DNA of 64,000 nt from contig OZ231126.1 in NCBI GenBank assembly GCA_965153355.1, positions 39,432,001-39,496,000 of the forward strand. The letters run 5' to 3'. Below, piece after piece: positions 1-64,000 of this stretch. A program made the translations under genes and the position numbers. The DNA comes from Flaccisagitta enflata (lineage: Eukaryota). Below the pieces are notes generated by a model. That model was given only the letters and a program-made list of their open reading frames with translations. It searched no databases and was not told the origin of the DNA. Each line of letters opens with the position of its first letter. Position 1 is the first letter of the stretch.

Positions 1-1272
1 GCACGCGACTGTAGGGTGTTGGCCTTGTTTCAATTTCATCTTTACATTCATGATTCGATATGTGAAAACGAATATGCTCAACTTTTTCATGTTCATCTTT
101 TATTGAACTAATGAAAACATTTCGCTGTTTTTTTTTTTACTTGGTTATTTCGCCTCGGAGCTCGTTTAATTTTCCATCCAGTATTTCGCAAACTTTTAAT
201 ACGTAGTGTTGTTATAACACGTTTGCTGTCAGATGCCCTTCAACCTATTACAGATTGATTGCTCTCACAATATTCTTAATTGTACAAGCAATCTAAAACA
301 TGTTAAGCCAGCCATTCTAGTCCGTTCGTCCTCCGATTAGGCCATAACTCCGTTTCTTAACGTTTGTAACGTCACTGCATGTATGCTTATTTCTAAAGCC
401 TGTTTGATCACTGGCTCTGCCCACTCAAATTGGACTTCGGTAGTCCCCTTTAAATCTTTTTTTCAGCTCACCGCTCCTGCCCGAATGCCCTTGTGACTTT
501 CTCCGTCACTGCCCCTGCCCACCGCCTAAGGTAGCCATGTATCCGGCCTTGTTGATAGTCTCCGTTGTTAAATCTAAGCCGCAAACTTCTTTCATCCATT
601 TCTTTTTGTTTCTGCGAATGAAAAGAGGAAACCTCACTTTTATTTCGCGGAATTAAAAGACGGCAATTTTGGAAAAAAAAAACAAGGCCGTATACACAGC
701 AGCATTAGTCGCGGACGGGTTGGCAGGAGCGGAAAACCTCGAAAAGTGACTTTATAACGGACGGACCGACAGAGCGACCGACGGACCGATAAAGTGGCTT
801 ATAGAGTCGAGTGTCCACGACTAAAAAAAGAAAAGAATTGGAACCTCAACCAGCAATACCAAGGCTCTCTGTGTCAACACGTCATGAAACCATTCTTGTC
901 TATCTGTTTACCTGCAGTCTGTCATGTTAGTCTGCCTGACTGCCAGGCTTCATCAGACCAGTCCCTTCTTCGGTCTGTTGGTCAATCCCGCCTGTCTTTA
1001 GTCGGGTGCACGCGACTCTATGACTCACTCTGTCCGTCTGTCGGTCCGTCCGTTGGTTGGTCCATCAGTCAGTCTGTCACTTTTAGTTTTTTTTTTTGCA
1101 ATTTTACGTCGTAAGTCATTTCAAGTCAGTTCAATTTTACATTTTGTTTTTTAGTCTTGAAGACGCGACAGAGAGGTGTTGGCCTTGTTGGTTTTCTCAT
1201 TTCAAGTCATTATAATTTTACATTTTGTCTTTTAGTCTTGAAGACGCGACAGAGAGGTGTTGGCCTTGTTGG

Positions 1273-1307
<35 letters not shown>

Positions 1308-1411
1308 TTACACTAAAAATGACTTAGCAACATATAGTTTCAATCTTCTTATCATTTTTTCTGTTTTCCCACTTCAATGACCACTGCCCCTCCTCGATAT
1401 GAAATAGTCTG

Positions 1412-1461
<50 letters not shown>

Positions 1462-2471
1462 CTCATCAATTTGCTCCCTCAGATTTTTCAGCTTGGCTCG
1501 GCAGTTACTCACAGGAGTGTTGGTCTGAGCGGTCTGAACTTTTCCTTCTTCCCAGTTTTTCGTTCTTTCTAATATTTTTCGACTCTGGGATCGGATTTTT
1601 GTTTGTTTATTTATTTTGCCGGCTATCTCTAAGCGGAACGAATATTACTACAAAAAGTTGGATTTCCACGCTTTCCTTATCGTGATTTTAAAGTTATACA
1701 CATTGCTCACAATCTCTAAAGTCATGCGGAGTTATCCTACTAACTAGGTGTACGCTAAAGATAGCTCAGATTGCTTTTCTAGTTGAATATTATAATTATA
1801 CTATAATTAACTACATATCCAACTTTTTTTCCCTAAGATTTTTTTTATCATTAATTTGATTTTCTCTTTCTGATCCCCCTGTTCCCCATCAAATTGGGGG
1901 TGAAGCGTGGCCGTAGGGGGAGAAGACTAAGATTTGCAGGGGAGAGAACAACATCAGATATGGCGTGAAAACAACAGCTTTTTTGGAAGGCTTCATCTTC
2001 TTCACTGCTGTTGTGACTGACTCCTTCCTTCTGCCAATTGAAAACTTTTTCGATCACGAAAGACCGAAAAAAAAGATCAACCGAAAAAAAGTCTTCAAAT
2101 GTGAGAGGAGAAACACACACACGCTAAAAAAGAAGAAGAAATATAGATATATTCAAGTTGAAAAAAATCGACAACCACACATGCAATTAAAAGTAATCAA
2201 GCATTGCCCAAATAGATCAAATCTCGACTTGAACACGCTTAACACACGCCATTTATGATAGAAAAAAAAAAACGGAACGAAAACGAAAAAGAAAAAAAAG
2301 AGCAAAGTAAGAAAAAGCATAATATTGAAAATTCAAAGAACACAGAGTAAGTGAAATAAGCAAATACTGCATACAGCTTTTACCAAAGAAAGAAAAATAC
2401 CTTAAACTGAATGCGACGAACATAAAGAGGAGAATAAAAAAGTAAAAAAAAAGAGCATCCAGCAAAGAAAA

Positions 2472-2557
2472 ATGGCTGTGGAAAATCAACACACCGCGAT
2501 TGATTTCTCTCGAAGACAACTTTTCGTCCACCGGAGAAACTTAATTCACGTGTGCAG
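2472..2557 (+). CDS. RUNDC3: RUN domain-containing protein 3 (RUNDC3/RPIP8-like), coding exon 1
   Basis: ATG at 2472 gives MAVENQHTAIDFSRRQLFVHRRNLIHVC-R, matching the RUNDC3 N-terminal ERKNLITVCR motif; phase-2 donor AG|GTCCAT joins in frame to 14657. Confidence 0.8.
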
Positions 2558-3136
2558 GTCCATTTGACGTGAAACACAATTGCACAAGAAAAGCCAGACA
2601 GACAGAGCAAAGCTGAGTGACTGGTTATCGTACTTATTTGCAGGTTGCACGTTGCTGGTTGTAAGTTGCGCCAAAGAACCTCTCTAACTGGCTGACAGTG
2701 GCTGTGTCCGTCGGTCGGTCAGTTGCTCGGTCGGTCGGTCGGTCGGTTACGCAAACCTGTGACGATCGACGCGGCGCACCTACTTGGCCTACTTGGCATG
2801 ACCTTGTTCATATGTCCAAATGGATCGGGTCTCGCATTGTCATCTCAATACACAGACGGACAGACAAACTCACTGGTCTGGTGAAAGGTTGAACCAACGC
2901 TGCACTGACCACATATAGTCCCTGTCCTCCTCAAGTCGTCTTGTTGATAGAGAGATGGATCTTTCAGGAAACTGATCAGTAATGAAGCCCTGTTAGTTGA
3001 GTGACAGACTAAGACAGACAGACACAGACCCAGTAAAACAGACAGATCGATCCTTGAACAAGTAGCTCAGCGCTAATTTTGCGGAATCTGGAGTGATCTC
3101 TCAAAATCAATGTGGTTTCTGGTTCGTTAGAGAGAA

Positions 3137-3216
<80 letters not shown>

Positions 3217-5157
3217 AGCAGTTCATTTTGGTGTGACTAACTGCTCAGTCATCCTGAAACTACGACTTATCATTACATCAGAGAAGCAGAAGAGAGTCAG
3301 ACGTAGAAGAAGATCACGAACAGTCGAACAAAAATAACTGTTCGTTTTGGACAAAAAATGAGACGATTACAACTAGACTGCTAGGACTTGTTTTCCAAAA
3401 CATGTTAAAATGTATTCAAAATTGACCATTTTGGGCAGCAGCCTAAAAAAGTCCGATAGGCACACCGTTGGAAGATGAAAGGGCCGCTCAGTCGAGCTGG
3501 CCAACACCCTGACAAACTGCTAAATCATATAGATGAACAAGGCCAAGTAAGCCAATAGGTGCGACATGTAGATCGTCGAACGAATGCGTTACCGACCAAC
3601 CAACCGACCGACGGACACAACCAGTTAAAGAGGCGCTTTGTCGCACCTAAAAAGGTAGACTGACTTGGTGATCCTTCTGTCGATTTGGAGATGGACCATC
3701 AGGCCGCTCAAAAAAGCAGATAAACTAGGTATAGGGTATAATTTTTCAAAATTTATGTCAGTGATCATTCATGGTTTTTTTTCACTCGAATGTGTCTCTG
3801 GGGTGAGGTTTTAGGAGGTTTCAGACATTTTTGGCCAAAAAAAATCAAATTAACCCCGCTAATTTTATGATTTTTTTAATGGAAAAATTAGCGAGATTTT
3901 TGGCAGCTGCGTTTTGCGTAGTTGGTCCCTTGCAATGTGGTCAAAAATGGTCAAAAGTGCTTAAAAATTGCTAGGCACCTATAATATACATTGTATTTAC
4001 TCACAAAAAAAACAAAAAGCCGATTATGTTACCTTTGCATGAGTGGATAGGCGCTTGGAAGAGTCACTCAAAAATGATAATTAGGATCAAATCCTAAACG
4101 AATGATTCACGTCTGTTTCAAGCTATCAAGAGTTAACTATCAATAAAATCTCCAGCTCTTGGCTCCATTTACAACAAAGCTAGGTTAAATTCTCAATTGT
4201 GGATGCTGCAGCAGGTCGACAAGTGCATCCTAAAAGCCCTATTCTCAAATCCATAAGCGAAATTGAAATGACCAATAGAATTTCCCAATTTTTACTCCAG
4301 TAGCCTTATTTACACCAGAAATAGGTAAAATTCTCACATGTCGACATCATGTATGCTGCACCAGGTCATCAAGTGCATCATAGAAGGGCTTATCAGAAAT
4401 CCATTATTGAAGCTGTTGGCTGTGCACAATCAATAAAATCTCATATGACAAAACTAAGTAAAATTCTCACTTGACGACCTGCTGCAGCATACCTGATGTC
4501 AAGAACTGCATCATTGAGAGGTAGATCCAGAAATCCATTGTCTAAGCTTTGAGAGACAATCTCATAGAAAGATACTTTTAAGACGCAGTGAACCGGATGA
4601 AGAAATTTCTTGCGTCATTATATTTTTTCAAATATCTTTTATATCATTTGTCTATGTCTTTATTATTTAAGAAAATATTCTTAAAGTGTCAAATAATAAA
4701 ATTTTGCATATACAATCTCTAAAATACAGATTTCATGTATATAATGTATTCAAAAAAGGTAGAAAAAAGGTTTTTTGTAGAAAATAATATTTTGTTATTT
4801 TCGATTCTCTTAAGTGAAATTATATTGTAGTTTAGGAATAAAGAAATTTGCATCTCCAAAAACATGGCATTTTTTTTAAACATATAAGAAAAGGGCCATA
4901 TTCTTAAAAATGCAAAATTTTCCTTACAGAGGAAGTGTTATGATTTCACCTAACAACTTTTTGAAATTTTGTTCACTATTTTTCTAAGGAATTCATACAT
5001 TCAATTCTTTTTTACAATTGTTATGAATCCAATATCAACATTCTGAGTTAGTTGAAATACCTTATACATTATATCAAAAATATATAGCGAAAACCCGAAT
5101 AACATTTTTTGATAATAGATACATATCAAAGAGAATAGTCGCAAAAGCGTTAGATGG

Positions 5158-5590
5158 TCAGCGGTACCCTGCTCTGCCTAAGTAGGTAGTGGTTGAAGTT
5201 GAGGGGGGAGCAGGGCAGCGGCCCCAAAGGGGTCGATGACCTACGCTTTCACACATATGTGGGATTTTCTCCTCTCCTCCTCCTCCTCCTTCTCTGTCCC
5301 CCCCCTCAAATCCCAGTCTCGAGGCCCAAATTTTGGTCTCGCGGCCCAAATCCCAGTCTTGAGGCCCAAATCCCAGCCTAAAGGCCCAAATCCTAGCCTG
5401 GAGGCTGAGATTTGGGCCACAAGGCTGGGATCTGGGCCTCATGGCTGAGATTTTGACCTTGAGGCTGAGATTTGAGCTTCAAGACTGAAATCTGGGCCTC
5501 CAGGCAAGGATTTGGGCCTTGAGACTAGGATTTGGGCCTTGAGAAAATCCCCCGTATGTGTGAAAGCATAGGTCATCGACCCCTTTCAAA
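5158..5590. repeat. Palindromic interspersed repeat with internal ~21-bp units
   Basis: AAGGGGTCGATGACCTA-GCTTTCACACAT (~5228) is inverted at ~5557-5586; GAGGCCCAAATCCCAG units switch orientation near 5400. Confidence 0.65.
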
Positions 5591-6629
5591 ACCAAAATCT
5601 CCTGTTCCTGTTCACCATGACTGAAGGAGATGCACATGTGCGTTTTATATGGTACAGACAAATTGACGGACAAAGCCTACTACCGAGTTGCTAGTCAACG
5701 ACTATAGATGAAAGAAAAAAAAATGAAAGAAGCAACTTGGAAACTCTTCCGATTCTCTTTTGTTCAATTTCATTTGTTTTTTTTTTCGTGAAGTAATTCA
5801 TTTCAATCATATGAAGACAATTACCCAATTATCATAATAATGAATTAATTTTGAACACCAAAAAGAATAAAACGGCGCAAATCACAGTTGTTTATAATTG
5901 AATATATGATATATATAATGTGTATAGAAATATAAAAAGCACATATATGTATAGCACATGGTATGTACAGCATATATAAATAAAGCAATTTGTCTACGTG
6001 TCAAGGCCGTATACACTCTCCCTCAGTCACGGACGGGTGGGTGGGGGCAATCGATCGCAATTCAAAAATGTGACCAACCAACTGACCAACCAACCAACCA
6101 ACACGGCAAGTTCTAGACTTGCGGGTCGGCGACTAAAAATGCATGCACGATCGATTCTTATATTTGTGCGCGGCCAAGTTGCACTTGCGTTCCTGAAAAC
6201 ATTGCCAAAGAAAACAGCGAAAAAACGCGCTTTTATAGTCTTCTTTAAACATCTCCTGGGGTCGTTTGAGGCGGATTTCATGGTTGGGCAAGGTCTCATT
6301 CGAAAGAAAAAACAAAACTGCGTCTAACGATCCCTGATACAAAAATGGTCATAGTCCCATATCGCCGCAACAAGTCAGAGAAGAAAAGGAAATGGGAAAA
6401 CAGAATCTTATCCTCATCGTAGCGACTTGAAACTTACCTCAGTCGAAAGCTCACGCTCTCAGCTTTCAGATTCATGTTTTTCTTAAGTAATATTAAGATT
6501 TTTGACTGATTTACGGGCTGTCAAAGTGAAGTAACAAAATGGTCTCATTCCGTTTTCCAGTGCGCTAGAGGATCTTTCGCCCAGCGATCAAATAGACATT
6601 AAGTCTAGATAAACATATGAAAATTGGAC

Positions 6630-6738
6630 AACATATGTAACATATGTAACATATGTAACATATGTAACATATGTAACATATGTAACATATGTAACATATG
6701 TAACATATGTAACATATGTAACATATTACATATGTAAC
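6630..6738. repeat. 9-bp tandem repeat (ACATATGTA)n
   Basis: About 12 consecutive units visible. Confidence 0.95.
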
Positions 6739-7027
6739 AGACTGACCAACAGGCTGATCAACTATGTAGCCAACAGACCCTGTCCGGGTTTTCCCTATTG
6801 GGAATTGGCCGATAAAGAAATTAAAGAAATAGTTTGGGTAAAATAATTCTCATCCAACATCGATTAGTTTTGGCCCTAATTCAATTAATATTATTGCTGC
6901 AGTTCATTTTCATTTATTGAGTTTAGAGTAAGAGAAATTGATGAAGCAGGAGGAGGAGGATGATGAGGAGGAGGACGAGGAAGGAGAGCAGGATGAGAAA
7001 TTGATCAAGGCGAATCTAAGCCGTTAC

Positions 7028-8655
7028 ATGCATATCCTCAGCTAGCTGCGTTATTTCTTGTAAGAAAAAAAAAATCGTTGAGGGTGGCAAAAAAAAAGTG
7101 ATTTCTATGTAAAATTGCATCAGGAATCCATTTTTGATGTTTTTAGGGCCCTACGAGGGGGCCCCTAGAAACGCACCAAAAAAAACAGCCAAAAATAGCC
7201 TATTTTGGCTGTTTTTGTTGAAAATTTTTTGCTTAATGAGACCCCAACCCCCAACTTTTTTTAGTGGACATACTTCTTGATGTAAGAGACTGAAAGAAAA
7301 ATGATCATGATGGTAAGTGATAGTTGGGGTACCTAAAAAGGCCCAAAAAGGGTCCGTAAAACATAGAAAAATCACTTTTTTATTCATTGCGCGTCTAAAA
7401 ATGCTTGGATTCCTACAAAATTTGAAATGGAACTTCTCATATTATGCAACAAGCTTCCTGTAAAGTTTTGTGGCCACTTTTGAACAGCTTCATGTTGAAA
7501 TCATGCTCCAAAAGACAAAATTCGACCAAAGAAAAACAATTTTTGAGTTTTTTTACATGAAAACTCTATTTCAAGGTCCCTGAATCCCACTTTTTTTTTG
7601 AAAATGGTTAGTCATGCATCTTGAGAGATCCCAGAAAAAATTTCAGCAGATATTTCCAAAAAATGGCCAAGTTATTACGGTTCAAAATGACCTGGTAAAT
7701 GAAAAAAAACACTATTTTGTAACTTCAAGGCTGTAGAACTGAAAAATTATACTAAAAGTACCTGGAAAATAGACAAATTAAAAAGAAGATGCATGGGGAA
7801 TCCACTACTGGTGGTTAGGGGGCTCTACAAGGGGGCCCCTGGAAACACACCCCAAGAAAAAGCTAAAAATGGCCTATTATGGCTATTTTTTGTAAAATTT
7901 TCTTGTTTTAAGAGACCCAATCCTTCCAAATGTTTTTGGGTTATACTTCTTGATGTAAGAGACTGCTGGAAAGAGAATCATGATGGTAGATGATGGTTGG
8001 GGTACCTAAAAAGGCCCAAAAGGGGCCCGTAAAACAAAGATATCATTTTTTAATCACTGCACGTCCAAAAATGCTGGGATTCCAAAAGAATTTGAAATGG
8101 AAATTCTCATTTTATTTAAAAAGCTTCCTAAAAAATTTTGAACAGCTTCATGGTAAAATTATGCTCAAAAAAACAAAATTCGCCCCAAAATAAGCCAACT
8201 TTTTAGTTTTCTCACATGTAGACACTATTTCAAGGTCCTGGAATCCATTTTTTGACGCGTGCACGCGACTCTACAACCTGCTTTGACCATCCCTCTGTCC
8301 GTCTGTTAGTCTGTTGGTCAAACATTATTCTTTTTATTACTTTTAGTTATTCTTAGTCATTTTAGGTCATTTTTAGTCATTCTAAGTCATTCTAAGTCAT
8401 TGTAAGTCATTTTGAGTCATTTTACATTATATTAAGTGACGGATGGAAAGACCAAGTTATACAGTTGGGTGCACTTCACTATCAACTTCCCGTTTTCAAC
8501 GTTTTAGGCGAGTTGTCTTTTCATCAACCAACAATAAACGACAGAAGCAGATTTATTGCCAAAACTTTTGTTTCAAGTCGAATTTTCTTTTTACGTATCA
8601 CCAGTCTCCTACTCCCCACTACCTCCCCCTTCTCTCTCTCTTTCTCTCTTTCTCT

Positions 8656-8716
<61 letters not shown>

Positions 8717-10436
8717 CTCACTGCCCTCTTTCCATTTTTATCCCTCCCCCTGTTGTGAGATTCCTTTGTGTCTGTATAGTTGTAACCCACTATATCAGAC
8801 CCAAGAGTAATGGTTTTAAGGGCCCTTTTTGGGCCCTCTCTGGTATCCCAAACATCACCTACTATCATGATTCTTTCTTTTTCAGTCTCTTTAGGTATTA
8901 CCGCCTAAAGATTTTTAAAGTTCAGATCTTAGGGGGTGTTTCTAGTCAGAGACAGTTGCGTTTTGAACGGGCCACTAGGTCGCTCGCTATGTTCATTCGT
9001 TCGCACAACTCACTCGCTCTGCAGCGCTTTGCAGCGCTCTGCAGCGCTCTGCTTCGCTACACTCGCTTTGCTTGTTTGCTCTGTTCACAGGCTCGCTCAC
9101 TTGCTTTGCTCACTCCCTCGTGGGACAGTGGAAATTCTTGAGTATGTGTTCCCGCTGTTATTGCATTTCACGGGTTCATACGCGTTTTTCATTTTCACTA
9201 GAAACACGCCCTTATTAAGGAAAAATTAAAAAAAAAAACCAAAATGCGCAATTTTAGCCTCTTTTTTTGGGTGCATTTCTAGGGGCCCCCTTGTAGAGCC
9301 CCCAAATCATCAGTAATGGATTTCCCATGCATTTTTAGATAAATTTTACTGTTTCCCAGGAACTTTTAGTTTAATCTTTCATTCTTACAGCTTTGAAAAT
9401 ACTTGTTTTTTTTCATTTACCAGGACATTTTTAACTGGAATGACTATGTCATTTTTTTAAAACATATGCTGAAATTTTTTCTGGGGCCTCTTTATATACA
9501 TGAGTAACCATTTACGGAAAAAAAAAATTTAATTACCTTGAAATAGTGTCTACATGTGAGAAAACTCAAAAGTTGGCTTATTTTGGGGCGAATTTTGTTT
9601 GAGCATAATTTTACCATGAAGCTGTTAAAAAAATTTTGCAGGAAGCCATTTACATGAAATGAGAATTTCCATTTCAAATTTTTTAGGAATCCAAGCATTT
9701 TTGGACGCGCAGTGAATAAAAAATGATATCGTTATGTTTTACGGGCCCTTATTGGGCCTTTTTAGGTACCCCAACCATCACCTACCATCATGATTCTCTT
9801 TCCATCAGTCTCTTACATCAAGAAGTATAGCCCCAGTCTTACATCAAGAAGTATAGCCCAAAAATTTGGAAGGATTGGGTCTCTTTAAACAAGAAATTTT
9901 TAAAAAATATCCAAATAGGTCATTTTTAGCTTTTTTAAAGTTTAAGGGGCCCCCTTGTAGAGCCCCCAAACCACCAGTAATGGATTCCCATGCATTTTCT
10001 TTTTAATATGTCCATTTTCCAGGTACTTTTAGTATATTTCAGTTCTACAGCCTTGAAGTTAAATTGTGTTTTTTAATAGGTCATTTTGAACCGTAATAAC
10101 TCGGCCATTTTTTGGAAATATCTGCTGAAATTTTTTCTGGGATCTCTCAAGATGCATGACTAACCATTTCCAAAAAAAAATTTGGATTCAGGTACCTTGA
10201 AATAGTGTTTTCATGTAAGAAAACTCAAAAATTGTTTTTTTTTTGGTCAAATTTTGGTTTTTTTAGCATAATTTCAGCATGAAGCTGTTCAAAAGTGGCC
10301 ACAAAACTTTGCAGGAAGCTTGTTGCATAAAATGAGAAGTTCCATTTCAAATTTTGTGGGAATCCAAGCATTTTTAGACGCGCAATGAATAAAAAAGTGA
10401 TATTTCTATGTTTTACGGGCCCTTTTTGGGCCTTTT
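7028..10436. mobile_element. Foldback-type non-autonomous DNA element, copy 1 (right end truncated)
   Basis: Begins ATGCATATCCTCAGCTAGC; arms built from ~650-bp subunits in inverted orientation; near-identical to 10444-13850. Confidence 0.8.
8932..9211. mobile_element. PIF/Harbinger (Tourist-like) MITE nested in the foldback
   Basis: TIRs GGGGGTGTTTCTAGT / ACTAGAAACACGCCC flanked by TTA on both sides. Confidence 0.8.
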
Positions 10437-10443
10437 CCGTTAC

Positions 10444-12038
10444 ATGCATATCCTCAGCTAGCTGCGTTATTTCTTGTAAGAAAAAAAAAATCGTTGAGGG
10501 TGGCAAAAAAAAAGTGATTTCTATGTAAAATTGCATCAGGAATCCATTTTTGATGTTTTTAGGGCCCTACGAGGGGGCCCCTAGAAACGCACCAAAAAAA
10601 ACAGCCAAAAATAGCCTATTTTGGCTGTTTTTGTTGAAAATTTTTTGCTTAATGAGACCCCAACCCCCAACTTTTTTTAGTGGACATACTTCTTGATGTA
10701 AGAGACTGAAAGAAAAATGATCATGATGGTAAGTGATAGTTGGGGTACCTAAAAAGGCCCAAAAAGGGTCCGTAAAACATAGAAAAATCACTTTTTTATT
10801 CATTGCGCGTCTAAAAATGTTGGATTCCTACAAAATTTGAAATGGAACTTCTCATATTATGCAACAAGCTTCCTGTAAAGTTTTGTGGCCACTTTTGAAC
10901 AGCTTCATGTTGAAATCATGCTCCAAAAGACAAAATTCGACCAAAGAAAAAACAATTTTTGAGTTTTCTTACATGAAAACACTATTTCAAGGTCCCTGAA
11001 TCCCAATTTTTTTTTGAAAATGGTTAGTCATGCATCTTGAGAGATCCCAGAAAAAATTTCAGCAGATATTTCCAAAAAATGGCCAAGTTATTACGGTTCA
11101 AAATGACCTGGTAAATGAAAAAAAAACACTATTTTGTAACTTCAAGGCTGTAGAACTGAAAAATTATACTAAAAGTACCTGGAAAATAGACAAATTAAAA
11201 AGAAGATGCATGGGGAATCCACTACTGGTGGTTAGGGGGCTCTACAAAGGCCCCTGGAAACACACCCTAAGAAAAAGCTAAAAATGGCCTATTATGGCTA
11301 TTTTTGTAAAATTTTCTTGTTTTAAGAGACCCAATCCTTCCAAATGTTTTTGGGTTATACTTCTTGATGTAAGAGTGATGGAAAGAGAATCATGATGGTA
11401 GAAGATGGTTGGGGTACCTAAAAAGGCCCAAAAGGGGCCCGTAAAACAAAGATATCATTTTTTAATCACTGCACGTCCAAAAATGCTGGGATTCCAAAAG
11501 AATTTGAAATGGAAATTCTCATTTTATTTAAAAAGCTTCCTAAAAAATTTTGAACAGCTTCGTGGTAAAATTATGCTCAAAAACAAAATTCGCCCCAAAA
11601 TAAGCCAACTTTTTAGTTTTCTCACATGTAGACACTATTTCAAGGTCATGGAATCCATTTTTGTCGCGTGCACGCGACTCTCTACAACCTGCTTTGACCA
11701 TCCCTCTGTCCGTCTGTTAGTCTGTTGGTCAAACATTATTCTTTTTATTACTTTTAGTTATTCTTAGTCATTTTAGGTCATTTTTAGTCATTCTAAGTCA
11801 TTCTAAGTCATTCTAAGTCATTTTGAGTTATTTTACATTATATTAAGTGACGGATGGAAAGACCAAGTTATACAGTTGGGTGCACTTCACTATCAACTTC
11901 CCGTTTTCAACGTTTTAGGCGAGTTGTCTTTTCATCAACCAACAATAAACGACAGAAGCAGATTTATTGCCAAAACTTTTGTTTCAAGTCGAATTTTCTT
12001 TTTACGTATCACCAGTCTCCTACTCCCCACTACCTCCC

Positions 12039-12123
<85 letters not shown>

Positions 12124-14147
12124 TCTCTATCCCTCCCCCTGTTGTGAGATTCCTTTGTGTCTGTATAGTTGTAACCCACTATATCAGACCCAAGAGTAAT
12201 TGTTTGTAGGGCCCTTTTTGGGCCCTCTCTGGTATCCCAAACATCACCTACTATCATGATTCTTTCTTTTTCAGTCTCTTTAGGTATTACCGCCTAAAGA
12301 TTTTTAAAGTTCAGATCTTAGGGGGTGTTTCTAGTCGGAGACAGTTGCGTTTTGAACGGGCCACTAGGTCGCTCGCTATGTTCATTCGTTCGCACAACTC
12401 ACTCGCTCTGCAGCGCTTTGCAGCGCTCTGCAGCGCTCTGCTTCGCTACACTCGCTTTGCTTGTTTGCTCTGTTCACAGGCTCGCTCACTTGCTTTGCTC
12501 ACTCCCTCGTGGGACAGTGGAAATTCTTGAGTATGTGTTCCCGCTGTTATTGCATTTCACGTTTTTCATTTTCACTAGAAACACGCCCTTATTAAGGAAA
12601 AATTAAAAAAAAAAACCAAAATGCGCAATTTTAGCCTCTTTTTTTGGGTGCATTTCTAGGGGCCCCCTTGTAGAGCCCCCAAATCATCAGTAATGGATTT
12701 CCCATGCATTTTTAGATAAATTTTACTGTTTCCCAGGAACTTTTAGTTTAATCTTTCATTCTTACAGCTTTGAAAATACTTGTTTTTTTTCATTTACCAG
12801 GACATTTTTAACTGGAATGACTATGTCATTTTTTTAAAACATATGCTGAAATTTTTTCTGGGGCCTCTTTATATACATGAGTAACCATTTACGAAAAAAA
12901 AAAATTTAATTACCTTGAAATAGTGTCTACATGTGAGAAAACTCAAAAGTTGGCTTATTTTGGGGCGAATTTTGTTTGAGCATAATTTTACCATGAAGCT
13001 GTTAAAAAGTGGCCAAAAAATTTTGCAGGAAGCTATTTACATGAAATGAGAATTTCCATTTCAAATTTTTTAGGAATCCAAGCATTTTGGACGCGCAGTG
13101 AATAAAAAAATGATATCTTTATGTTTTACGGGCCCTTTTTGGGCCTTTTTAGGTACCCCAACCATCACCTACCATCATGATTCTCTTTCCATCAGTCTCT
13201 TACATCAAGAAGTATAGCCCCAGTCTCTTACATCAAGAAGTATAGCCCCAAAAATTTGGAAGGATTGGGTCTCTTTAAACAAGAAATTTTTTAAAAAAAT
13301 ATCCAAAATAGGTCATTTTTAGCTTTTTTCGGGGGGGTGTTTCCAGGGGCCCCCTTGTAGAGCCCCCAAACCACCAGTAATGGATTCCCCATGCATTTTC
13401 TTTTTAATATGTCCATTTTCCAGGTACTTTTAGTATAATTTTTCAGTTCTACAGCCTTGAAGTTAAAAATTGTGTTTTTTTTCATTTACCAGGTCATTTT
13501 GAACCGTAATAACTTGGCCATTTTTTGGAAATATCTGCTGAAATTTTTTCTGGGATCTCTCAAGATGCATGACTAACCATTTCCAAAAAAAAATTTGGAT
13601 TCAGGTACCTTGAAATAGTGTTTTCATGTAAGAAAACTCAAAAATTGTTTTTTTTTTGGTCAAATTTTGGTTTTTTTAGCATAATTTCAGCATGAAGCTG
13701 TTCAAAAGTGGCCACAAAACTTTGCAGGAAGCTTGTTGCATAAAATGAGAAGTTCCATTTCAAATTTTGTGGGAATCCAAGCATTTTTAGACGCGCAATG
13801 AATAAAAAAGTGATATTTCTATGTTTTACGGGCCCTTTTTGGGCCTTTTTAGGTACCCCAACCATCACTTACCATCATGATCATTTTTTTTTCAGTCTCT
13901 TACATCAAGAAGTATTACCACCAAAAAAATTTGGGGGTTGGGATCTCATTAAGTAAAAAATTTTCAACAAAAATAGCCAAAATAGGCTATTTTTGGCTGT
14001 TTTTTTTGGTGCGTTTCTAGGGGCCCCCTCGTAGGGCCCTAAAAACATCAAAAATGGATTCCTGATGCAATTTTACATAGAAATCACTTTTTTTTGGCCA
14101 CCCTCAACGATTTTTTTTTTTTTTACATGCTAGCTGAGGATATGCAT
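10444..14147. mobile_element. Foldback-type non-autonomous DNA element, copy 2 (complete, ~3.7 kb)
   Basis: Termini ATGCATATCCTCAGCTAGC...GCTAGCTGAGGATATGCAT with >1-kb imperfect inverted arms; no transposase ORF. Confidence 0.85.
12321..12588. mobile_element. PIF/Harbinger-like MITE, duplicate copy
   Basis: Same TIRs and TTA flanks as 8932-9211, 12 nt shorter. Confidence 0.8.
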
Positions 14148-14633
14148 CTGAGGGTAAGGCAGACATTTGAGAATGGTAGAAGTAAAAGGTTTTAGGCTTT
14201 TTAACATTTGATAACCTCAAAAAGATCAATCACCCTCTTCTTTCCTCTCCTCCTCTTTACAATTCCTCTCCCTCTCCCCTCCATCATCTCGTCCCCCCCC
14301 CCTCATCCTCGTTCCTCAATGTGTTTATCATGATCGAGAAGGAAAACAGATAAAAGATGAGCAGATATTAATAAAAACAATACATTCTTCTCTGTTCGTA
14401 CTAAAGTGAAAAGGAACTGATAAATCAGATTGAACGATGGATAGTAGATGCGTCCTTTATATAACTCATTCTTAGAAGCGCAAAGATGATCACCATTAAT
14501 GAAAAATGTTTATGAAAGATAAACAAACAGCAGCACTTTTTTAGACAAACTGACAGACAACAGAACATTGAAACATTTTCTTTTAATAGGTGCTAAAGTT
14601 CTTAAATAAGGGCTTTGTAATAATGAAGAATAA

Positions 14634-14972
<339 letters not shown>

Positions 14973-15171
14973 TAGATTAAGCAGGCAGAGGGACAGCTAT
15001 GCAGACAGTGCAGAGAGCAACAGACGATGCGACAGACAGACAGACAGAAATGATCAAATTGACAGCCGCAAATAATTCTTTTTAGTGAAGATTTGTACTG
15101 CATAACTAACATGATCACATGTTTAACACAAATCGGAATATAATGTCTATTGTAAATTCATAAACATGCAG

Positions 15172-15394
15172 AGCGCACGACATGGTACGGTTCGTCGCAA
15201 GAAACGAAGACGTTTTGGGACTTTGCACGTTTGGCATGCAAACGAGTTGCCAACAACTGTCTGGCCAACGTCGAAGCCATGGAAGAGCTCAAGTCTGGAA
15301 GGGGCAAAGGCAGGGCCTGGATCAGGATGGCACTCATGGAAAAGAAACTGTCAGAGTACATCGTCTCCGCTCTACAACAAACCAAAATCATCAA
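15172..15394 (+). CDS. RUNDC3: RUNDC3-like exon 3 (RUN core)
   Basis: WYGSSQETKTFWDFARLACKRVANNC...GKGRAWIRMALMEKKLSEYI contains the RUN signature GRAWIRxALxEK; phases 1/2 consistent. Confidence 0.95.
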
Positions 15395-15662
15395 GTACGA
15401 GGATTTGGAAAGATTCATAAATGATCATAAGCAGTGTAATTGTCGAAACGAGTGTTCATAAGATATCATCTGTCGTGAATTGGTTGACCGGCTCGTCGGT
15501 CTGATGGAAAGGCGGTTTGTAAGTCGATCCATCGCGAATGGGCATCGGGAGATTGAATGTAATGCCCTATTAGGCAATATCTTTTTGTTTATGTTTTCAT
15601 TTTGTTTTTGTTTTTGTTTAGATTTACAGCTTTGTTGTTAAATCGAATGATGGATAAAATGA

Positions 15663-15818
<156 letters not shown>

Positions 15819-16178
15819 TGAACATAATAGCGTTCGCTGGTCTGATCTATCCAGCGGCGTATTTGCGCCATAATTTTTGGGGCAGCTAGCCATAATCCGT
15901 GTCCCAACGATGAAACCGTGTCCCAACAATGAAACCGGATGGGTTTTGTGCCCCAACAAAAAGAGCAGCAGCTGCTGCCCCTGAAGCCCCGTCAAATACG
16001 CCCCTTGATGTATCTATTGGTCATTGCGTTGGTTAAGTGTCACTCAGGATTTCTGTGACTCACAGTGTGTGTGCTATTTTGTAGAAAATTCGAAATTTTA
16101 GAAGACAAGAAATGCAATCCGCTATGTCCGGTCAGGATTTCCGTTATCGAATATCTCAATTCTAAGGGTTTGAATAGA

Positions 16179-16400
16179 AACAAAGCCGGATACACGGCTA
16201 CCTTAGTCGCGTGCGGGTGGGCAGGGGCAGTATTTTAGTTACTAAAGCACTTGGGCAAGTGCAGTGAGGCCAAAGACCGCAAAAACATAAAAAAGTAAAA
16301 TGGGGACCGACCGACCGACCGACCGACCAACCGACCGACCGACCGACCGACCGACCAACCGACGGACAAAGCGGGGTGTAGTGTCGCGTAGCACGCGACT
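16179..16400 (-). mobile_element. Helentron/HINE-like non-autonomous element (AGTCGCG subfamily)
   Basis: Terminal hairpin AGTCGCGTGCTACGCGAC, (GGTC)n, 3' CACGCGACT inverted match and GCCGTGTATCCGGC hairpin, T-rich flanks. Confidence 0.7.
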
Positions 16401-16969
16401 AAAAAATAGACCCATCTCGATTTGTTTGCATATGGGTCCTGAAAAGGGTGTATATAACAAGAATATGATATTTGTTTTTGCCTAACTCGAGCCAAAAAAA
16501 ATAAGGAACATTTTGTTGTGCCAAAAAGTGCCACTTTTTTATGAAAAATACTATATAGAGAAACAAATATGGTGTTTTTTCTACTATTACATAGATCACT
16601 TGATATAATTAATAAGTGACAAAACTTAGCACGGTTAAGCATGGACCTGGGAGGTCCAAAAATTGTTTTGAATGGGCAAAAAGGCAAGATACACGGCTAC
16701 CCCAGTCACGTGCGGGTGGGCAGGAGCAGTACAGAAGGTCACTACAGCCTTTGGGCAGGAGCAGTAGGCTCAAAAAGCTCAAAAACACAAAAAAGAAAAA
16801 AGAAAAAAAAAGACCGACCAACCGACCCACTGTGGGGTATAGAGTCGCGTAGCAAGAGACCTAAAAATATAGAAATACCATAAACTAATCATTTGGAACA
16901 ATTTTTTAGGGTAAAAACTATGTCTAGCATGAGACTCATTCATCTACCGCAAAAGACCTACGAGAAATA

Positions 16970-17306
16970 CCGTATTTTCTCCATTTATCGCCCCCCCCTC
17001 CAATTAACGCCCCCCCCCTCTTTCAGCTCTCCAGAACAGTAATTTGAAAGAAGGTGAAATAGCAAATAATCTTTAAAAGTAGAAAGATTTTGCATATTTC
17101 AGCGTTTTTTTTTCAAGGATTGAAAAAAAAAACAAGCAAGATACATTTTATTTTATCTTTATCTGATATCCTAAGTAGCATTTTTTATGAATAATATATA
17201 ATTAGAGAGTTCTCACAAATCAAAAGGGGGCGTTAATTGGAAGGTAGAATAACAATATATTTTTTCAATTTCAAAAGCGCCTGGGGCGCTAATTAGAGAA
17301 AATACG
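16970..17306. mobile_element. Tc1/pogo-like MITE
   Basis: TA|CCGTATTTTCTC..CGCCCC and GGGGCG..GAGAAAATACG|TA imperfect TIRs. Confidence 0.65.
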
Positions 17307-17312
17307 TAAGCA

Positions 17313-18046
17313 AACAAGGCCAAGAGATGTCCAACAAATGCGACCTCTTTAGAAGTAAGATATCTAGATACAAATTATTAAGATATAAAGATATTATGAT
17401 ATTATGATGAGAAGATATAAAGATATTGAGATGAAGAGAAATAAATAAACTAATTACTCCCTAACCCCCTCCTTACTCTCCCCCCACCCCTCCCCCCAAC
17501 CCCCACAGCTCCCGACCCCCCTCACGCGATCACGCCTCCCCACCCCCCCCCACGCCTCTCCAACCCCCACGCCTCCCAACCCCCCACATGCCTCCCTACC
17601 CCCCACACCTCCTCCCCACAAATGAAGGGACATGGAGACCTTAAGAGACATGAAGACATGAGGAAACAAAAGGAGACATGAAGATACATGAAGAGACATA
17701 AGAGACATTTCAGAGACATATAAGAGACACAAGATACATAAGAGACATGAGATATAAAAGAAATAAGAGACAAAAGAGACATATGTAGGACCCATGATAG
17801 ACAAAAGAGACAAAAGAGACAAAAGAGACATAGGAGACATATAGGAGCTATGAGAGACAAAAGAGACAAAAGGTACATAAGAAGTGTGAGAGACAAGAAG
17901 AGACAAGAAGAGACATGAAGAGACATAGAGAAATGAAGAGAAAACCCTAAAGATAGCATTTTAAAAATTTCGCGTGACACTCAGGCATTCAGACAGACAT
18001 TCAGATTCAGGGACACACACTCTTATAGAGATGCGAGGACGCATCT
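17313..18046 (-). mobile_element. HINE-like element (AGATGCG subfamily) with expanded low-complexity interior
   Basis: Ends AACAAGGCC and AGATGCGAGGACGCATCT hairpin; interior C-rich and AAGAGAC repeats. Confidence 0.6.
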
Positions 18047-18113
18047 AAAAACAAAAGACCACAATATGCAAATGAGATCTTATTTGCAAAATACGGTTTT
18101 ACATTTTCGCATA

Positions 18114-18713
18114 CAGTGGGGTTCGTGGAATAACAGCCTAAACTGGAGGAAGGTATTTAAGTGTCTTAATGTCATTTGACAAAGTTGATATTTGAAATAT
18201 AAGTTGTTCACTTGATGCTTTTGTCCCTGAGTTCTTCGGTTGCTATGGAAACCAAAATTATTTTTTCAAACATCTATAACCACTAAAATATCAATATTTT
18301 GAGAAATATTGTCAGGGAACATTGCTTAAAATTAAATTTGCTACAACTTTCCCACAGTATGTTCTGTAAGAATATTGCTTGTTTTGCCGTTGCTAGGGGG
18401 TATCTCACCTAGCAACCGCTAAATGATGCTTCCTAGCAATGGCTAAACGAGCAATATTCTTACAGAACATACTGTGGCAAAGTTGTAGCAAATTTTATTT
18501 TGAGCAATGTTCCCTGATAATATTTGTCAAAATATCAATATTCTAATTGTTATAAATGTTTAAAAAAAATTTTGGTTTCCATAGCAACCGAAAAACTCAG
18601 GGACAAAAGCATCAAGTGAACAATTTATATTTCAAATATCAAGTTTGTCAAAGGAAATTAAGACACTTAAATACCTTCCTCCAGTTTAGGCTGTTATTCC
18701 ACGAACCCCACTG
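18114..18713. mobile_element. Fully palindromic Tc1/mariner-like MITE (600 bp)
   Basis: TA|CAGTGGGGTTCGTGGAATAACAGCC...GGCTGTTATTCCACGAACCCCACTG|TA; ~290-bp inverted arms. Confidence 0.9.
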
Positions 18714-19119
18714 TATAACTTGCCCATTTTATGTAGAAGAAAAATAGTATTCATACCTAGGTTATATTATAGCCTAAAAAATTGTTCAAAATGATAAATT
18801 ATTCATTTTTGGGCCTTTTTTTTTTATTTTCAGTTTTTAAAGCCACTTTTTTACACTTTACGCCTATTCCAAATTGTTCTGAGTTTTCTTAAGTGTCACT
18901 TACTAGTGGCACTCCACTTATCTGAAGAAAAAAAACTAAAAATGGTTCATTCAAACCTAATTTTTTGATGAAAATAGCCTTTCATAGCACTAAAAACCGT
19001 TTCTTATTTTTTTTGGCTCAAGTTTGGCCAAAAAGAACGTCATATTCTTGTTCTACGTCCTTTTTAGCACCCCTGTGCAAAAATCTGTAATGGGTCCATC
19101 TTTTATTTTCTTGAATTGA

Positions 19120-19296
<177 letters not shown>

Positions 19297-20013
19297 TGAG
19301 AACACATTCCAAATTCTATTCTTTCATTTGATGAGTGAAAACTGTACAGTGAACTGTGAATACCCAATTTGTATTCAAATTACCTCATACGCTTCGCTTA
19401 ACGTCCCTGCACTCCCTGCAGCTTGATGTTCTAATCATGCTTTGTGTCAGGAGTGTTCTTTAGTAATAGTCAAAAATATTCCGCACTAATGCTTCCGGGC
19501 TTATCTTACATATTTGTATTCAATTGTACTTTAAACTTCATCCCACTTAATGTCGACCCATCCAATTCCCTAATTCACACGCCAGAGGACAGCTCTAACA
19601 GTACCCTTTCCTTAAAATATATTGTATTTCTTTAAAATGCTCGAAAAATTTTATTTTAAATAGAAAAAATCTGATACATTTAGTAAAAAGTATATTCCTA
19701 AGGAATTTTGATAGCGTTTCAAACAACCATATTTTAGGTATGTATGTGTATGTATGTACGTGTATGTAATGGACGCTTACACTGTATGAATGTCCGTATT
19801 TTTTCAGATTTTCTTAAAATTTTTAAATGTTTCTTATATGGATAATTGTATAAGGTTCATATAGGATGAATTGTTGCACTCATCACCCACTCTTTTTCCA
19901 TCTAAGTCTAATTTATACATATTCGATCCCGTTCCGTATGATTCCAATCCATTTCTTCATTCATTCAATTTCACTCATTCGCGATTCTCGATGCTTTGTA
20001 CCTTCTTTCCCAG

Positions 20014-20324
20014 TACGCCAGAAACAGCGAGTCTTGACGGAGGCGATCGTGATTTCAACGACAGTTCAGAACTCATCTCTTCCATCATTTCCGGCACGGA
20101 GAGTGCTATCGGCGCCGACGAACTGCCCCAATCCGGCGTCGTTGACGGGAGCGGAAGTGGCGGTGTTGACGGTGGTGTTGACGCCGGCTCCGGTGACGGG
20201 CGGCGTAGTGGCAGCGGCAGCGGCGGCAACGAAGGATCGGTCAGAAGGAATTTCTCTTCCGTGTCTTTAGGATCTTTGGAAGATTCAACGGAAGTTGACA
20301 TCAACGGCAATAACAACAATGGAG
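20014..20324 (+). CDS. RUNDC3: RUNDC3-like exon 6 (Gly/Ser-rich linker)
   Basis: GC-rich open frame TPETASLDGGDRD...NGNNNNG after a pyrimidine tract and cag|; phase 2 in and phase 1 out fit neighbouring exons. Confidence 0.8.
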
Positions 20325-21098
20325 GTGATGAGTTTATAACAATATTAAATTGATAGAGGGCTGGCAATAAAGAATTAAAAAAAAAAATTACCAGCCAATA
20401 CGCGTACTACCTAGGAAATAAGTTTGTCGGCGAGCTTAACTGTACATAACTGCTTCAAAATTGCACCAATCTAATTAAAATTGGTGAGATTCTAAAACTA
20501 CATCGAAATTTCTTTCAAATGGCACCAACCCCAATTATGAAGCTCAAACCGTTTAGAAATGAGAGCAAAAAGAAAATTATCACTAACACAGGTAAATAGC
20601 AAAAATATGGCATTCTGATTTTTTTTTTGCTTGCTTGCTTGCATATAAATAGCAGCACAAGCCCAATTTCAGACAGACAAACTTGTTGGCTTGCTCATAA
20701 ACAGTTCAAGTCACAACTAGATAAGGAATAGTGTATAGGTAACACATATGTAAGACTAGATATATATTGATGGCAGGCTTGAAAATATCATAATGAAAGT
20801 CTGAAAACCTGTGAAGCCCCGATGCCTTCCAAGGCTTTGTCAAAGCTTTCCCAGTTATATAAAGCTGTCAAATGATGCCTAAGGAGATGTCCCAATGTAT
20901 CAGTTATGTTTTTGGTACTTTGATTATACTTTTTTGTCATCTCAATTGCGATTTCTTAACTCGCGGACAAACTTTTTTCCAACTTAGTACAAGCAAGGTG
21001 ACATGGATGGTAGGTTTACAGAATTGAGTGATTTCGAGCAAAGATGAATGATGAATGATTGTAGTTGATTATGATACCATGCGGTTTTTGACATTCAG

Positions 21099-21316
21099 GG
21101 ACGGGTGATTGCGGGGCAGGAAGTGCCGTGGAATCCTTCTTACTAGGAAGCGAGTCTCCTCCTCCTCCATCTACCAAGTCCATGGACTCCATTTCCCTCT
21201 CCACCATCGACACCAACAACGACAACACCAATGACAACAGCAACAGCAGTGAAGAATCGGTCAGAACCAAATACAAGAAGCTTGAGGCCAAATACAAAAC
21301 CGTCTGTGAACAAAAG
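21099..21316 (+). CDS. RUNDC3: RUNDC3-like exon 7
   Basis: Ends TKYKKLEAKYKTVCEQK, resembling RUNDC3A KWHKMEQKFRIVYAQK; |gtaccg donor, phase 0. Confidence 0.88.
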
Positions 21317-21348
21317 GTACCGGACCCCCATTTTGAAATCACGGTTTT

Positions 21349-21495
21349 AGTCGCGTGCTACGCGACTCTACACCCCGCTTTGTCCGTCCATCCGTCGGTT
21401 GGTTGGTAGGTCGGTCGGACCGACTCGCTCCCCATTTATTTTTTTTAATTTTTGCTGCCCCTGCACACCCGCACGCGACTGCATCCGGCCTTGTT
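21349..21495 (+). mobile_element. HINE-like element in RUNDC3 intron 7
   Basis: TTTT-AGTCGCGTGCTACGCGACTCTACA...CCCGCACGCGACT..CCGGCCTTGTT. Confidence 0.7.
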
Positions 21496-21608
21496 TTCTT
21501 TTGTTTTGTTGTCGTTTTTTTTTAAACGTATTTTTGTGTTGGTTTTTTTTGTGTGTTTTTTTTTTTTTTTTTTTTTTTTGCGTTTGCGTACAATTGAATT
21601 CGAATAAT

Positions 21609-21686
<78 letters not shown>

Positions 21687-21690
21687 TCAG

Positions 21691-21848
21691 GGTTATTTAG
21701 AGGAACTTGTTCGTCTCCGTGAATCTCAGTTGGAAGATGCTCATAAACAGCGCCAAAAACTCGTCGACACGATACAGAATTTTGAAAGTGAAAGTCGGAA
21801 GGAGAGGCATCAACTCGAAGGGATCATCATCGAACTTCAGGCTCAACT
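21691..21848 (+). CDS. RUNDC3: RUNDC3-like exon 8 (coiled coil)
   Basis: GYLEELVRLRESQLEDAH...ERHQLEGIIIELQAQL closely matches the RUNDC3 GYLEELVRLRESQL...LEGVILELQEQL block; |gtgagt donor, phase 2. Confidence 0.95.
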
Positions 21849-21937
21849 GTGAGTACCGACCTGACAATCAGCTTGATTTGCAAGCTGGTCATCACGTGCG
21901 GAAGCTTCTGTGGAACGGACCTCAAAGGCTAGATTAA

Positions 21938-24350
21938 TACCAGTAATGGCGGCTGTCGCCGTGAGGAAAAAAGTCGTAAGCATTGGTCACTTTTCACCAT
22001 CTTCAGTCACTGAAATTTTGTTAGATCAAATCAAAAGCAATTGTATGTATTGACTGCACTGAAAATCAGAGAAAAATAGGACTGAGCCAAATGAGCTAGA
22101 TGAGCTAAAATAATCAAAATGATTCAACCAGACAACCAGCTTTGCTCACTGACATGCTTTCTTGTATTTGCATGCTTAAATCAAAACATTAATTTATTTA
22201 TCCTGTTTAAAATCAGAGAAAAAGCACAAGCTAAATGAGCTAAATGAGCTAGAATACTTGAAAACGCCTTCACAGATGAGCAGCTCTGCTCACTGACATG
22301 TTTTTTTATTTGCTTGCTTAAACAAGTTTTAAAATATTCATTCATTTATCATATTTGAAATCAGAAAGAACAGACTGAGCTAAGTTAGCTAAATGAGCTA
22401 AAATGCTCAAAAACGCCCTCACAGATGAGCAGCTGTGCTCATAAACATGTTTTCTTGTATTTGCATGCTCAAACAAACATAAATACACTCTTTTATCGAT
22501 CCTACACAAAATCGTAAAAAATCAAAAAAAATTTCATTCGAATTTTTCATAAATAAATCTTTAAAAAATCATAGCGCGAAAAATATTTGTCGTAGAGCAT
22601 TCTGTTTGGCGCCAAATGAAAGAGAATTATCAAATTTACTTACCCTATCAATTTCATTGGAGGCCCCAATTGGTCGGTGGAGATGCCCAACTTTCCCATA
22701 AGAAAATGAAAACCCTGTTTCTCTCGAATATGTCAAAAAGTCGAAGACTGACTTTGACTTTTTTCCCGATCATCAAGTGCTTAAAGCCCGAGTATACACT
22801 TTTTAGTCGCGACTCAACACCCTACTTTGTCCATCCGTCCATATGGTGTTTTAGGTGTCATGATGGTTGTTGGGTGTTTGGTTGGGTTCTGGTCTGCATC
22901 GGGGGTGTATTTGGTCTACGGTGATAGTGTTTTAGGTGTCATAGGTGGTTGGTGGGTGTATGGTTGGTCTCTGGTCTGCATCGGGGGTGTATTTGGTCCA
23001 CAGTGCGTCGGTCGGTTCATTGGTCAGTCGGGAACAGAGTACTTTTTGGCTTTTACGGGCGTTCTTTGCATTAGTGTACTGCTCCTGCAAAATCGCATGG
23101 TTAACCTTGCCACTGCCCAGTGCCCACTCCCATGCGACTTGGGTAGCCATATATCCGGCCTTGTTTTTCTTGACTTCCTGAGAAAACAAGGCCCATACAC
23201 GGCTACCAAAGTCACCTGCGGTTGGGCAGGTGTAGTTCAAAAAAGGCTATGAACATTTGGACAGGGGCAGTAATCGGGAAAAAAGTCGAAGTCAGTCTTT
23301 AACTTTTTGACATATTCTAGAGAAACAGGGTTTTTATTTTCTTATGCCAAAGTTTCGGAACTCATCCGGCTGATTGGTCCCTTAAACAAAATTGATAGGG
23401 TAAGTTAACTTGATAATTCTCTTTTATTTGTCACAAAGCAATTCTCTTTCATTTGACGCCAAGCAATTCTCTTTCATTTGATGCCAAGCAATTTGCAATT
23501 TGCCAAGCAATTTGCCAAACAATTTGCTCTACGGCAAATATTTTTTGCGTTTTGAATTTTTAAAGATTTATTTATGAATAATTCAAATTAAATTTTTTTT
23601 GATTTTTTATTATTTTAAGTATGAACAATACAGGAGTGTATTAAAGTTTGTTTGAGCAAATACCAGAAAACATGTTTATGAGCATAGCTGTTTTTGAGCA
23701 ATTCAGCTCATTAAGCTCAATCTTTTTTTTTTTCTTATTTTAAATGCGACAAATGAATAGATATTTTTATACACTTTTAAGCAAGAAGCTATGGGAAAGC
23801 ATGTCAGTGAGCAGAGCTGCTCATCTGTGAGTGTGTTTTTGGGTATTCTAGCTCATTTAGCGCAGTTTTCTTTTTTTTACCGGATAAATAAATGTTTTGA
23901 TTGAGCATACAAATACAAGAAAGCATTTCAGTGAGCATAGCTGGATATCTGGTTGAGTGATTTAGAGTATTTTAGCTCATTTGGCTCAGTTCAGCTCATT
24001 TAGCTCATTTGGCTCAGATCTTTTTCTCTGATTTTTAGAGCAATCAATACATACAATTGCTCTTAATTTGATCTAACAAATAAAACAAATACAGAGACTG
24101 AAGATAAAAGTTTGGTATGAGCTACTGGTTATTATGGAAAGAAGCAGCGTTATCAAAAGTGTAATAAATCTTTTATGTCATTTTGCATTGTTCGTGATAT
24201 TTTCTTCGTAATATGTGTTATTGAAAGTATTGTTCTACATAGGAGTTACTCGCTGTTCCCAATATTTCTATGTCTTTTCTCTCCTCTCTTGCATGAAGTG
24301 ACCAACGCTTACGACTTTTTTCCTCACGGCGGCAGCCGCCATTACTGGTA
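21938..24350. mobile_element. 2.4-kb foldback/TIR element with nested HINE-like copies
   Basis: ~55-bp TIR TACCAGTAATGGCGGCTG..AAGTCGTAAGC-TTGGTCACT and its reverse complement ending 24350; ~800-bp inverted arms; TAA (or TA) flanks. Confidence 0.85.
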
Positions 24351-24490
24351 TAAAAATCACCTTAAATGCAAAAAAAAGTGTTACCGACCAACTGACAGAC
24401 CGACCAACCGAAGGATAATTAAGTTTCGCAAATAAAAAGAATATGTATGAACAGTCATGCATATCAGATTATGTACCTAATAAGTAATAA

Positions 24491-24848
24491 CGGTCTAGGT
24501 GTAGGAGCTGGCCGGACTGAGTTAGTACTTTACCTGACCTCACTTTCATCCCTGATTTCAACAGGGTGGAACATTCGGAGAGGGTAGTTAGATTATAGGG
24601 TTTGGTCTAGGGGTAGGGTTGGGTTAATGGGTAGGGTTGGGTTAAGCGGTAGGGTAAGGTTGAGGGGAGTGGTAGGGTTGGGTTTAGGGAATGAGTTTAG
24701 GGGTAGGATTGAGTTTAGGGGTCAGTAGGGTTTTGGGGTAGGGATGAGTCAGGGATGACCTTAATAATTCATTGTCGGCGCGATGTCGCGTAAAAAAATG
24801 ATAAAACATACGCGTTTGTATGTCCGGCCAGCTCCTACACCTTTGCCG
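24491..24848. mobile_element. TIR element with 6-bp TSD and telomere-like interior
   Basis: TAATAA|CGGnnnAGGTGTAGGAGCTGGCCGGAC...GTCCGGCCAGCTCCTACACCTnnnCCG|TAATAA. Confidence 0.8.
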
Positions 24849-24883
24849 TAATAACAACCAAAAAAAAAAAAAATCAAATGGAA

Positions 24884-25048
24884 AACAAGGCCGGATACAC
24901 GGCCAATACCAGTTGCGGACGGGTGGGCAGGGGCGGAAATGCGCGTTTTCACACTTTCCAACTCGATCACCATGACGGACGGACCGACGGACCAACGGAC
25001 GGACGGACGGACGGACAAAGCCTCTCATAGAGTTGCGTGTCCGCAACT
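24884..25048 (-). mobile_element. HINE-like element (AGTTGCG subfamily)
   Basis: Hairpin AGTTGCGTGTCCGCAACT, (GGAC)n, AACAAGGCCGGATACACGGCC end; very similar to 50820-50958. Confidence 0.75.
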
Positions 25049-25312
25049 AAAAACAGTCCGTCTTACAAATTTCTCATACAGCCCAGATACCTGTTTTTTT
25101 TTCTGGAAAACAAAGAGAGAAGGCAACAATCAGCAAATGGGTAACGCCAATAGAAGAAATACTTTTTTCTTTAAAAACGAGAATATTTAAAACAAACAGC
25201 GATGAAGCAGTGCTTCTATAATAAAAACAAATATCACGATTATCATGAGTGAATGATGAAAGACGGAATGAGAGGTAGGACAGGCATATCACAGCCGCTA
25301 GTTCAAGGACTA

Positions 25313-26065
25313 CACTTTTTTTTTTTTATAAGCACGCTCCTTTTTTGGCTGAGGCTGAGCGTGCTTAGCAAAATCTTATTTTCGAGGCTGAAATGTGCTT
25401 AAGTGCGTGTTTATCATTTGTCGGTAAGTAATTATCCTATTAAGTATAGAACAAAGTACACAGTATATAACAAAAACAGTATAGAACAAAATACACAGTA
25501 GGATATATAAAACAGTAAAGTATAGAGTATTGTATAGAATAGAATACAGTATAGTATAAAACACAATGATGAATGTATTTGTTATAAGAAAATATTCAGT
25601 ATCTTTCACTGGCGTTGTCCTACTTTCATATAAACCATGGGATGATATTAGTATCATGACCTGATAGTTTGTTTTTTTTTGGATTTTTGTGTTATTTAGT
25701 ATCATGCTATATTTTTCTTCTTGGTGGTGCTTTTTACAGCAATAAATTCTTATTAACAATAATATCTAAGCAATAATATTCTTTAATATTATTAGGAATT
25801 CAATTATTTCTATCAGTATCAAAATCCTAAATGTACTGACAGACTGATATTAGAGTTGATTTCAAATTCCATCAAAGTTTCCATTTGTTTTTGTGAAATT
25901 CCAACCAAAAATATATAAAAATCGGCATATTTTTGGAAAATCATCAATGATTTTTTTTGAATGGAAAATCTAAGCCTGGAGCGTGCTTAGCAATGTGCTT
26001 AAATTTTCCCAATATCTGAGGCTGGGCGTGCTTATAAACGAGGTGCTTATAAAAAAAATAAAGTG
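25313..26065. mobile_element. TA-flanked Tc1/pogo-like MITE
   Basis: TA|CACTTT..TTATAAGCAC ... GTGCTTATAA..AAAGTG|TA with repeated TAAGCA subterminal motifs. Confidence 0.75.
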
Positions 26066-27501
26066 TATAGCTAGTTGAACAACTACGAAGTTGCCAAAAT
26101 GGGCAGAAATAAAAATGATCCAGGGTAAAACTGGACGGAAATAAACTACAACTAATGACCATCAATATCGCTGGACGGAAATTCTGTCTGTCTGTTCAAA
26201 AGTAAGGACGCGTTCGTGCGTTGCAGACAGATCGCCAATTTTTACCTGTCAGCGGTGCCTGTCCTTACTTCAGTTACTTGTATGGGTGTTCCTTTGTTAG
26301 CGTAGCTCAAAATTGCCTCGACGATTGAAAGCTCTGATAGTCATTTGCATCTTACTCAAAATTGTATTCCCAGACAAAAGAACAATCAGTTTCTTTACAT
26401 TCTTGAAAGAAGGAACCCGGTGTTACAATATGTTCCGTACGTAACGGACGGGTGGGGAGGGGGGTGACAAGAAGCGCGCGCACACACACACACACACACA
26501 CACATACTTTTTTACTTGATCATAATAGACCGACCGGCCAACGGACAGACGGTCAAAACCTAAAGACTGTAAAGTCGCGATCCGCGACTTGAAAAATTGT
26601 TAGTGACGCAAAAGTGATACAAAAGTGTGAATCCTACTTAGTTACGGAAAAAGGCTCGTCCACCTGTTCGTTTCTTTATCCGTCTGTTCATCCGTAGTTC
26701 TGTTGGTCTGTCGCGCTCTAATTGAATTAAGCGTTAGGTACACGCACTTGACTGAGTAACAACCTTCTTTATAACAACGTTGAGGCTTAAAACGTCCAAA
26801 AAATAAGAACATTTCTAGCAACATCGTCAGCCTCAGAAAATTGAAAATATAACAACAGTTCAGCCTCAAGTCCAACCAATAACAGCTTTTCTCTCAGATT
26901 CGCTATAATTTCCGTTGCAAACAATTGTAACATGTGGCGGTTTCATAGAAGAGGTGGCTTTTCCTACTATATTTTAGTTATAACAATATTTTGTTCCTGA
27001 TTTTGAATGGTTGTTCTCCATAATTTCATTCCCAGCCTAGATCCCTCACATTCCAGAGAAAGCAGCGAAAGGAATGACAGTACAGACATCATAATCAATC
27101 GTTATATTAGAAGATTGAGGAGAAAAAAATAACAACAGTTTAGCAACGGTTTGAGCCTCAAATCGTTATTCAAATAACAACATTGAGCCTCAGAAAAAAA
27201 TAACCCGTTGTTACTACGTTCCCCCCCCCCTACCGGCCTACCCCATCCCCCTTCCGCAACGATTACGTAACAACGGGCTACTTGTTTCTCTACGTTCTTT
27301 ATGGCATGTGTCTGATCACATATATGTCGACGTTTGTCTAACAGACATTGCCTATGATTGAGTCCTCGTCTGTGCTTACGCGATTACGTCTTAGCTGCGT
27401 CCGTCCATCGCATTTGGTTTCCGGCCTCTGTCTAGAGAAAATTCGTGACGTCGCATTTGCCCGATGTTTGTGTCTTTCATTACTTCAAGAAATTTTTTCT
27501 C

Positions 27502-27584
<83 letters not shown>

Positions 27585-27831
27585 ATCTTTCTATCTTTCT
27601 TTTAAGTTGCGGACACGCAACTCTATAAGAGGTTTTGTCCGTCCGTTGGTCCGTCAGTCCGTTTGACCGTCCGCGTCCGTGGGCACAAGTCGAAAAGTGG
27701 GAAAACGAGCTTGTTAGAAGTTTATTGTGTATGTGTGTGTGTTGGAGGGGAGGTTAGATGGGGCGTTGGGTGTGGATGGGGATTCGCTGCCCCTGCCCAC
27801 CCGTCTTTTTTTCTTTCTTTCTTTCTTTTTT

Positions 27832-27983
<152 letters not shown>

Positions 27984-30591
27984 CCTCCCCTCTCTCTCAC
28001 CCAAGCGGCAAAGCCATCATGAGTCCGCCCTTTTCAATCATTCCTTGCTTTTCCTCTTTTCCATTTTTTTTTTTGCCTTAGTCAATATCGGCTCTCTTTT
28101 TGGTTTTTACAGCTTTTTCCATCTTCCTCGTTTCCTTTCTTCTCCGAGAGGAATTCTTTTTGACGTCAACACTTCTGAGGGTCATTTTCAGAGTCTTTAT
28201 GTTCTCGTGTCTATCATAGTTGACTCGGGACCATTGTCGATGACATTGCGCAATGATTGCTCCACGGCACTGTTACTGCCCTAGACGCCCCTTTCTTGTC
28301 GCATCATATTGTGCTGTTGTTTGTGCCACAATTTGCTGCACCATATAACATTAGTTTGGCACACCATCACCATGGATTGGTTTACCCTTCTCATTTACCC
28401 TTCTCTTTCCTCAGCTTTAGAGTAAATAAGGATAACAATTGAATAAACAACTCTGTTAGTGGTTTCTTTATTGAATATTTGTTTTTGTTTATTTTGTAGT
28501 TTTGTGTATGTTGTCAATTTGTCAGCTGTCTCAACCATACGCTTTACGGATTCTTGGTTAATAGGTGTTTGTTATTGTTAACCTCCCCCCCCCCCACACA
28601 CACATTTCATGTACCTTACGACTGAGACGGCCGTGTGTCCGATCATGATGGCCATCCATTTGATAATCAGTTGAATGCGCGCGACTCAATTCTGAAATGC
28701 TTCAACTCGAACCATTAATAATCATTTTGAATTACGTTTTTAACCAAATTGAGGCCTTGAGGGGTGAGCCTATGAGCGTGGGAAGAGTGAAACTAAAAAG
28801 GCAATTGAAATTCAGAGTTGCAACCGATGGGTTAAAAGCCCACGCTCGAGGGCGGCGGCGGCGGTGGCCTCATTGGCGGCGGAGGCGGATTCAGGGGGAA
28901 GGAGGAGGAGGAGGAGGAGGAAGATAAGAGGGGTGAAGATGAGGAAACGGTGGAATAAAGAGGATAATCAGTTGCCCGGAATCGATTCTTTCCCAGCATC
29001 ATAAAAATTCAAGGCAAGGAATTTTTTGCTGCCTCGAGTAAGGCTAAATCTCTCTGCGACTAAAAGTTGCTCTCAAATGAACCCTTTTAAGATTCGCAAT
29101 TTCGAACAGACATCTCTGTTAAAAGTCGTGTCCGTCAGTTGGTTTGTTGCATTGTCATTGATTGGTCAGTCGGTCCAAGCCCATAGAACCGGTGTCGAAG
29201 CATTTCCCGTTTGGCCCGTTAACTTTAATCTTCATCAAATGGTCATGTACTAACACTACTTCATTTAAATAATAGCCTTTTTGTCCATTATAAATTCCGT
29301 GCTTTTTCACAGGGCCGAATGCAAGACACACAATTCATTGTATTTTGATTTAAAATTCATCAAAATCCGTTCAGTACTTTAACCAATATAACATATTATT
29401 CATGTTCAACTTATCTTGTAAAAGCCATGGTATTCTTTTATTCGGATTCTGACTTAAACATGTAAGGGAGCAGTTCAAATTAGTTTTGTTGGTTTTTTGT
29501 CTATTTTCGGTCACTTCAGACTCAGTTCATATCCCGTTGGTCTAAATACAGATATTCTATAGATTTTGTTATATGGAAGCAGTATCAATAATTGTGAAAC
29601 ATATAGTATGGAGTAGTAATGTTGTCCAACTTTCATATGTTAACAAGGCCGGATACCCGAGTCGCGTGCGGGTGGGCAGTGAAAGAAAAGGCTAACCAAG
29701 CATTCGAGTAGGCAGTGATGCACAAACCGTCCATAAATGCCAAAAACGCTAAGCCTTATCATCTGACCATCGCACGGACATAGCGGGTTATAGAGTCGCG
29801 TGCGAGCGAATAAAAACTGGCTTACATTTACACGATGGAAAAAAAAACACGACCAAACACACGGCTAGCGCAGTTGTGTGTGGGTGGGCAGGGGCTTAAC
29901 TTGAGGTCACAAGAGTATTTGGATAGGAGCAGCAAGGTAAAAAGAGTAGAAAGACCGCAATGACGCCAAAATATCAAAGTGTGACCAACGGACGGGCGGA
30001 TCAATGGACACACAAAGCGGGGTTAGGTATAGAGTCGCGTGCGAGCGACCAGAAACGTATGGAGAATAAACCTGATTGTGCAACTCGACAAAGAGTGATA
30101 ACAAAAGTTCCTTGATTGCAACATGGCCATGGTATCATTTTTCAACCTCCCCCTTCATTTCTCCCCATAGCAGAGACTAAACCTAGATCGCAGGAAAAAA
30201 AAACAGAATGATCAGCTGGCAAGAAAGATCTTTGTCACTGTCGAAACGTCCCTTTACAGTCCCTGCCCAGCCGCACGTGACCAGGCTAGTTGTAAATCTG
30301 GTCTTCAGTAATGATTTCCATTCATTCATCCATTCATTCATTCATTCGTTCATACATTCATTCATTCATCGATTTATTCATTCATTCATTCGTTTATTCA
30401 TTCATTCAATTAGAAAATGATAAGTTGGCTTCATTAATTCAGAAGGAATAGGAATGAAAATTTAGAAATAATTCAGAAAATCTAAAAAATCAATTTATCC
30501 ATTAATCAATTAAACATGTTTTTATTCATTTATGTATTTGTTCATTCATTCAAACGTTCATTTTTCTTTATATTTTGTATTGACCTGCCAG

Positions 30592-30658
30592 ATCTGGGAG
30601 TCCATTGCCTAATCGTGACGTCGATGAACTGTGTTGGGACGCTCTTACACCGGCTCAG
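30592..30658 (+). CDS. RUNDC3: Probable RUNDC3-like exon 9
   Basis: Pyrimidine tract + ccag|, 67-nt exon open in the required phase (SGSPLPNRDVDELCWDALTPAQ), consensus CAG|GTGAGT donor; no homology support. Confidence 0.65.
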
Positions 30659-30751
30659 GTGAGTTGTAAAAAGATGTAGCAGAAATTCGAACCGAAATTT
30701 AAAAAAAAAAGAAAACACGCTATAATCGTTCTCATCGCTTTGTAGGAAATA

Positions 30752-31493
30752 CACTTTTTTCATTTTATAAGCACCAAGTTTATAAGCACGCCCAGCCTCA
30801 AATATTTGAAAAATCTAAGCACAATGCTAAGCACGCTCCAGGCTGAGAATTTCTATTGAAAAAAATTAGATGAAAAGAGTTAAAATTCAAAAACAATATT
30901 ATATTAGTATAAAAAATTTTAAATTCTTTGTTAAAGTTTTTTTTCAAAATTATTTTAATGATTAGAATTTACACTCTAAAATGATTTCAGTAGGTTTTCA
31001 TTTTAATACTTCAGTTTGTAAGAATACCTATAATCAGGCCCAACCTTTAATATATTCAGGATTTTAATATAGATAAAAGAATTTAATTTCATGAAATTTT
31101 TAAACACATTTCTTTTATTATTTAATCATATTGATCTGATACGTCGGTATGATTGTTAATTATAATTCATGTCTGTAACAAATTATATGTAAGCTCCACA
31201 TAAGAATCATTTATCATGATATTGAATAGTTTTTTAAAAAATTGTTTTATTCAATCAAGATACTTATTTATCAATAAAAGATACTGTAAATATTCTATAC
31301 TGAATATATTCTTTACTGCATTTTATTCTAAACTGTAATCTATGCTATACTACATTTTATACTGAATAGGACAATTTTACACCAATATGTGATAAGCACG
31401 CACTTTAGCATATTTAAGCCTCAAATGTAGGATTTTGCTAAGCACGCTAAGCCTCAGCCGAAAAAGGTGCGTGCTTATAAAATGAAATAAGTG
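30752..31493. mobile_element. Same MITE family as 25313-26065, opposite orientation
   Basis: TA|CACTTTTTTCATTTTATAAGCAC ... GTGCTTATAAAATGAAATAAGTG|TA. Confidence 0.75.
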
Positions 31494-32176
31494 TAACTTA
31501 CTACCTCATCAGCTGTGGTTTTGCAAGGACGCATCTTGAAGAAAAAAAAGGAGGAAAAACAAGGGAGAAAAAGAGAAGAAGAAGAAGAAGAAGAAGAAGA
31601 AGAAGAAGAAGAAGAAGAAGATGAAGAAGAAGAAGAAGAAGAAGAAGAAGAAGAAGAAAAATTATAACCAACAAGTCAGTCCGGGCATCTCGATGTGCCA
31701 TCTGAGCGCGGCTGACATATGGACGGATGGACAGACCTCCTTATAGCGATACGATGACGTATCTTTAAAAGAACAAGGCCGAAATGCGACCTACAGATGC
31801 GACCTTGGCGTTATATCCTGCGACTGAGCTTTTTATCGCGCGCGCCCCAGAGAGGAAGACACGGAGAGAGAGAAAGAGAAAGAGAGAGACTTGCTTGATC
31901 TTGCCCGATTTGGCTCTATTTTACATCAATAAAAAAAACGCCACGGACGGATGGACTGACGGACCGACGGATGGACAAAGCCTCTTATAGAGATGCGAGG
32001 ACACATCTAATAAAAACCGAAAACAATAACACCAACAGCACCTATTGGTCCGTAACACTAGCGACATGATCACATGGAACAGACTATTTCGACGTCTTCA
32101 TTTCTTTGACTTAGCATGAATTCTTAGTCTTACTTTCATTCATTCATTCATTCATTCATTCATTTATTCATTCTTT

Positions 32177-32450
32177 CATTAGAGAAATCAGAAGCCACTC
32201 TTTCAGTGTTATCAATTCCCGCGATAATAGTCAGAAAATATGTATCCAACCTTGACAAAGAAAAAACCGCCAACAGTTCTTATCCTCCTTTATCATTATT
32301 TTGGTGATCCAGGTTTATTTCAGCTCCGTTTCGAAAATAGAAATTAATGAAAGATTTAATCTTTAAAGTTGAATCACGTATGAGAGCAAAGTTGATAATT
32401 TGCTTAAATAGACTAACTTTTTTCAAGAGTGGCTTCTGATTTCTCTAATG
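32177..32450. mobile_element. hAT-like MITE
   Basis: Perfect 26-bp TIR CATTAGAGAAATCAGAAGCCACTCTT; 8-bp flanks CATTCTTT/CATTCATT (7/8 match, but within an ATTC microsatellite). Confidence 0.75.
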
Positions 32451-33139
32451 CATTCATTACCGATAAAGGCGGCTAATCGCCGTAGGAAAAAAGTTGTAAA
32501 TGTCGAGAGAAAGAAACAAAGAGAGAGAGAGAGAGAAAAAGATAGAAAAGCAGAGAGACAGAGAGATAGAAAGGCAGAGAGAGAGAGAGAGAGGCCACTT
32601 GTTCATCATCAAAAACCATGAGCAAGTAGGGTGAGATGCAAGTGACCTGAATACTAGCTTCATAAAAGCTAGTCAATGTGCGTAATAAGCCGACTTGTCT
32701 TTTCCGTTACATAGGGCTTCAAATTAGGATCAATGAAAAATATTGATCTTCAGCAAAAATGTGAATAATGCAAGAAAACAAGGCTGGATACATGGCCAAT
32801 ACTGCTCGGGCAAAGGCTCTTATAGAGTTGCGTGTCTGCAACTAAAAACAAAAGATTCAAAAAATCATAGCTCCATAACTGTCGATCGCACAGAATTTTG
32901 TCTCACGTCATCTGAAAGAGGAGAATTAGCTCATTCTTAGCTGTTAAATTTATGCGTAGTCCTATTTGGCTAAAAAAACACCAACTTTCCCAAAAGCACC
33001 ATGAAAAAAAAGGAAATCCAAAAAGCTCTGTAGGTCTCAAAAAGCCGAAGGTATTCTTCGACTTTTTTCCAAATTAATGTTTTTGTTCGATCATATGTTC
33101 TTGATTAGCGCAAATATTGGCCATAACTTGGCCTACTTC

Positions 33140-33270
33140 CTTTCTTTCTTTCTTCCGTCTATCCTTCCTTCTGTCCGTCCGTCCTTCTTTCTTTCCTTCC
33201 TTCCTTCCTTCCTACCCTCCTTCGTTCCTTCCTTCCTTTCTGTCGTTCTTTCTTTCTTTCTTTCTTTCTC

Positions 33271-33358
<88 letters not shown>

Positions 33359-33418
33359 TGTTTCTTTCTTTTCTTTCTTTCTTCGTTTCTTTCTTTTCTC
33401 TCTTTCTTTGTCTCTGTG

Positions 33419-33493
<75 letters not shown>
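33140..33493. repeat. (CTTT)n/(CT)n polypyrimidine microsatellite
   Basis: Directly visible; similar tracts at 27500-27980. Confidence 0.9.
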
Positions 33494-33496
<3 letters not shown>

Positions 33497-34458
33497 TATG
33501 ACTTTTTTGAGAGCTAATACTCGTTGATGTAGGCGTCGGTCTCGAAACATACAGGGAAGATGAGGAGGAAAGGGAGGAGCATATGAGTTATTTTTAGAAG
33601 TTTGCCGCCGAGCCTTTTTTTCGAATTTGTCGGTGAGTGTATCTACTTCCGCGTTTGACCGACAGAGGGAGACGGCGGAGATGTAGAGGAAGGAAGAGAG
33701 GAATAGCGAGAGAAAACGGATGAGATTAAGAGAGGCTAAGGGCGAGGAAGGAAGTGAGGGAAATAGAGGAAAGAAGAATGAGAGAGAGAGAGAGAGGGAG
33801 AAAAAGAAAGGAACTAAGGGAGAGAGTGGGAGACTCATGGCGTTAGGCAAAAAGGGAAGGGAATCTTTGGGGCTGTTGGCGCTGGGAGGGTAGGAAGCCC
33901 AGGTGAGTGAGGCATCTGTCAGATAGAAAAATGAGAAGAAAACTGGAACGATCCTCTAAAAACATTTGTGTCCATCCCAGTGTGAAGAACATGTTACTAT
34001 CCTAGATTAAAAAATCTTTCAACCAGAATACCGAAAACTAAGCCTCAACTTAATGGCACTGCTTCAAAACGAGGGAAGGCTATCAGATTGCGCTCAGTTT
34101 AGATGTTAATTCTATCTGTATCTTAAATCTTTTTAAATGCAGACATGCAAAATCTCACACCATCATTAGATTGCAAGCCACAATCAGCGCGCTATTCAGT
34201 AACTCACTATGTTTGTCTGTCGTTTGGTTGGTTGGTCTGTTGTTTGGCTTATTGCACTTTGCTTTTGGTTTTGCATGTGGATTTAGCGTGGTTTCTGCAT
34301 CACTAACATGCCCAAATAGCCATTGTTATATATAACAGCCCTTGCACACCCGCATGCACCCTTGGTAGCCATTTATCCGGCTATGTTACATTAAGGCCCC
34401 TGCCATGTCATCTGCGTGAGATGTTATGTACTCTTCCTTGTTGATGCTTTGTTTTCAG

Positions 34459-34527
34459 GTGGAAAGATATTTTGTCCAAGATAGTGCTCCAATGAGGCTC
34501 CATCCACCTGCAAAGGAGAAGACGTAA
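34459..34527 (+). CDS. RUNDC3: Probable RUNDC3-like terminal coding exon
   Basis: tttgttttcag| acceptor; phase 0 reads VERYFVQDSAPMRLHPPAKEKT*; total CDS 1419 nt (472 aa), typical RUNDC3 size. Inferred from signals only. Confidence 0.5.
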   Translation: MERYFVQDSAPMRLHPPAKEKT

Positions 34528-34627
34528 CTCGATATATACGCTGATGACGGAGACCGAGGCTCTCGACGCCAAGTCAACTGCAACTTGACGTCATAACAAC
34601 TTTATTTTTATCTCCGAGTCTTTTTTT

Positions 34628-34989
34628 AGTCGCGTGTTACGCGACTATGTAAGCCACTTTTCGGTCCGTCGGTCCGTCGGTCCGTCCGTCCGTCCGTCCA
34701 TCCGTCCATCGGTCACAAAGTTGTTTAAAAGGCGTTAAAATCGTTTATTTGTTCTTGTTCTACTCGTCTTACAACATTGAGAAAAGAGGAAACGAGACAC
34801 AATTACTACAACGGTGTAATCTACATCAACATAAAATCGTTTAAGACATTATAAAGGTTTTAGGGTATCAATAAGAACTTGTTGGCTAATTCAAAGGTCA
34901 TTTTCGACATTTTAGTCTGTCTGCCTGCCTGTTTGTCCGACCTTCTGTGAAAATGCCGACGCACGCGACTTAGGTCTTATGACCTTGTT
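34628..34989 (+). mobile_element. HINE-like element
   Basis: T-run then AGTCGCGTGTTACGCGACT, (GTCC)n, 3' GCACGCGACT..GACCTTGTT. Confidence 0.65.
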
Positions 34990-35049
34990 TCTTTCGCTAC
35001 GTCGAACGGCTCATCACTGCACTATCGCCGTCATTAGATTGGTCGTCTT

Positions 35050-35125
35050 TGGCGTCGTCATCGTCATCATCGTCATCATCGTTATCTTCAATATCTTAAT
35101 TATAACAATCATCATCGTCATCGTT

Positions 35126-35176
<51 letters not shown>

Positions 35177-35308
35177 GTTCATCTTTATCGTCATCTTTGT
35201 TTTCATAATCATCGTGATGATTATTATTCTTTGATTCTCGTTATCGTCATCCTCAACAACGACAACAACGTCTTCATCATCGTCATTAAAATCGTCATCG
35301 TCATGATT

Positions 35309-35384
<76 letters not shown>

Positions 35385-35415
35385 ATGTTGTCTGGCACCA
35401 TCGTTATCATCATTA
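35050..35415. repeat. (CAT)n microsatellite region
   Basis: Directly visible; degenerate version at 55975-56700. Confidence 0.9.
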
Positions 35416-35465
35416 CGATCGCCATGGAGCCCAAAATCCGATTTAGCGTTGTGTTCACAATACTA

Positions 35466-36712
35466 CCGGGTGTTCAATCTCGACTGGGAAAAAGTATTAA
35501 GCTTTTACTCTGACATGCTTTTTTTCATTGACCTGGAATTAATTTTTCTATGCAGTACTATGTTTGACGTCTTTTGTATCAAAATTTCATTGGTCTGTGT
35601 CAAATATTTTGACCACGACATTGATTTGAAGTAAAAGAAGCATTTTCTGTTGAAGCTTAATTTAGCCTTAATTCATCAAAATAGTTTTTCTTTGGTTTGC
35701 TCTTATTTCGCATTGGATTGAGCAGCAAATTTCAGATTGGTCTTGGCTGAAGATAACGGGTGGTCAAAAAAAAAGTGACTTTTTCATTTTCTCATTTATC
35801 TTGTAAAATAATGGTTAGAGTAAAATTTCTTTTTTTGCTAATAAGATATGGTGCAGGACAATTTTTTTCATTATTATGATTTTTGTATATCTTCTATACA
35901 TTTCAAGTTATTTACAATAAACTGATTTTGATTTTGGACCGCCTTGATTTTTACCAAAGATTTTTTGTAAAAAAATTTAAATTTTTCTATAGATTCACTA
36001 TCTATAGTTAAGAACAACTTAAAAACTGATAAAAAACCTAAAAAAATTTTTAAGAATACAAACATATAACAAAACAAAAAATACTTCTAAAAACATTGTT
36101 TTATTTTCTAGTCAAATCTTTTAAACCAAAGCTTGAAGGCTTATGAATAATAGTATTTATTTCAAACAGGATTTAATAAACATAATTGTTTCTTAAAAAC
36201 AACTAATAATCTATATTATAACCAATTTATGCAAACATTTCACTTTTTTGTATTCATATAATTATGTGTTTTACAAAATTGAAAAAAATCAATTTTTCTA
36301 TACAGTTTACTTCATTTTTAAAATATCAACTCATAAAAAAAATTTCAAACTTATTGGAAAAAATTCTAGCTTAGTCACTTTTTTTTTGACCACCCGTTAT
36401 TTGTAATGAATCTTATGATACATCTTTATTTCATGACTATTTTGACATTTATAGCAAAATCCGACTAAAAATGAGAGAAAATATGAGAAAAATGATTCTG
36501 ATGAATAAGGGATAGATTGAGCTCCAGCCACGAATACTCGTTTTACTTCAAATTGATGTTGTGGACAAAATATTTGACACAGACCAATACAATTTTGACA
36601 CAAAAAAACGTCAAACATAGTACTACATAGAAAAATTATTTTCAAGTCATTGGGGAGAAGTATCTGAGAGCAAAAGCTTAATACTTTTTCCCAGTCGAGA
36701 TTGAACATCCGG
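35466..36712. mobile_element. TA-flanked long-TIR element containing a nested MITE
   Basis: TA|CCGGGTGTTCAATCTCGACTGGGAAAAAGTATTAAGCTTTT and reverse complement ending 36712|TA; ~270-bp arms. Confidence 0.85.
35756..36397. mobile_element. Nested Tc1/mariner-like MITE
   Basis: TA|ACGGGTGGTCAAAAAAAAAGTGACT ... AGTCACTTTTTTTTTGACCACCCGT|TA. Confidence 0.8.
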
Positions 36713-38387
36713 TAGCCATAACACCACATTCTAAGCTTTGATGCAAGTAGATACAAGCGCAGAGACTAAATTTCCCAGCCTGGCTTGACCTGGGCCAAAA
36801 TTACCCTGTGAGGTCAGAATCACATGACTTGTCATTGTCGAGGCCAATGCCCCTCATCTCTGGCCACTACGTACCAACAAATAGTCACTGAGGGCCGAGG
36901 GCATCGGGTAACGGTGACTTTTGGACGCAATTACCTCTCTACATCCACCATCCCCCCTCCTTGGCGAGGGGGCCTTTTTCTCCTCGCTTTCCTCTGCCTC
37001 CACCGCTTTTTAGTTGCGGACACGCAACTTTATAAGAGGCTTTGTCCGTCCGTCCGTCCGTCCTTCCGTCCGTCCGTCCGTCGGTCTGTCCGTTGGTCTG
37101 TGGACATGAGTTGAAAAGTGCGAAAATTAGCGTTTTAGATAGTTTTTGTGTATGTGTTGGGGGCATGGGGTATGAACAGGGGTTGGATGCCCCTGCCTAC
37201 CAATCCGCATCGATATTGTGACCCCGCGTCACTTGCTTCCATCTCGATGGGATAAAAATTCGAGACATTATTTCTTCATGAATTAGTGATGGGCTTGAGT
37301 GTCGAAGGTGCTTTAGATAAGATGTCTCTTTTTCCCTTGGAACATGATGCTCTTGAATCTTTCTTTTTCCCTGAATCAGTCTTTTCATCTTTTTTCTCTC
37401 TTTTTTTTCGCCTCATATCAGCTGAAGAAAAAACCTAAAAAGATCGTTCCCCCGAAAAATGGCCATCATCGTTTGCCAGGAAAGGAAACAAACATACAAA
37501 AAGGAAAGAGGCTGTTCATGTTTGTTTGGCCGTTTACTTATCCAATATCCATATGCCAATGCATTTGCTCTTGAACCGGCTGTCTATCTGCCCCTTACAT
37601 CGACCATCTATTTGCTCATCGTTCAAGTCCCATATTTGCCCAACTTTTAGGACATCCATTCACTTTCGTTCTCAAAACCTGCTAATTAATTTGTCCATAA
37701 GCGCATTCACATATTTTGTTGTCTGCCTCTATTTGTCCATTTATCCGACTACGAAACACGCTACTGATTTAACCAACCATCTGCACATCCATCTATCAAT
37801 TGATCAGTTGTTCTTCGACAGGTCCATCTTCCCATTTCTTTGTCGGACCAATCAGCCATTCATCTATTCACCAGCTATCTGACCAACCCCTTTGACAAAC
37901 CTTCTGAGCAGTGGCTAGTTGCCACAAATCCGGCCATCCACCGGACCAGTGCTCTGCCACCTGTCCATCTATCTGCATGTTCCTTGTCCCGTCGCTCAGT
38001 CGATTTGCAAAGGTTTGGAAAGGCAAAATGACTAAGCAATAAGCAAAGGAGAACTCTTCTTCGTCTCGCTCCGTTTGTTGGCTTGATTGAACGAGGAAAC
38101 TCACTCTATTTTCAAGGTCTTCTAACTTAGCCATTCCCTTGCGATATTGATTTCTTTTTTTTTCAAGAACGTTTTTTTTTTTATGAAAAAAAAAAGACCG
38201 AAAACATTTAACCATGTTCCTCGCAGATAGGCAGATACAGTTATTGCATAAGAAAGTCAGTTGTGCTTGTACACGGGAAGGTGGGGGGGGGGGGGAAGTG
38301 GCGGTTTAGGCAGGAAGCACTATAGAGCAAGGTGTTAAGTCGACGGTAAAGGGTAACCGACGGACGATGAATGTTGTTGTATACGTA

Positions 38388-38950
38388 CAGTAGATCTCGT
38401 CTAGACTTGAGATAATGGGGGCAAGCATTGTAGGAAAAAAAATAAAGCCAGGGGAGTGATAGTTCAAAAATAGACTAATAACGGGATGCTTTATTGCCCA
38501 TGATAGCTGGTTGCCATGGAAACACATTTCCATGTATTCTCGCTAAAGTATCAATATTTTGAGAGATTTTTTTAGGGAACATTGCTTAAAATAAAATTTG
38601 CTACAACTTTCCCACAGTATATACTGTAAGAATGTCGCTCGTTTAGCAGTTGCTAGGGGTTGTCACACATAGATACGCTCCCTAGCAACAGCCAAACGAG
38701 CGACATTCTTACAGAACATACTGTGGGAAAGTTTTAGCAAATTTTATTTCAAGCAATGTTCCCTAAAAAAATCTCTCAAAATATTGATACTTTAGCGAGA
38801 ATACATGGAAATGTGTTTCCATGGCAACCAGCTATCATGGGGAATTAAGCATCCTTTGATTAGTATGTGATCCAAATATCGCTCCCCTGCCTTCATTCAT
38901 CTTTCCACAATGCTTGCCCCCGTTATCTCAAGTCTAGACGAGATCTACTG
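38388..38950. mobile_element. Fully palindromic Tc1/mariner-like MITE (563 bp)
   Basis: TA|CAGTAGATCTCGTCTAGACTTGAGATAA...TTATCTCAAGTCTAGACGAGATCTACTG|TA. Confidence 0.9.
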
Positions 38951-39010
38951 TAGTTGCGGACGAGAAGAGGCTAAGAATAAGATGGAATTCGAGGAATTTC
39001 ATGTCTCCAG

Positions 39011-39011
39011 C

Positions 39012-39100
<89 letters not shown>

Positions 39101-39281
39101 AAACAGCGACAACAACAGCAGCAGCGACAACGACGACGACAACGACAACAACGACGACGACAACGACAACAACGACGACAAGTCAACAACAACGACAACA
39201 ACGACGACAACAAGTCAACAACGACGACAACAAGTCAACAACGACGACATCAAGTCAACAACGACGACAACAACGACGACG

Positions 39282-39348
<67 letters not shown>

Positions 39349-39425
39349 CGACGACGACGACGACGACGACGACAACGAGAATAATAATGACATCATTATC
39401 AGAAGCGGAAACAACAACAGCAACA
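39011..39425. repeat. (CAA/CGA)n microsatellite region
   Basis: Directly visible. Confidence 0.9.
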
Positions 39426-39704
39426 GGCCAAAATTTCAGCCTCGAGGCTCGAGCCGGCTGGCTCAAATGTGAGCCTCAAAGCTCAATCCTTGGCCTTGAA
39501 CCTAAATTCCTGATTCATTAGTCGTTACTCGTTAGTATAGTATGTCGGTCGGTCATGTCAGTCCGTCACATCATTGAAATTTAGTCAACCTAAATTTTAC
39601 ACGTAATGAGGGTAAATATGTAATTATATAGCTAAGTATGAGCCAGTAAGTGAATAACAGAGCATGCGACTGTTGCCTTAGTGGGCTTATTCGTATAGAT
39701 TTTT

Positions 39705-39984
39705 AGATGCGTCCTCGCATCTCTATAATAGGCTGTGTCCGTCGGTTGGTTGGTTGGTCGGTTGGTTGGTCGGTTGGTCGGTAGGTAACGCATTCATTAA
39801 AAACATCGAAATCCAGTATTTTTTCAACAGAAAAGTGGTTCTAACCCACTAAAAGAAGCATACATCAAGTAATTCATTCATTCAATCATTTATTCATTCA
39901 CAAATGACATTCATTCGTAAAAATCATTCATTCATAAAAACATTCATTCAAAGAGGACGCATCGTTGGCCTACTTGGCCTTGTT
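39705..39984 (+). mobile_element. HINE-like element (AGATGCG subfamily)
   Basis: TTTT-AGATGCGTCCTCGCATCTCTATA, (GGTT)n, 3' GAGGACGCATC..GGCCTACTTGGCCTTGTT. Confidence 0.7.
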
Positions 39985-39999
39985 TTCCTCCATCTTCTC

Positions 40000-40053
<54 letters not shown>

Positions 40054-40476
40054 GTATTCGGTTCCGAAGATGATTTGACGACGTCTTCGGGGCTTCGAGG
40101 CTTCCTCGAGAATGAGTTGAAGTTGGAAGGCGTCCTCAAGGAGTCGACGCGCGGAGGTCAATCGGGCGCCTCGACGGGCCTATCAAAGGCGGAGAGGAAG
40201 AAGTTGCTTCCGGAGAACAGTTGGTTGAAGACGCTCTACCACGAGATTTCTTCGGGAGAAAAGCAAGACAACGAAGAAAGTGAAAAAGCGCGACTTTTGC
40301 GACGCGTTGGAGACGCAGCGAAAGACGCCGCTAAAGATGCCGCAGCGGGTCATCAACAACAGCTGCAGAATCAGCAACTGCATCCTAATCATCAGCGAAA
40401 TCTGCTGCAAGACGACGATGACGATCGCCTTCTGGACGGCGACGTTGGATTGGATGAAGATGGAGAACAAAAAAAG
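40054..40476 (+). CDS. Uncharacterised protein, internal exon (upstream exon not identified)
   Basis: (CT)n-cag| acceptor, 141 GC-rich open codons (VFGSEDDL...DEDGEQKK), AAG|gtaaaa donor, phase 0/0, in frame with 40700. Confidence 0.85.
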
Positions 40477-40699
40477 GTAAAAAACAGTATCTTTTACTGC
40501 ATTATTATCGTTCGTTCATTCGTTCGTTCGTTCTTCATTCTTTTGTTCATTCATTCGGTCATGTCCATTCGCTCTTCAGTTTTTTTATTAATTTGGTCAT
40601 TTACTTATTCATTCGTTCATGCATTCATTCATTCATTCATTCATTCATTCATTCATTCATTCATTCAATGGTCAATCTATTCATTCATTTAATTCAAAG

Positions 40700-42325
40700 G
40701 TCGTTCCCGAGGAAGCGGAGGAGACGTTCCGCAAACTGCGCAAGGCCAACGACAAAGCCATCCGTTACTCGTTACATCGCGAAACCCTTATGAAGTATCT
40801 CGACAAAGATTTGGTACCTCGAGGGCTTCGCATCAATTTAGTTCCGACTATCGGCAATCAAGTCGAGGATTTCGTGACCAAATGGCGCGACACGCTGCAC
40901 AACGCCTCCAAGGGACTCATGGAGCTCATCGTCGAATTCTGCACGAAGGAGGAAGCCAAGCTGAACGTGGAAATCATGAAGCTGCAGGGGAAATTGTACG
41001 ACATGATCAACGACACTCACCAACTGGCGGAGACGAGCAACTTGATCGCCAATTTGAGCGAACGCGCGCGTGAGAGACTGACCCGGCGCAAAGAACGGAA
41101 ACTGGAACGAGACGAAGGCGACATGATGACGGTGCGAGATAATCGGACTGGAGAAGTCATCGCCACCTTGAAGAGTCACAACCCGTTGTTAGATCCACCG
41201 CTTCCGGCCTCAACGCATCAGAAGAGTTACGGCGGCGGCGGCGGTGGTGGCGGTGGCGGAGGTGGCGGTGGTCCGGAGTTGTTTTACGGTGAACCCATCA
41301 CTCCAAATTTCTTCTCTCAACTGCCGCCCCATCTTTCTCATCCCGCCGCTCTTGCTCTTCCTCCTTCCTCTTCTCATCATCAACTTCCTCCTCATCACGC
41401 TTTTCCTCCGCAGTTGCCTTACGTCACGCCTCCGCCGTCGGTGAAAGACGAAAGCGGAAGAGTCAGTATTTCCGAAGACCCAGACGCCGATGCGCTACTA
41501 CAACAACAACAGCTTCAACAACAACAATCGGTAGATCCTGGTGTCGTTGAAAAATCTAAAATGAATCCTAATGCTAAGCCTTTCGAAGTTCCTAAATTCC
41601 AACCATCCCAACAACACCAACAGCACCAACAACATCAACAACAGCAACCGCCAGTGTCGCAGAGTCAAACGTCGGTCGTTCCATCTTCTTCCTCTACTTC
41701 CACTTCTTCGTCTTCTTACATGATTATAAGCCAAGACTTTCCCACGCCCGTGATTGGTGGCGTTTACGTCAACACTAGCTACGCCAGCAATACCGATTTG
41801 TCGTCATCTTACGCCACTGTGGGGACGAATCTTGGCTACGGTACGACGCCCGTTATCCCCTCTGGTGGTGGTGGTGGTGGTGGCGGCGGCGGCGGCGGCG
41901 CTGGAGGCGGTGGAAGTGGCGCACATTTCAGTAGAGATGGTAATCGCGAAAGTGGTGGTAATCGTGGTGGGCGTCAGTACAGAGGTGCCGGCAGTGGCAG
42001 ATTACACGGCGGTCGTGGTGGAGGTGGCGGTGGTGGTGGCAGTGGTGGTGGTAGTTCACACATAAACGGAAACGTCGGTAGAGAGCAGACGGGAGGAAGA
42101 GATGGTGGAAGGTGGGAGTCAAGTGGTGGAAGCGGTGGTGGGCGCGGTGGTAGAGGTGGCGGTGGTGGCTCGGATCATTACCGCGGAGGTGGAAGAGGAG
42201 GAGGTAGAGATCCTGGTACGCCGAGTTCCAGACACAGATCCTCCCAACACAATGTCAACAATGGACTCGGAATCTTGCCAAATGGTTATTCGTCATACGG
42301 CAAGAAACATGGCGCGGCGCACTGA
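40700..42325 (+). CDS. Uncharacterised protein, last exon: Penelope-like retroelement N-terminal-like domain, PAM2-like motif, Gly/RGG tail
   Basis: 541 open codons; RYSLHRETLMKYLDKDLVPRGLRINLVPTIG..FVTKW..LMELIVEFC..RKERKLERDEGD, then SKMNPNAKPFEVP and RGG repeats; TGA ending 42325. Confidence 0.85.
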   Translation, partial: VVPEEAEETFRKLRKANDKAIRYSLHRETLMKYLDKDLVPRGLRINLVPTIGNQVEDFVTKWRDTLHNASKGLMELIVEFCTKEEAKLNVEIMKLQGKLYDMINDTHQLAETSNLIANLSERARERLTRRKERKLERDEGDMMTVRDNRTGEVIATLKSHNPLLDPPLPASTHQKSYGGGGGGGGGGGGGGPELFYGEPITPNFFSQLPPHLSHPAALALPPSSSHHQLPPHHAFPPQLPYVTPPPSVKDESGRVSISEDPDADALLQQQQLQQQQSVDPGVVEKSKMNPNAKPFEVPKFQPSQQHQQHQQHQQQQPPVSQSQTSVVPSSSSTSTSSSSYMIISQDFPTPVIGGVYVNTSYASNTDLSSSYATVGTNLGYGTTPVIPSGGGGGGGGGGGGAGGGGSGAHFSRDGNRESGGNRGGRQYRGAGSGRLHGGRGGGGGGGGSGGGSSHINGNVGREQTGGRDGGRWESSGGSGGGRGGRGGGGGSDHYRGGGRGGGRDPGTPSSRHRSSQHNVNNGLGILPNGYSSYGKKHGAAH

Positions 42326-43824
42326 CAACGTAATGCACCGCAATAACGACGCGGTGTAGCACATTGACAACGTGGAACATCGACAGTGCCTCGTAACAAA
42401 AACGCTGCACAGTGACAGTGCCATGTATTGACAATGTCTTATTGTGGCAAAAGTGTTATGCAATCTCCACTGTTTTCTCTTTCTCCTCCTCCTCCTCCTC
42501 CTCTCCTCCCTCTCCTCCTCTTCACAGTCATCGATTACAGATAATGTCATGAAACGACTTTAACACGAATTAAAAAAAAACTGAAAACGAGTTTCGATGC
42601 AATTTCTTCAAATATTTAATAGATTTTTGTCATCTATGCTTTTTGCTTTTTTTCTGTCTTTTCTTTTTTTTCCCCATAGTCTTTCTCTTTCTTCCTTTTT
42701 TTCTGTAATCAACGGTAAATGCAATTCGTTCTGTTTTTTTAATCATTTTATGAAGTAACTAGAAAGCCTTTAACTTAAAATAAAACTCAAAGAGTTAAGG
42801 AAGGTCATGGTATGTGCAAGATACAGTCGGAAGAAAGAAAAGTGCAGTCTTCAAGCTTTAGGGGCTGATTCTGACTTTTTTTTTGCTACAAAATACTTTT
42901 TACATTTTCTAAATAAAAACTCATCGAGGGAAGGGAGAAAAGAGATGGTCAAAAATTTGAGTGTAAGACATTTTTTGTAACCGGTCTAGTCTTTTCCAGT
43001 CGTCCATGACGTGACATGACGTTTTTGTACAATTTGTAAAAGGAAAATTTAGTTTCGAGTTTGGTTTTGCCTTGTTGTTATTTATCAAAGACTTCTCTCA
43101 TCAAAAAGTCACTATGTATACGTCCAGATGTGTCTCATTGGCCGCCCTTCCCCATGCTTTCACGTCATGCGGCCCGTTAAAACATTTTGTCTGTTTGGAT
43201 GACTCGTGTCAGAAGTCACAATTTTTGGATGGTCTCGCTCAAATGAATAGGTTAAGATTATCTTCAGCGAGTAGATTTATTTTGAAAATTGTTAAAAAGA
43301 ATAACGTATAGTAAAACGGCTAGATATTTGATAAGAGATCATAGCAATTGGACCTATGACATGACGTCTTTATAATGGACGAACATGTTAGTAATATGAA
43401 CACACTTGCCTTCCTTTCCTGCACCATTTTATCATCATGGTGTCAAGATTTTTCCTTTACAAAATTTGCATGTTTAATGTTTTCTACAACAAAATCTTTA
43501 AAACATGAAATACTCACAATTGCTCGTGTGAGCCTGACTAGGGCGATCGTTGTTGATATTCGAGTTTTATATCTAAGTTTTCCTACAATAGGGAAAATTG
43601 TTTTCGCCTCATGATAATTACTGTTGAAACCTCTGTCATAAGTTTCACAAAAAAATTGCTTGATTGACATAAAATGATTGAAAATGAAAAGAGAAAAACT
43701 AACAAACTTGAAAATGTTTGATTTAAAACTTGAAATATTCGATAAAATAGATAAGTAACTGAGAGTTAAGGTTCTTTATCTAGTTTCTGCAAGTCGTTGT
43801 GACCTAATTACCGCAGTTGTTTTT

Positions 43825-44185
43825 AGTCGCGTGCTACGCGACTCTACACCCCTCTTTGTCCGTCGCTCCGTCACACTTTACTTTTTTTGGGGTTTTAGCC
43901 TGTAAGGCCTCACTCCGCCTGCCCAAATGATAGTGACTTAAAATACAGCCCCTGCCCACCTGTAACTGACTGGGGTAGCCGTGAATCCTGCCTTGTTTAG
44001 TCGCGTGTTACGCGACTCTACACCCCACTTTGTCCGTCCGTCGGTTGGTCGGTCCCCACTTAACTTTTTCGACGTTTTTGAGCGTTTTGAGCTCTTAGCT
44101 CCTGCCCAAATTCCCCAATGACCTTTTCTGTCACTGCCCCTGCCCACTTGCACGCGACTAGGGTAGCTGTGTATCCGGCCTTGTT
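43825..44185 (+). mobile_element. Head-to-tail dimer of HINE-like elements
   Basis: Units 43825-43997 and 43999-44185, each AGTCGCGTG..CGCGACTCTACACCC...GCCTTGTT. Confidence 0.75.
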
Positions 44186-44263
44186 TTTTTTATCCAATAA
44201 TATGATCATGCTTTTTTTCTTTTTACCTTTCTTTCCTCTTGTTTTTTATTCTTTCATCCTTTC

Positions 44264-45185
44264 GTAGATCTCCTCTAGACTTGAGATTGTGGAAAAATAA
44301 ATAAAACCAAAGGAGTGATACACAGCGCAATCTGTAGTGATATTAATCCCCTGGGGAATTCCCCGGGGAATCCCCGTGACCATTACTTCTTAAAGTGAAC
44401 CGGGCTTTTTTGAGTAATATCTAAGTTTTATCCCGGGGAATTCCCCGGGGTTTCCCCAGGTAAATCCCCGGGGAAATCCCCTGGGAAATCATCTGTTACA
44501 ACTGTGTTTTTAAGCGAACCGGGCTTTACTGAAGAATATCAAAGTTTAATTCTGGGGAATCCCCCGGGGAATCCCCTGTTACAATTACTCTTTAAAGTGA
44601 ACCGGGCTTTACTGAGAAATATCTAAGTTTAATGCCGGGGAAATGCCCGGGGAAATCCCCGGGGAAATCCCCCATTAAAACTAACTTAACCAATGAATCA
44701 GGGCTTTTCCCCGGGGGACTAATGTCCAGTTTTTCCACTATAGATTACGCTGGTTGCCATGGCAGCACATTTCCAAGTATTCTCACTGAAATATCAATAT
44801 TTTGAAATAGTTTTTGAAGGATCATTGCTCAAAATCACATTCGCTTCAATTTTTGTGCAATATGGTTTGTAAGATTGTTTATTGTTTAGCAGTTGCTAGG
44901 GAGCATCACAAGGTTGTCACACATGGAAACGAGCGATATTCTTACAGAAAATGTAGTTGGAAAGTTTAACCAAATTTTAGCATTTTAATCTATGTTTACA
45001 CAAAAAATCTCTTAAAGTTTAGATATTTAAGCGAGAATACATGAAAATGTATTGTTACAGTCACCAACTATCATGAGCGATAAATGTTTCTTTTATTATC
45101 TTATTTTTCAAATATCAGTCCCTCAGCTTCATTTCTCTTCTTATTTTACTTGCCCCAGTCATCTCAAGTCTAGACGAGATCTACT
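44264..45185. mobile_element. Diverged copy of the 38388 MITE interrupted by a second TIR element (44323-44752)
   Basis: Outer GTAGATCTCnTCTAGACTTGAGAT / ATCTCAAGTCTAGACGAGATCTAC; inner TIR CAGCGyAATCTrTAGTG / CACTATAGATTACGCTG. Confidence 0.8.
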
Positions 45186-45343
45186 TTATCTTTTTTTGTT
45201 TTTTTTTTCTGCCATTTTTCTTGCTCCTTTTCTTTTTCTGTCGTTTTACTTGCTAACTTTTTTCTGTCATTTTACTTGCTAACTATCTCGCTCTATTTCT
45301 CCTTTTTGCTTTTCCTTGCTTATTCTGTCTATCTATTTATCTA

Positions 45344-45432
<89 letters not shown>

Positions 45433-45673
45433 CCGTCGTCATCATCAACATCAATTTTTTATCATCATCACCGGCTTATTGAACAAGCACTCTATCTATC
45501 AAGAAGTATTCTATCAAGTATCTGTTCAAAGCAACAACAAAGTCGTTGAAATATTGATGCCGAGTCAGCAAATTGACACATATTCCGTCGCTTCTTTGTT
45601 AACACACGTGTCTTTACTGCGCAGGTTTTAAGGACAAACTTAACTATCAGACATTGACATGTTTTTAACATTC

Positions 45674-47933
45674 TTAAAAATCAAGATCGTCGTCATTGTC
45701 AAAGAACAAATCGTAAAGTGTAGTCTTGGATTTTGATTCTTTGTTTGTCTTCGATTCGTTCGCGGTTGAACCTGGTGCCGCTGACGCCGCCGAGGCTGAA
45801 GCCGAAGTCTCTGCCGCTGACACTCCTAGCGCGTTATCTGTGGCTTCCGCCGACGTCACCAATGTTTCAGAGTTTGTCCGACTCTTCCTCTTCCTTTTTC
45901 TGAAGACCTCCTTCCGTGGCTTTCTTCCCGGTTCACTTCTACCCGTTGCCACAACTGGCGCCGCCACGGGTACTGTTTCCGCCTCTGTCGCCGTTGGCGG
46001 AACCGCCACCATCCATTTAAGACTACTCTTCTTCCTCCCTTCTCTTTTCTCTCCGTCGGTTTCCGTTCTATTTGCTTTCCCCTTTTCCGTTTGCTGTTGT
46101 TGAACTAACTCGGCGCCGCTCTTTTGTCCATACGTTTTTTTGGGCCCGACGTCGACATGGTCTTTTTGTTGGAAAAAGAATCCCTTCGGCCTAACGTCGA
46201 CGGCAGTGTTGCTTTTTTGTTGATAACACATTTCCTCGTTTCTGACGTTGGTGGCGCTGCGTGGAATAGACCAAGGCTGAGTTTGCTGCAAATGCGTCCC
46301 TAAAAGCGAAGGTTGCGGCGACGAACAAATAATTGGCGCTGGCTGCCGCATGACATCTGTTAACGATGGAATTTCTCCTCTCGGTTGCCGCATCTTATCC
46401 CCCAAGAACGGAATCTCCGCGCCGTCTCTCAAAGCCATGGACGAAAGTTTCAAATCGGCGGCGGAAGAGGGAGCCGTAGAAAACTCCTCACAACTGTCAG
46501 TCTCCTCCGCTTCTTCATCGGTCTCCACCTCACTTTCCTTTTCCTCCTCTCCCCCTTCTCCTTCGTTACCCGCCTCATTCTGCTTAATTCTCTTCCTCTC
46601 CTTCCTATATTCATCACCCTCAAAAACTTTTTCCAGAGGCGAGGCGGAGCTGATTTTGGCTCTAGATTGTTTCGACGGCGGATTCCTGGTTCCCGACTGC
46701 GGCGTCAATGACATGATGGATTCGGAAACTTCTCTGATGGTATCGAGATCGTCCGAAGGCGCGTGATATTCTTCATGAGTTCGATCGTAAGTCATCAGAT
46801 GCAAAGGAGTTACTTCCATCTCACTACCCATCGTCGACATGGAAGAAGTGGTAGAAGTCTTAGAAGCCCGTGATGAGGATGAGATGACGATGAAGAGGTC
46901 TTCGTCCTCGTCTTCTTCCTCGTCTTTGACGACAGCTGCTTCTACCGTCGGTATGGCACCAACGCTTTTCGATCTCGCCTTTCCGTGTTCCAAGATTTCC
47001 CCCGTGGATGATGGTGATGTCGGGGCCATGGGCTCTTTTGGGCTATCGCATGAGGCGTCAATTGAGACCTGGAATTGTGGTTCGCTTCGTTGCTGCAAAA
47101 TCAATGGAGCTTCCTGCGTAGATACATCCTCGTGTTTATCGGAAGGTCTTGGTTCCAGTCTTGGCTCTGGACTGGGTAACCGTGGCTTTTCTTCTTCTGA
47201 TTGTCCATTTATTGCGCCATTAATCGTCGCTTTCACAGTATCTGCTCCATCATTAAACGCAAGTTCATTGGCATTGGGAGCAGTTGATTGTTTGGCAGAC
47301 TGCTCCACTTCAAGGATGGACGGCAATCTCCCATTTTCCTCCATCGGTAAAGGATGAACCAAAGTGTTGCTGGCATCCATTGAAGGCGGAGTCGTCGAAT
47401 CTGCCATCTCAATTTCGACGTCCGCATCTGTGTTGTCCACGATGGCTGCATTGGGAATGGTACCAACATTCGACACAAATCGGTCGTCAATCGCAGCTGA
47501 ACTAAGATCTGCAGCGGCAGCAGCCAAGGTAGCCTTGACATCTAGGCAAGTTATGGTGGCTTTGCTTTCGTGGACAGACAAGGCAGCCTGTATCTCCTGA
47601 GCAGTGACGGTAGGTCTACTACCATTCAAGGCTGCAGATGGGCGATGCTCAGACAAAACTGATGACTGAATTGAAGCAATTGAAGCAGTCTTGGATTCTC
47701 CTCGTTTGCGCTGTTTGGGTGGTTGATCCATCTGTTGGGTGGGATTTTGATCCATCTGTTGGTCGGGGGTTTCATCCATCTGTTGGTTGGGTTGTTGACT
47801 CATCTTTTGTTGGGCCTGTCTCAATTGTTGCAACTTCCATTCAGGGATGCGGACTTGGTTAGGAAGTCGGATAAGCGGCGCTTGATCACGATCTGCTGCT
47901 GCCAATCGATCGCGGCTCAAAGCACGTCCGATT
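45674..47933 (-). CDS. BEST: Bestrophin terminal exon 7 (low-complexity C-terminal tail)
   Basis: ctttcag| phase-2 acceptor links in frame (DIR|IGRALSRDR) across a 112-nt intron; 2260-nt open frame to TAA; total CDS 4884 nt. Confidence 0.8.
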
Positions 47934-47970
47934 CTGAAAGGTCATAACAGCATTTTACACAACAACAACC

Positions 47971-48016
<46 letters not shown>

Positions 48017-48045
48017 CCAACAACAAACAAACAACAACGAGATAC

Positions 48046-49692
48046 CTAATATCCATCGGCTCATGAACGCTGGCATAAGACTGAAAGGATCCTGTTTCCT
48101 TGGACAAGAGCGATCGATGCGGCAGAGAATGAGTCGACTGTGTCGTTTTCGTCGACTTCCGTTTGTTGCTCCAGGCGCCGGATGACGTCGTCGTCGTCGT
48201 GAAAGATGGCTGTTGCTGCAGATGATGTTGTTGACGTTGTTGTTGCTGCGTCATTGTCGCCAGATCCTGGACTGTCACCGAAGTGCTGTCTGGCCGTGCC
48301 AAGCTGTTGGTTTTGTGGCGTTTCTGGCGATGATGATGATGATGTTGATAATAACGTCGATTTCGGTCCGGTGAATCTCCTGACTTTTTGACCGCTTCAC
48401 CAGCGCCTTCTTCTTCTTCCCCTCCTCCATCTAGTTTTCTCCCTCCACTTCCTCTCCCTCGTACAACTCCATCTCTATCTCTCTCTACTTCTTCCTGCGA
48501 GTCGCTGCTGTCGCAACAACTGTGGTAGATCGAGTTATCCTGACTCTTCAAAGAACCTTCGGAGAGCGACAATTCTCTGGCTTTGGTGTACGTCGCCGGT
48601 GACATGACGCTTCTACGCAGCCGCAGCGGCGGCTTTTTGAACATGCAGCACTCGCAACCGTCGCAGCTGCCGCAACAACTCATCAAATTGTTCCATCCTC
48701 TTTTAAAAGGATTCAATCTGAGGCAGTCTCCCGATCGCTTGTATATGACGGGAATTTTGCGAGGTTCTTCTTTGGGCTTAAAGTCTTCCGTTTGAAACAC
48801 GGGTTGGGTTTGAGTTTGCAGTTGAGCCATTTTCGCGGATTTGGCCAAAATGTCCATGGAGTCTTTGTCGAGAGGCGACGCCGCGACGGAGGAAGAAGCG
48901 TCAGTCGCCGATGCCGTCGTCGGATCCCCCGTTGCCAGCGGCATCGTCGTCGTCGTCGTCATTCCTCCGCCAATGACATGTTTATCTAAATGCCGCATGC
49001 GCTTTTCATGTTGTTGTTGCTGCATCTGCATTTGTTGCTGTCGTTGTTGCATTTGTAATTGTTGCTGTTGCAGATGCAGCGTCGTCGCGGCTTGACGCGA
49101 ATGCTGCCGACTCATCGGTTTTTGCAATCCGGCGCGGAAGTTGGAGAAGCGTCGCGTTGACACCGAATCCAAGTTGGCGAACCTCGAAGATCCGCCGGAG
49201 GTCATCGTCGCCCTCGATCCCCGAGTACTAGTCCGCGTGGATAGGAGCGAGCCTTTGGTGCCAGCGACAGATTCCGAACCTCTCCTCAGCGACCCCGTCA
49301 GGACGGAACCCGATCCCACTTTGGGAGGGGGACGACGTTTCATCGTTGCTAAAGGTTTCTTGTTATTCCGAACTTGTTCTTGTTGAGTCTTTGACAATCC
49401 AAAGGCTCGACCGGTTTGCTGACTAGACTCCGCCGTGGTGCCAACTCCTCCTTCCTCTTCCTCCCCTACTCCTCCTCCTTGCTCCTCATCCTCCTCGGGG
49501 ATATCTTTCTCTTTGACGATGAAGCCTTCTTCTTCCTTGACTAGCACTCCCGCCGTAGATCCTTCAAACACGTTGGCCTTTTTGCCGTAAGCGGCCAAAG
49601 TGTAAGGAATTTCCGGAACCTTGTCCCAAAACGCGTCCTTCATCAATTCAGGATGCGCGTTGTGGTAATCGTCAACGATGGCGTAGGATATG
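48046..49692 (-). CDS. BEST: Bestrophin exon 6 (end of conserved region, start of long tail)
   Basis: ISYAIVDDYHNAHPELMKDAFWD..PYT..FEGST matches bestrophin VD..P.L..D.YW..PYT..F.GST; 1647-nt open exon; AG|gtatct. Confidence 0.9.
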
Positions 49693-49910
49693 CTGTGATA
49701 GAAAGGAGAGAGAGAGAGCCAGAGATAGACAGATAGACAGATAGACAGACGCAGCAGCCAGCCAGCCAGATAGACAGATAGACAGACGCAGCGGCAGAGG
49801 AAGAAAGAAAAAGAGTTTGATATTAGCTTACGAAACCAGTCCTGAACCATTCGAAACTGCCAATAAAAGGAGTTTTTATAAAGAGTTTATCCCCATCGAC
49901 AACAACATAC

Positions 49911-50117
49911 CTGATATTTCTTTCGATGTACCAATTGCAGTCAAAATCGTCGTCATTCTCTCCAAATGGATTCATCAAGCCTTCAGCGACTTTGGCCCAA
50001 CCCATGAAGAATAAGAATTGACTGATGGTATAAATGGGGACATAGAAAGGTTCGCTTTGGTAGATTTTATGATCAATACCCCACTCCTCGGCGAGGTGGT
50101 CGGGAATGTGCTGATAA
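49911..50117 (-). CDS. BEST: Bestrophin exon 5 (TM4 and Ca2+ clasp)
   Basis: FYVPIYTISQFLFFMGWAKVAEGLMNPFGENDDDFDCNWYIERNI; catag| and |gtatgt. Confidence 0.95.
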
Positions 50118-50642
50118 CTATGGCAAAATAGAAATAATGCTGTTGTCTCGATTCTAATTACCAGACATTAGTAAACACTAAACAAAACTTATAAAAAAAT
50201 GGTTTAGATTTTTTTTTTGCATTAAAATTCCTTTGATATTTTGTTTTTGTTTTTTGTTTGCATTAGAATTGCCTCAATATTTTTTTTGTTGTGAAAAAAA
50301 AAAACAAAACAAAAAAACAAGTGAAGTAGGGTCACAATATTGTTGCGGACGGGTGGACTGGGGCTTCCAACCCCCATCCACACCCCACACTCCATCCTCC
50401 TAAACCCACATTTACATAAAAAGCATCTAAACACTTGTTTTCCTACTTTTCAACATGTTTCCACGGACTGATGGATCTACGCACTGACGGACCAATGGTC
50501 CAACAGACCAAAGGACGGACCAACGCAACGGTCGGACAAAGCCTCTCATAGAGTTGCATGTCCGCAATTAAAGATAAGAAACACGAGATCAATTTTGCAG
50601 AAGAATGTAAAGCCAAAGTCTTTTTTATTTTGCCATGGTTAC

Positions 50643-50767
50643 GAGAAAAGAATGGACACGAAGAAGACATAGACTGCAAATGTGACGATTTGAGGATAGA
50701 CCAAAGGAATATTAATCCAGTCGTAAGTATGAATGACGCGTTGCTTCTCTCGAAAGTCATTTAATAT
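50643..50767 (-). CDS. BEST: Bestrophin exon 4
   Basis: ILNDFREKQRVIHTYDWINIPLVYPQIVTFAVYVFFVSILFS, cf. YDWISIPLVYTQVVT; cctag| and weak TC|gtaacc donor. Confidence 0.9.
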
Positions 50768-50819
50768 CTAGGAAAGAAAAGAAAAACAGTTGTAAGTTAT
50801 GATGTTGCGTTGCTCATAA

Positions 50820-50958
50820 AACAAGGCCGGATACACGGCCAATACCAGTTGCGGACGGGTGGACAGGGGCGGGAATGCGCGTTCACACTTTTCGACTCGT
50901 GTTCACGGACGGACGGACGGACGGACAAAGGCTCTTATAGAGTTGCGTGTCCGCAACT
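50820..50958 (-). mobile_element. HINE-like element (AGTTGCG subfamily) in bestrophin intron 3
   Basis: Same termini as 24884-25048. Confidence 0.75.
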
Positions 50959-51117
50959 AAAAACCCGAAAATTCATAAATAAACGATGCATGAGAGGAGT
51001 TTTTTTTTCCAATTATGAACAATAACACAGGATAAAACAGACAGTCACTGACAGACACGTACATCTACATCCATACACACACATGCACGGATCCCCTGCC
51101 CCCATACTCACACAAAC

Positions 51118-51188
<71 letters not shown>

Positions 51189-51205
51189 CACACACACACA
51201 CAGAG

Positions 51206-51270
<65 letters not shown>

Positions 51271-51335
51271 AACAAACACACAAAAACACCGACTCAGCCG
51301 CATATGCTTGAGCTCAACTCAGTTCAAAATCCGAC

Positions 51336-51582
51336 CTGCAGAAGTGATTCTGCGTAAAGCTCGTCGGCGATTCTCTTGTCCACTCTCGCTCGATGCACCA
51401 AATTCATGGCCCAAACGATCGGGATCCAATAAGTTCGATGTTGAGTCTGAGATTCCTCGATGATCTCCAACTCGGCCCTCGTCATCATTCCCGAGTCGAC
51501 GATGTGATTGTTAGTCGGGAAGCGCTTCTTTATGGGAACGGAAATGTCCCGGAAGAGGAGGATCAGCGACAAGTTGACGTAA
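51336..51582 (-). CDS. BEST: Bestrophin exon 3 (RFP motif)
   Basis: YVNLSLILLFRDISVPIKKRFPT..GMMT..YWIPIVWA..ESLLQ; |gtcgga. Confidence 0.96.
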
Positions 51583-51742
51583 CTGAAAAAAAAGAGAGGA
51601 TTTATCAAAGGTCTACAGCATCATGCATTAGCAATAACAAAAGCAATAACGTCAACATCAACCACGACAACAACAAACACAACAGGAAATGAAAAGAAAA
51701 AAAAAACAACGAAAAGAAAAGATAAAAAACAACTTCAACAGC

Positions 51743-51774
<32 letters not shown>

Positions 51775-51778
51775 CGGC

Positions 51779-51852
<74 letters not shown>

Positions 51853-51934
51853 GGATACTAACAACAACTACAACAACACCACCACCATCACCACCACCAC
51901 CACCACCACCACTACCACCACCACCACCACCACC

Positions 51935-52007
<73 letters not shown>

Positions 52008-52063
52008 GCAACAACAATAACAACCATAACAACAAAAACAACAGCGAAATGATTATTATTTAC

Positions 52064-52177
52064 CGCATTATGGTTCTCCTTAGAATTCTACCCTCATCAT
52101 CAAATCCCGTGACGTATGCGGACACGTATAAAGCGGTTGTATCAGGCCATGGAAGTGCATATTGAATATCCCACCAC
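52064..52177 (-). CDS. BEST: Bestrophin exon 2
   Basis: WWDIQYALPWPDTTALYVSAYVTGFDDEGRILRRTIMR; ttcag| and |gtaaat. Confidence 0.95.
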
Positions 52178-52469
52178 CTGAAATTAAATTGTTAGCATTT
52201 ATTCATTTCTTCATTTGATCATTCCTTTATACATTCCTTCATTTATTCATTAATTCGTCCATTCATTCTTTCATTTATTTGTTTGAACATTATTTCAATG
52301 ACCAATTGATTGATCGATCGATTGATTCATTGATTCATTAAATCATTCATTCATTCAATCATTTATCAATTCATCTATTCATTTATCTATTTATCCAGTT
52401 TTTGAAAGAAGAAGTCGATTTTCGATGTTGAGTGAGACCAAGACAAATGATGCGTATTTATAAAATATA

Positions 52470-52750
52470 CATTCATTCGTTCGTTCATTCATTCATTCAG
52501 TCATTCATTCATTCATTCTTCATTCATTCATTCATTCATTCATTCATTCATTTATTCAATCACTCATTCATTCATTCATTCATTCATTCATTCATTCATT
52601 CATTCACTCACTCATTCATTCATTCATTCATTCATTCATTCATTCATTCATTCATTCATTCATTCATACATTTATTCATTCATTCATTCATTCATTCATT
52701 CATTCATTCATTCATTCATTCATTCATTTATTCATACTGTCATTCATTTA
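52470..52750. repeat. (ATTC)n microsatellite in bestrophin intron 1
   Basis: Directly visible. Confidence 0.9.
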
Positions 52751-52778
52751 GTTAATCAATTCCAATGTATACACTCAC

Positions 52779-53062
52779 CGATTGACGATTAGCGACACGT
52801 AAAATCCGAGAATGAACGTCAGCGGGATCGAGTCCAATCTCGAATTGCAATAGTAGCAGATTTCGTAAAAGGTCCTCGAATTGGCGACCAAATTACGAGC
52901 AAAGACCAGATAATTGCAGAGAGTCACTCCGACCAACAGAATCGCGAAGAACACGAATTCCGGCATGAGAAGTTTGTAGACGGAACCGCGCCATCTGCGC
53001 ATGATCCGTGCGAACGACAGAAATGTCGCCGTAGCAACGTCCGCTTGATACGTCACCGTCAT
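52779..53062 (-). CDS. BEST: Bestrophin (Ca2+-activated anion channel family), coding exon 1
   Basis: MTVTYQADVA..RWRGSVYKLL..IPLTFILGFYVSLIVNR: bestrophin N-terminus and TM2 neck (I-x3-F-x3-F); CG|gtgagt. Confidence 0.97.
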
Positions 53063-53190
53063 CGTTGATTTTTTGTTAGTAGGAGCGAAATGATGTGGTT
53101 GCGGTTGTTGTTGATATCTTCGTTGTTGATATTTTTGTTGTTGTTGTCGATGTTGTTGTTGTGGTTGTAGTTGTGGTTATGGTTGTTGTT

Positions 53191-53270
<80 letters not shown>

Positions 53271-53887
53271 CGTTGTTGTTGTTCTTGCTTTTGCTTTTGT
53301 TTTTGCCTTTGTTTTTGTTTATGATTTATTTTTACTTGTTTTTGCTCTTATTTTTGTTTCTGTTGACCTGTTTTTGTTGCTCTACGTTGCCTCGTCATCC
53401 ATGTTTCTTTCTCGAATTGTTTATTCAATGATTACAACACTGTTGCCATGAGATGATGACGAGTCACGTAGTTTCGTGAGAAGTAGTAACTGCTTTTCGC
53501 TGAACACAGAGTTTCTGATCGTCCAAAAAAGAAGAACACGCTGTGTAATTCTGTTGCATGGAAATATTCTTTTATCTCTGTCGTAAAGGAGTGGATGATT
53601 TCACATGAAACAATAACGACGCATCGCCGGACAGGTTTCCCTTTAAGCTATTGTGCGAATTTCAACTTCCTTTCATTTCTATTCTTCCCATCATTTTCTA
53701 TTTTTCGCACGCCCCAGCGAATTTCGCCTGATTACATCTTTTTCAAGAGTTGAGATGAAAAAAAAAAACTTTGAAGCCTTTGCAAATTAGTTATAATTCA
53801 AAAGTTGACAAGAACCTCTCCATTTTCTCTTTTTCCCATTGTCTGCCGAGACAATGTCGAGAGAGAAAAACAAAATTTCAAGTTTTT

Positions 53888-54070
53888 AGTCGCGTACACG
53901 CGACTCTACACCCCGCTTTGTCCGTCGTTCGGTCGGTCGGTCTGTCACACTTTAATCTTTTATGATTTTTTTTTTGGACCTCACTGCTCCTGCCCAAATG
54001 GTCCAGTGACCTCAAATATGGCCCCTGCCTACCCGCACGCGACTTCGGTAGCCGTGTATCCGGCCTTGTT
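53888..54070 (+). mobile_element. HINE-like element (AGTCGCG subfamily)
   Basis: AGTCGCGTACACGCGACTCTACA...CCCGCACGCGACTTCGGTAGCCGTGTATCCGGCCTTGTT. Confidence 0.75.
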
Positions 54071-55109
54071 TCTTCTCCGTTCCGCTTGCAACGACCTCAC
54101 GAGGCCTCATTCTTTAGTCACGATTCACATTTTAACACGTTCTCACTCTACGTGTTCTCCGTGTCTTTGCAATGAAAATTTTATGGAACTTTCGTTCGAG
54201 AGGTTTCCTTTCTTTCAAGTCATTTTACTTTCCTTTTTTCTTCTGTGTTTAATTAAAAGTTTGTTGTAAAGATGTCACTTAGAGTGGTTTTGCGTGATTT
54301 TATGAAAATCGAGGGTAAGCGCAGTTTCAAGATCTCTCTTTTTCCTTAGCCAAAAGCTTGTTGCAAATCCACCAATGGAAAGAACCGGTGGGATTTGGAT
54401 ACACGCTGCAAGTGATGCTTTGAATCAATACGATGGCTGTGTCGGTCGTTCCGTCGGTTTGACAAACTTTATTGGGTCGATCAGTATTATCATCATCGTT
54501 TTTGTTTGTTGGTCGGTCGGTCGGTCCGCTCATTAGTTACAGCTATCCAGCTATACAGACCCTGCCGAGCGCTGACCTCGCTTCCATAAAACGGTGAAGG
54601 GTGTATGTTGGTAACATCCCACAAATGACAAAGTAGGCGGAGGGGGGGGAGAGGGAGGGGTTGAATAAGAGATATCATGAAAAGAAAGCGGTTGAGGTGC
54701 GCGATAAGTCTCATTGAAGATGCAACAGATTTGAGAGTAAGATTTAACGTTGGGCAGAGAGGGTGATGGGAGTTGTATTGAAGATGTTACGTAGGTGAGA
54801 GGGAGAGGGAGAGGGAGTTTGTGGGGGGGGGAGTCTTCTGGAAAGTAAGATTAGTGGTCGGATGTGAAAAACATGGGGGGATAGGGGGCACGATGACGGA
54901 TGTGTACATATTTGAGTGGTGGGATATCTGAGAGGAAGGTGCGGCAGTGGGACGTCGGGTGGGTTTCAACAAATCATATCACTTGTGTATCAGTTACCTC
55001 ATTTGGTGGGTCACGAAGCGTGCACAACTTAATCGGATTCATCTTTTAATGTGATTTTTGAAGAGATGAGACACGTCTTCGTCAAAATTCAGACGTCACT
55101 CACAGCTTG

Positions 55110-55800
55110 TTGACAATGCCTTCATCACCTGCATTGAATGACAGCACCCTCATCGTATGTACTGGTAAAACCAGCGCCGTCATCCCCTGGGATTAATTAT
55201 TGCACATTTTTTACTTGCATTGTAACTGTAAGGGAAAACCAGCACCCTCCTCACTCTCGATATATCATAAGTAATGGCATTTTAATAACTTGCAGTACCC
55301 TCATCCCTTGCACTGGTACATGGTGGAACAGTGTCATTTAATGCCATGTGCACCTTTATAACTTGCGGTGAATGACAGTACCCTCTTTCTCTGTAGTTAG
55401 TGAAACAGCACCCTCATCATGTGCAATAAATGACAGCGCCTTTAAAACTTGCGGTAGGTAACAGCGCCCTTAACTTCTGTGTTGGTAAAACAGCGCCCTC
55501 ATCACTTCGAAGACGTAAGAACTAACAACGCCTTTTATCGCGCCTATATCGCTTGTACATTGAATGACATCGGCCTCATCCTCTGTTCTGGTAAAACAGC
55601 CCCCTTATTAGTTACATGCTGAGTGACAGCGTTTTTAACACTTGCGTTGAAAACAAGCTTTCTCGTCACATGCATGGAATGACAACATTTTCATCACTGG
55701 CATTTAATAGAGACCCTCAGCAGTGAGTCGCCCTCTGTTCACGTTAAACGGCAACCTAATCACTGACACTACTGAATGACAACCCCTCCATCTCATGCCA
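55110..55800. repeat. Degenerate ~42-bp minisatellite
   Basis: Recurrent (GAATG/GTAAA)ACAGCrCCCTCATC cores at roughly 40-45-bp spacing. Confidence 0.6.
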
Positions 55801-57126
55801 TCACTTAGCCATACGCGTGGCAATAGTGCGGCGGTAATGATAATCTCCACTCGGAGACGTAAAAGAAAAAGTATTTTTAACTTTTTTAGTATCGCGACTT
55901 CGCAAGTCTTAAAAAGCTGCCGCCCCAAGAGAAACACTTCACCCGCAGCTTAGAATGAAAGCGTCACGATTTAGCCATCATCATTACTCTTTCTCTCATC
56001 ATCGCCGTCATTATTGCCGTCACTATTACCTTTACTCTTGCCCTCATCATCATCATCATCATCATCACTACAATAATATTCACCATCGCCATTCCTTTTT
56101 CCCACGTAATCACCATTTTATTGCTGTCACAATTGCCGTCATTTCCCACAACCAAAATGATGATGATTACTACCGTCACCATTGTCATTGCATTCGCCAT
56201 CGCCATTACTTTTTCCCACATAATCACCATTTTATTGCTGTTACGATTGCCCTCATTTCCCGCAACTAAAATATCAATGATAACCATCGTTACCATCGTC
56301 ATTGTATTCACCATCGCCATCATTTTTCCCTCATTATCACTATTTTTATTGCCATCATAATCGCTCATTGCCCATTGCCCGCTACTAAAAAAATGATGAT
56401 AATCATCATCGCCAGTATCGTTGCATTCACCATCCCTATTACTTTTTCCCTCATCATCATCATCATCATCATCACCGTCATCATCATTATCATTGCCGTC
56501 ACAATTGCCCTCATTGCCTTTAATCAAAATGATGACTATAACCATCGTCACTCCCGTCACTATCACCGTTTACTCTTACTTATATAATCTTCGTCATTAT
56601 CGCCGACACAATCACGCTCAGAACAGCCATCACCGATCATCATCACCATCGGCATGGCATCATCATTTTCATGGCCGGTATGGCATCATCATTGTCATGG
56701 CCGACATCGCGTGCGGGTGAGCAGCGGCGGTGATAATACTATGTTGAGACCAACCATGAATTTTGGCAGGGGCATTAATGAAAAAGAAAAAAAGAATAAA
56801 AACCGCTCAAAAATGTCGAAGAAGTAAAAAGACTAAATACGGACTAATAAGTGACAGTTTCTACTTGCAATAGGTGAGAACAGATTCGGACACCTTTCCC
56901 CCTTACCACGCCCTCACCCCTTCACCTTCCCGGTCCGTTAAGAGAAATGACGTCGATGACTTTCTTTTTTTATATCACCTTAGTTTTTTTTCTTTTTCCT
57001 ATTTTTCTTCACCTTTGCTATCTCATTGACATTGCGACATTTTTGCAGCTCGCAATTTCAGTTCCCTTTTTTTTTTCTAACACTTTTTGTCTCTCTTTCA
57101 ATTTCAGGTATTTTTTTGCCAATGAC

Positions 57127-57168
<42 letters not shown>

Positions 57169-57343
57169 CAGAGAGACAGAGATAACACCTGTCACAAAAT
57201 TAGGCGAACTGTAATTATGTTTTGAAACTCCAAAACAGGAGTCCAGGTTAAGGATGATATTAAAATTTGTTATTTCCCTGAACAATCTACTGAAAAAGTC
57301 TAAACCATATCAACCAAGAGCTGCAATTAGTATCATTAAATGA

Positions 57344-57780
57344 TACCAGTAATGGCGGCTATTGCCATGAGAAATGAAGTTGTAAGCATTGGCTAATTTT
57401 CACAAAACTTTGGCTCATGAACATGTTTTCTTGCATTTGCATGCTCAAACAAACAACAACACATTCCTTTTTTATGATACTACATAAAATCATGAAAAAT
57501 TGAAATAATAATCAATATGAATTTTTTTATCAATAAGTCTTTACAAAATCATTACTAAAAAAATATTTGTCAAAGAGAATTCTGCTTGGCGTCAAATGAA
57601 AGAGAATTATCAAATCTACTCACCCTATCAATTTTCTTTGGACGCTACAAACAGCCCGACAAGGGCCTAATTAGAGGAAAACCGATGAGAACCTAAGAAT
57701 AAAATGAAAACCATGTTTCTCTTCAATATGTAAAAAAGTCTAAGACTGTCGAACACTGACCTCGACTTTTTTCCTGATCA
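57344..57780. mobile_element. Truncated copy of the 21938-24350 element (left arm, internally deleted)
   Basis: TACCAGTAATGGCGGCT..GTAAGCATTGG then sequence matching ~22440-22770. Confidence 0.75.
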
Positions 57781-58855
57781 TTCAAATTTTGGTTTTGATT
57801 AGGCGTCAAACCTGTCGCTGAAATCATTCTATTTGACAAGTGGTGTCATGACTTTTTGCAGCTGTCACCGAATACATCCTGGTACTTTTGACTGAGTCAA
57901 GTCTGTCAGTGATACAAGAGCCTGAGATTTGATGTTTTCTTGCACTTTTCATTATCAAAAATTTCCATGTCATAATAAGTCAAAATCTTTCACCGCATTT
58001 TTGGCAAATCACTTTCCGAGAGCCACTTATTTTTCCCAGGTCCAAAATTTTGTCAAATTTCAGTTTTTTGAATGCATATTTTTCCATCAATCATGAATTT
58101 CATGATCCTTTTTCTAGTCCGCCTAATTAAATGTAAAGGTGTGGCGTTGGGTCAGACGCGTGTATTTAAGCAGGGTAACTACGAATTGGCAAATGAATCG
58201 ATTGTAAAACTTGTAAAACATGTTATCGACTGACCGATGGCGATGATCAACCTACCTACTTCCGTTTGGGAGTTTGACAAGGCCGATCGAGCAACGATGC
58301 GTCCTTAATGTGTCACTGCGTTGCGTGCGTTGCGTCTTATATGGAGAAGCAGATAAATGGATAGACTGACATACTGAATTCTGACATTGTCCAAGGTGCC
58401 TCTCTGAACATGTTTGACGATCATTTGATATTGTGTCGGATCTCGTTAAGGCCGAGGAGTGCGGTTTTTTTTTCTTCAAAATGGCATAACGGACGGACGG
58501 ATGAACAGATGATGGATGGACGGATGACGGATGAATGGACAGGAGGGATGGACGGACGGATTGATTGACAGAACCTCTTGAATTGATAGTCGTGGGCGCA
58601 TCTTAAAAAACGGTAATAGTGATTTTATAGTAGCTATGGTTGTAATATGCTTATATGATTGAATAGTGTATACCTATCCATCTCTCAGTCTCATGGTGTA
58701 TCTTGCCCGGATTTTTCATCTTTTACTCACGGAACCGCGACTCTAAAAGAGGCTTTGTCTATCAGTCTGTCAAGTCCGTCCGTCCGTCCTTCCGTGAGTC
58801 CGTGATTACTGATAATTGGGTTTAGAAGTGTGAAAAAGCTCATTTCAGATAATAC

Positions 58856-58965
<110 letters not shown>

Positions 58966-58979
58966 GCGTGTGCGTGCGT

Positions 58980-59033
<54 letters not shown>

Positions 59034-59100
59034 ACGTGTTCGCTTGTGTGCGTGTTAGGGGGATGTCGATGGGGTTTGCACGCCCCTCCCCACCCGTCCG

Positions 59101-59146
<46 letters not shown>

Positions 59147-60065
59147 TCCCCCGTTCTTTTTCTGAAGGGCAACGTATGCGTTTCTGTGATGTCGTTTCCT
59201 GAAATAACTTTTGAGTCGCATTAACGAGGAATTCTTAACAGCAAACTCTCATCTTAGTGATCTCTTTACAGCCCCTCATCCCAGTCATCCCAATCATCTC
59301 TTTTAAGCCCCTTACTTTTGCTTTACCCATCCCACTGATCTCCTATTATCGCTTTACACAACCCCCTAGCCAAAGGATCCCTCGCGTAAGACTCATTGCT
59401 AGCCCTCTTTTTTCCTTCTACCGATCCCACAAGCCTTTTTTACAGCAATTAACGCTAACATTGCCGTACGCCCCCACTATGCTTAACTTCTGCGGAGGGT
59501 TGATTTAATAATTTCCCTACGATAATTACCATGGCACGTGAAATAATATGATAAAACCCGTTATAGGAGAGTGAATAAGGCTTATTCACTCTCCTTACCG
59601 GTTTATCCCAACCTTCAACAAATCCCTCCCCGAACCATCATCCACTTCCCAAACCATTTGAGTTATTAAAAAAAAACTTATTATCCCACCAGCCGCCCCC
59701 CCCCTCTCGCCATTACCTCTCTCTATCCTTGCCCCCTACACCCTAGCTTCACCTCTGAACCATCCTCTTCCCATAAAGACCATGAATTTTAGGAAGGTTG
59801 GCCCACCGCCTCCTAATTTTACCCTATCTACCTCCCCTTTCTCCCCATCACCTAACCTTTAAGGATGTTTGGTCCACTGCCCCCTTGCTCACCCCTTTAC
59901 CTTCGCATCATCCCTTCCCCACCCCTAACACCATACCCTGACCCCCCATCCATCTTCTCCACCTGGGATTGAGATCGGGATTGGACGCATATGGAAAGCA
60001 AAGGTACAACTGCAATAAACAAAATTGAAGGTGACTTGAAGGAGAGAAATTATCGCACAATCTTG

Positions 60066-60958
<893 letters not shown>

Positions 60959-61467
60959 GCCCGCTTCTCCTTTTCCCGGCCTTATGCCACTTTAAGACAT
61001 TCCGCCCTCAGGCCTGAGATCAGCGACCGGGAAGAGGAAAAGGAATTGGCGCCGAGGAAGAGATTACAGGCAAAGGATGAGAAACAGCCTGAGATGAAAT
61101 CGAAGCCAAAGGTGGAGATGATAGGCAGAGAATAAGAGAAAGGCTGAGATGGAGCCATAGGTAGGCGTAGGTAGGGCCAGAGCGAGAGATGATAGGCGAA
61201 GGATTAGAGAAAAGTTAAAGAGGATGAGATGATAGACAAAAGATGAGATTTGAGACTGATCAAAATCTAGAGCCTAAGGAAGAGATAAGAGGCTAAAGTA
61301 ATACAAAAAGATGAAGCATAAGCTGAAACGAGAGGCAGAATATGAGGCGAAGACAAGCTAAGATAAAACCAAAGTAACAGCAAGAGGGGGCTAAAGATAA
61401 GAGAATTTTAGACTGACTCAAAAGCCTGAGCCAAAGGAGGCGATAAGATGCTTATAGTTATACTACG

Positions 61468-62606
61468 TATCTAGAGCAAAAGTATGGCAACAGATGTTTT
61501 GAGCAATGTTTCTGCTTAGAATAAAAAAATCATATAAAAGTGAGATTCTGAAACTAGATCAAATTTCTGATCCAATGACGCAAATTGCATTGATCTAAGT
61601 CAATGCGTTTAGAAATGACAGATAAAACAAGATTGCTACTCCAAATCAAAAATGGCAAAAAAAATTGTAGTTAATTATTGAATGATGGCACTTCAACACA
61701 TTGCACTGTCACAAAGAAGCAATGGCACACAAAACACAGTGTCAAACTTTTTTTGTGGTTGGCTGGGGACAGCCCAAATCTCAAACAAAGCAGCTACTAA
61801 GCAAGGGACATGTGACTTTGGTTGCATGGCAAGGCTTAAAAGAATCAGTCTTAAAGTCTAGAGGAAGATCTTGCCAACTTAACTAAAATCTCTTTACAAA
61901 TGCATGCTGAGGCCTATGCACGTAGATCGGAAAGTGTACCATAACAGGACAAAAATATAAGCCGGTGCCTAGAGATGACAACTATGGTAGAAAAATGTTC
62001 TTAATTATGTGTAGATCACATCTATATAGGGTTTTGCCTGCGTCACGATTCATCTAGGGACATTTTTTCGCGCTTGAACTCAGTAGGTTCAACATTTTGG
62101 AGGCTCTGAATGGACAAGATTTTTTTCATCTGAGATAGGAATTTTGAGAGTTTTTTTAATAAGTCCTACAAATTTAAGAGCAGGCTTACCAAATTCTACA
62201 CATGGCATATTCAATCAATCCTGAACCTTTGCTAAAGATTTGGCATCCTCCCTCATATCATAAGTACCATTTTTCATGTCTAGAATAGTATCATATGAAA
62301 TGGAAAAAACAATTTTTGCCGTTTTTTAATTTGAGAGAAGTAGTTAACTTCAAGGGGCAAAAAGAGGCTTTGGATTTGCTAGCACGCAGGTAAAACCAGC
62401 TTCAGCCGTTTATTTTGGTCAAAAGTGCCAGCTTAATTTTTTTTGTCTTGAGGTGACGCCCTCTGGGAACATAGTGCTATGAAGGCGGTCATTGATGCCC
62501 AGGGAGGGAACGCCGTGTATTGAACATATTTTGCAATCATATTATGCATTATTTATTAAATACATGAATAAAGTCTTATGGTGTTGCCATACTTTTGCTC
62601 TAGATA
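61468..62606. mobile_element. TIR element (~1.1 kb) inserted in a purine-rich degenerate repeat
   Basis: 25-bp inverted repeat TATCTAGAGCAAAAGTATGGCAACA / TGTTGCCATACTTTTGCTCTAGATA; TSD unclear. Confidence 0.7.
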
Positions 62607-64000
62607 GTAGGCAGAAAGTGGATGCTGTAGATGAGGCATGAACGAAACTAAAGAGATGAGAGCTGAGATAGTTCCAAAGTTGGAGCTAGAAGAAGAGATC
62701 TGAGGCAAAATGTGAGAGAAAAACAGAGACAAAACCGATTTAACAAGATGACATTTAGATGCTGAAAACGAGGCAAAAACTAAGACTGAAACGATGCCAC
62801 AGGCGTTGTTCGCCGCTCCCTTTCCTCTGAAAACGGGTCGGTTTACCGGCAAATAATGGATATGCGCCACTATAGGCTGAGAATAAGACAAACGCATTAT
62901 AATTGATAGTCAAAAGACAGAAGCGAAGAAATTGAACGAAAAGGCAGAAGGAGCCGATAGGGCAGAGCGATAGCCAGAGTTACCGCCCAAGCCATAGAAG
63001 GAGATATGTAGCCAAAGGCGGTCGAGAGAAGATGCAGAAGAAGGCTAAAACGCGCAGCCGATCAGCTAATTCTAAAACCAAAGATTTTAGTCTTAAGTGG
63101 ATGGAGAAAATAGAAACAAAGCTTAAGATGTTCAGCGGTGCCCATTGCCCCCTTGTTCATGTAGCTAAGGATAATACAGTGAGTGGCCAAAGGGCTTTAA
63201 AGAGGCTGGTGTAAATTAAATTGTAAATTCGTAGTAACGGAAAAATCTTAAATCTTGGGATTTGATTTAAGAAGTGCATTACAGACTTTGAGACTTGGGC
63301 AATGAGTTTGATTTCGTCCAAGTATAGATTAGACATTGGAGCTGAGGTTAATAATTGGAGCGTCAAGGACAAAATGATGCCTTGAGATTTGGGCGTGATG
63401 GCTTGAATATAGGCTAAAAAATTACTTTTTTTTCGACCAAACTAGGAACGTCAAAAAAATCGCGGGTCATGGGTTTCTTTGGGACGATGTCTCAATACGA
63501 GAGGTCCATACAAAATCGCCGATAAGTATCACACAGTGACTCAATATGATCCCGACCAAGTTGATCACTGATGGCATTTGAATTCACAGACAAAAAATAC
63601 CATTTCTAATTGTTTGACTAGATATGAGACAAACATTTTTTCGAGAATGATCATAGTCTTTTGTTCAAAAGGGATTCAAATACGATTAAAATCATTCTGA
63701 CAAACTCCTAGGGCCCCAAAAATAATTTGTTTAAGCCAATCTTCCATATTTTCAACATGTGGAATAAAAGAAATTCATTGAAGGAACCAAACAATCATTT
63801 CTTTATACAGGCGAGATTTCGTTACAGGCGCGTTTACCTTCCCCCATTTTGTAACGTCTGGGTAATCTTAAGGGGAAACTGTCAGTGTTTATTCCAAAAT
63901 TGATGGGAATCTTCAGCGTGGAAATTTGAACCGGTAACAGAAATCAAGAATCACTGTGAAATTCTTTGGTCTATAAATACGCTCTGGCGTGAGTGTGAAA

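What the first reader, a model, noticed from the sequence alone, without database searches (positions are those of the whole stretch)
40054..42325. Candidate domesticated Penelope-like retroelement domain fused to PAM2-like and RGG modules
Seen: a spliced, intact 682-codon frame. Segment 40727-41122 (FRKLRKANDKAIRYSLHRETLMKYLDKDLVPRGLRINLVPTIGNQVEDFVTKWRDTLHNASKGLMELIVEFC...RKERKLERDEGD) follows the pattern H-x2-[FTL]L-x2-[CY]-x5-[IV]P[KR]GL..P..F-x3-W..S-x2-LM-x2-I..K-x2-K-x2-RD that I recall from the N-terminal region preceding the RT in animal Penelope-like element (PLE) ORFs. Here there is no RT, GIY-YIG endonuclease, pseudo-LTR or hammerhead ribozyme; a Pro/Gln-rich region, PAM2-like motif and Gly/RGG tail follow instead. 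Inference: a host gene that co-opted the poorly characterised PLE N-terminal domain into an mRNP/RNA-granule protein, possibly acting in translation control or retroelement restriction. I do not recognise this architecture from any named gene.
Basis: partly seen in the sequence, partly recalled or inferred. Interest (0 to 1): 0.85.

Follow-up and report, generated by a model that had tools for sequence, protein, structure and literature searches.

The report
RUN gene with captured retroelement domain
The flagged frame is the last two exons of a 1132-codon RUN-domain gene of a marine planktonic animal; its final exon carries a helical domain otherwise found at the start of Penelope-like retrotransposon proteins, followed by a motif resembling a poly(A)-binding-protein docking site and a Gly/Arg-rich tail.

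Summary
The 682-codon spliced frame is real (40054-40476 + 40700-42325), but it has no start codon. It is exons 10-11 of an 11-exon, 1132-codon gene (ATG 2472, TGA 42325). The N-terminal half of that gene is a Rap2-interactor-type RUN-domain protein. Spliced mRNA contigs from two metatranscriptome studies lack the 40477-40699 intron. Four ortholog clusters (1029-1088 aa, on 3.9-6.2 kb contigs) have the same architecture.

The 40700-41150 domain ("X") is a confident three-helix bundle that no Pfam model covers. It belongs to a large family (760 clusters at E<=1e-3). X is homologous to the N-terminal domain of frog Penelope-like elements that carry RT and GIY-YIG (hhalign 97%, E 7e-11; the X profile hits 65 of 120 such proteins). 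The window holds no RT, endonuclease, hammerhead or pseudo-LTR.

X is 98-99% identical among the orthologs, against 22-46% in the flanking linkers. Of 20 coding variants, 17 are synonymous.

Caveats:
- The host X sits in a family branch made only of RT-less 150-520 aa ORFs, so a Penelope source and the TE-to-host direction are inferred.
- PAM2 scores just under the Pfam cut-off.
- The mRNP function is hypothesis.

Verdict: a genuine, selected chimeric gene that is a new variant of TE-domain exaptation. Interest is moderate.

The parts
2472..2557 (+). Coding exon 1, with the start codon (MAVEN...)
   Evidence: tblastn of ortholog P0155 residues 1-29, 93% identity. GT donor and frame-consistent join.
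14657..19295 (+). Exons 2-5 (14657-14772, 15172-15394, 15728-15817, 19215-19295), which encode the RUN domain
   Evidence: Collinear tblastn HSPs at 90-100% identity. RUN PF02759 has E 9e-33 to 5e-32 in the orthologs. The best solved relative is the RUN domain of Rap2 interacting protein x / RUFY3, E 6.6e-34. All junctions are GT-AG.
20014..21848 (+). Exons 6-8 (20014-20324, 21099-21316, 21691-21848): a low-complexity linker, then a heptad-rich, probably coiled-coil segment
   Evidence: tblastn and junctions. The coiled coil is read from the sequence. It is invariant in the 4 orthologs but was not run through a predictor.
30592..30658 (+). Exon 9 (22 codons). It ends in phase 0 and joins to exon 10.
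   Evidence: tblastn gives 96-100% identity. The junction peptide is identical to that of the ortholog transcripts.
40054..40476 (+). It is an internal exon with no ATG.
   Evidence: RNA contigs X3 record 10 and X6 record 18 join 40473 directly to 40697. No significant Pfam match.
40477..40699 (+). Intron 10 (GT..AG, holds a (CATT)n array)
   Evidence: Present in a DNA-run contig (X1 record 5 runs to 40598). Absent from RNA contigs of two studies.
40700..42325 (+). Exon 11 (541 codons plus TGA), the intronless terminal coding exon. It holds X, the linkers, the PAM2-like motif and the RGG tail.
   Evidence: It starts in phase 0, exactly at the N-terminal edge of domain X.
40700..41149 (+). Domain X: a three-helix bundle (helices at exon-11 residues 4-35, 56-102 and 106-148), homologous to the N-terminal domain of Penelope-like element ORFs
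   Evidence: AF2 pLDDT 92.2, pTM 0.81. 760 family hits. hhalign to frog PLEs gives E 6.9e-11. 98-99% identical among the orthologs. It is the only copy in the window.
41546..41593 (+). PAM2-like peptide (..KSKMNPNAKPFEVPKF..)
   Evidence: Pfam PAM2 PF07145 scores 19.0 bits, E 0.0011, on the isolated 30-aa segment, against a cut-off of 20. In the whole exon it scores 14.4 bits. The core is invariant in the 4 orthologs. The block is 80-92% identical, between linkers at 22-46%.
41705..41854 (+). Conserved block of unknown role (SYMIISQDF..YVN..YGTTPV)
   Evidence: 68-84% identical to the orthologs, against 22-34% in the preceding Q/S-rich stretch.
41855..42322 (+). Gly-rich / RGG tail (about six RGG motifs) with a conserved C-terminal end
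   Evidence: Translation. 59-66% identical to the orthologs, with invariant islands.

Best explanation
The finding is the 3' part of a single-locus host gene of a marine planktonic animal. The gene is a Rap2-interactor-type RUN-domain protein (RUN domain, linker, coiled coil). In this lineage it carries a 682-residue C-terminal extension.

The terminal 1.6-kb intronless exon most likely arose by capture (exonisation) of a retroelement ORF. That ORF's N-terminal three-helix-bundle domain (X) belongs to the family found at the N-terminus of Penelope-like element proteins.

Shown here:
- the gene structure and its splicing;
- the same architecture in related species;
- purifying selection;
- the homology of X, and the absence of RT, endonuclease, hammerhead and pseudo-LTR.

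Inferred:
- Direction (TE to host) and mode of capture. Exon 11 starts in phase 0 exactly at the edge of X. It has the same layout, X followed by a long disordered Arg-rich tail, as the free-standing 300-520 aa family members.
- Function. X serves as a helical scaffold or oligomerisation module. The equivalent helical region of a lizard PLE protein was modelled as a head-to-tail dimer contact (PMC11167929, passages read). The PAM2-like peptide would dock the MLLE domain of poly(A)-binding protein, and the RGG tail would bind RNA. The protein would then couple a small-GTPase-binding RUN adaptor to polyadenylated mRNPs.

I put the structural and evolutionary part at about 0.6-0.7 and the functional part at about 0.3.
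For: Gene model:
- 11 GT-AG exons, a 3399-nt CDS and 1132 aa with no internal stop.
- The exons are collinear with the orthologs.

RUN domain:
- RUN has E 9e-33.
- The best PDB match is the RUN domain of Rap2 interacting protein x / RUFY3, E 6.6e-34.

Transcription and splicing:
- RNA contigs of two studies skip 40474-40696.
- One 2641-nt contig continues 1392 nt beyond 40059 with sequence that is not the adjacent genomic DNA.
- The four full-length ortholog clusters lie on contigs of 3868-6206 nt, while the genomic span here is about 40 kb. They must therefore be spliced mRNAs.

Selection:
- 17 of 20 coding variants are synonymous. All 5 variants between 40700 and 41185 are synonymous.
- X is 98-99% identical to the 4 orthologs, against 22-46% in the linkers.

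Homology of X:
- 760 proteins reach E<=1e-3, and 65 reach E<=1e-10.
- The X profile hits 65 of 120 frog proteins related to a PLE. In these, RVT_1 was found in 6 of 8 tested and GIY-YIG in 2 of 8.
- hhalign of host against 10 full-length frog PLEs gives Prob 97.1%, E 6.9e-11, with 133 columns aligned, all in X.
- tblastn of 5 frog PLEs against the window matches X only.

Not a TE copy:
- There is one X in the window.
- No Rfam hit and no flanking long direct repeats.

Lineage restriction:
- The next-best family member after the orthologs is at most 41% identical.

PAM2:
- It is the only Pfam family hit on the isolated segment, at 19.0 bits.
- The motif core is invariant in the orthologs.
- The motif was found only in the host gene and its orthologs among 289 proteins scanned, apart from one chance-looking match.

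Fold:
- pLDDT 92, three long helices.
Against: - The host X lies on a long branch inside a 100-row clade (local support 100) that holds 0 of the 47 frog PLE rows.
- Only 3 of 170 non-frog-set proteins (P0089, P0091, P0106) show any PLE sequence downstream of X. Of the two that are in the tree, both (P0089, P0106) sit in the other branch; P0091 is not in the tree. An RT link for the host's own branch is therefore not shown.
- The tree is unrooted, so the direction of transfer is not demonstrated.
- The organism's own poly(A) RNA run gave zero depth on exons 10-11 in the ~6% of reads examined.
- No whole genome is held. Copy number and synteny are untested. The even DNA word depth is only suggestive, and the tool warns that it is no copy number.
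- All orthologs are close relatives (86-91% overall identity), so part of the conservation reflects short divergence.
- PAM2 is below Pfam's gathering score and was not reported at E<=0.1 when whole ortholog proteins were scanned.
- Nothing tests RUN-GTPase, PABP or RNA binding.
Confidence: 0.6

Rival explanations
1. The outcome is the same (a domesticated terminal exon), but the donor was not a Penelope-like element. It was an ORF1- or gag-like gene of another retroelement class, or a free-standing multi-copy gene family. That family merely shares the X domain with PLEs.
For: - The host X groups with 98 RT-less ORFs of 150-520 aa and with none of the 47 frog PLE rows.
- These ORFs end in stop codons after a disordered Arg-rich tail.
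- Several lie on contigs of recurring size, about 3.6-4.3 kb and about 5.1-5.3 kb. That leaves room for a second ORF of unknown kind.
Against: - The only family members with a known context are PLEs.
- PLEs with a separate ORF1 are mentioned in the legend of Fig. 1 of PMC8557442 (passage read).
- No LINE- or LTR-type domain was seen in any family member scanned. Pfam on 7 clade-A-type ORFs gave no family for 6, and for P0076 only a weak TAP42 match below its cut-off.
Confidence: 0.22
2. X is an old cellular helical domain. The host gene keeps the cellular version, and Penelope-like elements and other ORFs acquired it from a host.
For: - The tree is unrooted.
- The fold is a generic three-helix bundle of the syntaxin-Habc kind, Z 8.9.
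Against: - Across 1.84 billion representatives, the only RUN-linked members are near-identical orthologs. The next relatives are at most 41% identical.
- The family has 760 clusters at 50% identity, as a multi-copy element would.
- The host X is nested within this diversity, not outside it.
- Exon 11 is intronless and begins exactly at the edge of the domain.
Confidence: 0.1
3. Exons 10-11 are not a functional part of the RUN gene. They would be a neighbouring or TE-derived transcript, joined to the RUN exons by read-through, by an assembly chimera or by non-functional exonisation.
For: - The species' own poly(A) RNA sample showed no reads on these exons.
- The 9.4-kb intron before exon 10 is full of repeats.
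Against: - The same in-frame junctions occur in 4 ortholog clusters from different sources.
- The junctions are phase 0 with canonical splice sites.
- There are 17 synonymous against 3 non-synonymous variants.
- X is as conserved as the RUN domain.
- The 2641-nt RNA contig extends 1392 nt upstream of exon 10. The upstream CDS is 1350 nt.
Confidence: 0.05

Closest known systems
N-terminal helical domain of canonical (C-terminal endonuclease) Penelope-like elements. Examples are frog PLE ORFs such as P0186 (Bufo gargarizans) and P0200 (Ranitomeya imitator). Poseidon_Ac of Anolis is described in PMC11167929.
   Same: - The domains are homologous over ~133 columns (hhalign Prob 97.1%, E 6.9e-11).
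- They share the signature H..L..Y.....[IV]P[KR]GL..P..F...W..S..L ... K..K.
- The domain sits at the N-terminal edge of the ORF or exon.
- The PLE counterpart is called a putative nucleic-acid-binding N-terminal domain. It is modelled as an extended helical dimer contact at residues 27-173 (PMC11167929, passages read).
   Different: - No RT, GIY-YIG endonuclease, hammerhead or pseudo-LTR is present.
- Identity to frog PLEs is only 26-34%.
- The host X sits in a different branch of the family.
- It is embedded in a spliced 11-exon host gene.
Rap2-interacting RUN-domain proteins (RUFY3 / Rap2 interacting protein x; RUNDC3A/B)
   Same: - The N-terminal RUN domain has E 6.6e-34 to the solved RPIPx / RUFY3 RUN domain.
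- A coiled-coil-like segment follows the RUN domain.
- From memory only, the N-terminal ~430 residues look most like RUNDC3. RUNDC3B is described as a RUN-domain, Rap2-binding protein in PMC5363240 (passages read).
   Different: - A ~680-residue extension with X, a PAM2-like motif and an RGG tail. I know of none in RUNDC3 or RUFY proteins.
- A full-text search for 'RUN domain' together with 'PAM2' found 0 papers.
- No FYVE domain was found.
PAM2-bearing adaptors that tie mRNPs to membrane traffic, such as the fungal Upa1 (FYVE + PAM2) in endosomal mRNA transport (PMC4466420, search listing and start of abstract seen). Classical PAM2 proteins such as ataxin-2 and Paip are recalled from memory.
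   Same: A membrane- or GTPase-targeting domain is combined with a PAM2-type peptide in one protein. The peptide is the only Pfam family hit on its segment.
   Different: - The membrane module is RUN, not FYVE.
- PAM2 scores 19.0 bits against a cut-off of 20.
- No binding data exist.
- The resemblance is one of possible working, not of descent.
Host genes that gained a transposable-element-derived domain by exon capture (for example SETMAR, recalled) or by domestication of gag-like ORFs (Arc, PEG10, recalled)
   Same: A TE-family protein domain is fixed in a spliced host gene. It has lost the TE's catalytic parts and is under purifying selection.
   Different: The domain comes from the PLE-type N-terminal family, for which I know no described domestication. 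My searches listed none, but they were not exhaustive.

Membership tests
Penelope-like retroelement (PLE) ORF | Reverse transcriptase domain of PLE type | tested here: not met
   tblastn of 5 full-length frog PLE proteins against the window matches only X. Every other HSP has E>=0.46. Pfam on exons 10-11 gives no RVT.
Penelope-like retroelement (PLE) ORF | GIY-YIG endonuclease | tested here: not met
   No match in the window and no Pfam hit.
Penelope-like retroelement (PLE) ORF | Hammerhead ribozyme, and pseudo-LTR or tandem arrangement | tested here: not met
   Rfam at gathering score gives 0 matches in 64 kb. Only microsatellite families surround exon 11. There is a single X copy in the window.
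Penelope-like retroelement (PLE) ORF | N-terminal helical domain (X) upstream of the RT | tested here: met
   Supported. This shows homology of the domain only. The locus is not a PLE.
Domesticated (exapted) TE-derived coding sequence | Intact ORF under purifying selection | tested here: met
   17 synonymous against 3 non-synonymous variants. X is 98-99% identical among the orthologs, against 22-46% in the linkers. A formal dN/dS was not possible because no ortholog DNA could be fetched.
Domesticated (exapted) TE-derived coding sequence | Orthologous single locus in several species; not multi-copy | tested here: inconclusive
   Four ortholog clusters share the architecture. No genome is held, so synteny and copy number are untested.
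Domesticated (exapted) TE-derived coding sequence | Transcribed as part of a host mRNA | tested here: met
   Intron-less RNA contigs occur in 2 studies, and ortholog transcripts exist. The species' own poly(A) run had no reads in the 6% sampled.
Domesticated (exapted) TE-derived coding sequence | Descent from a mobile element (direction TE to host) | tested here: inconclusive
   The tree is unrooted. The host X is nested in a 100-row clade of ORFs of unknown context.
RUN-domain Rap2-interactor proteins (RUFY3 / RUNDC3 type) | RUN domain (PF02759) | tested here: met
   E 9e-33 to 5e-32 in the orthologs. The window exons are 90-100% identical to them. The PDB match to the RPIPx / RUFY3 RUN domain has E 6.6e-34.
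RUN-domain Rap2-interactor proteins (RUFY3 / RUNDC3 type) | Binding of Rap2-GTP | not testable with these tools
   No assay is available. Assignment to RUNDC3 rather than RUFY3 rests on recall.
PAM2-motif PABP-binding proteins | PAM2 peptide recognised by PF07145 | tested here: inconclusive
   19.0 bits (window) and 17.4 bits (ortholog), against a cut-off of 20. 14.4 bits in the whole exon. The motif core is invariant in the orthologs.
PAM2-motif PABP-binding proteins | Binding to the MLLE domain of PABP | not testable with these tools
   No PABP sequence of this organism is in hand.
RGG/RG-motif RNA-binding proteins | Clustered RGG repeats in a disordered Gly-rich region | tested here: met
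   About six RGG motifs lie between exon-11 residues 386 and 541. RNA binding itself was not tested.

The most novel reading that the evidence does not exclude
The captured exon is a whole retroelement ORF1-like module (X plus an Arg/Gly-rich nucleic-acid-binding tail) that the host has turned to a new use.

One possibility is an animal counterpart of fungal endosomal mRNA 'hitch-hiking' adaptors. RUN would bind a Rap/Rab-type GTPase on vesicles, while the PAM2-like peptide and the RGG tail would hold PABP-bound mRNAs.

The other possibility is a restriction factor. Its X domain would co-assemble with the X domain of active elements of the same family and sequester their RNPs.

Either way, it would be the first described host function for the PLE-type N-terminal domain.
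Probability: 0.12. Interest if true: 0.8.

Novelty: new variant of a known kind. Interest (0 to 1): 0.55.

Why it matters
Penelope-like elements are the least understood major class of eukaryotic retrotransposons, and their N-terminal domain has no Pfam model, no solved structure and no assigned function. This locus shows that domain kept almost unchanged by selection in a host gene, apart from the reverse transcriptase and the endonuclease.

That gives a tractable system for asking what the domain does, for example oligomerisation or nucleic-acid binding. It also adds a case of terminal-exon capture of a retroelement ORF.

The resulting combination of a small-GTPase-binding RUN domain with a PABP-docking-like motif and an RGG tail is, as far as my searches show, undescribed. 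If it is real, it points to a link between membrane or GTPase signalling and mRNA handling in a group of abundant marine planktonic animals.

The case is limited to one narrow lineage, and the function is untested. It is interesting rather than field-changing.

Tried and rejected
- **Whole-genome copy number:** no genome is held.
- **Earlier notes of this scan:** nothing relevant by place, sequence or words.
- **ESM Atlas:** no usable hit for X. For the family member P0017 there were only weak structural rows, TM <=0.33. That call incidentally named PF28514 as DUF8422. It marks the frog PLE proteins even where X is missing, so it is not X.
- **Fold searches:** Foldseek against the PDB gave no match with E<=0.001; the best was ferritin-like at E 0.92. 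VIA-align wide gave a best Z of 8.9 (syntaxin Habc). That is under the ~13 the tool gives as non-specific for helical bundles, so it shows only a generic three-helix bundle.
- **Complex prediction of two copies of X:** score 0.00, no support, no verdict.
- **Fetching DNA of relatives** (for context of the RT-less ORFs and for dN/dS): two alignments were too variable for the tool. The scan of metagenome contigs with alignment A4 found nothing, as did the scan with X itself. The scan of viral contigs with A4 also found nothing.
- **'Longer' protein search with the family profile:** it returned only the 4 RUN orthologs among 7999 scored candidates. It was therefore no test of RT linkage.
- **Simple motif scan for PLE motifs in the 150 best hits:** only 1 (P0089) had ADKG and PKxHK. 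A profile of the PLE region downstream of X found 3 of 170.
- **Pfam on exon 10 and X:** only chance-level rows (PEX14-like at E 0.059, Archease at 0.028, DUF3958 at 0.032).
- **The organism's own poly(A) RNA run:** no reads on the exons in the ~6% read. This shows neither expression nor its absence.
- **Rejected reading, active or decayed PLE insertion:** no RT or endonuclease, a single copy in the window, and a conserved spliced frame.
- **Rejected reading, free-standing 682-codon gene:** no ATG, an internal acceptor, and upstream exons that are collinear with the orthologs.
- **Supplementary files** of PMC8557442 (alignments of PLE N-termini) could not be opened. They may show how X relates to the published N1-N3 motifs.
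Full report
**1. What is at the coordinates**

The window is eukaryotic DNA of about 40% G+C, rich in microsatellites.
- An exon starts at 40054, directly behind an AG that ends a (CT)n tract. It runs 141 codons to 40476.
- A GT..AG intron (40477-40699) follows.
- A second exon runs from 40700 through 541 codons to a TGA at 42323-42325.
- The total is 682 codons with no internal stop.

There is no ATG at 40054, so this cannot be a complete gene.

**2. The real gene**

A full search of 1.84 billion protein representatives with the first 167 residues of the second exon found a 1029-aa protein. It is 99% identical over the query and has 546 residues upstream. A further search found four such proteins of 1029-1088 aa, all carrying RUN (PF02759), on contigs of 3868-6206 nt.

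tblastn of these proteins on the window gives collinear exons from 2472 to 42322. Refining the joints gives 11 exons, all GT-AG:
- 2472-2557
- 14657-14772
- 15172-15394
- 15728-15817
- 19215-19295
- 20014-20324
- 21099-21316
- 21691-21848
- 30592-30658
- 40054-40476
- 40700-42325

The CDS is 3399 nt, or 1132 residues, from an ATG to the TGA, with no internal stop. The finding is residues 451-1132 of this protein.

The N-terminal part is a RUN domain, E 9e-33. Its best solved relative is the RUN domain of Rap2 interacting protein x / RUFY3, E 6.6e-34. A low-complexity linker follows, and then a heptad-rich segment that is invariant in the orthologs. From memory, not from a call, this half looks most like RUNDC3. 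RUNDC3B is described as a RUN-domain, Rap2-binding protein in PMC5363240 (passages read).

**3. Is it expressed and spliced?**

The stretch, or part of it, is held by 20 of the 24 listed public runs. Eleven of these are on record as RNA, and they come from 10 studies, mostly marine metagenomes and metatranscriptomes.

Four runs were laid on 39530-42700.
- Two metatranscriptome contigs from different studies (X3 record 10, 1259 nt; X6 record 18, 2641 nt) go straight from 40473 to 40697. A DNA-run contig, by contrast, reads on into the intron.
- The X6 contig continues 1392 nt beyond 40059 with sequence unlike the adjacent genomic DNA. The upstream CDS is 1350 nt, so this fits a full-length mRNA. 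The upstream exons were not in the stretch I laid, so this is an inference.
- Against this, the raw poly(A) RNA reads of the same organism (X24) gave zero depth on the exons in the ~6% of the run that was read.

The ortholog contigs are far shorter than the ~40-kb genomic span, so they must be spliced mRNAs.

**4. Selection**

RNA and DNA contigs differ from the window at twenty positions inside the frame. Seventeen are synonymous and three are not. All five differences between 40700 and 41185 are synonymous.

Identity to the four orthologs varies sharply along exon 11:

| Segment of exon 11 | Identity to the four orthologs |
|---|---|
| First 150 residues (domain X) | 98-99% |
| Pro/Gln-rich and Q/S-rich linkers | 22-46% |
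| PAM2-like block | 80-92% |
| SYMIISQDF block | 68-84% |
| Gly/RGG tail | 59-66% |

The orthologs are close relatives, 86-91% identical overall. The contrast between segments is therefore more telling than the absolute values. A formal dN/dS was not possible because no ortholog DNA could be fetched.

**5. What domain X is**

Pfam gives nothing significant for X. AlphaFold2 with a 58-sequence alignment gives a confident three-helix bundle: pLDDT 92.2, pTM 0.81, helices at residues 4-35, 56-102 and 106-148. Foldseek finds no PDB match better than E 0.92. The wide VIA search tops out at Z 8.9 (syntaxin Habc), which the tool itself rates as non-specific for helical bundles.

By sequence, X belongs to a very large family:
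- 760 representatives reach E<=1e-3, and 65 reach E<=1e-10.
P40, G42 and L43 are invariant. H26, L30, P49, F58, W62, S70, L73, K131 and K134 are conserved in at least 90% of sequences.

One listed hit (P0089, E 3.9e-10) is a protein of the frog Ranitomeya imitator. Its 120 best relatives are mostly annotated as reverse-transcriptase-domain proteins, with RVT_1, PF28514 (DUF8422) and PF26215 precomputed. One carries GIY-YIG.
- A profile of X hits 65 of these 120, typically at residues ~35-164.
- In eight long members, my Pfam run found RVT_1 in six and GIY-YIG in two. One of the two GIY-YIG hits is above the cut-off. Where both were found, the order is RT then GIY-YIG. In P0200 the X domain lies N-terminal to them; in P0259, which looks like read-through into a tandem copy, it lies downstream.

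This is the canonical architecture of Penelope/Poseidon-type elements. PMC11167929 (passages read) describes it as an N-terminal putative nucleic-acid-binding domain, then RT, then GIY-YIG. That paper models residues 27-173 as an extended helical head-to-tail dimer contact.

An independent profile-profile test set the four host orthologs against ten full-length frog elements. It gave one hit, Prob 97.1%, E 6.9e-11, with host residues 590-723 aligned to element residues 98-230. tblastn of five full-length frog elements against the window matches X only, at E 7e-11 to 2e-7. Nothing resembles RT or endonuclease.

The window has one X copy; the next-best six-frame hit has E 0.1. It has no Rfam family at gathering score and no long direct repeats around exon 11.

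**6. Limits of the 'Penelope-derived' reading**

I built a tree of 193 X domains with FastTree from 139 columns. It is unrooted and many forks are unresolved.
- The host pair sits on a long branch inside a 100-row clade (local support 100). That clade contains none of the 47 frog element rows.
- All 47 frog rows lie in the other 93-row part.
- The 98 other members of the host's clade are ORFs of about 150-520 aa. They have a basic N-terminus, then X, then a disordered Arg-rich tail, and they have no Pfam domain.
- Only 3 of 170 proteins outside the frog set (P0089, P0091, P0106) show any element sequence downstream of X. P0089 and P0106 are in the other part of the tree; P0091 was not in the tree.
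- Several clade members lie on contigs of recurring length, about 3.6-4.3 kb and about 5.1-5.3 kb. That would fit an ORF1 followed by a second ORF, but I could not fetch those contigs.

Homology of X to the element domain is therefore well supported. That the donor was a Penelope-like element, and that the transfer went from element to host, are inferences. They rest on four points:
- the size and diversity of the family;
- the narrow distribution of the RUN fusion, since the next relatives after the orthologs are at most 41% identical;
- the nesting of the host X within the family;
- the anatomy of exon 11, which is intronless, starts in phase 0 exactly at the edge of X (as in P0007-P0009), and has the same layout of X plus a long disordered tail.

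**7. The rest of exon 11**

The peptide around MNPNAKPF is the only Pfam family hit on its isolated 30-residue segment: PAM2, 19.0 bits, E 0.0011, against a cut-off of 20. The ortholog peptide scores 17.4 bits. In the whole exon it scores 14.4 bits. It was not reported at E<=0.1 for the whole ortholog proteins.

The motif core is invariant in the four orthologs. A pattern scan of the 289 proteins on hand found it only in the host gene and its orthologs, apart from one chance-looking match.

The tail has about six RGG motifs. A search of the paper library for 'RUN domain' together with 'PAM2' found no paper.

**8. How it most likely works**

Shown:
- a selected, spliced chimeric host gene;
- a RUN domain of the Rap2-interactor type;
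- a retroelement-family helical bundle without any catalytic element parts;
- a conserved PAM2-like peptide and an RGG tail.

Inferred: X acts as a scaffold or oligomerisation module. The PAM2-like peptide docks PABP and the RGG tail binds RNA. The protein would then couple a GTPase-binding adaptor to polyadenylated mRNPs. This is functionally reminiscent of the fungal FYVE + PAM2 adaptor Upa1 (PMC4466420, listing and start of abstract seen).

The homodimer prediction gave no verdict and is not used as evidence. I rate the structural and evolutionary account at about 0.6-0.7 and the functional account at about 0.3.

**9. Verdict**

The element-type domain and the host-gene status hold. The Penelope origin, the direction of transfer and the mRNP role are not yet shown.

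This is a new variant of a known kind (exaptation of a transposable-element domain by terminal-exon capture). It is restricted, as far as the databases show, to one group of closely related marine planktonic animals. Interest is 0.55.

Noticed in passing
window 52775-53176 (-): An open frame encodes the N-terminal part of a bestrophin channel (PF01062, E 5.7e-24). This is a neighbouring animal gene on the opposite strand.
   Followed up: partly
window 45674-47941 (-) and 47955-49886 (-): Two very long open frames (755 and 643 aa) are rich in Ser, Thr, Gln and Glu. They have no significant Pfam family. They are probably large exons of one neighbouring gene, 3.3 kb downstream of the RUN gene's stop.
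   Followed up: partly
window 39636-39741 and 39848-40059: Short segments just upstream of exon 10 have summed word depths of about 1e6 in the DNA run, against about 1e2 on the exons. They are also covered by the organism's poly(A) RNA reads. This points to a very high-copy dispersed repeat. Similar 'CPSVG.SVG'-type translations recur at 16235-16696, 21351-21722, 24684-25046, 27606-28022 and 53775-54269.
   Followed up: no
window 8396-8758 and 11807-12199 (+): Two nearly identical open-frame translations lie 3.4 kb apart inside intron 1 of the RUN gene. Each ends in a (CT)n array. This looks like a dispersed repeat pair.
   Followed up: no
window 38900-39500, 51650-52165, 59973-61135: Trinucleotide arrays of hundreds of bases, of the AAC/ACA type, give open frames of poly-N, poly-T and poly-Q. 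The (CT)n array at 39990-40052 serves as the polypyrimidine tract of exon 10's acceptor.
   Followed up: no
window 43822-44186: Two families of direct repeats have a 174-188 nt spacing (81-90% identity) about 1.5 kb downstream of the stop codon. This may be a short tandem satellite or part of a repeat element.
   Followed up: no
proteins P0097, P0246, P0225, P0180: Public frog gene models contain pieces of Penelope-like element ORFs. They are named keratin 18-like (Bombina bombina), contactin-2 (Bufo bufo) and others. These are probably annotation chimeras, not domestications.
   Followed up: no
proteins P0013/P0017/P0019 and P0061/P0075/P0076/P0077: RT-less X-family ORFs of 430-505 aa sit on contigs of recurring length, about 3.6-4.3 kb and about 5.1-5.3 kb. 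This suggests full-length two-ORF elements or transcripts whose second ORF I could not see.
   Followed up: partly
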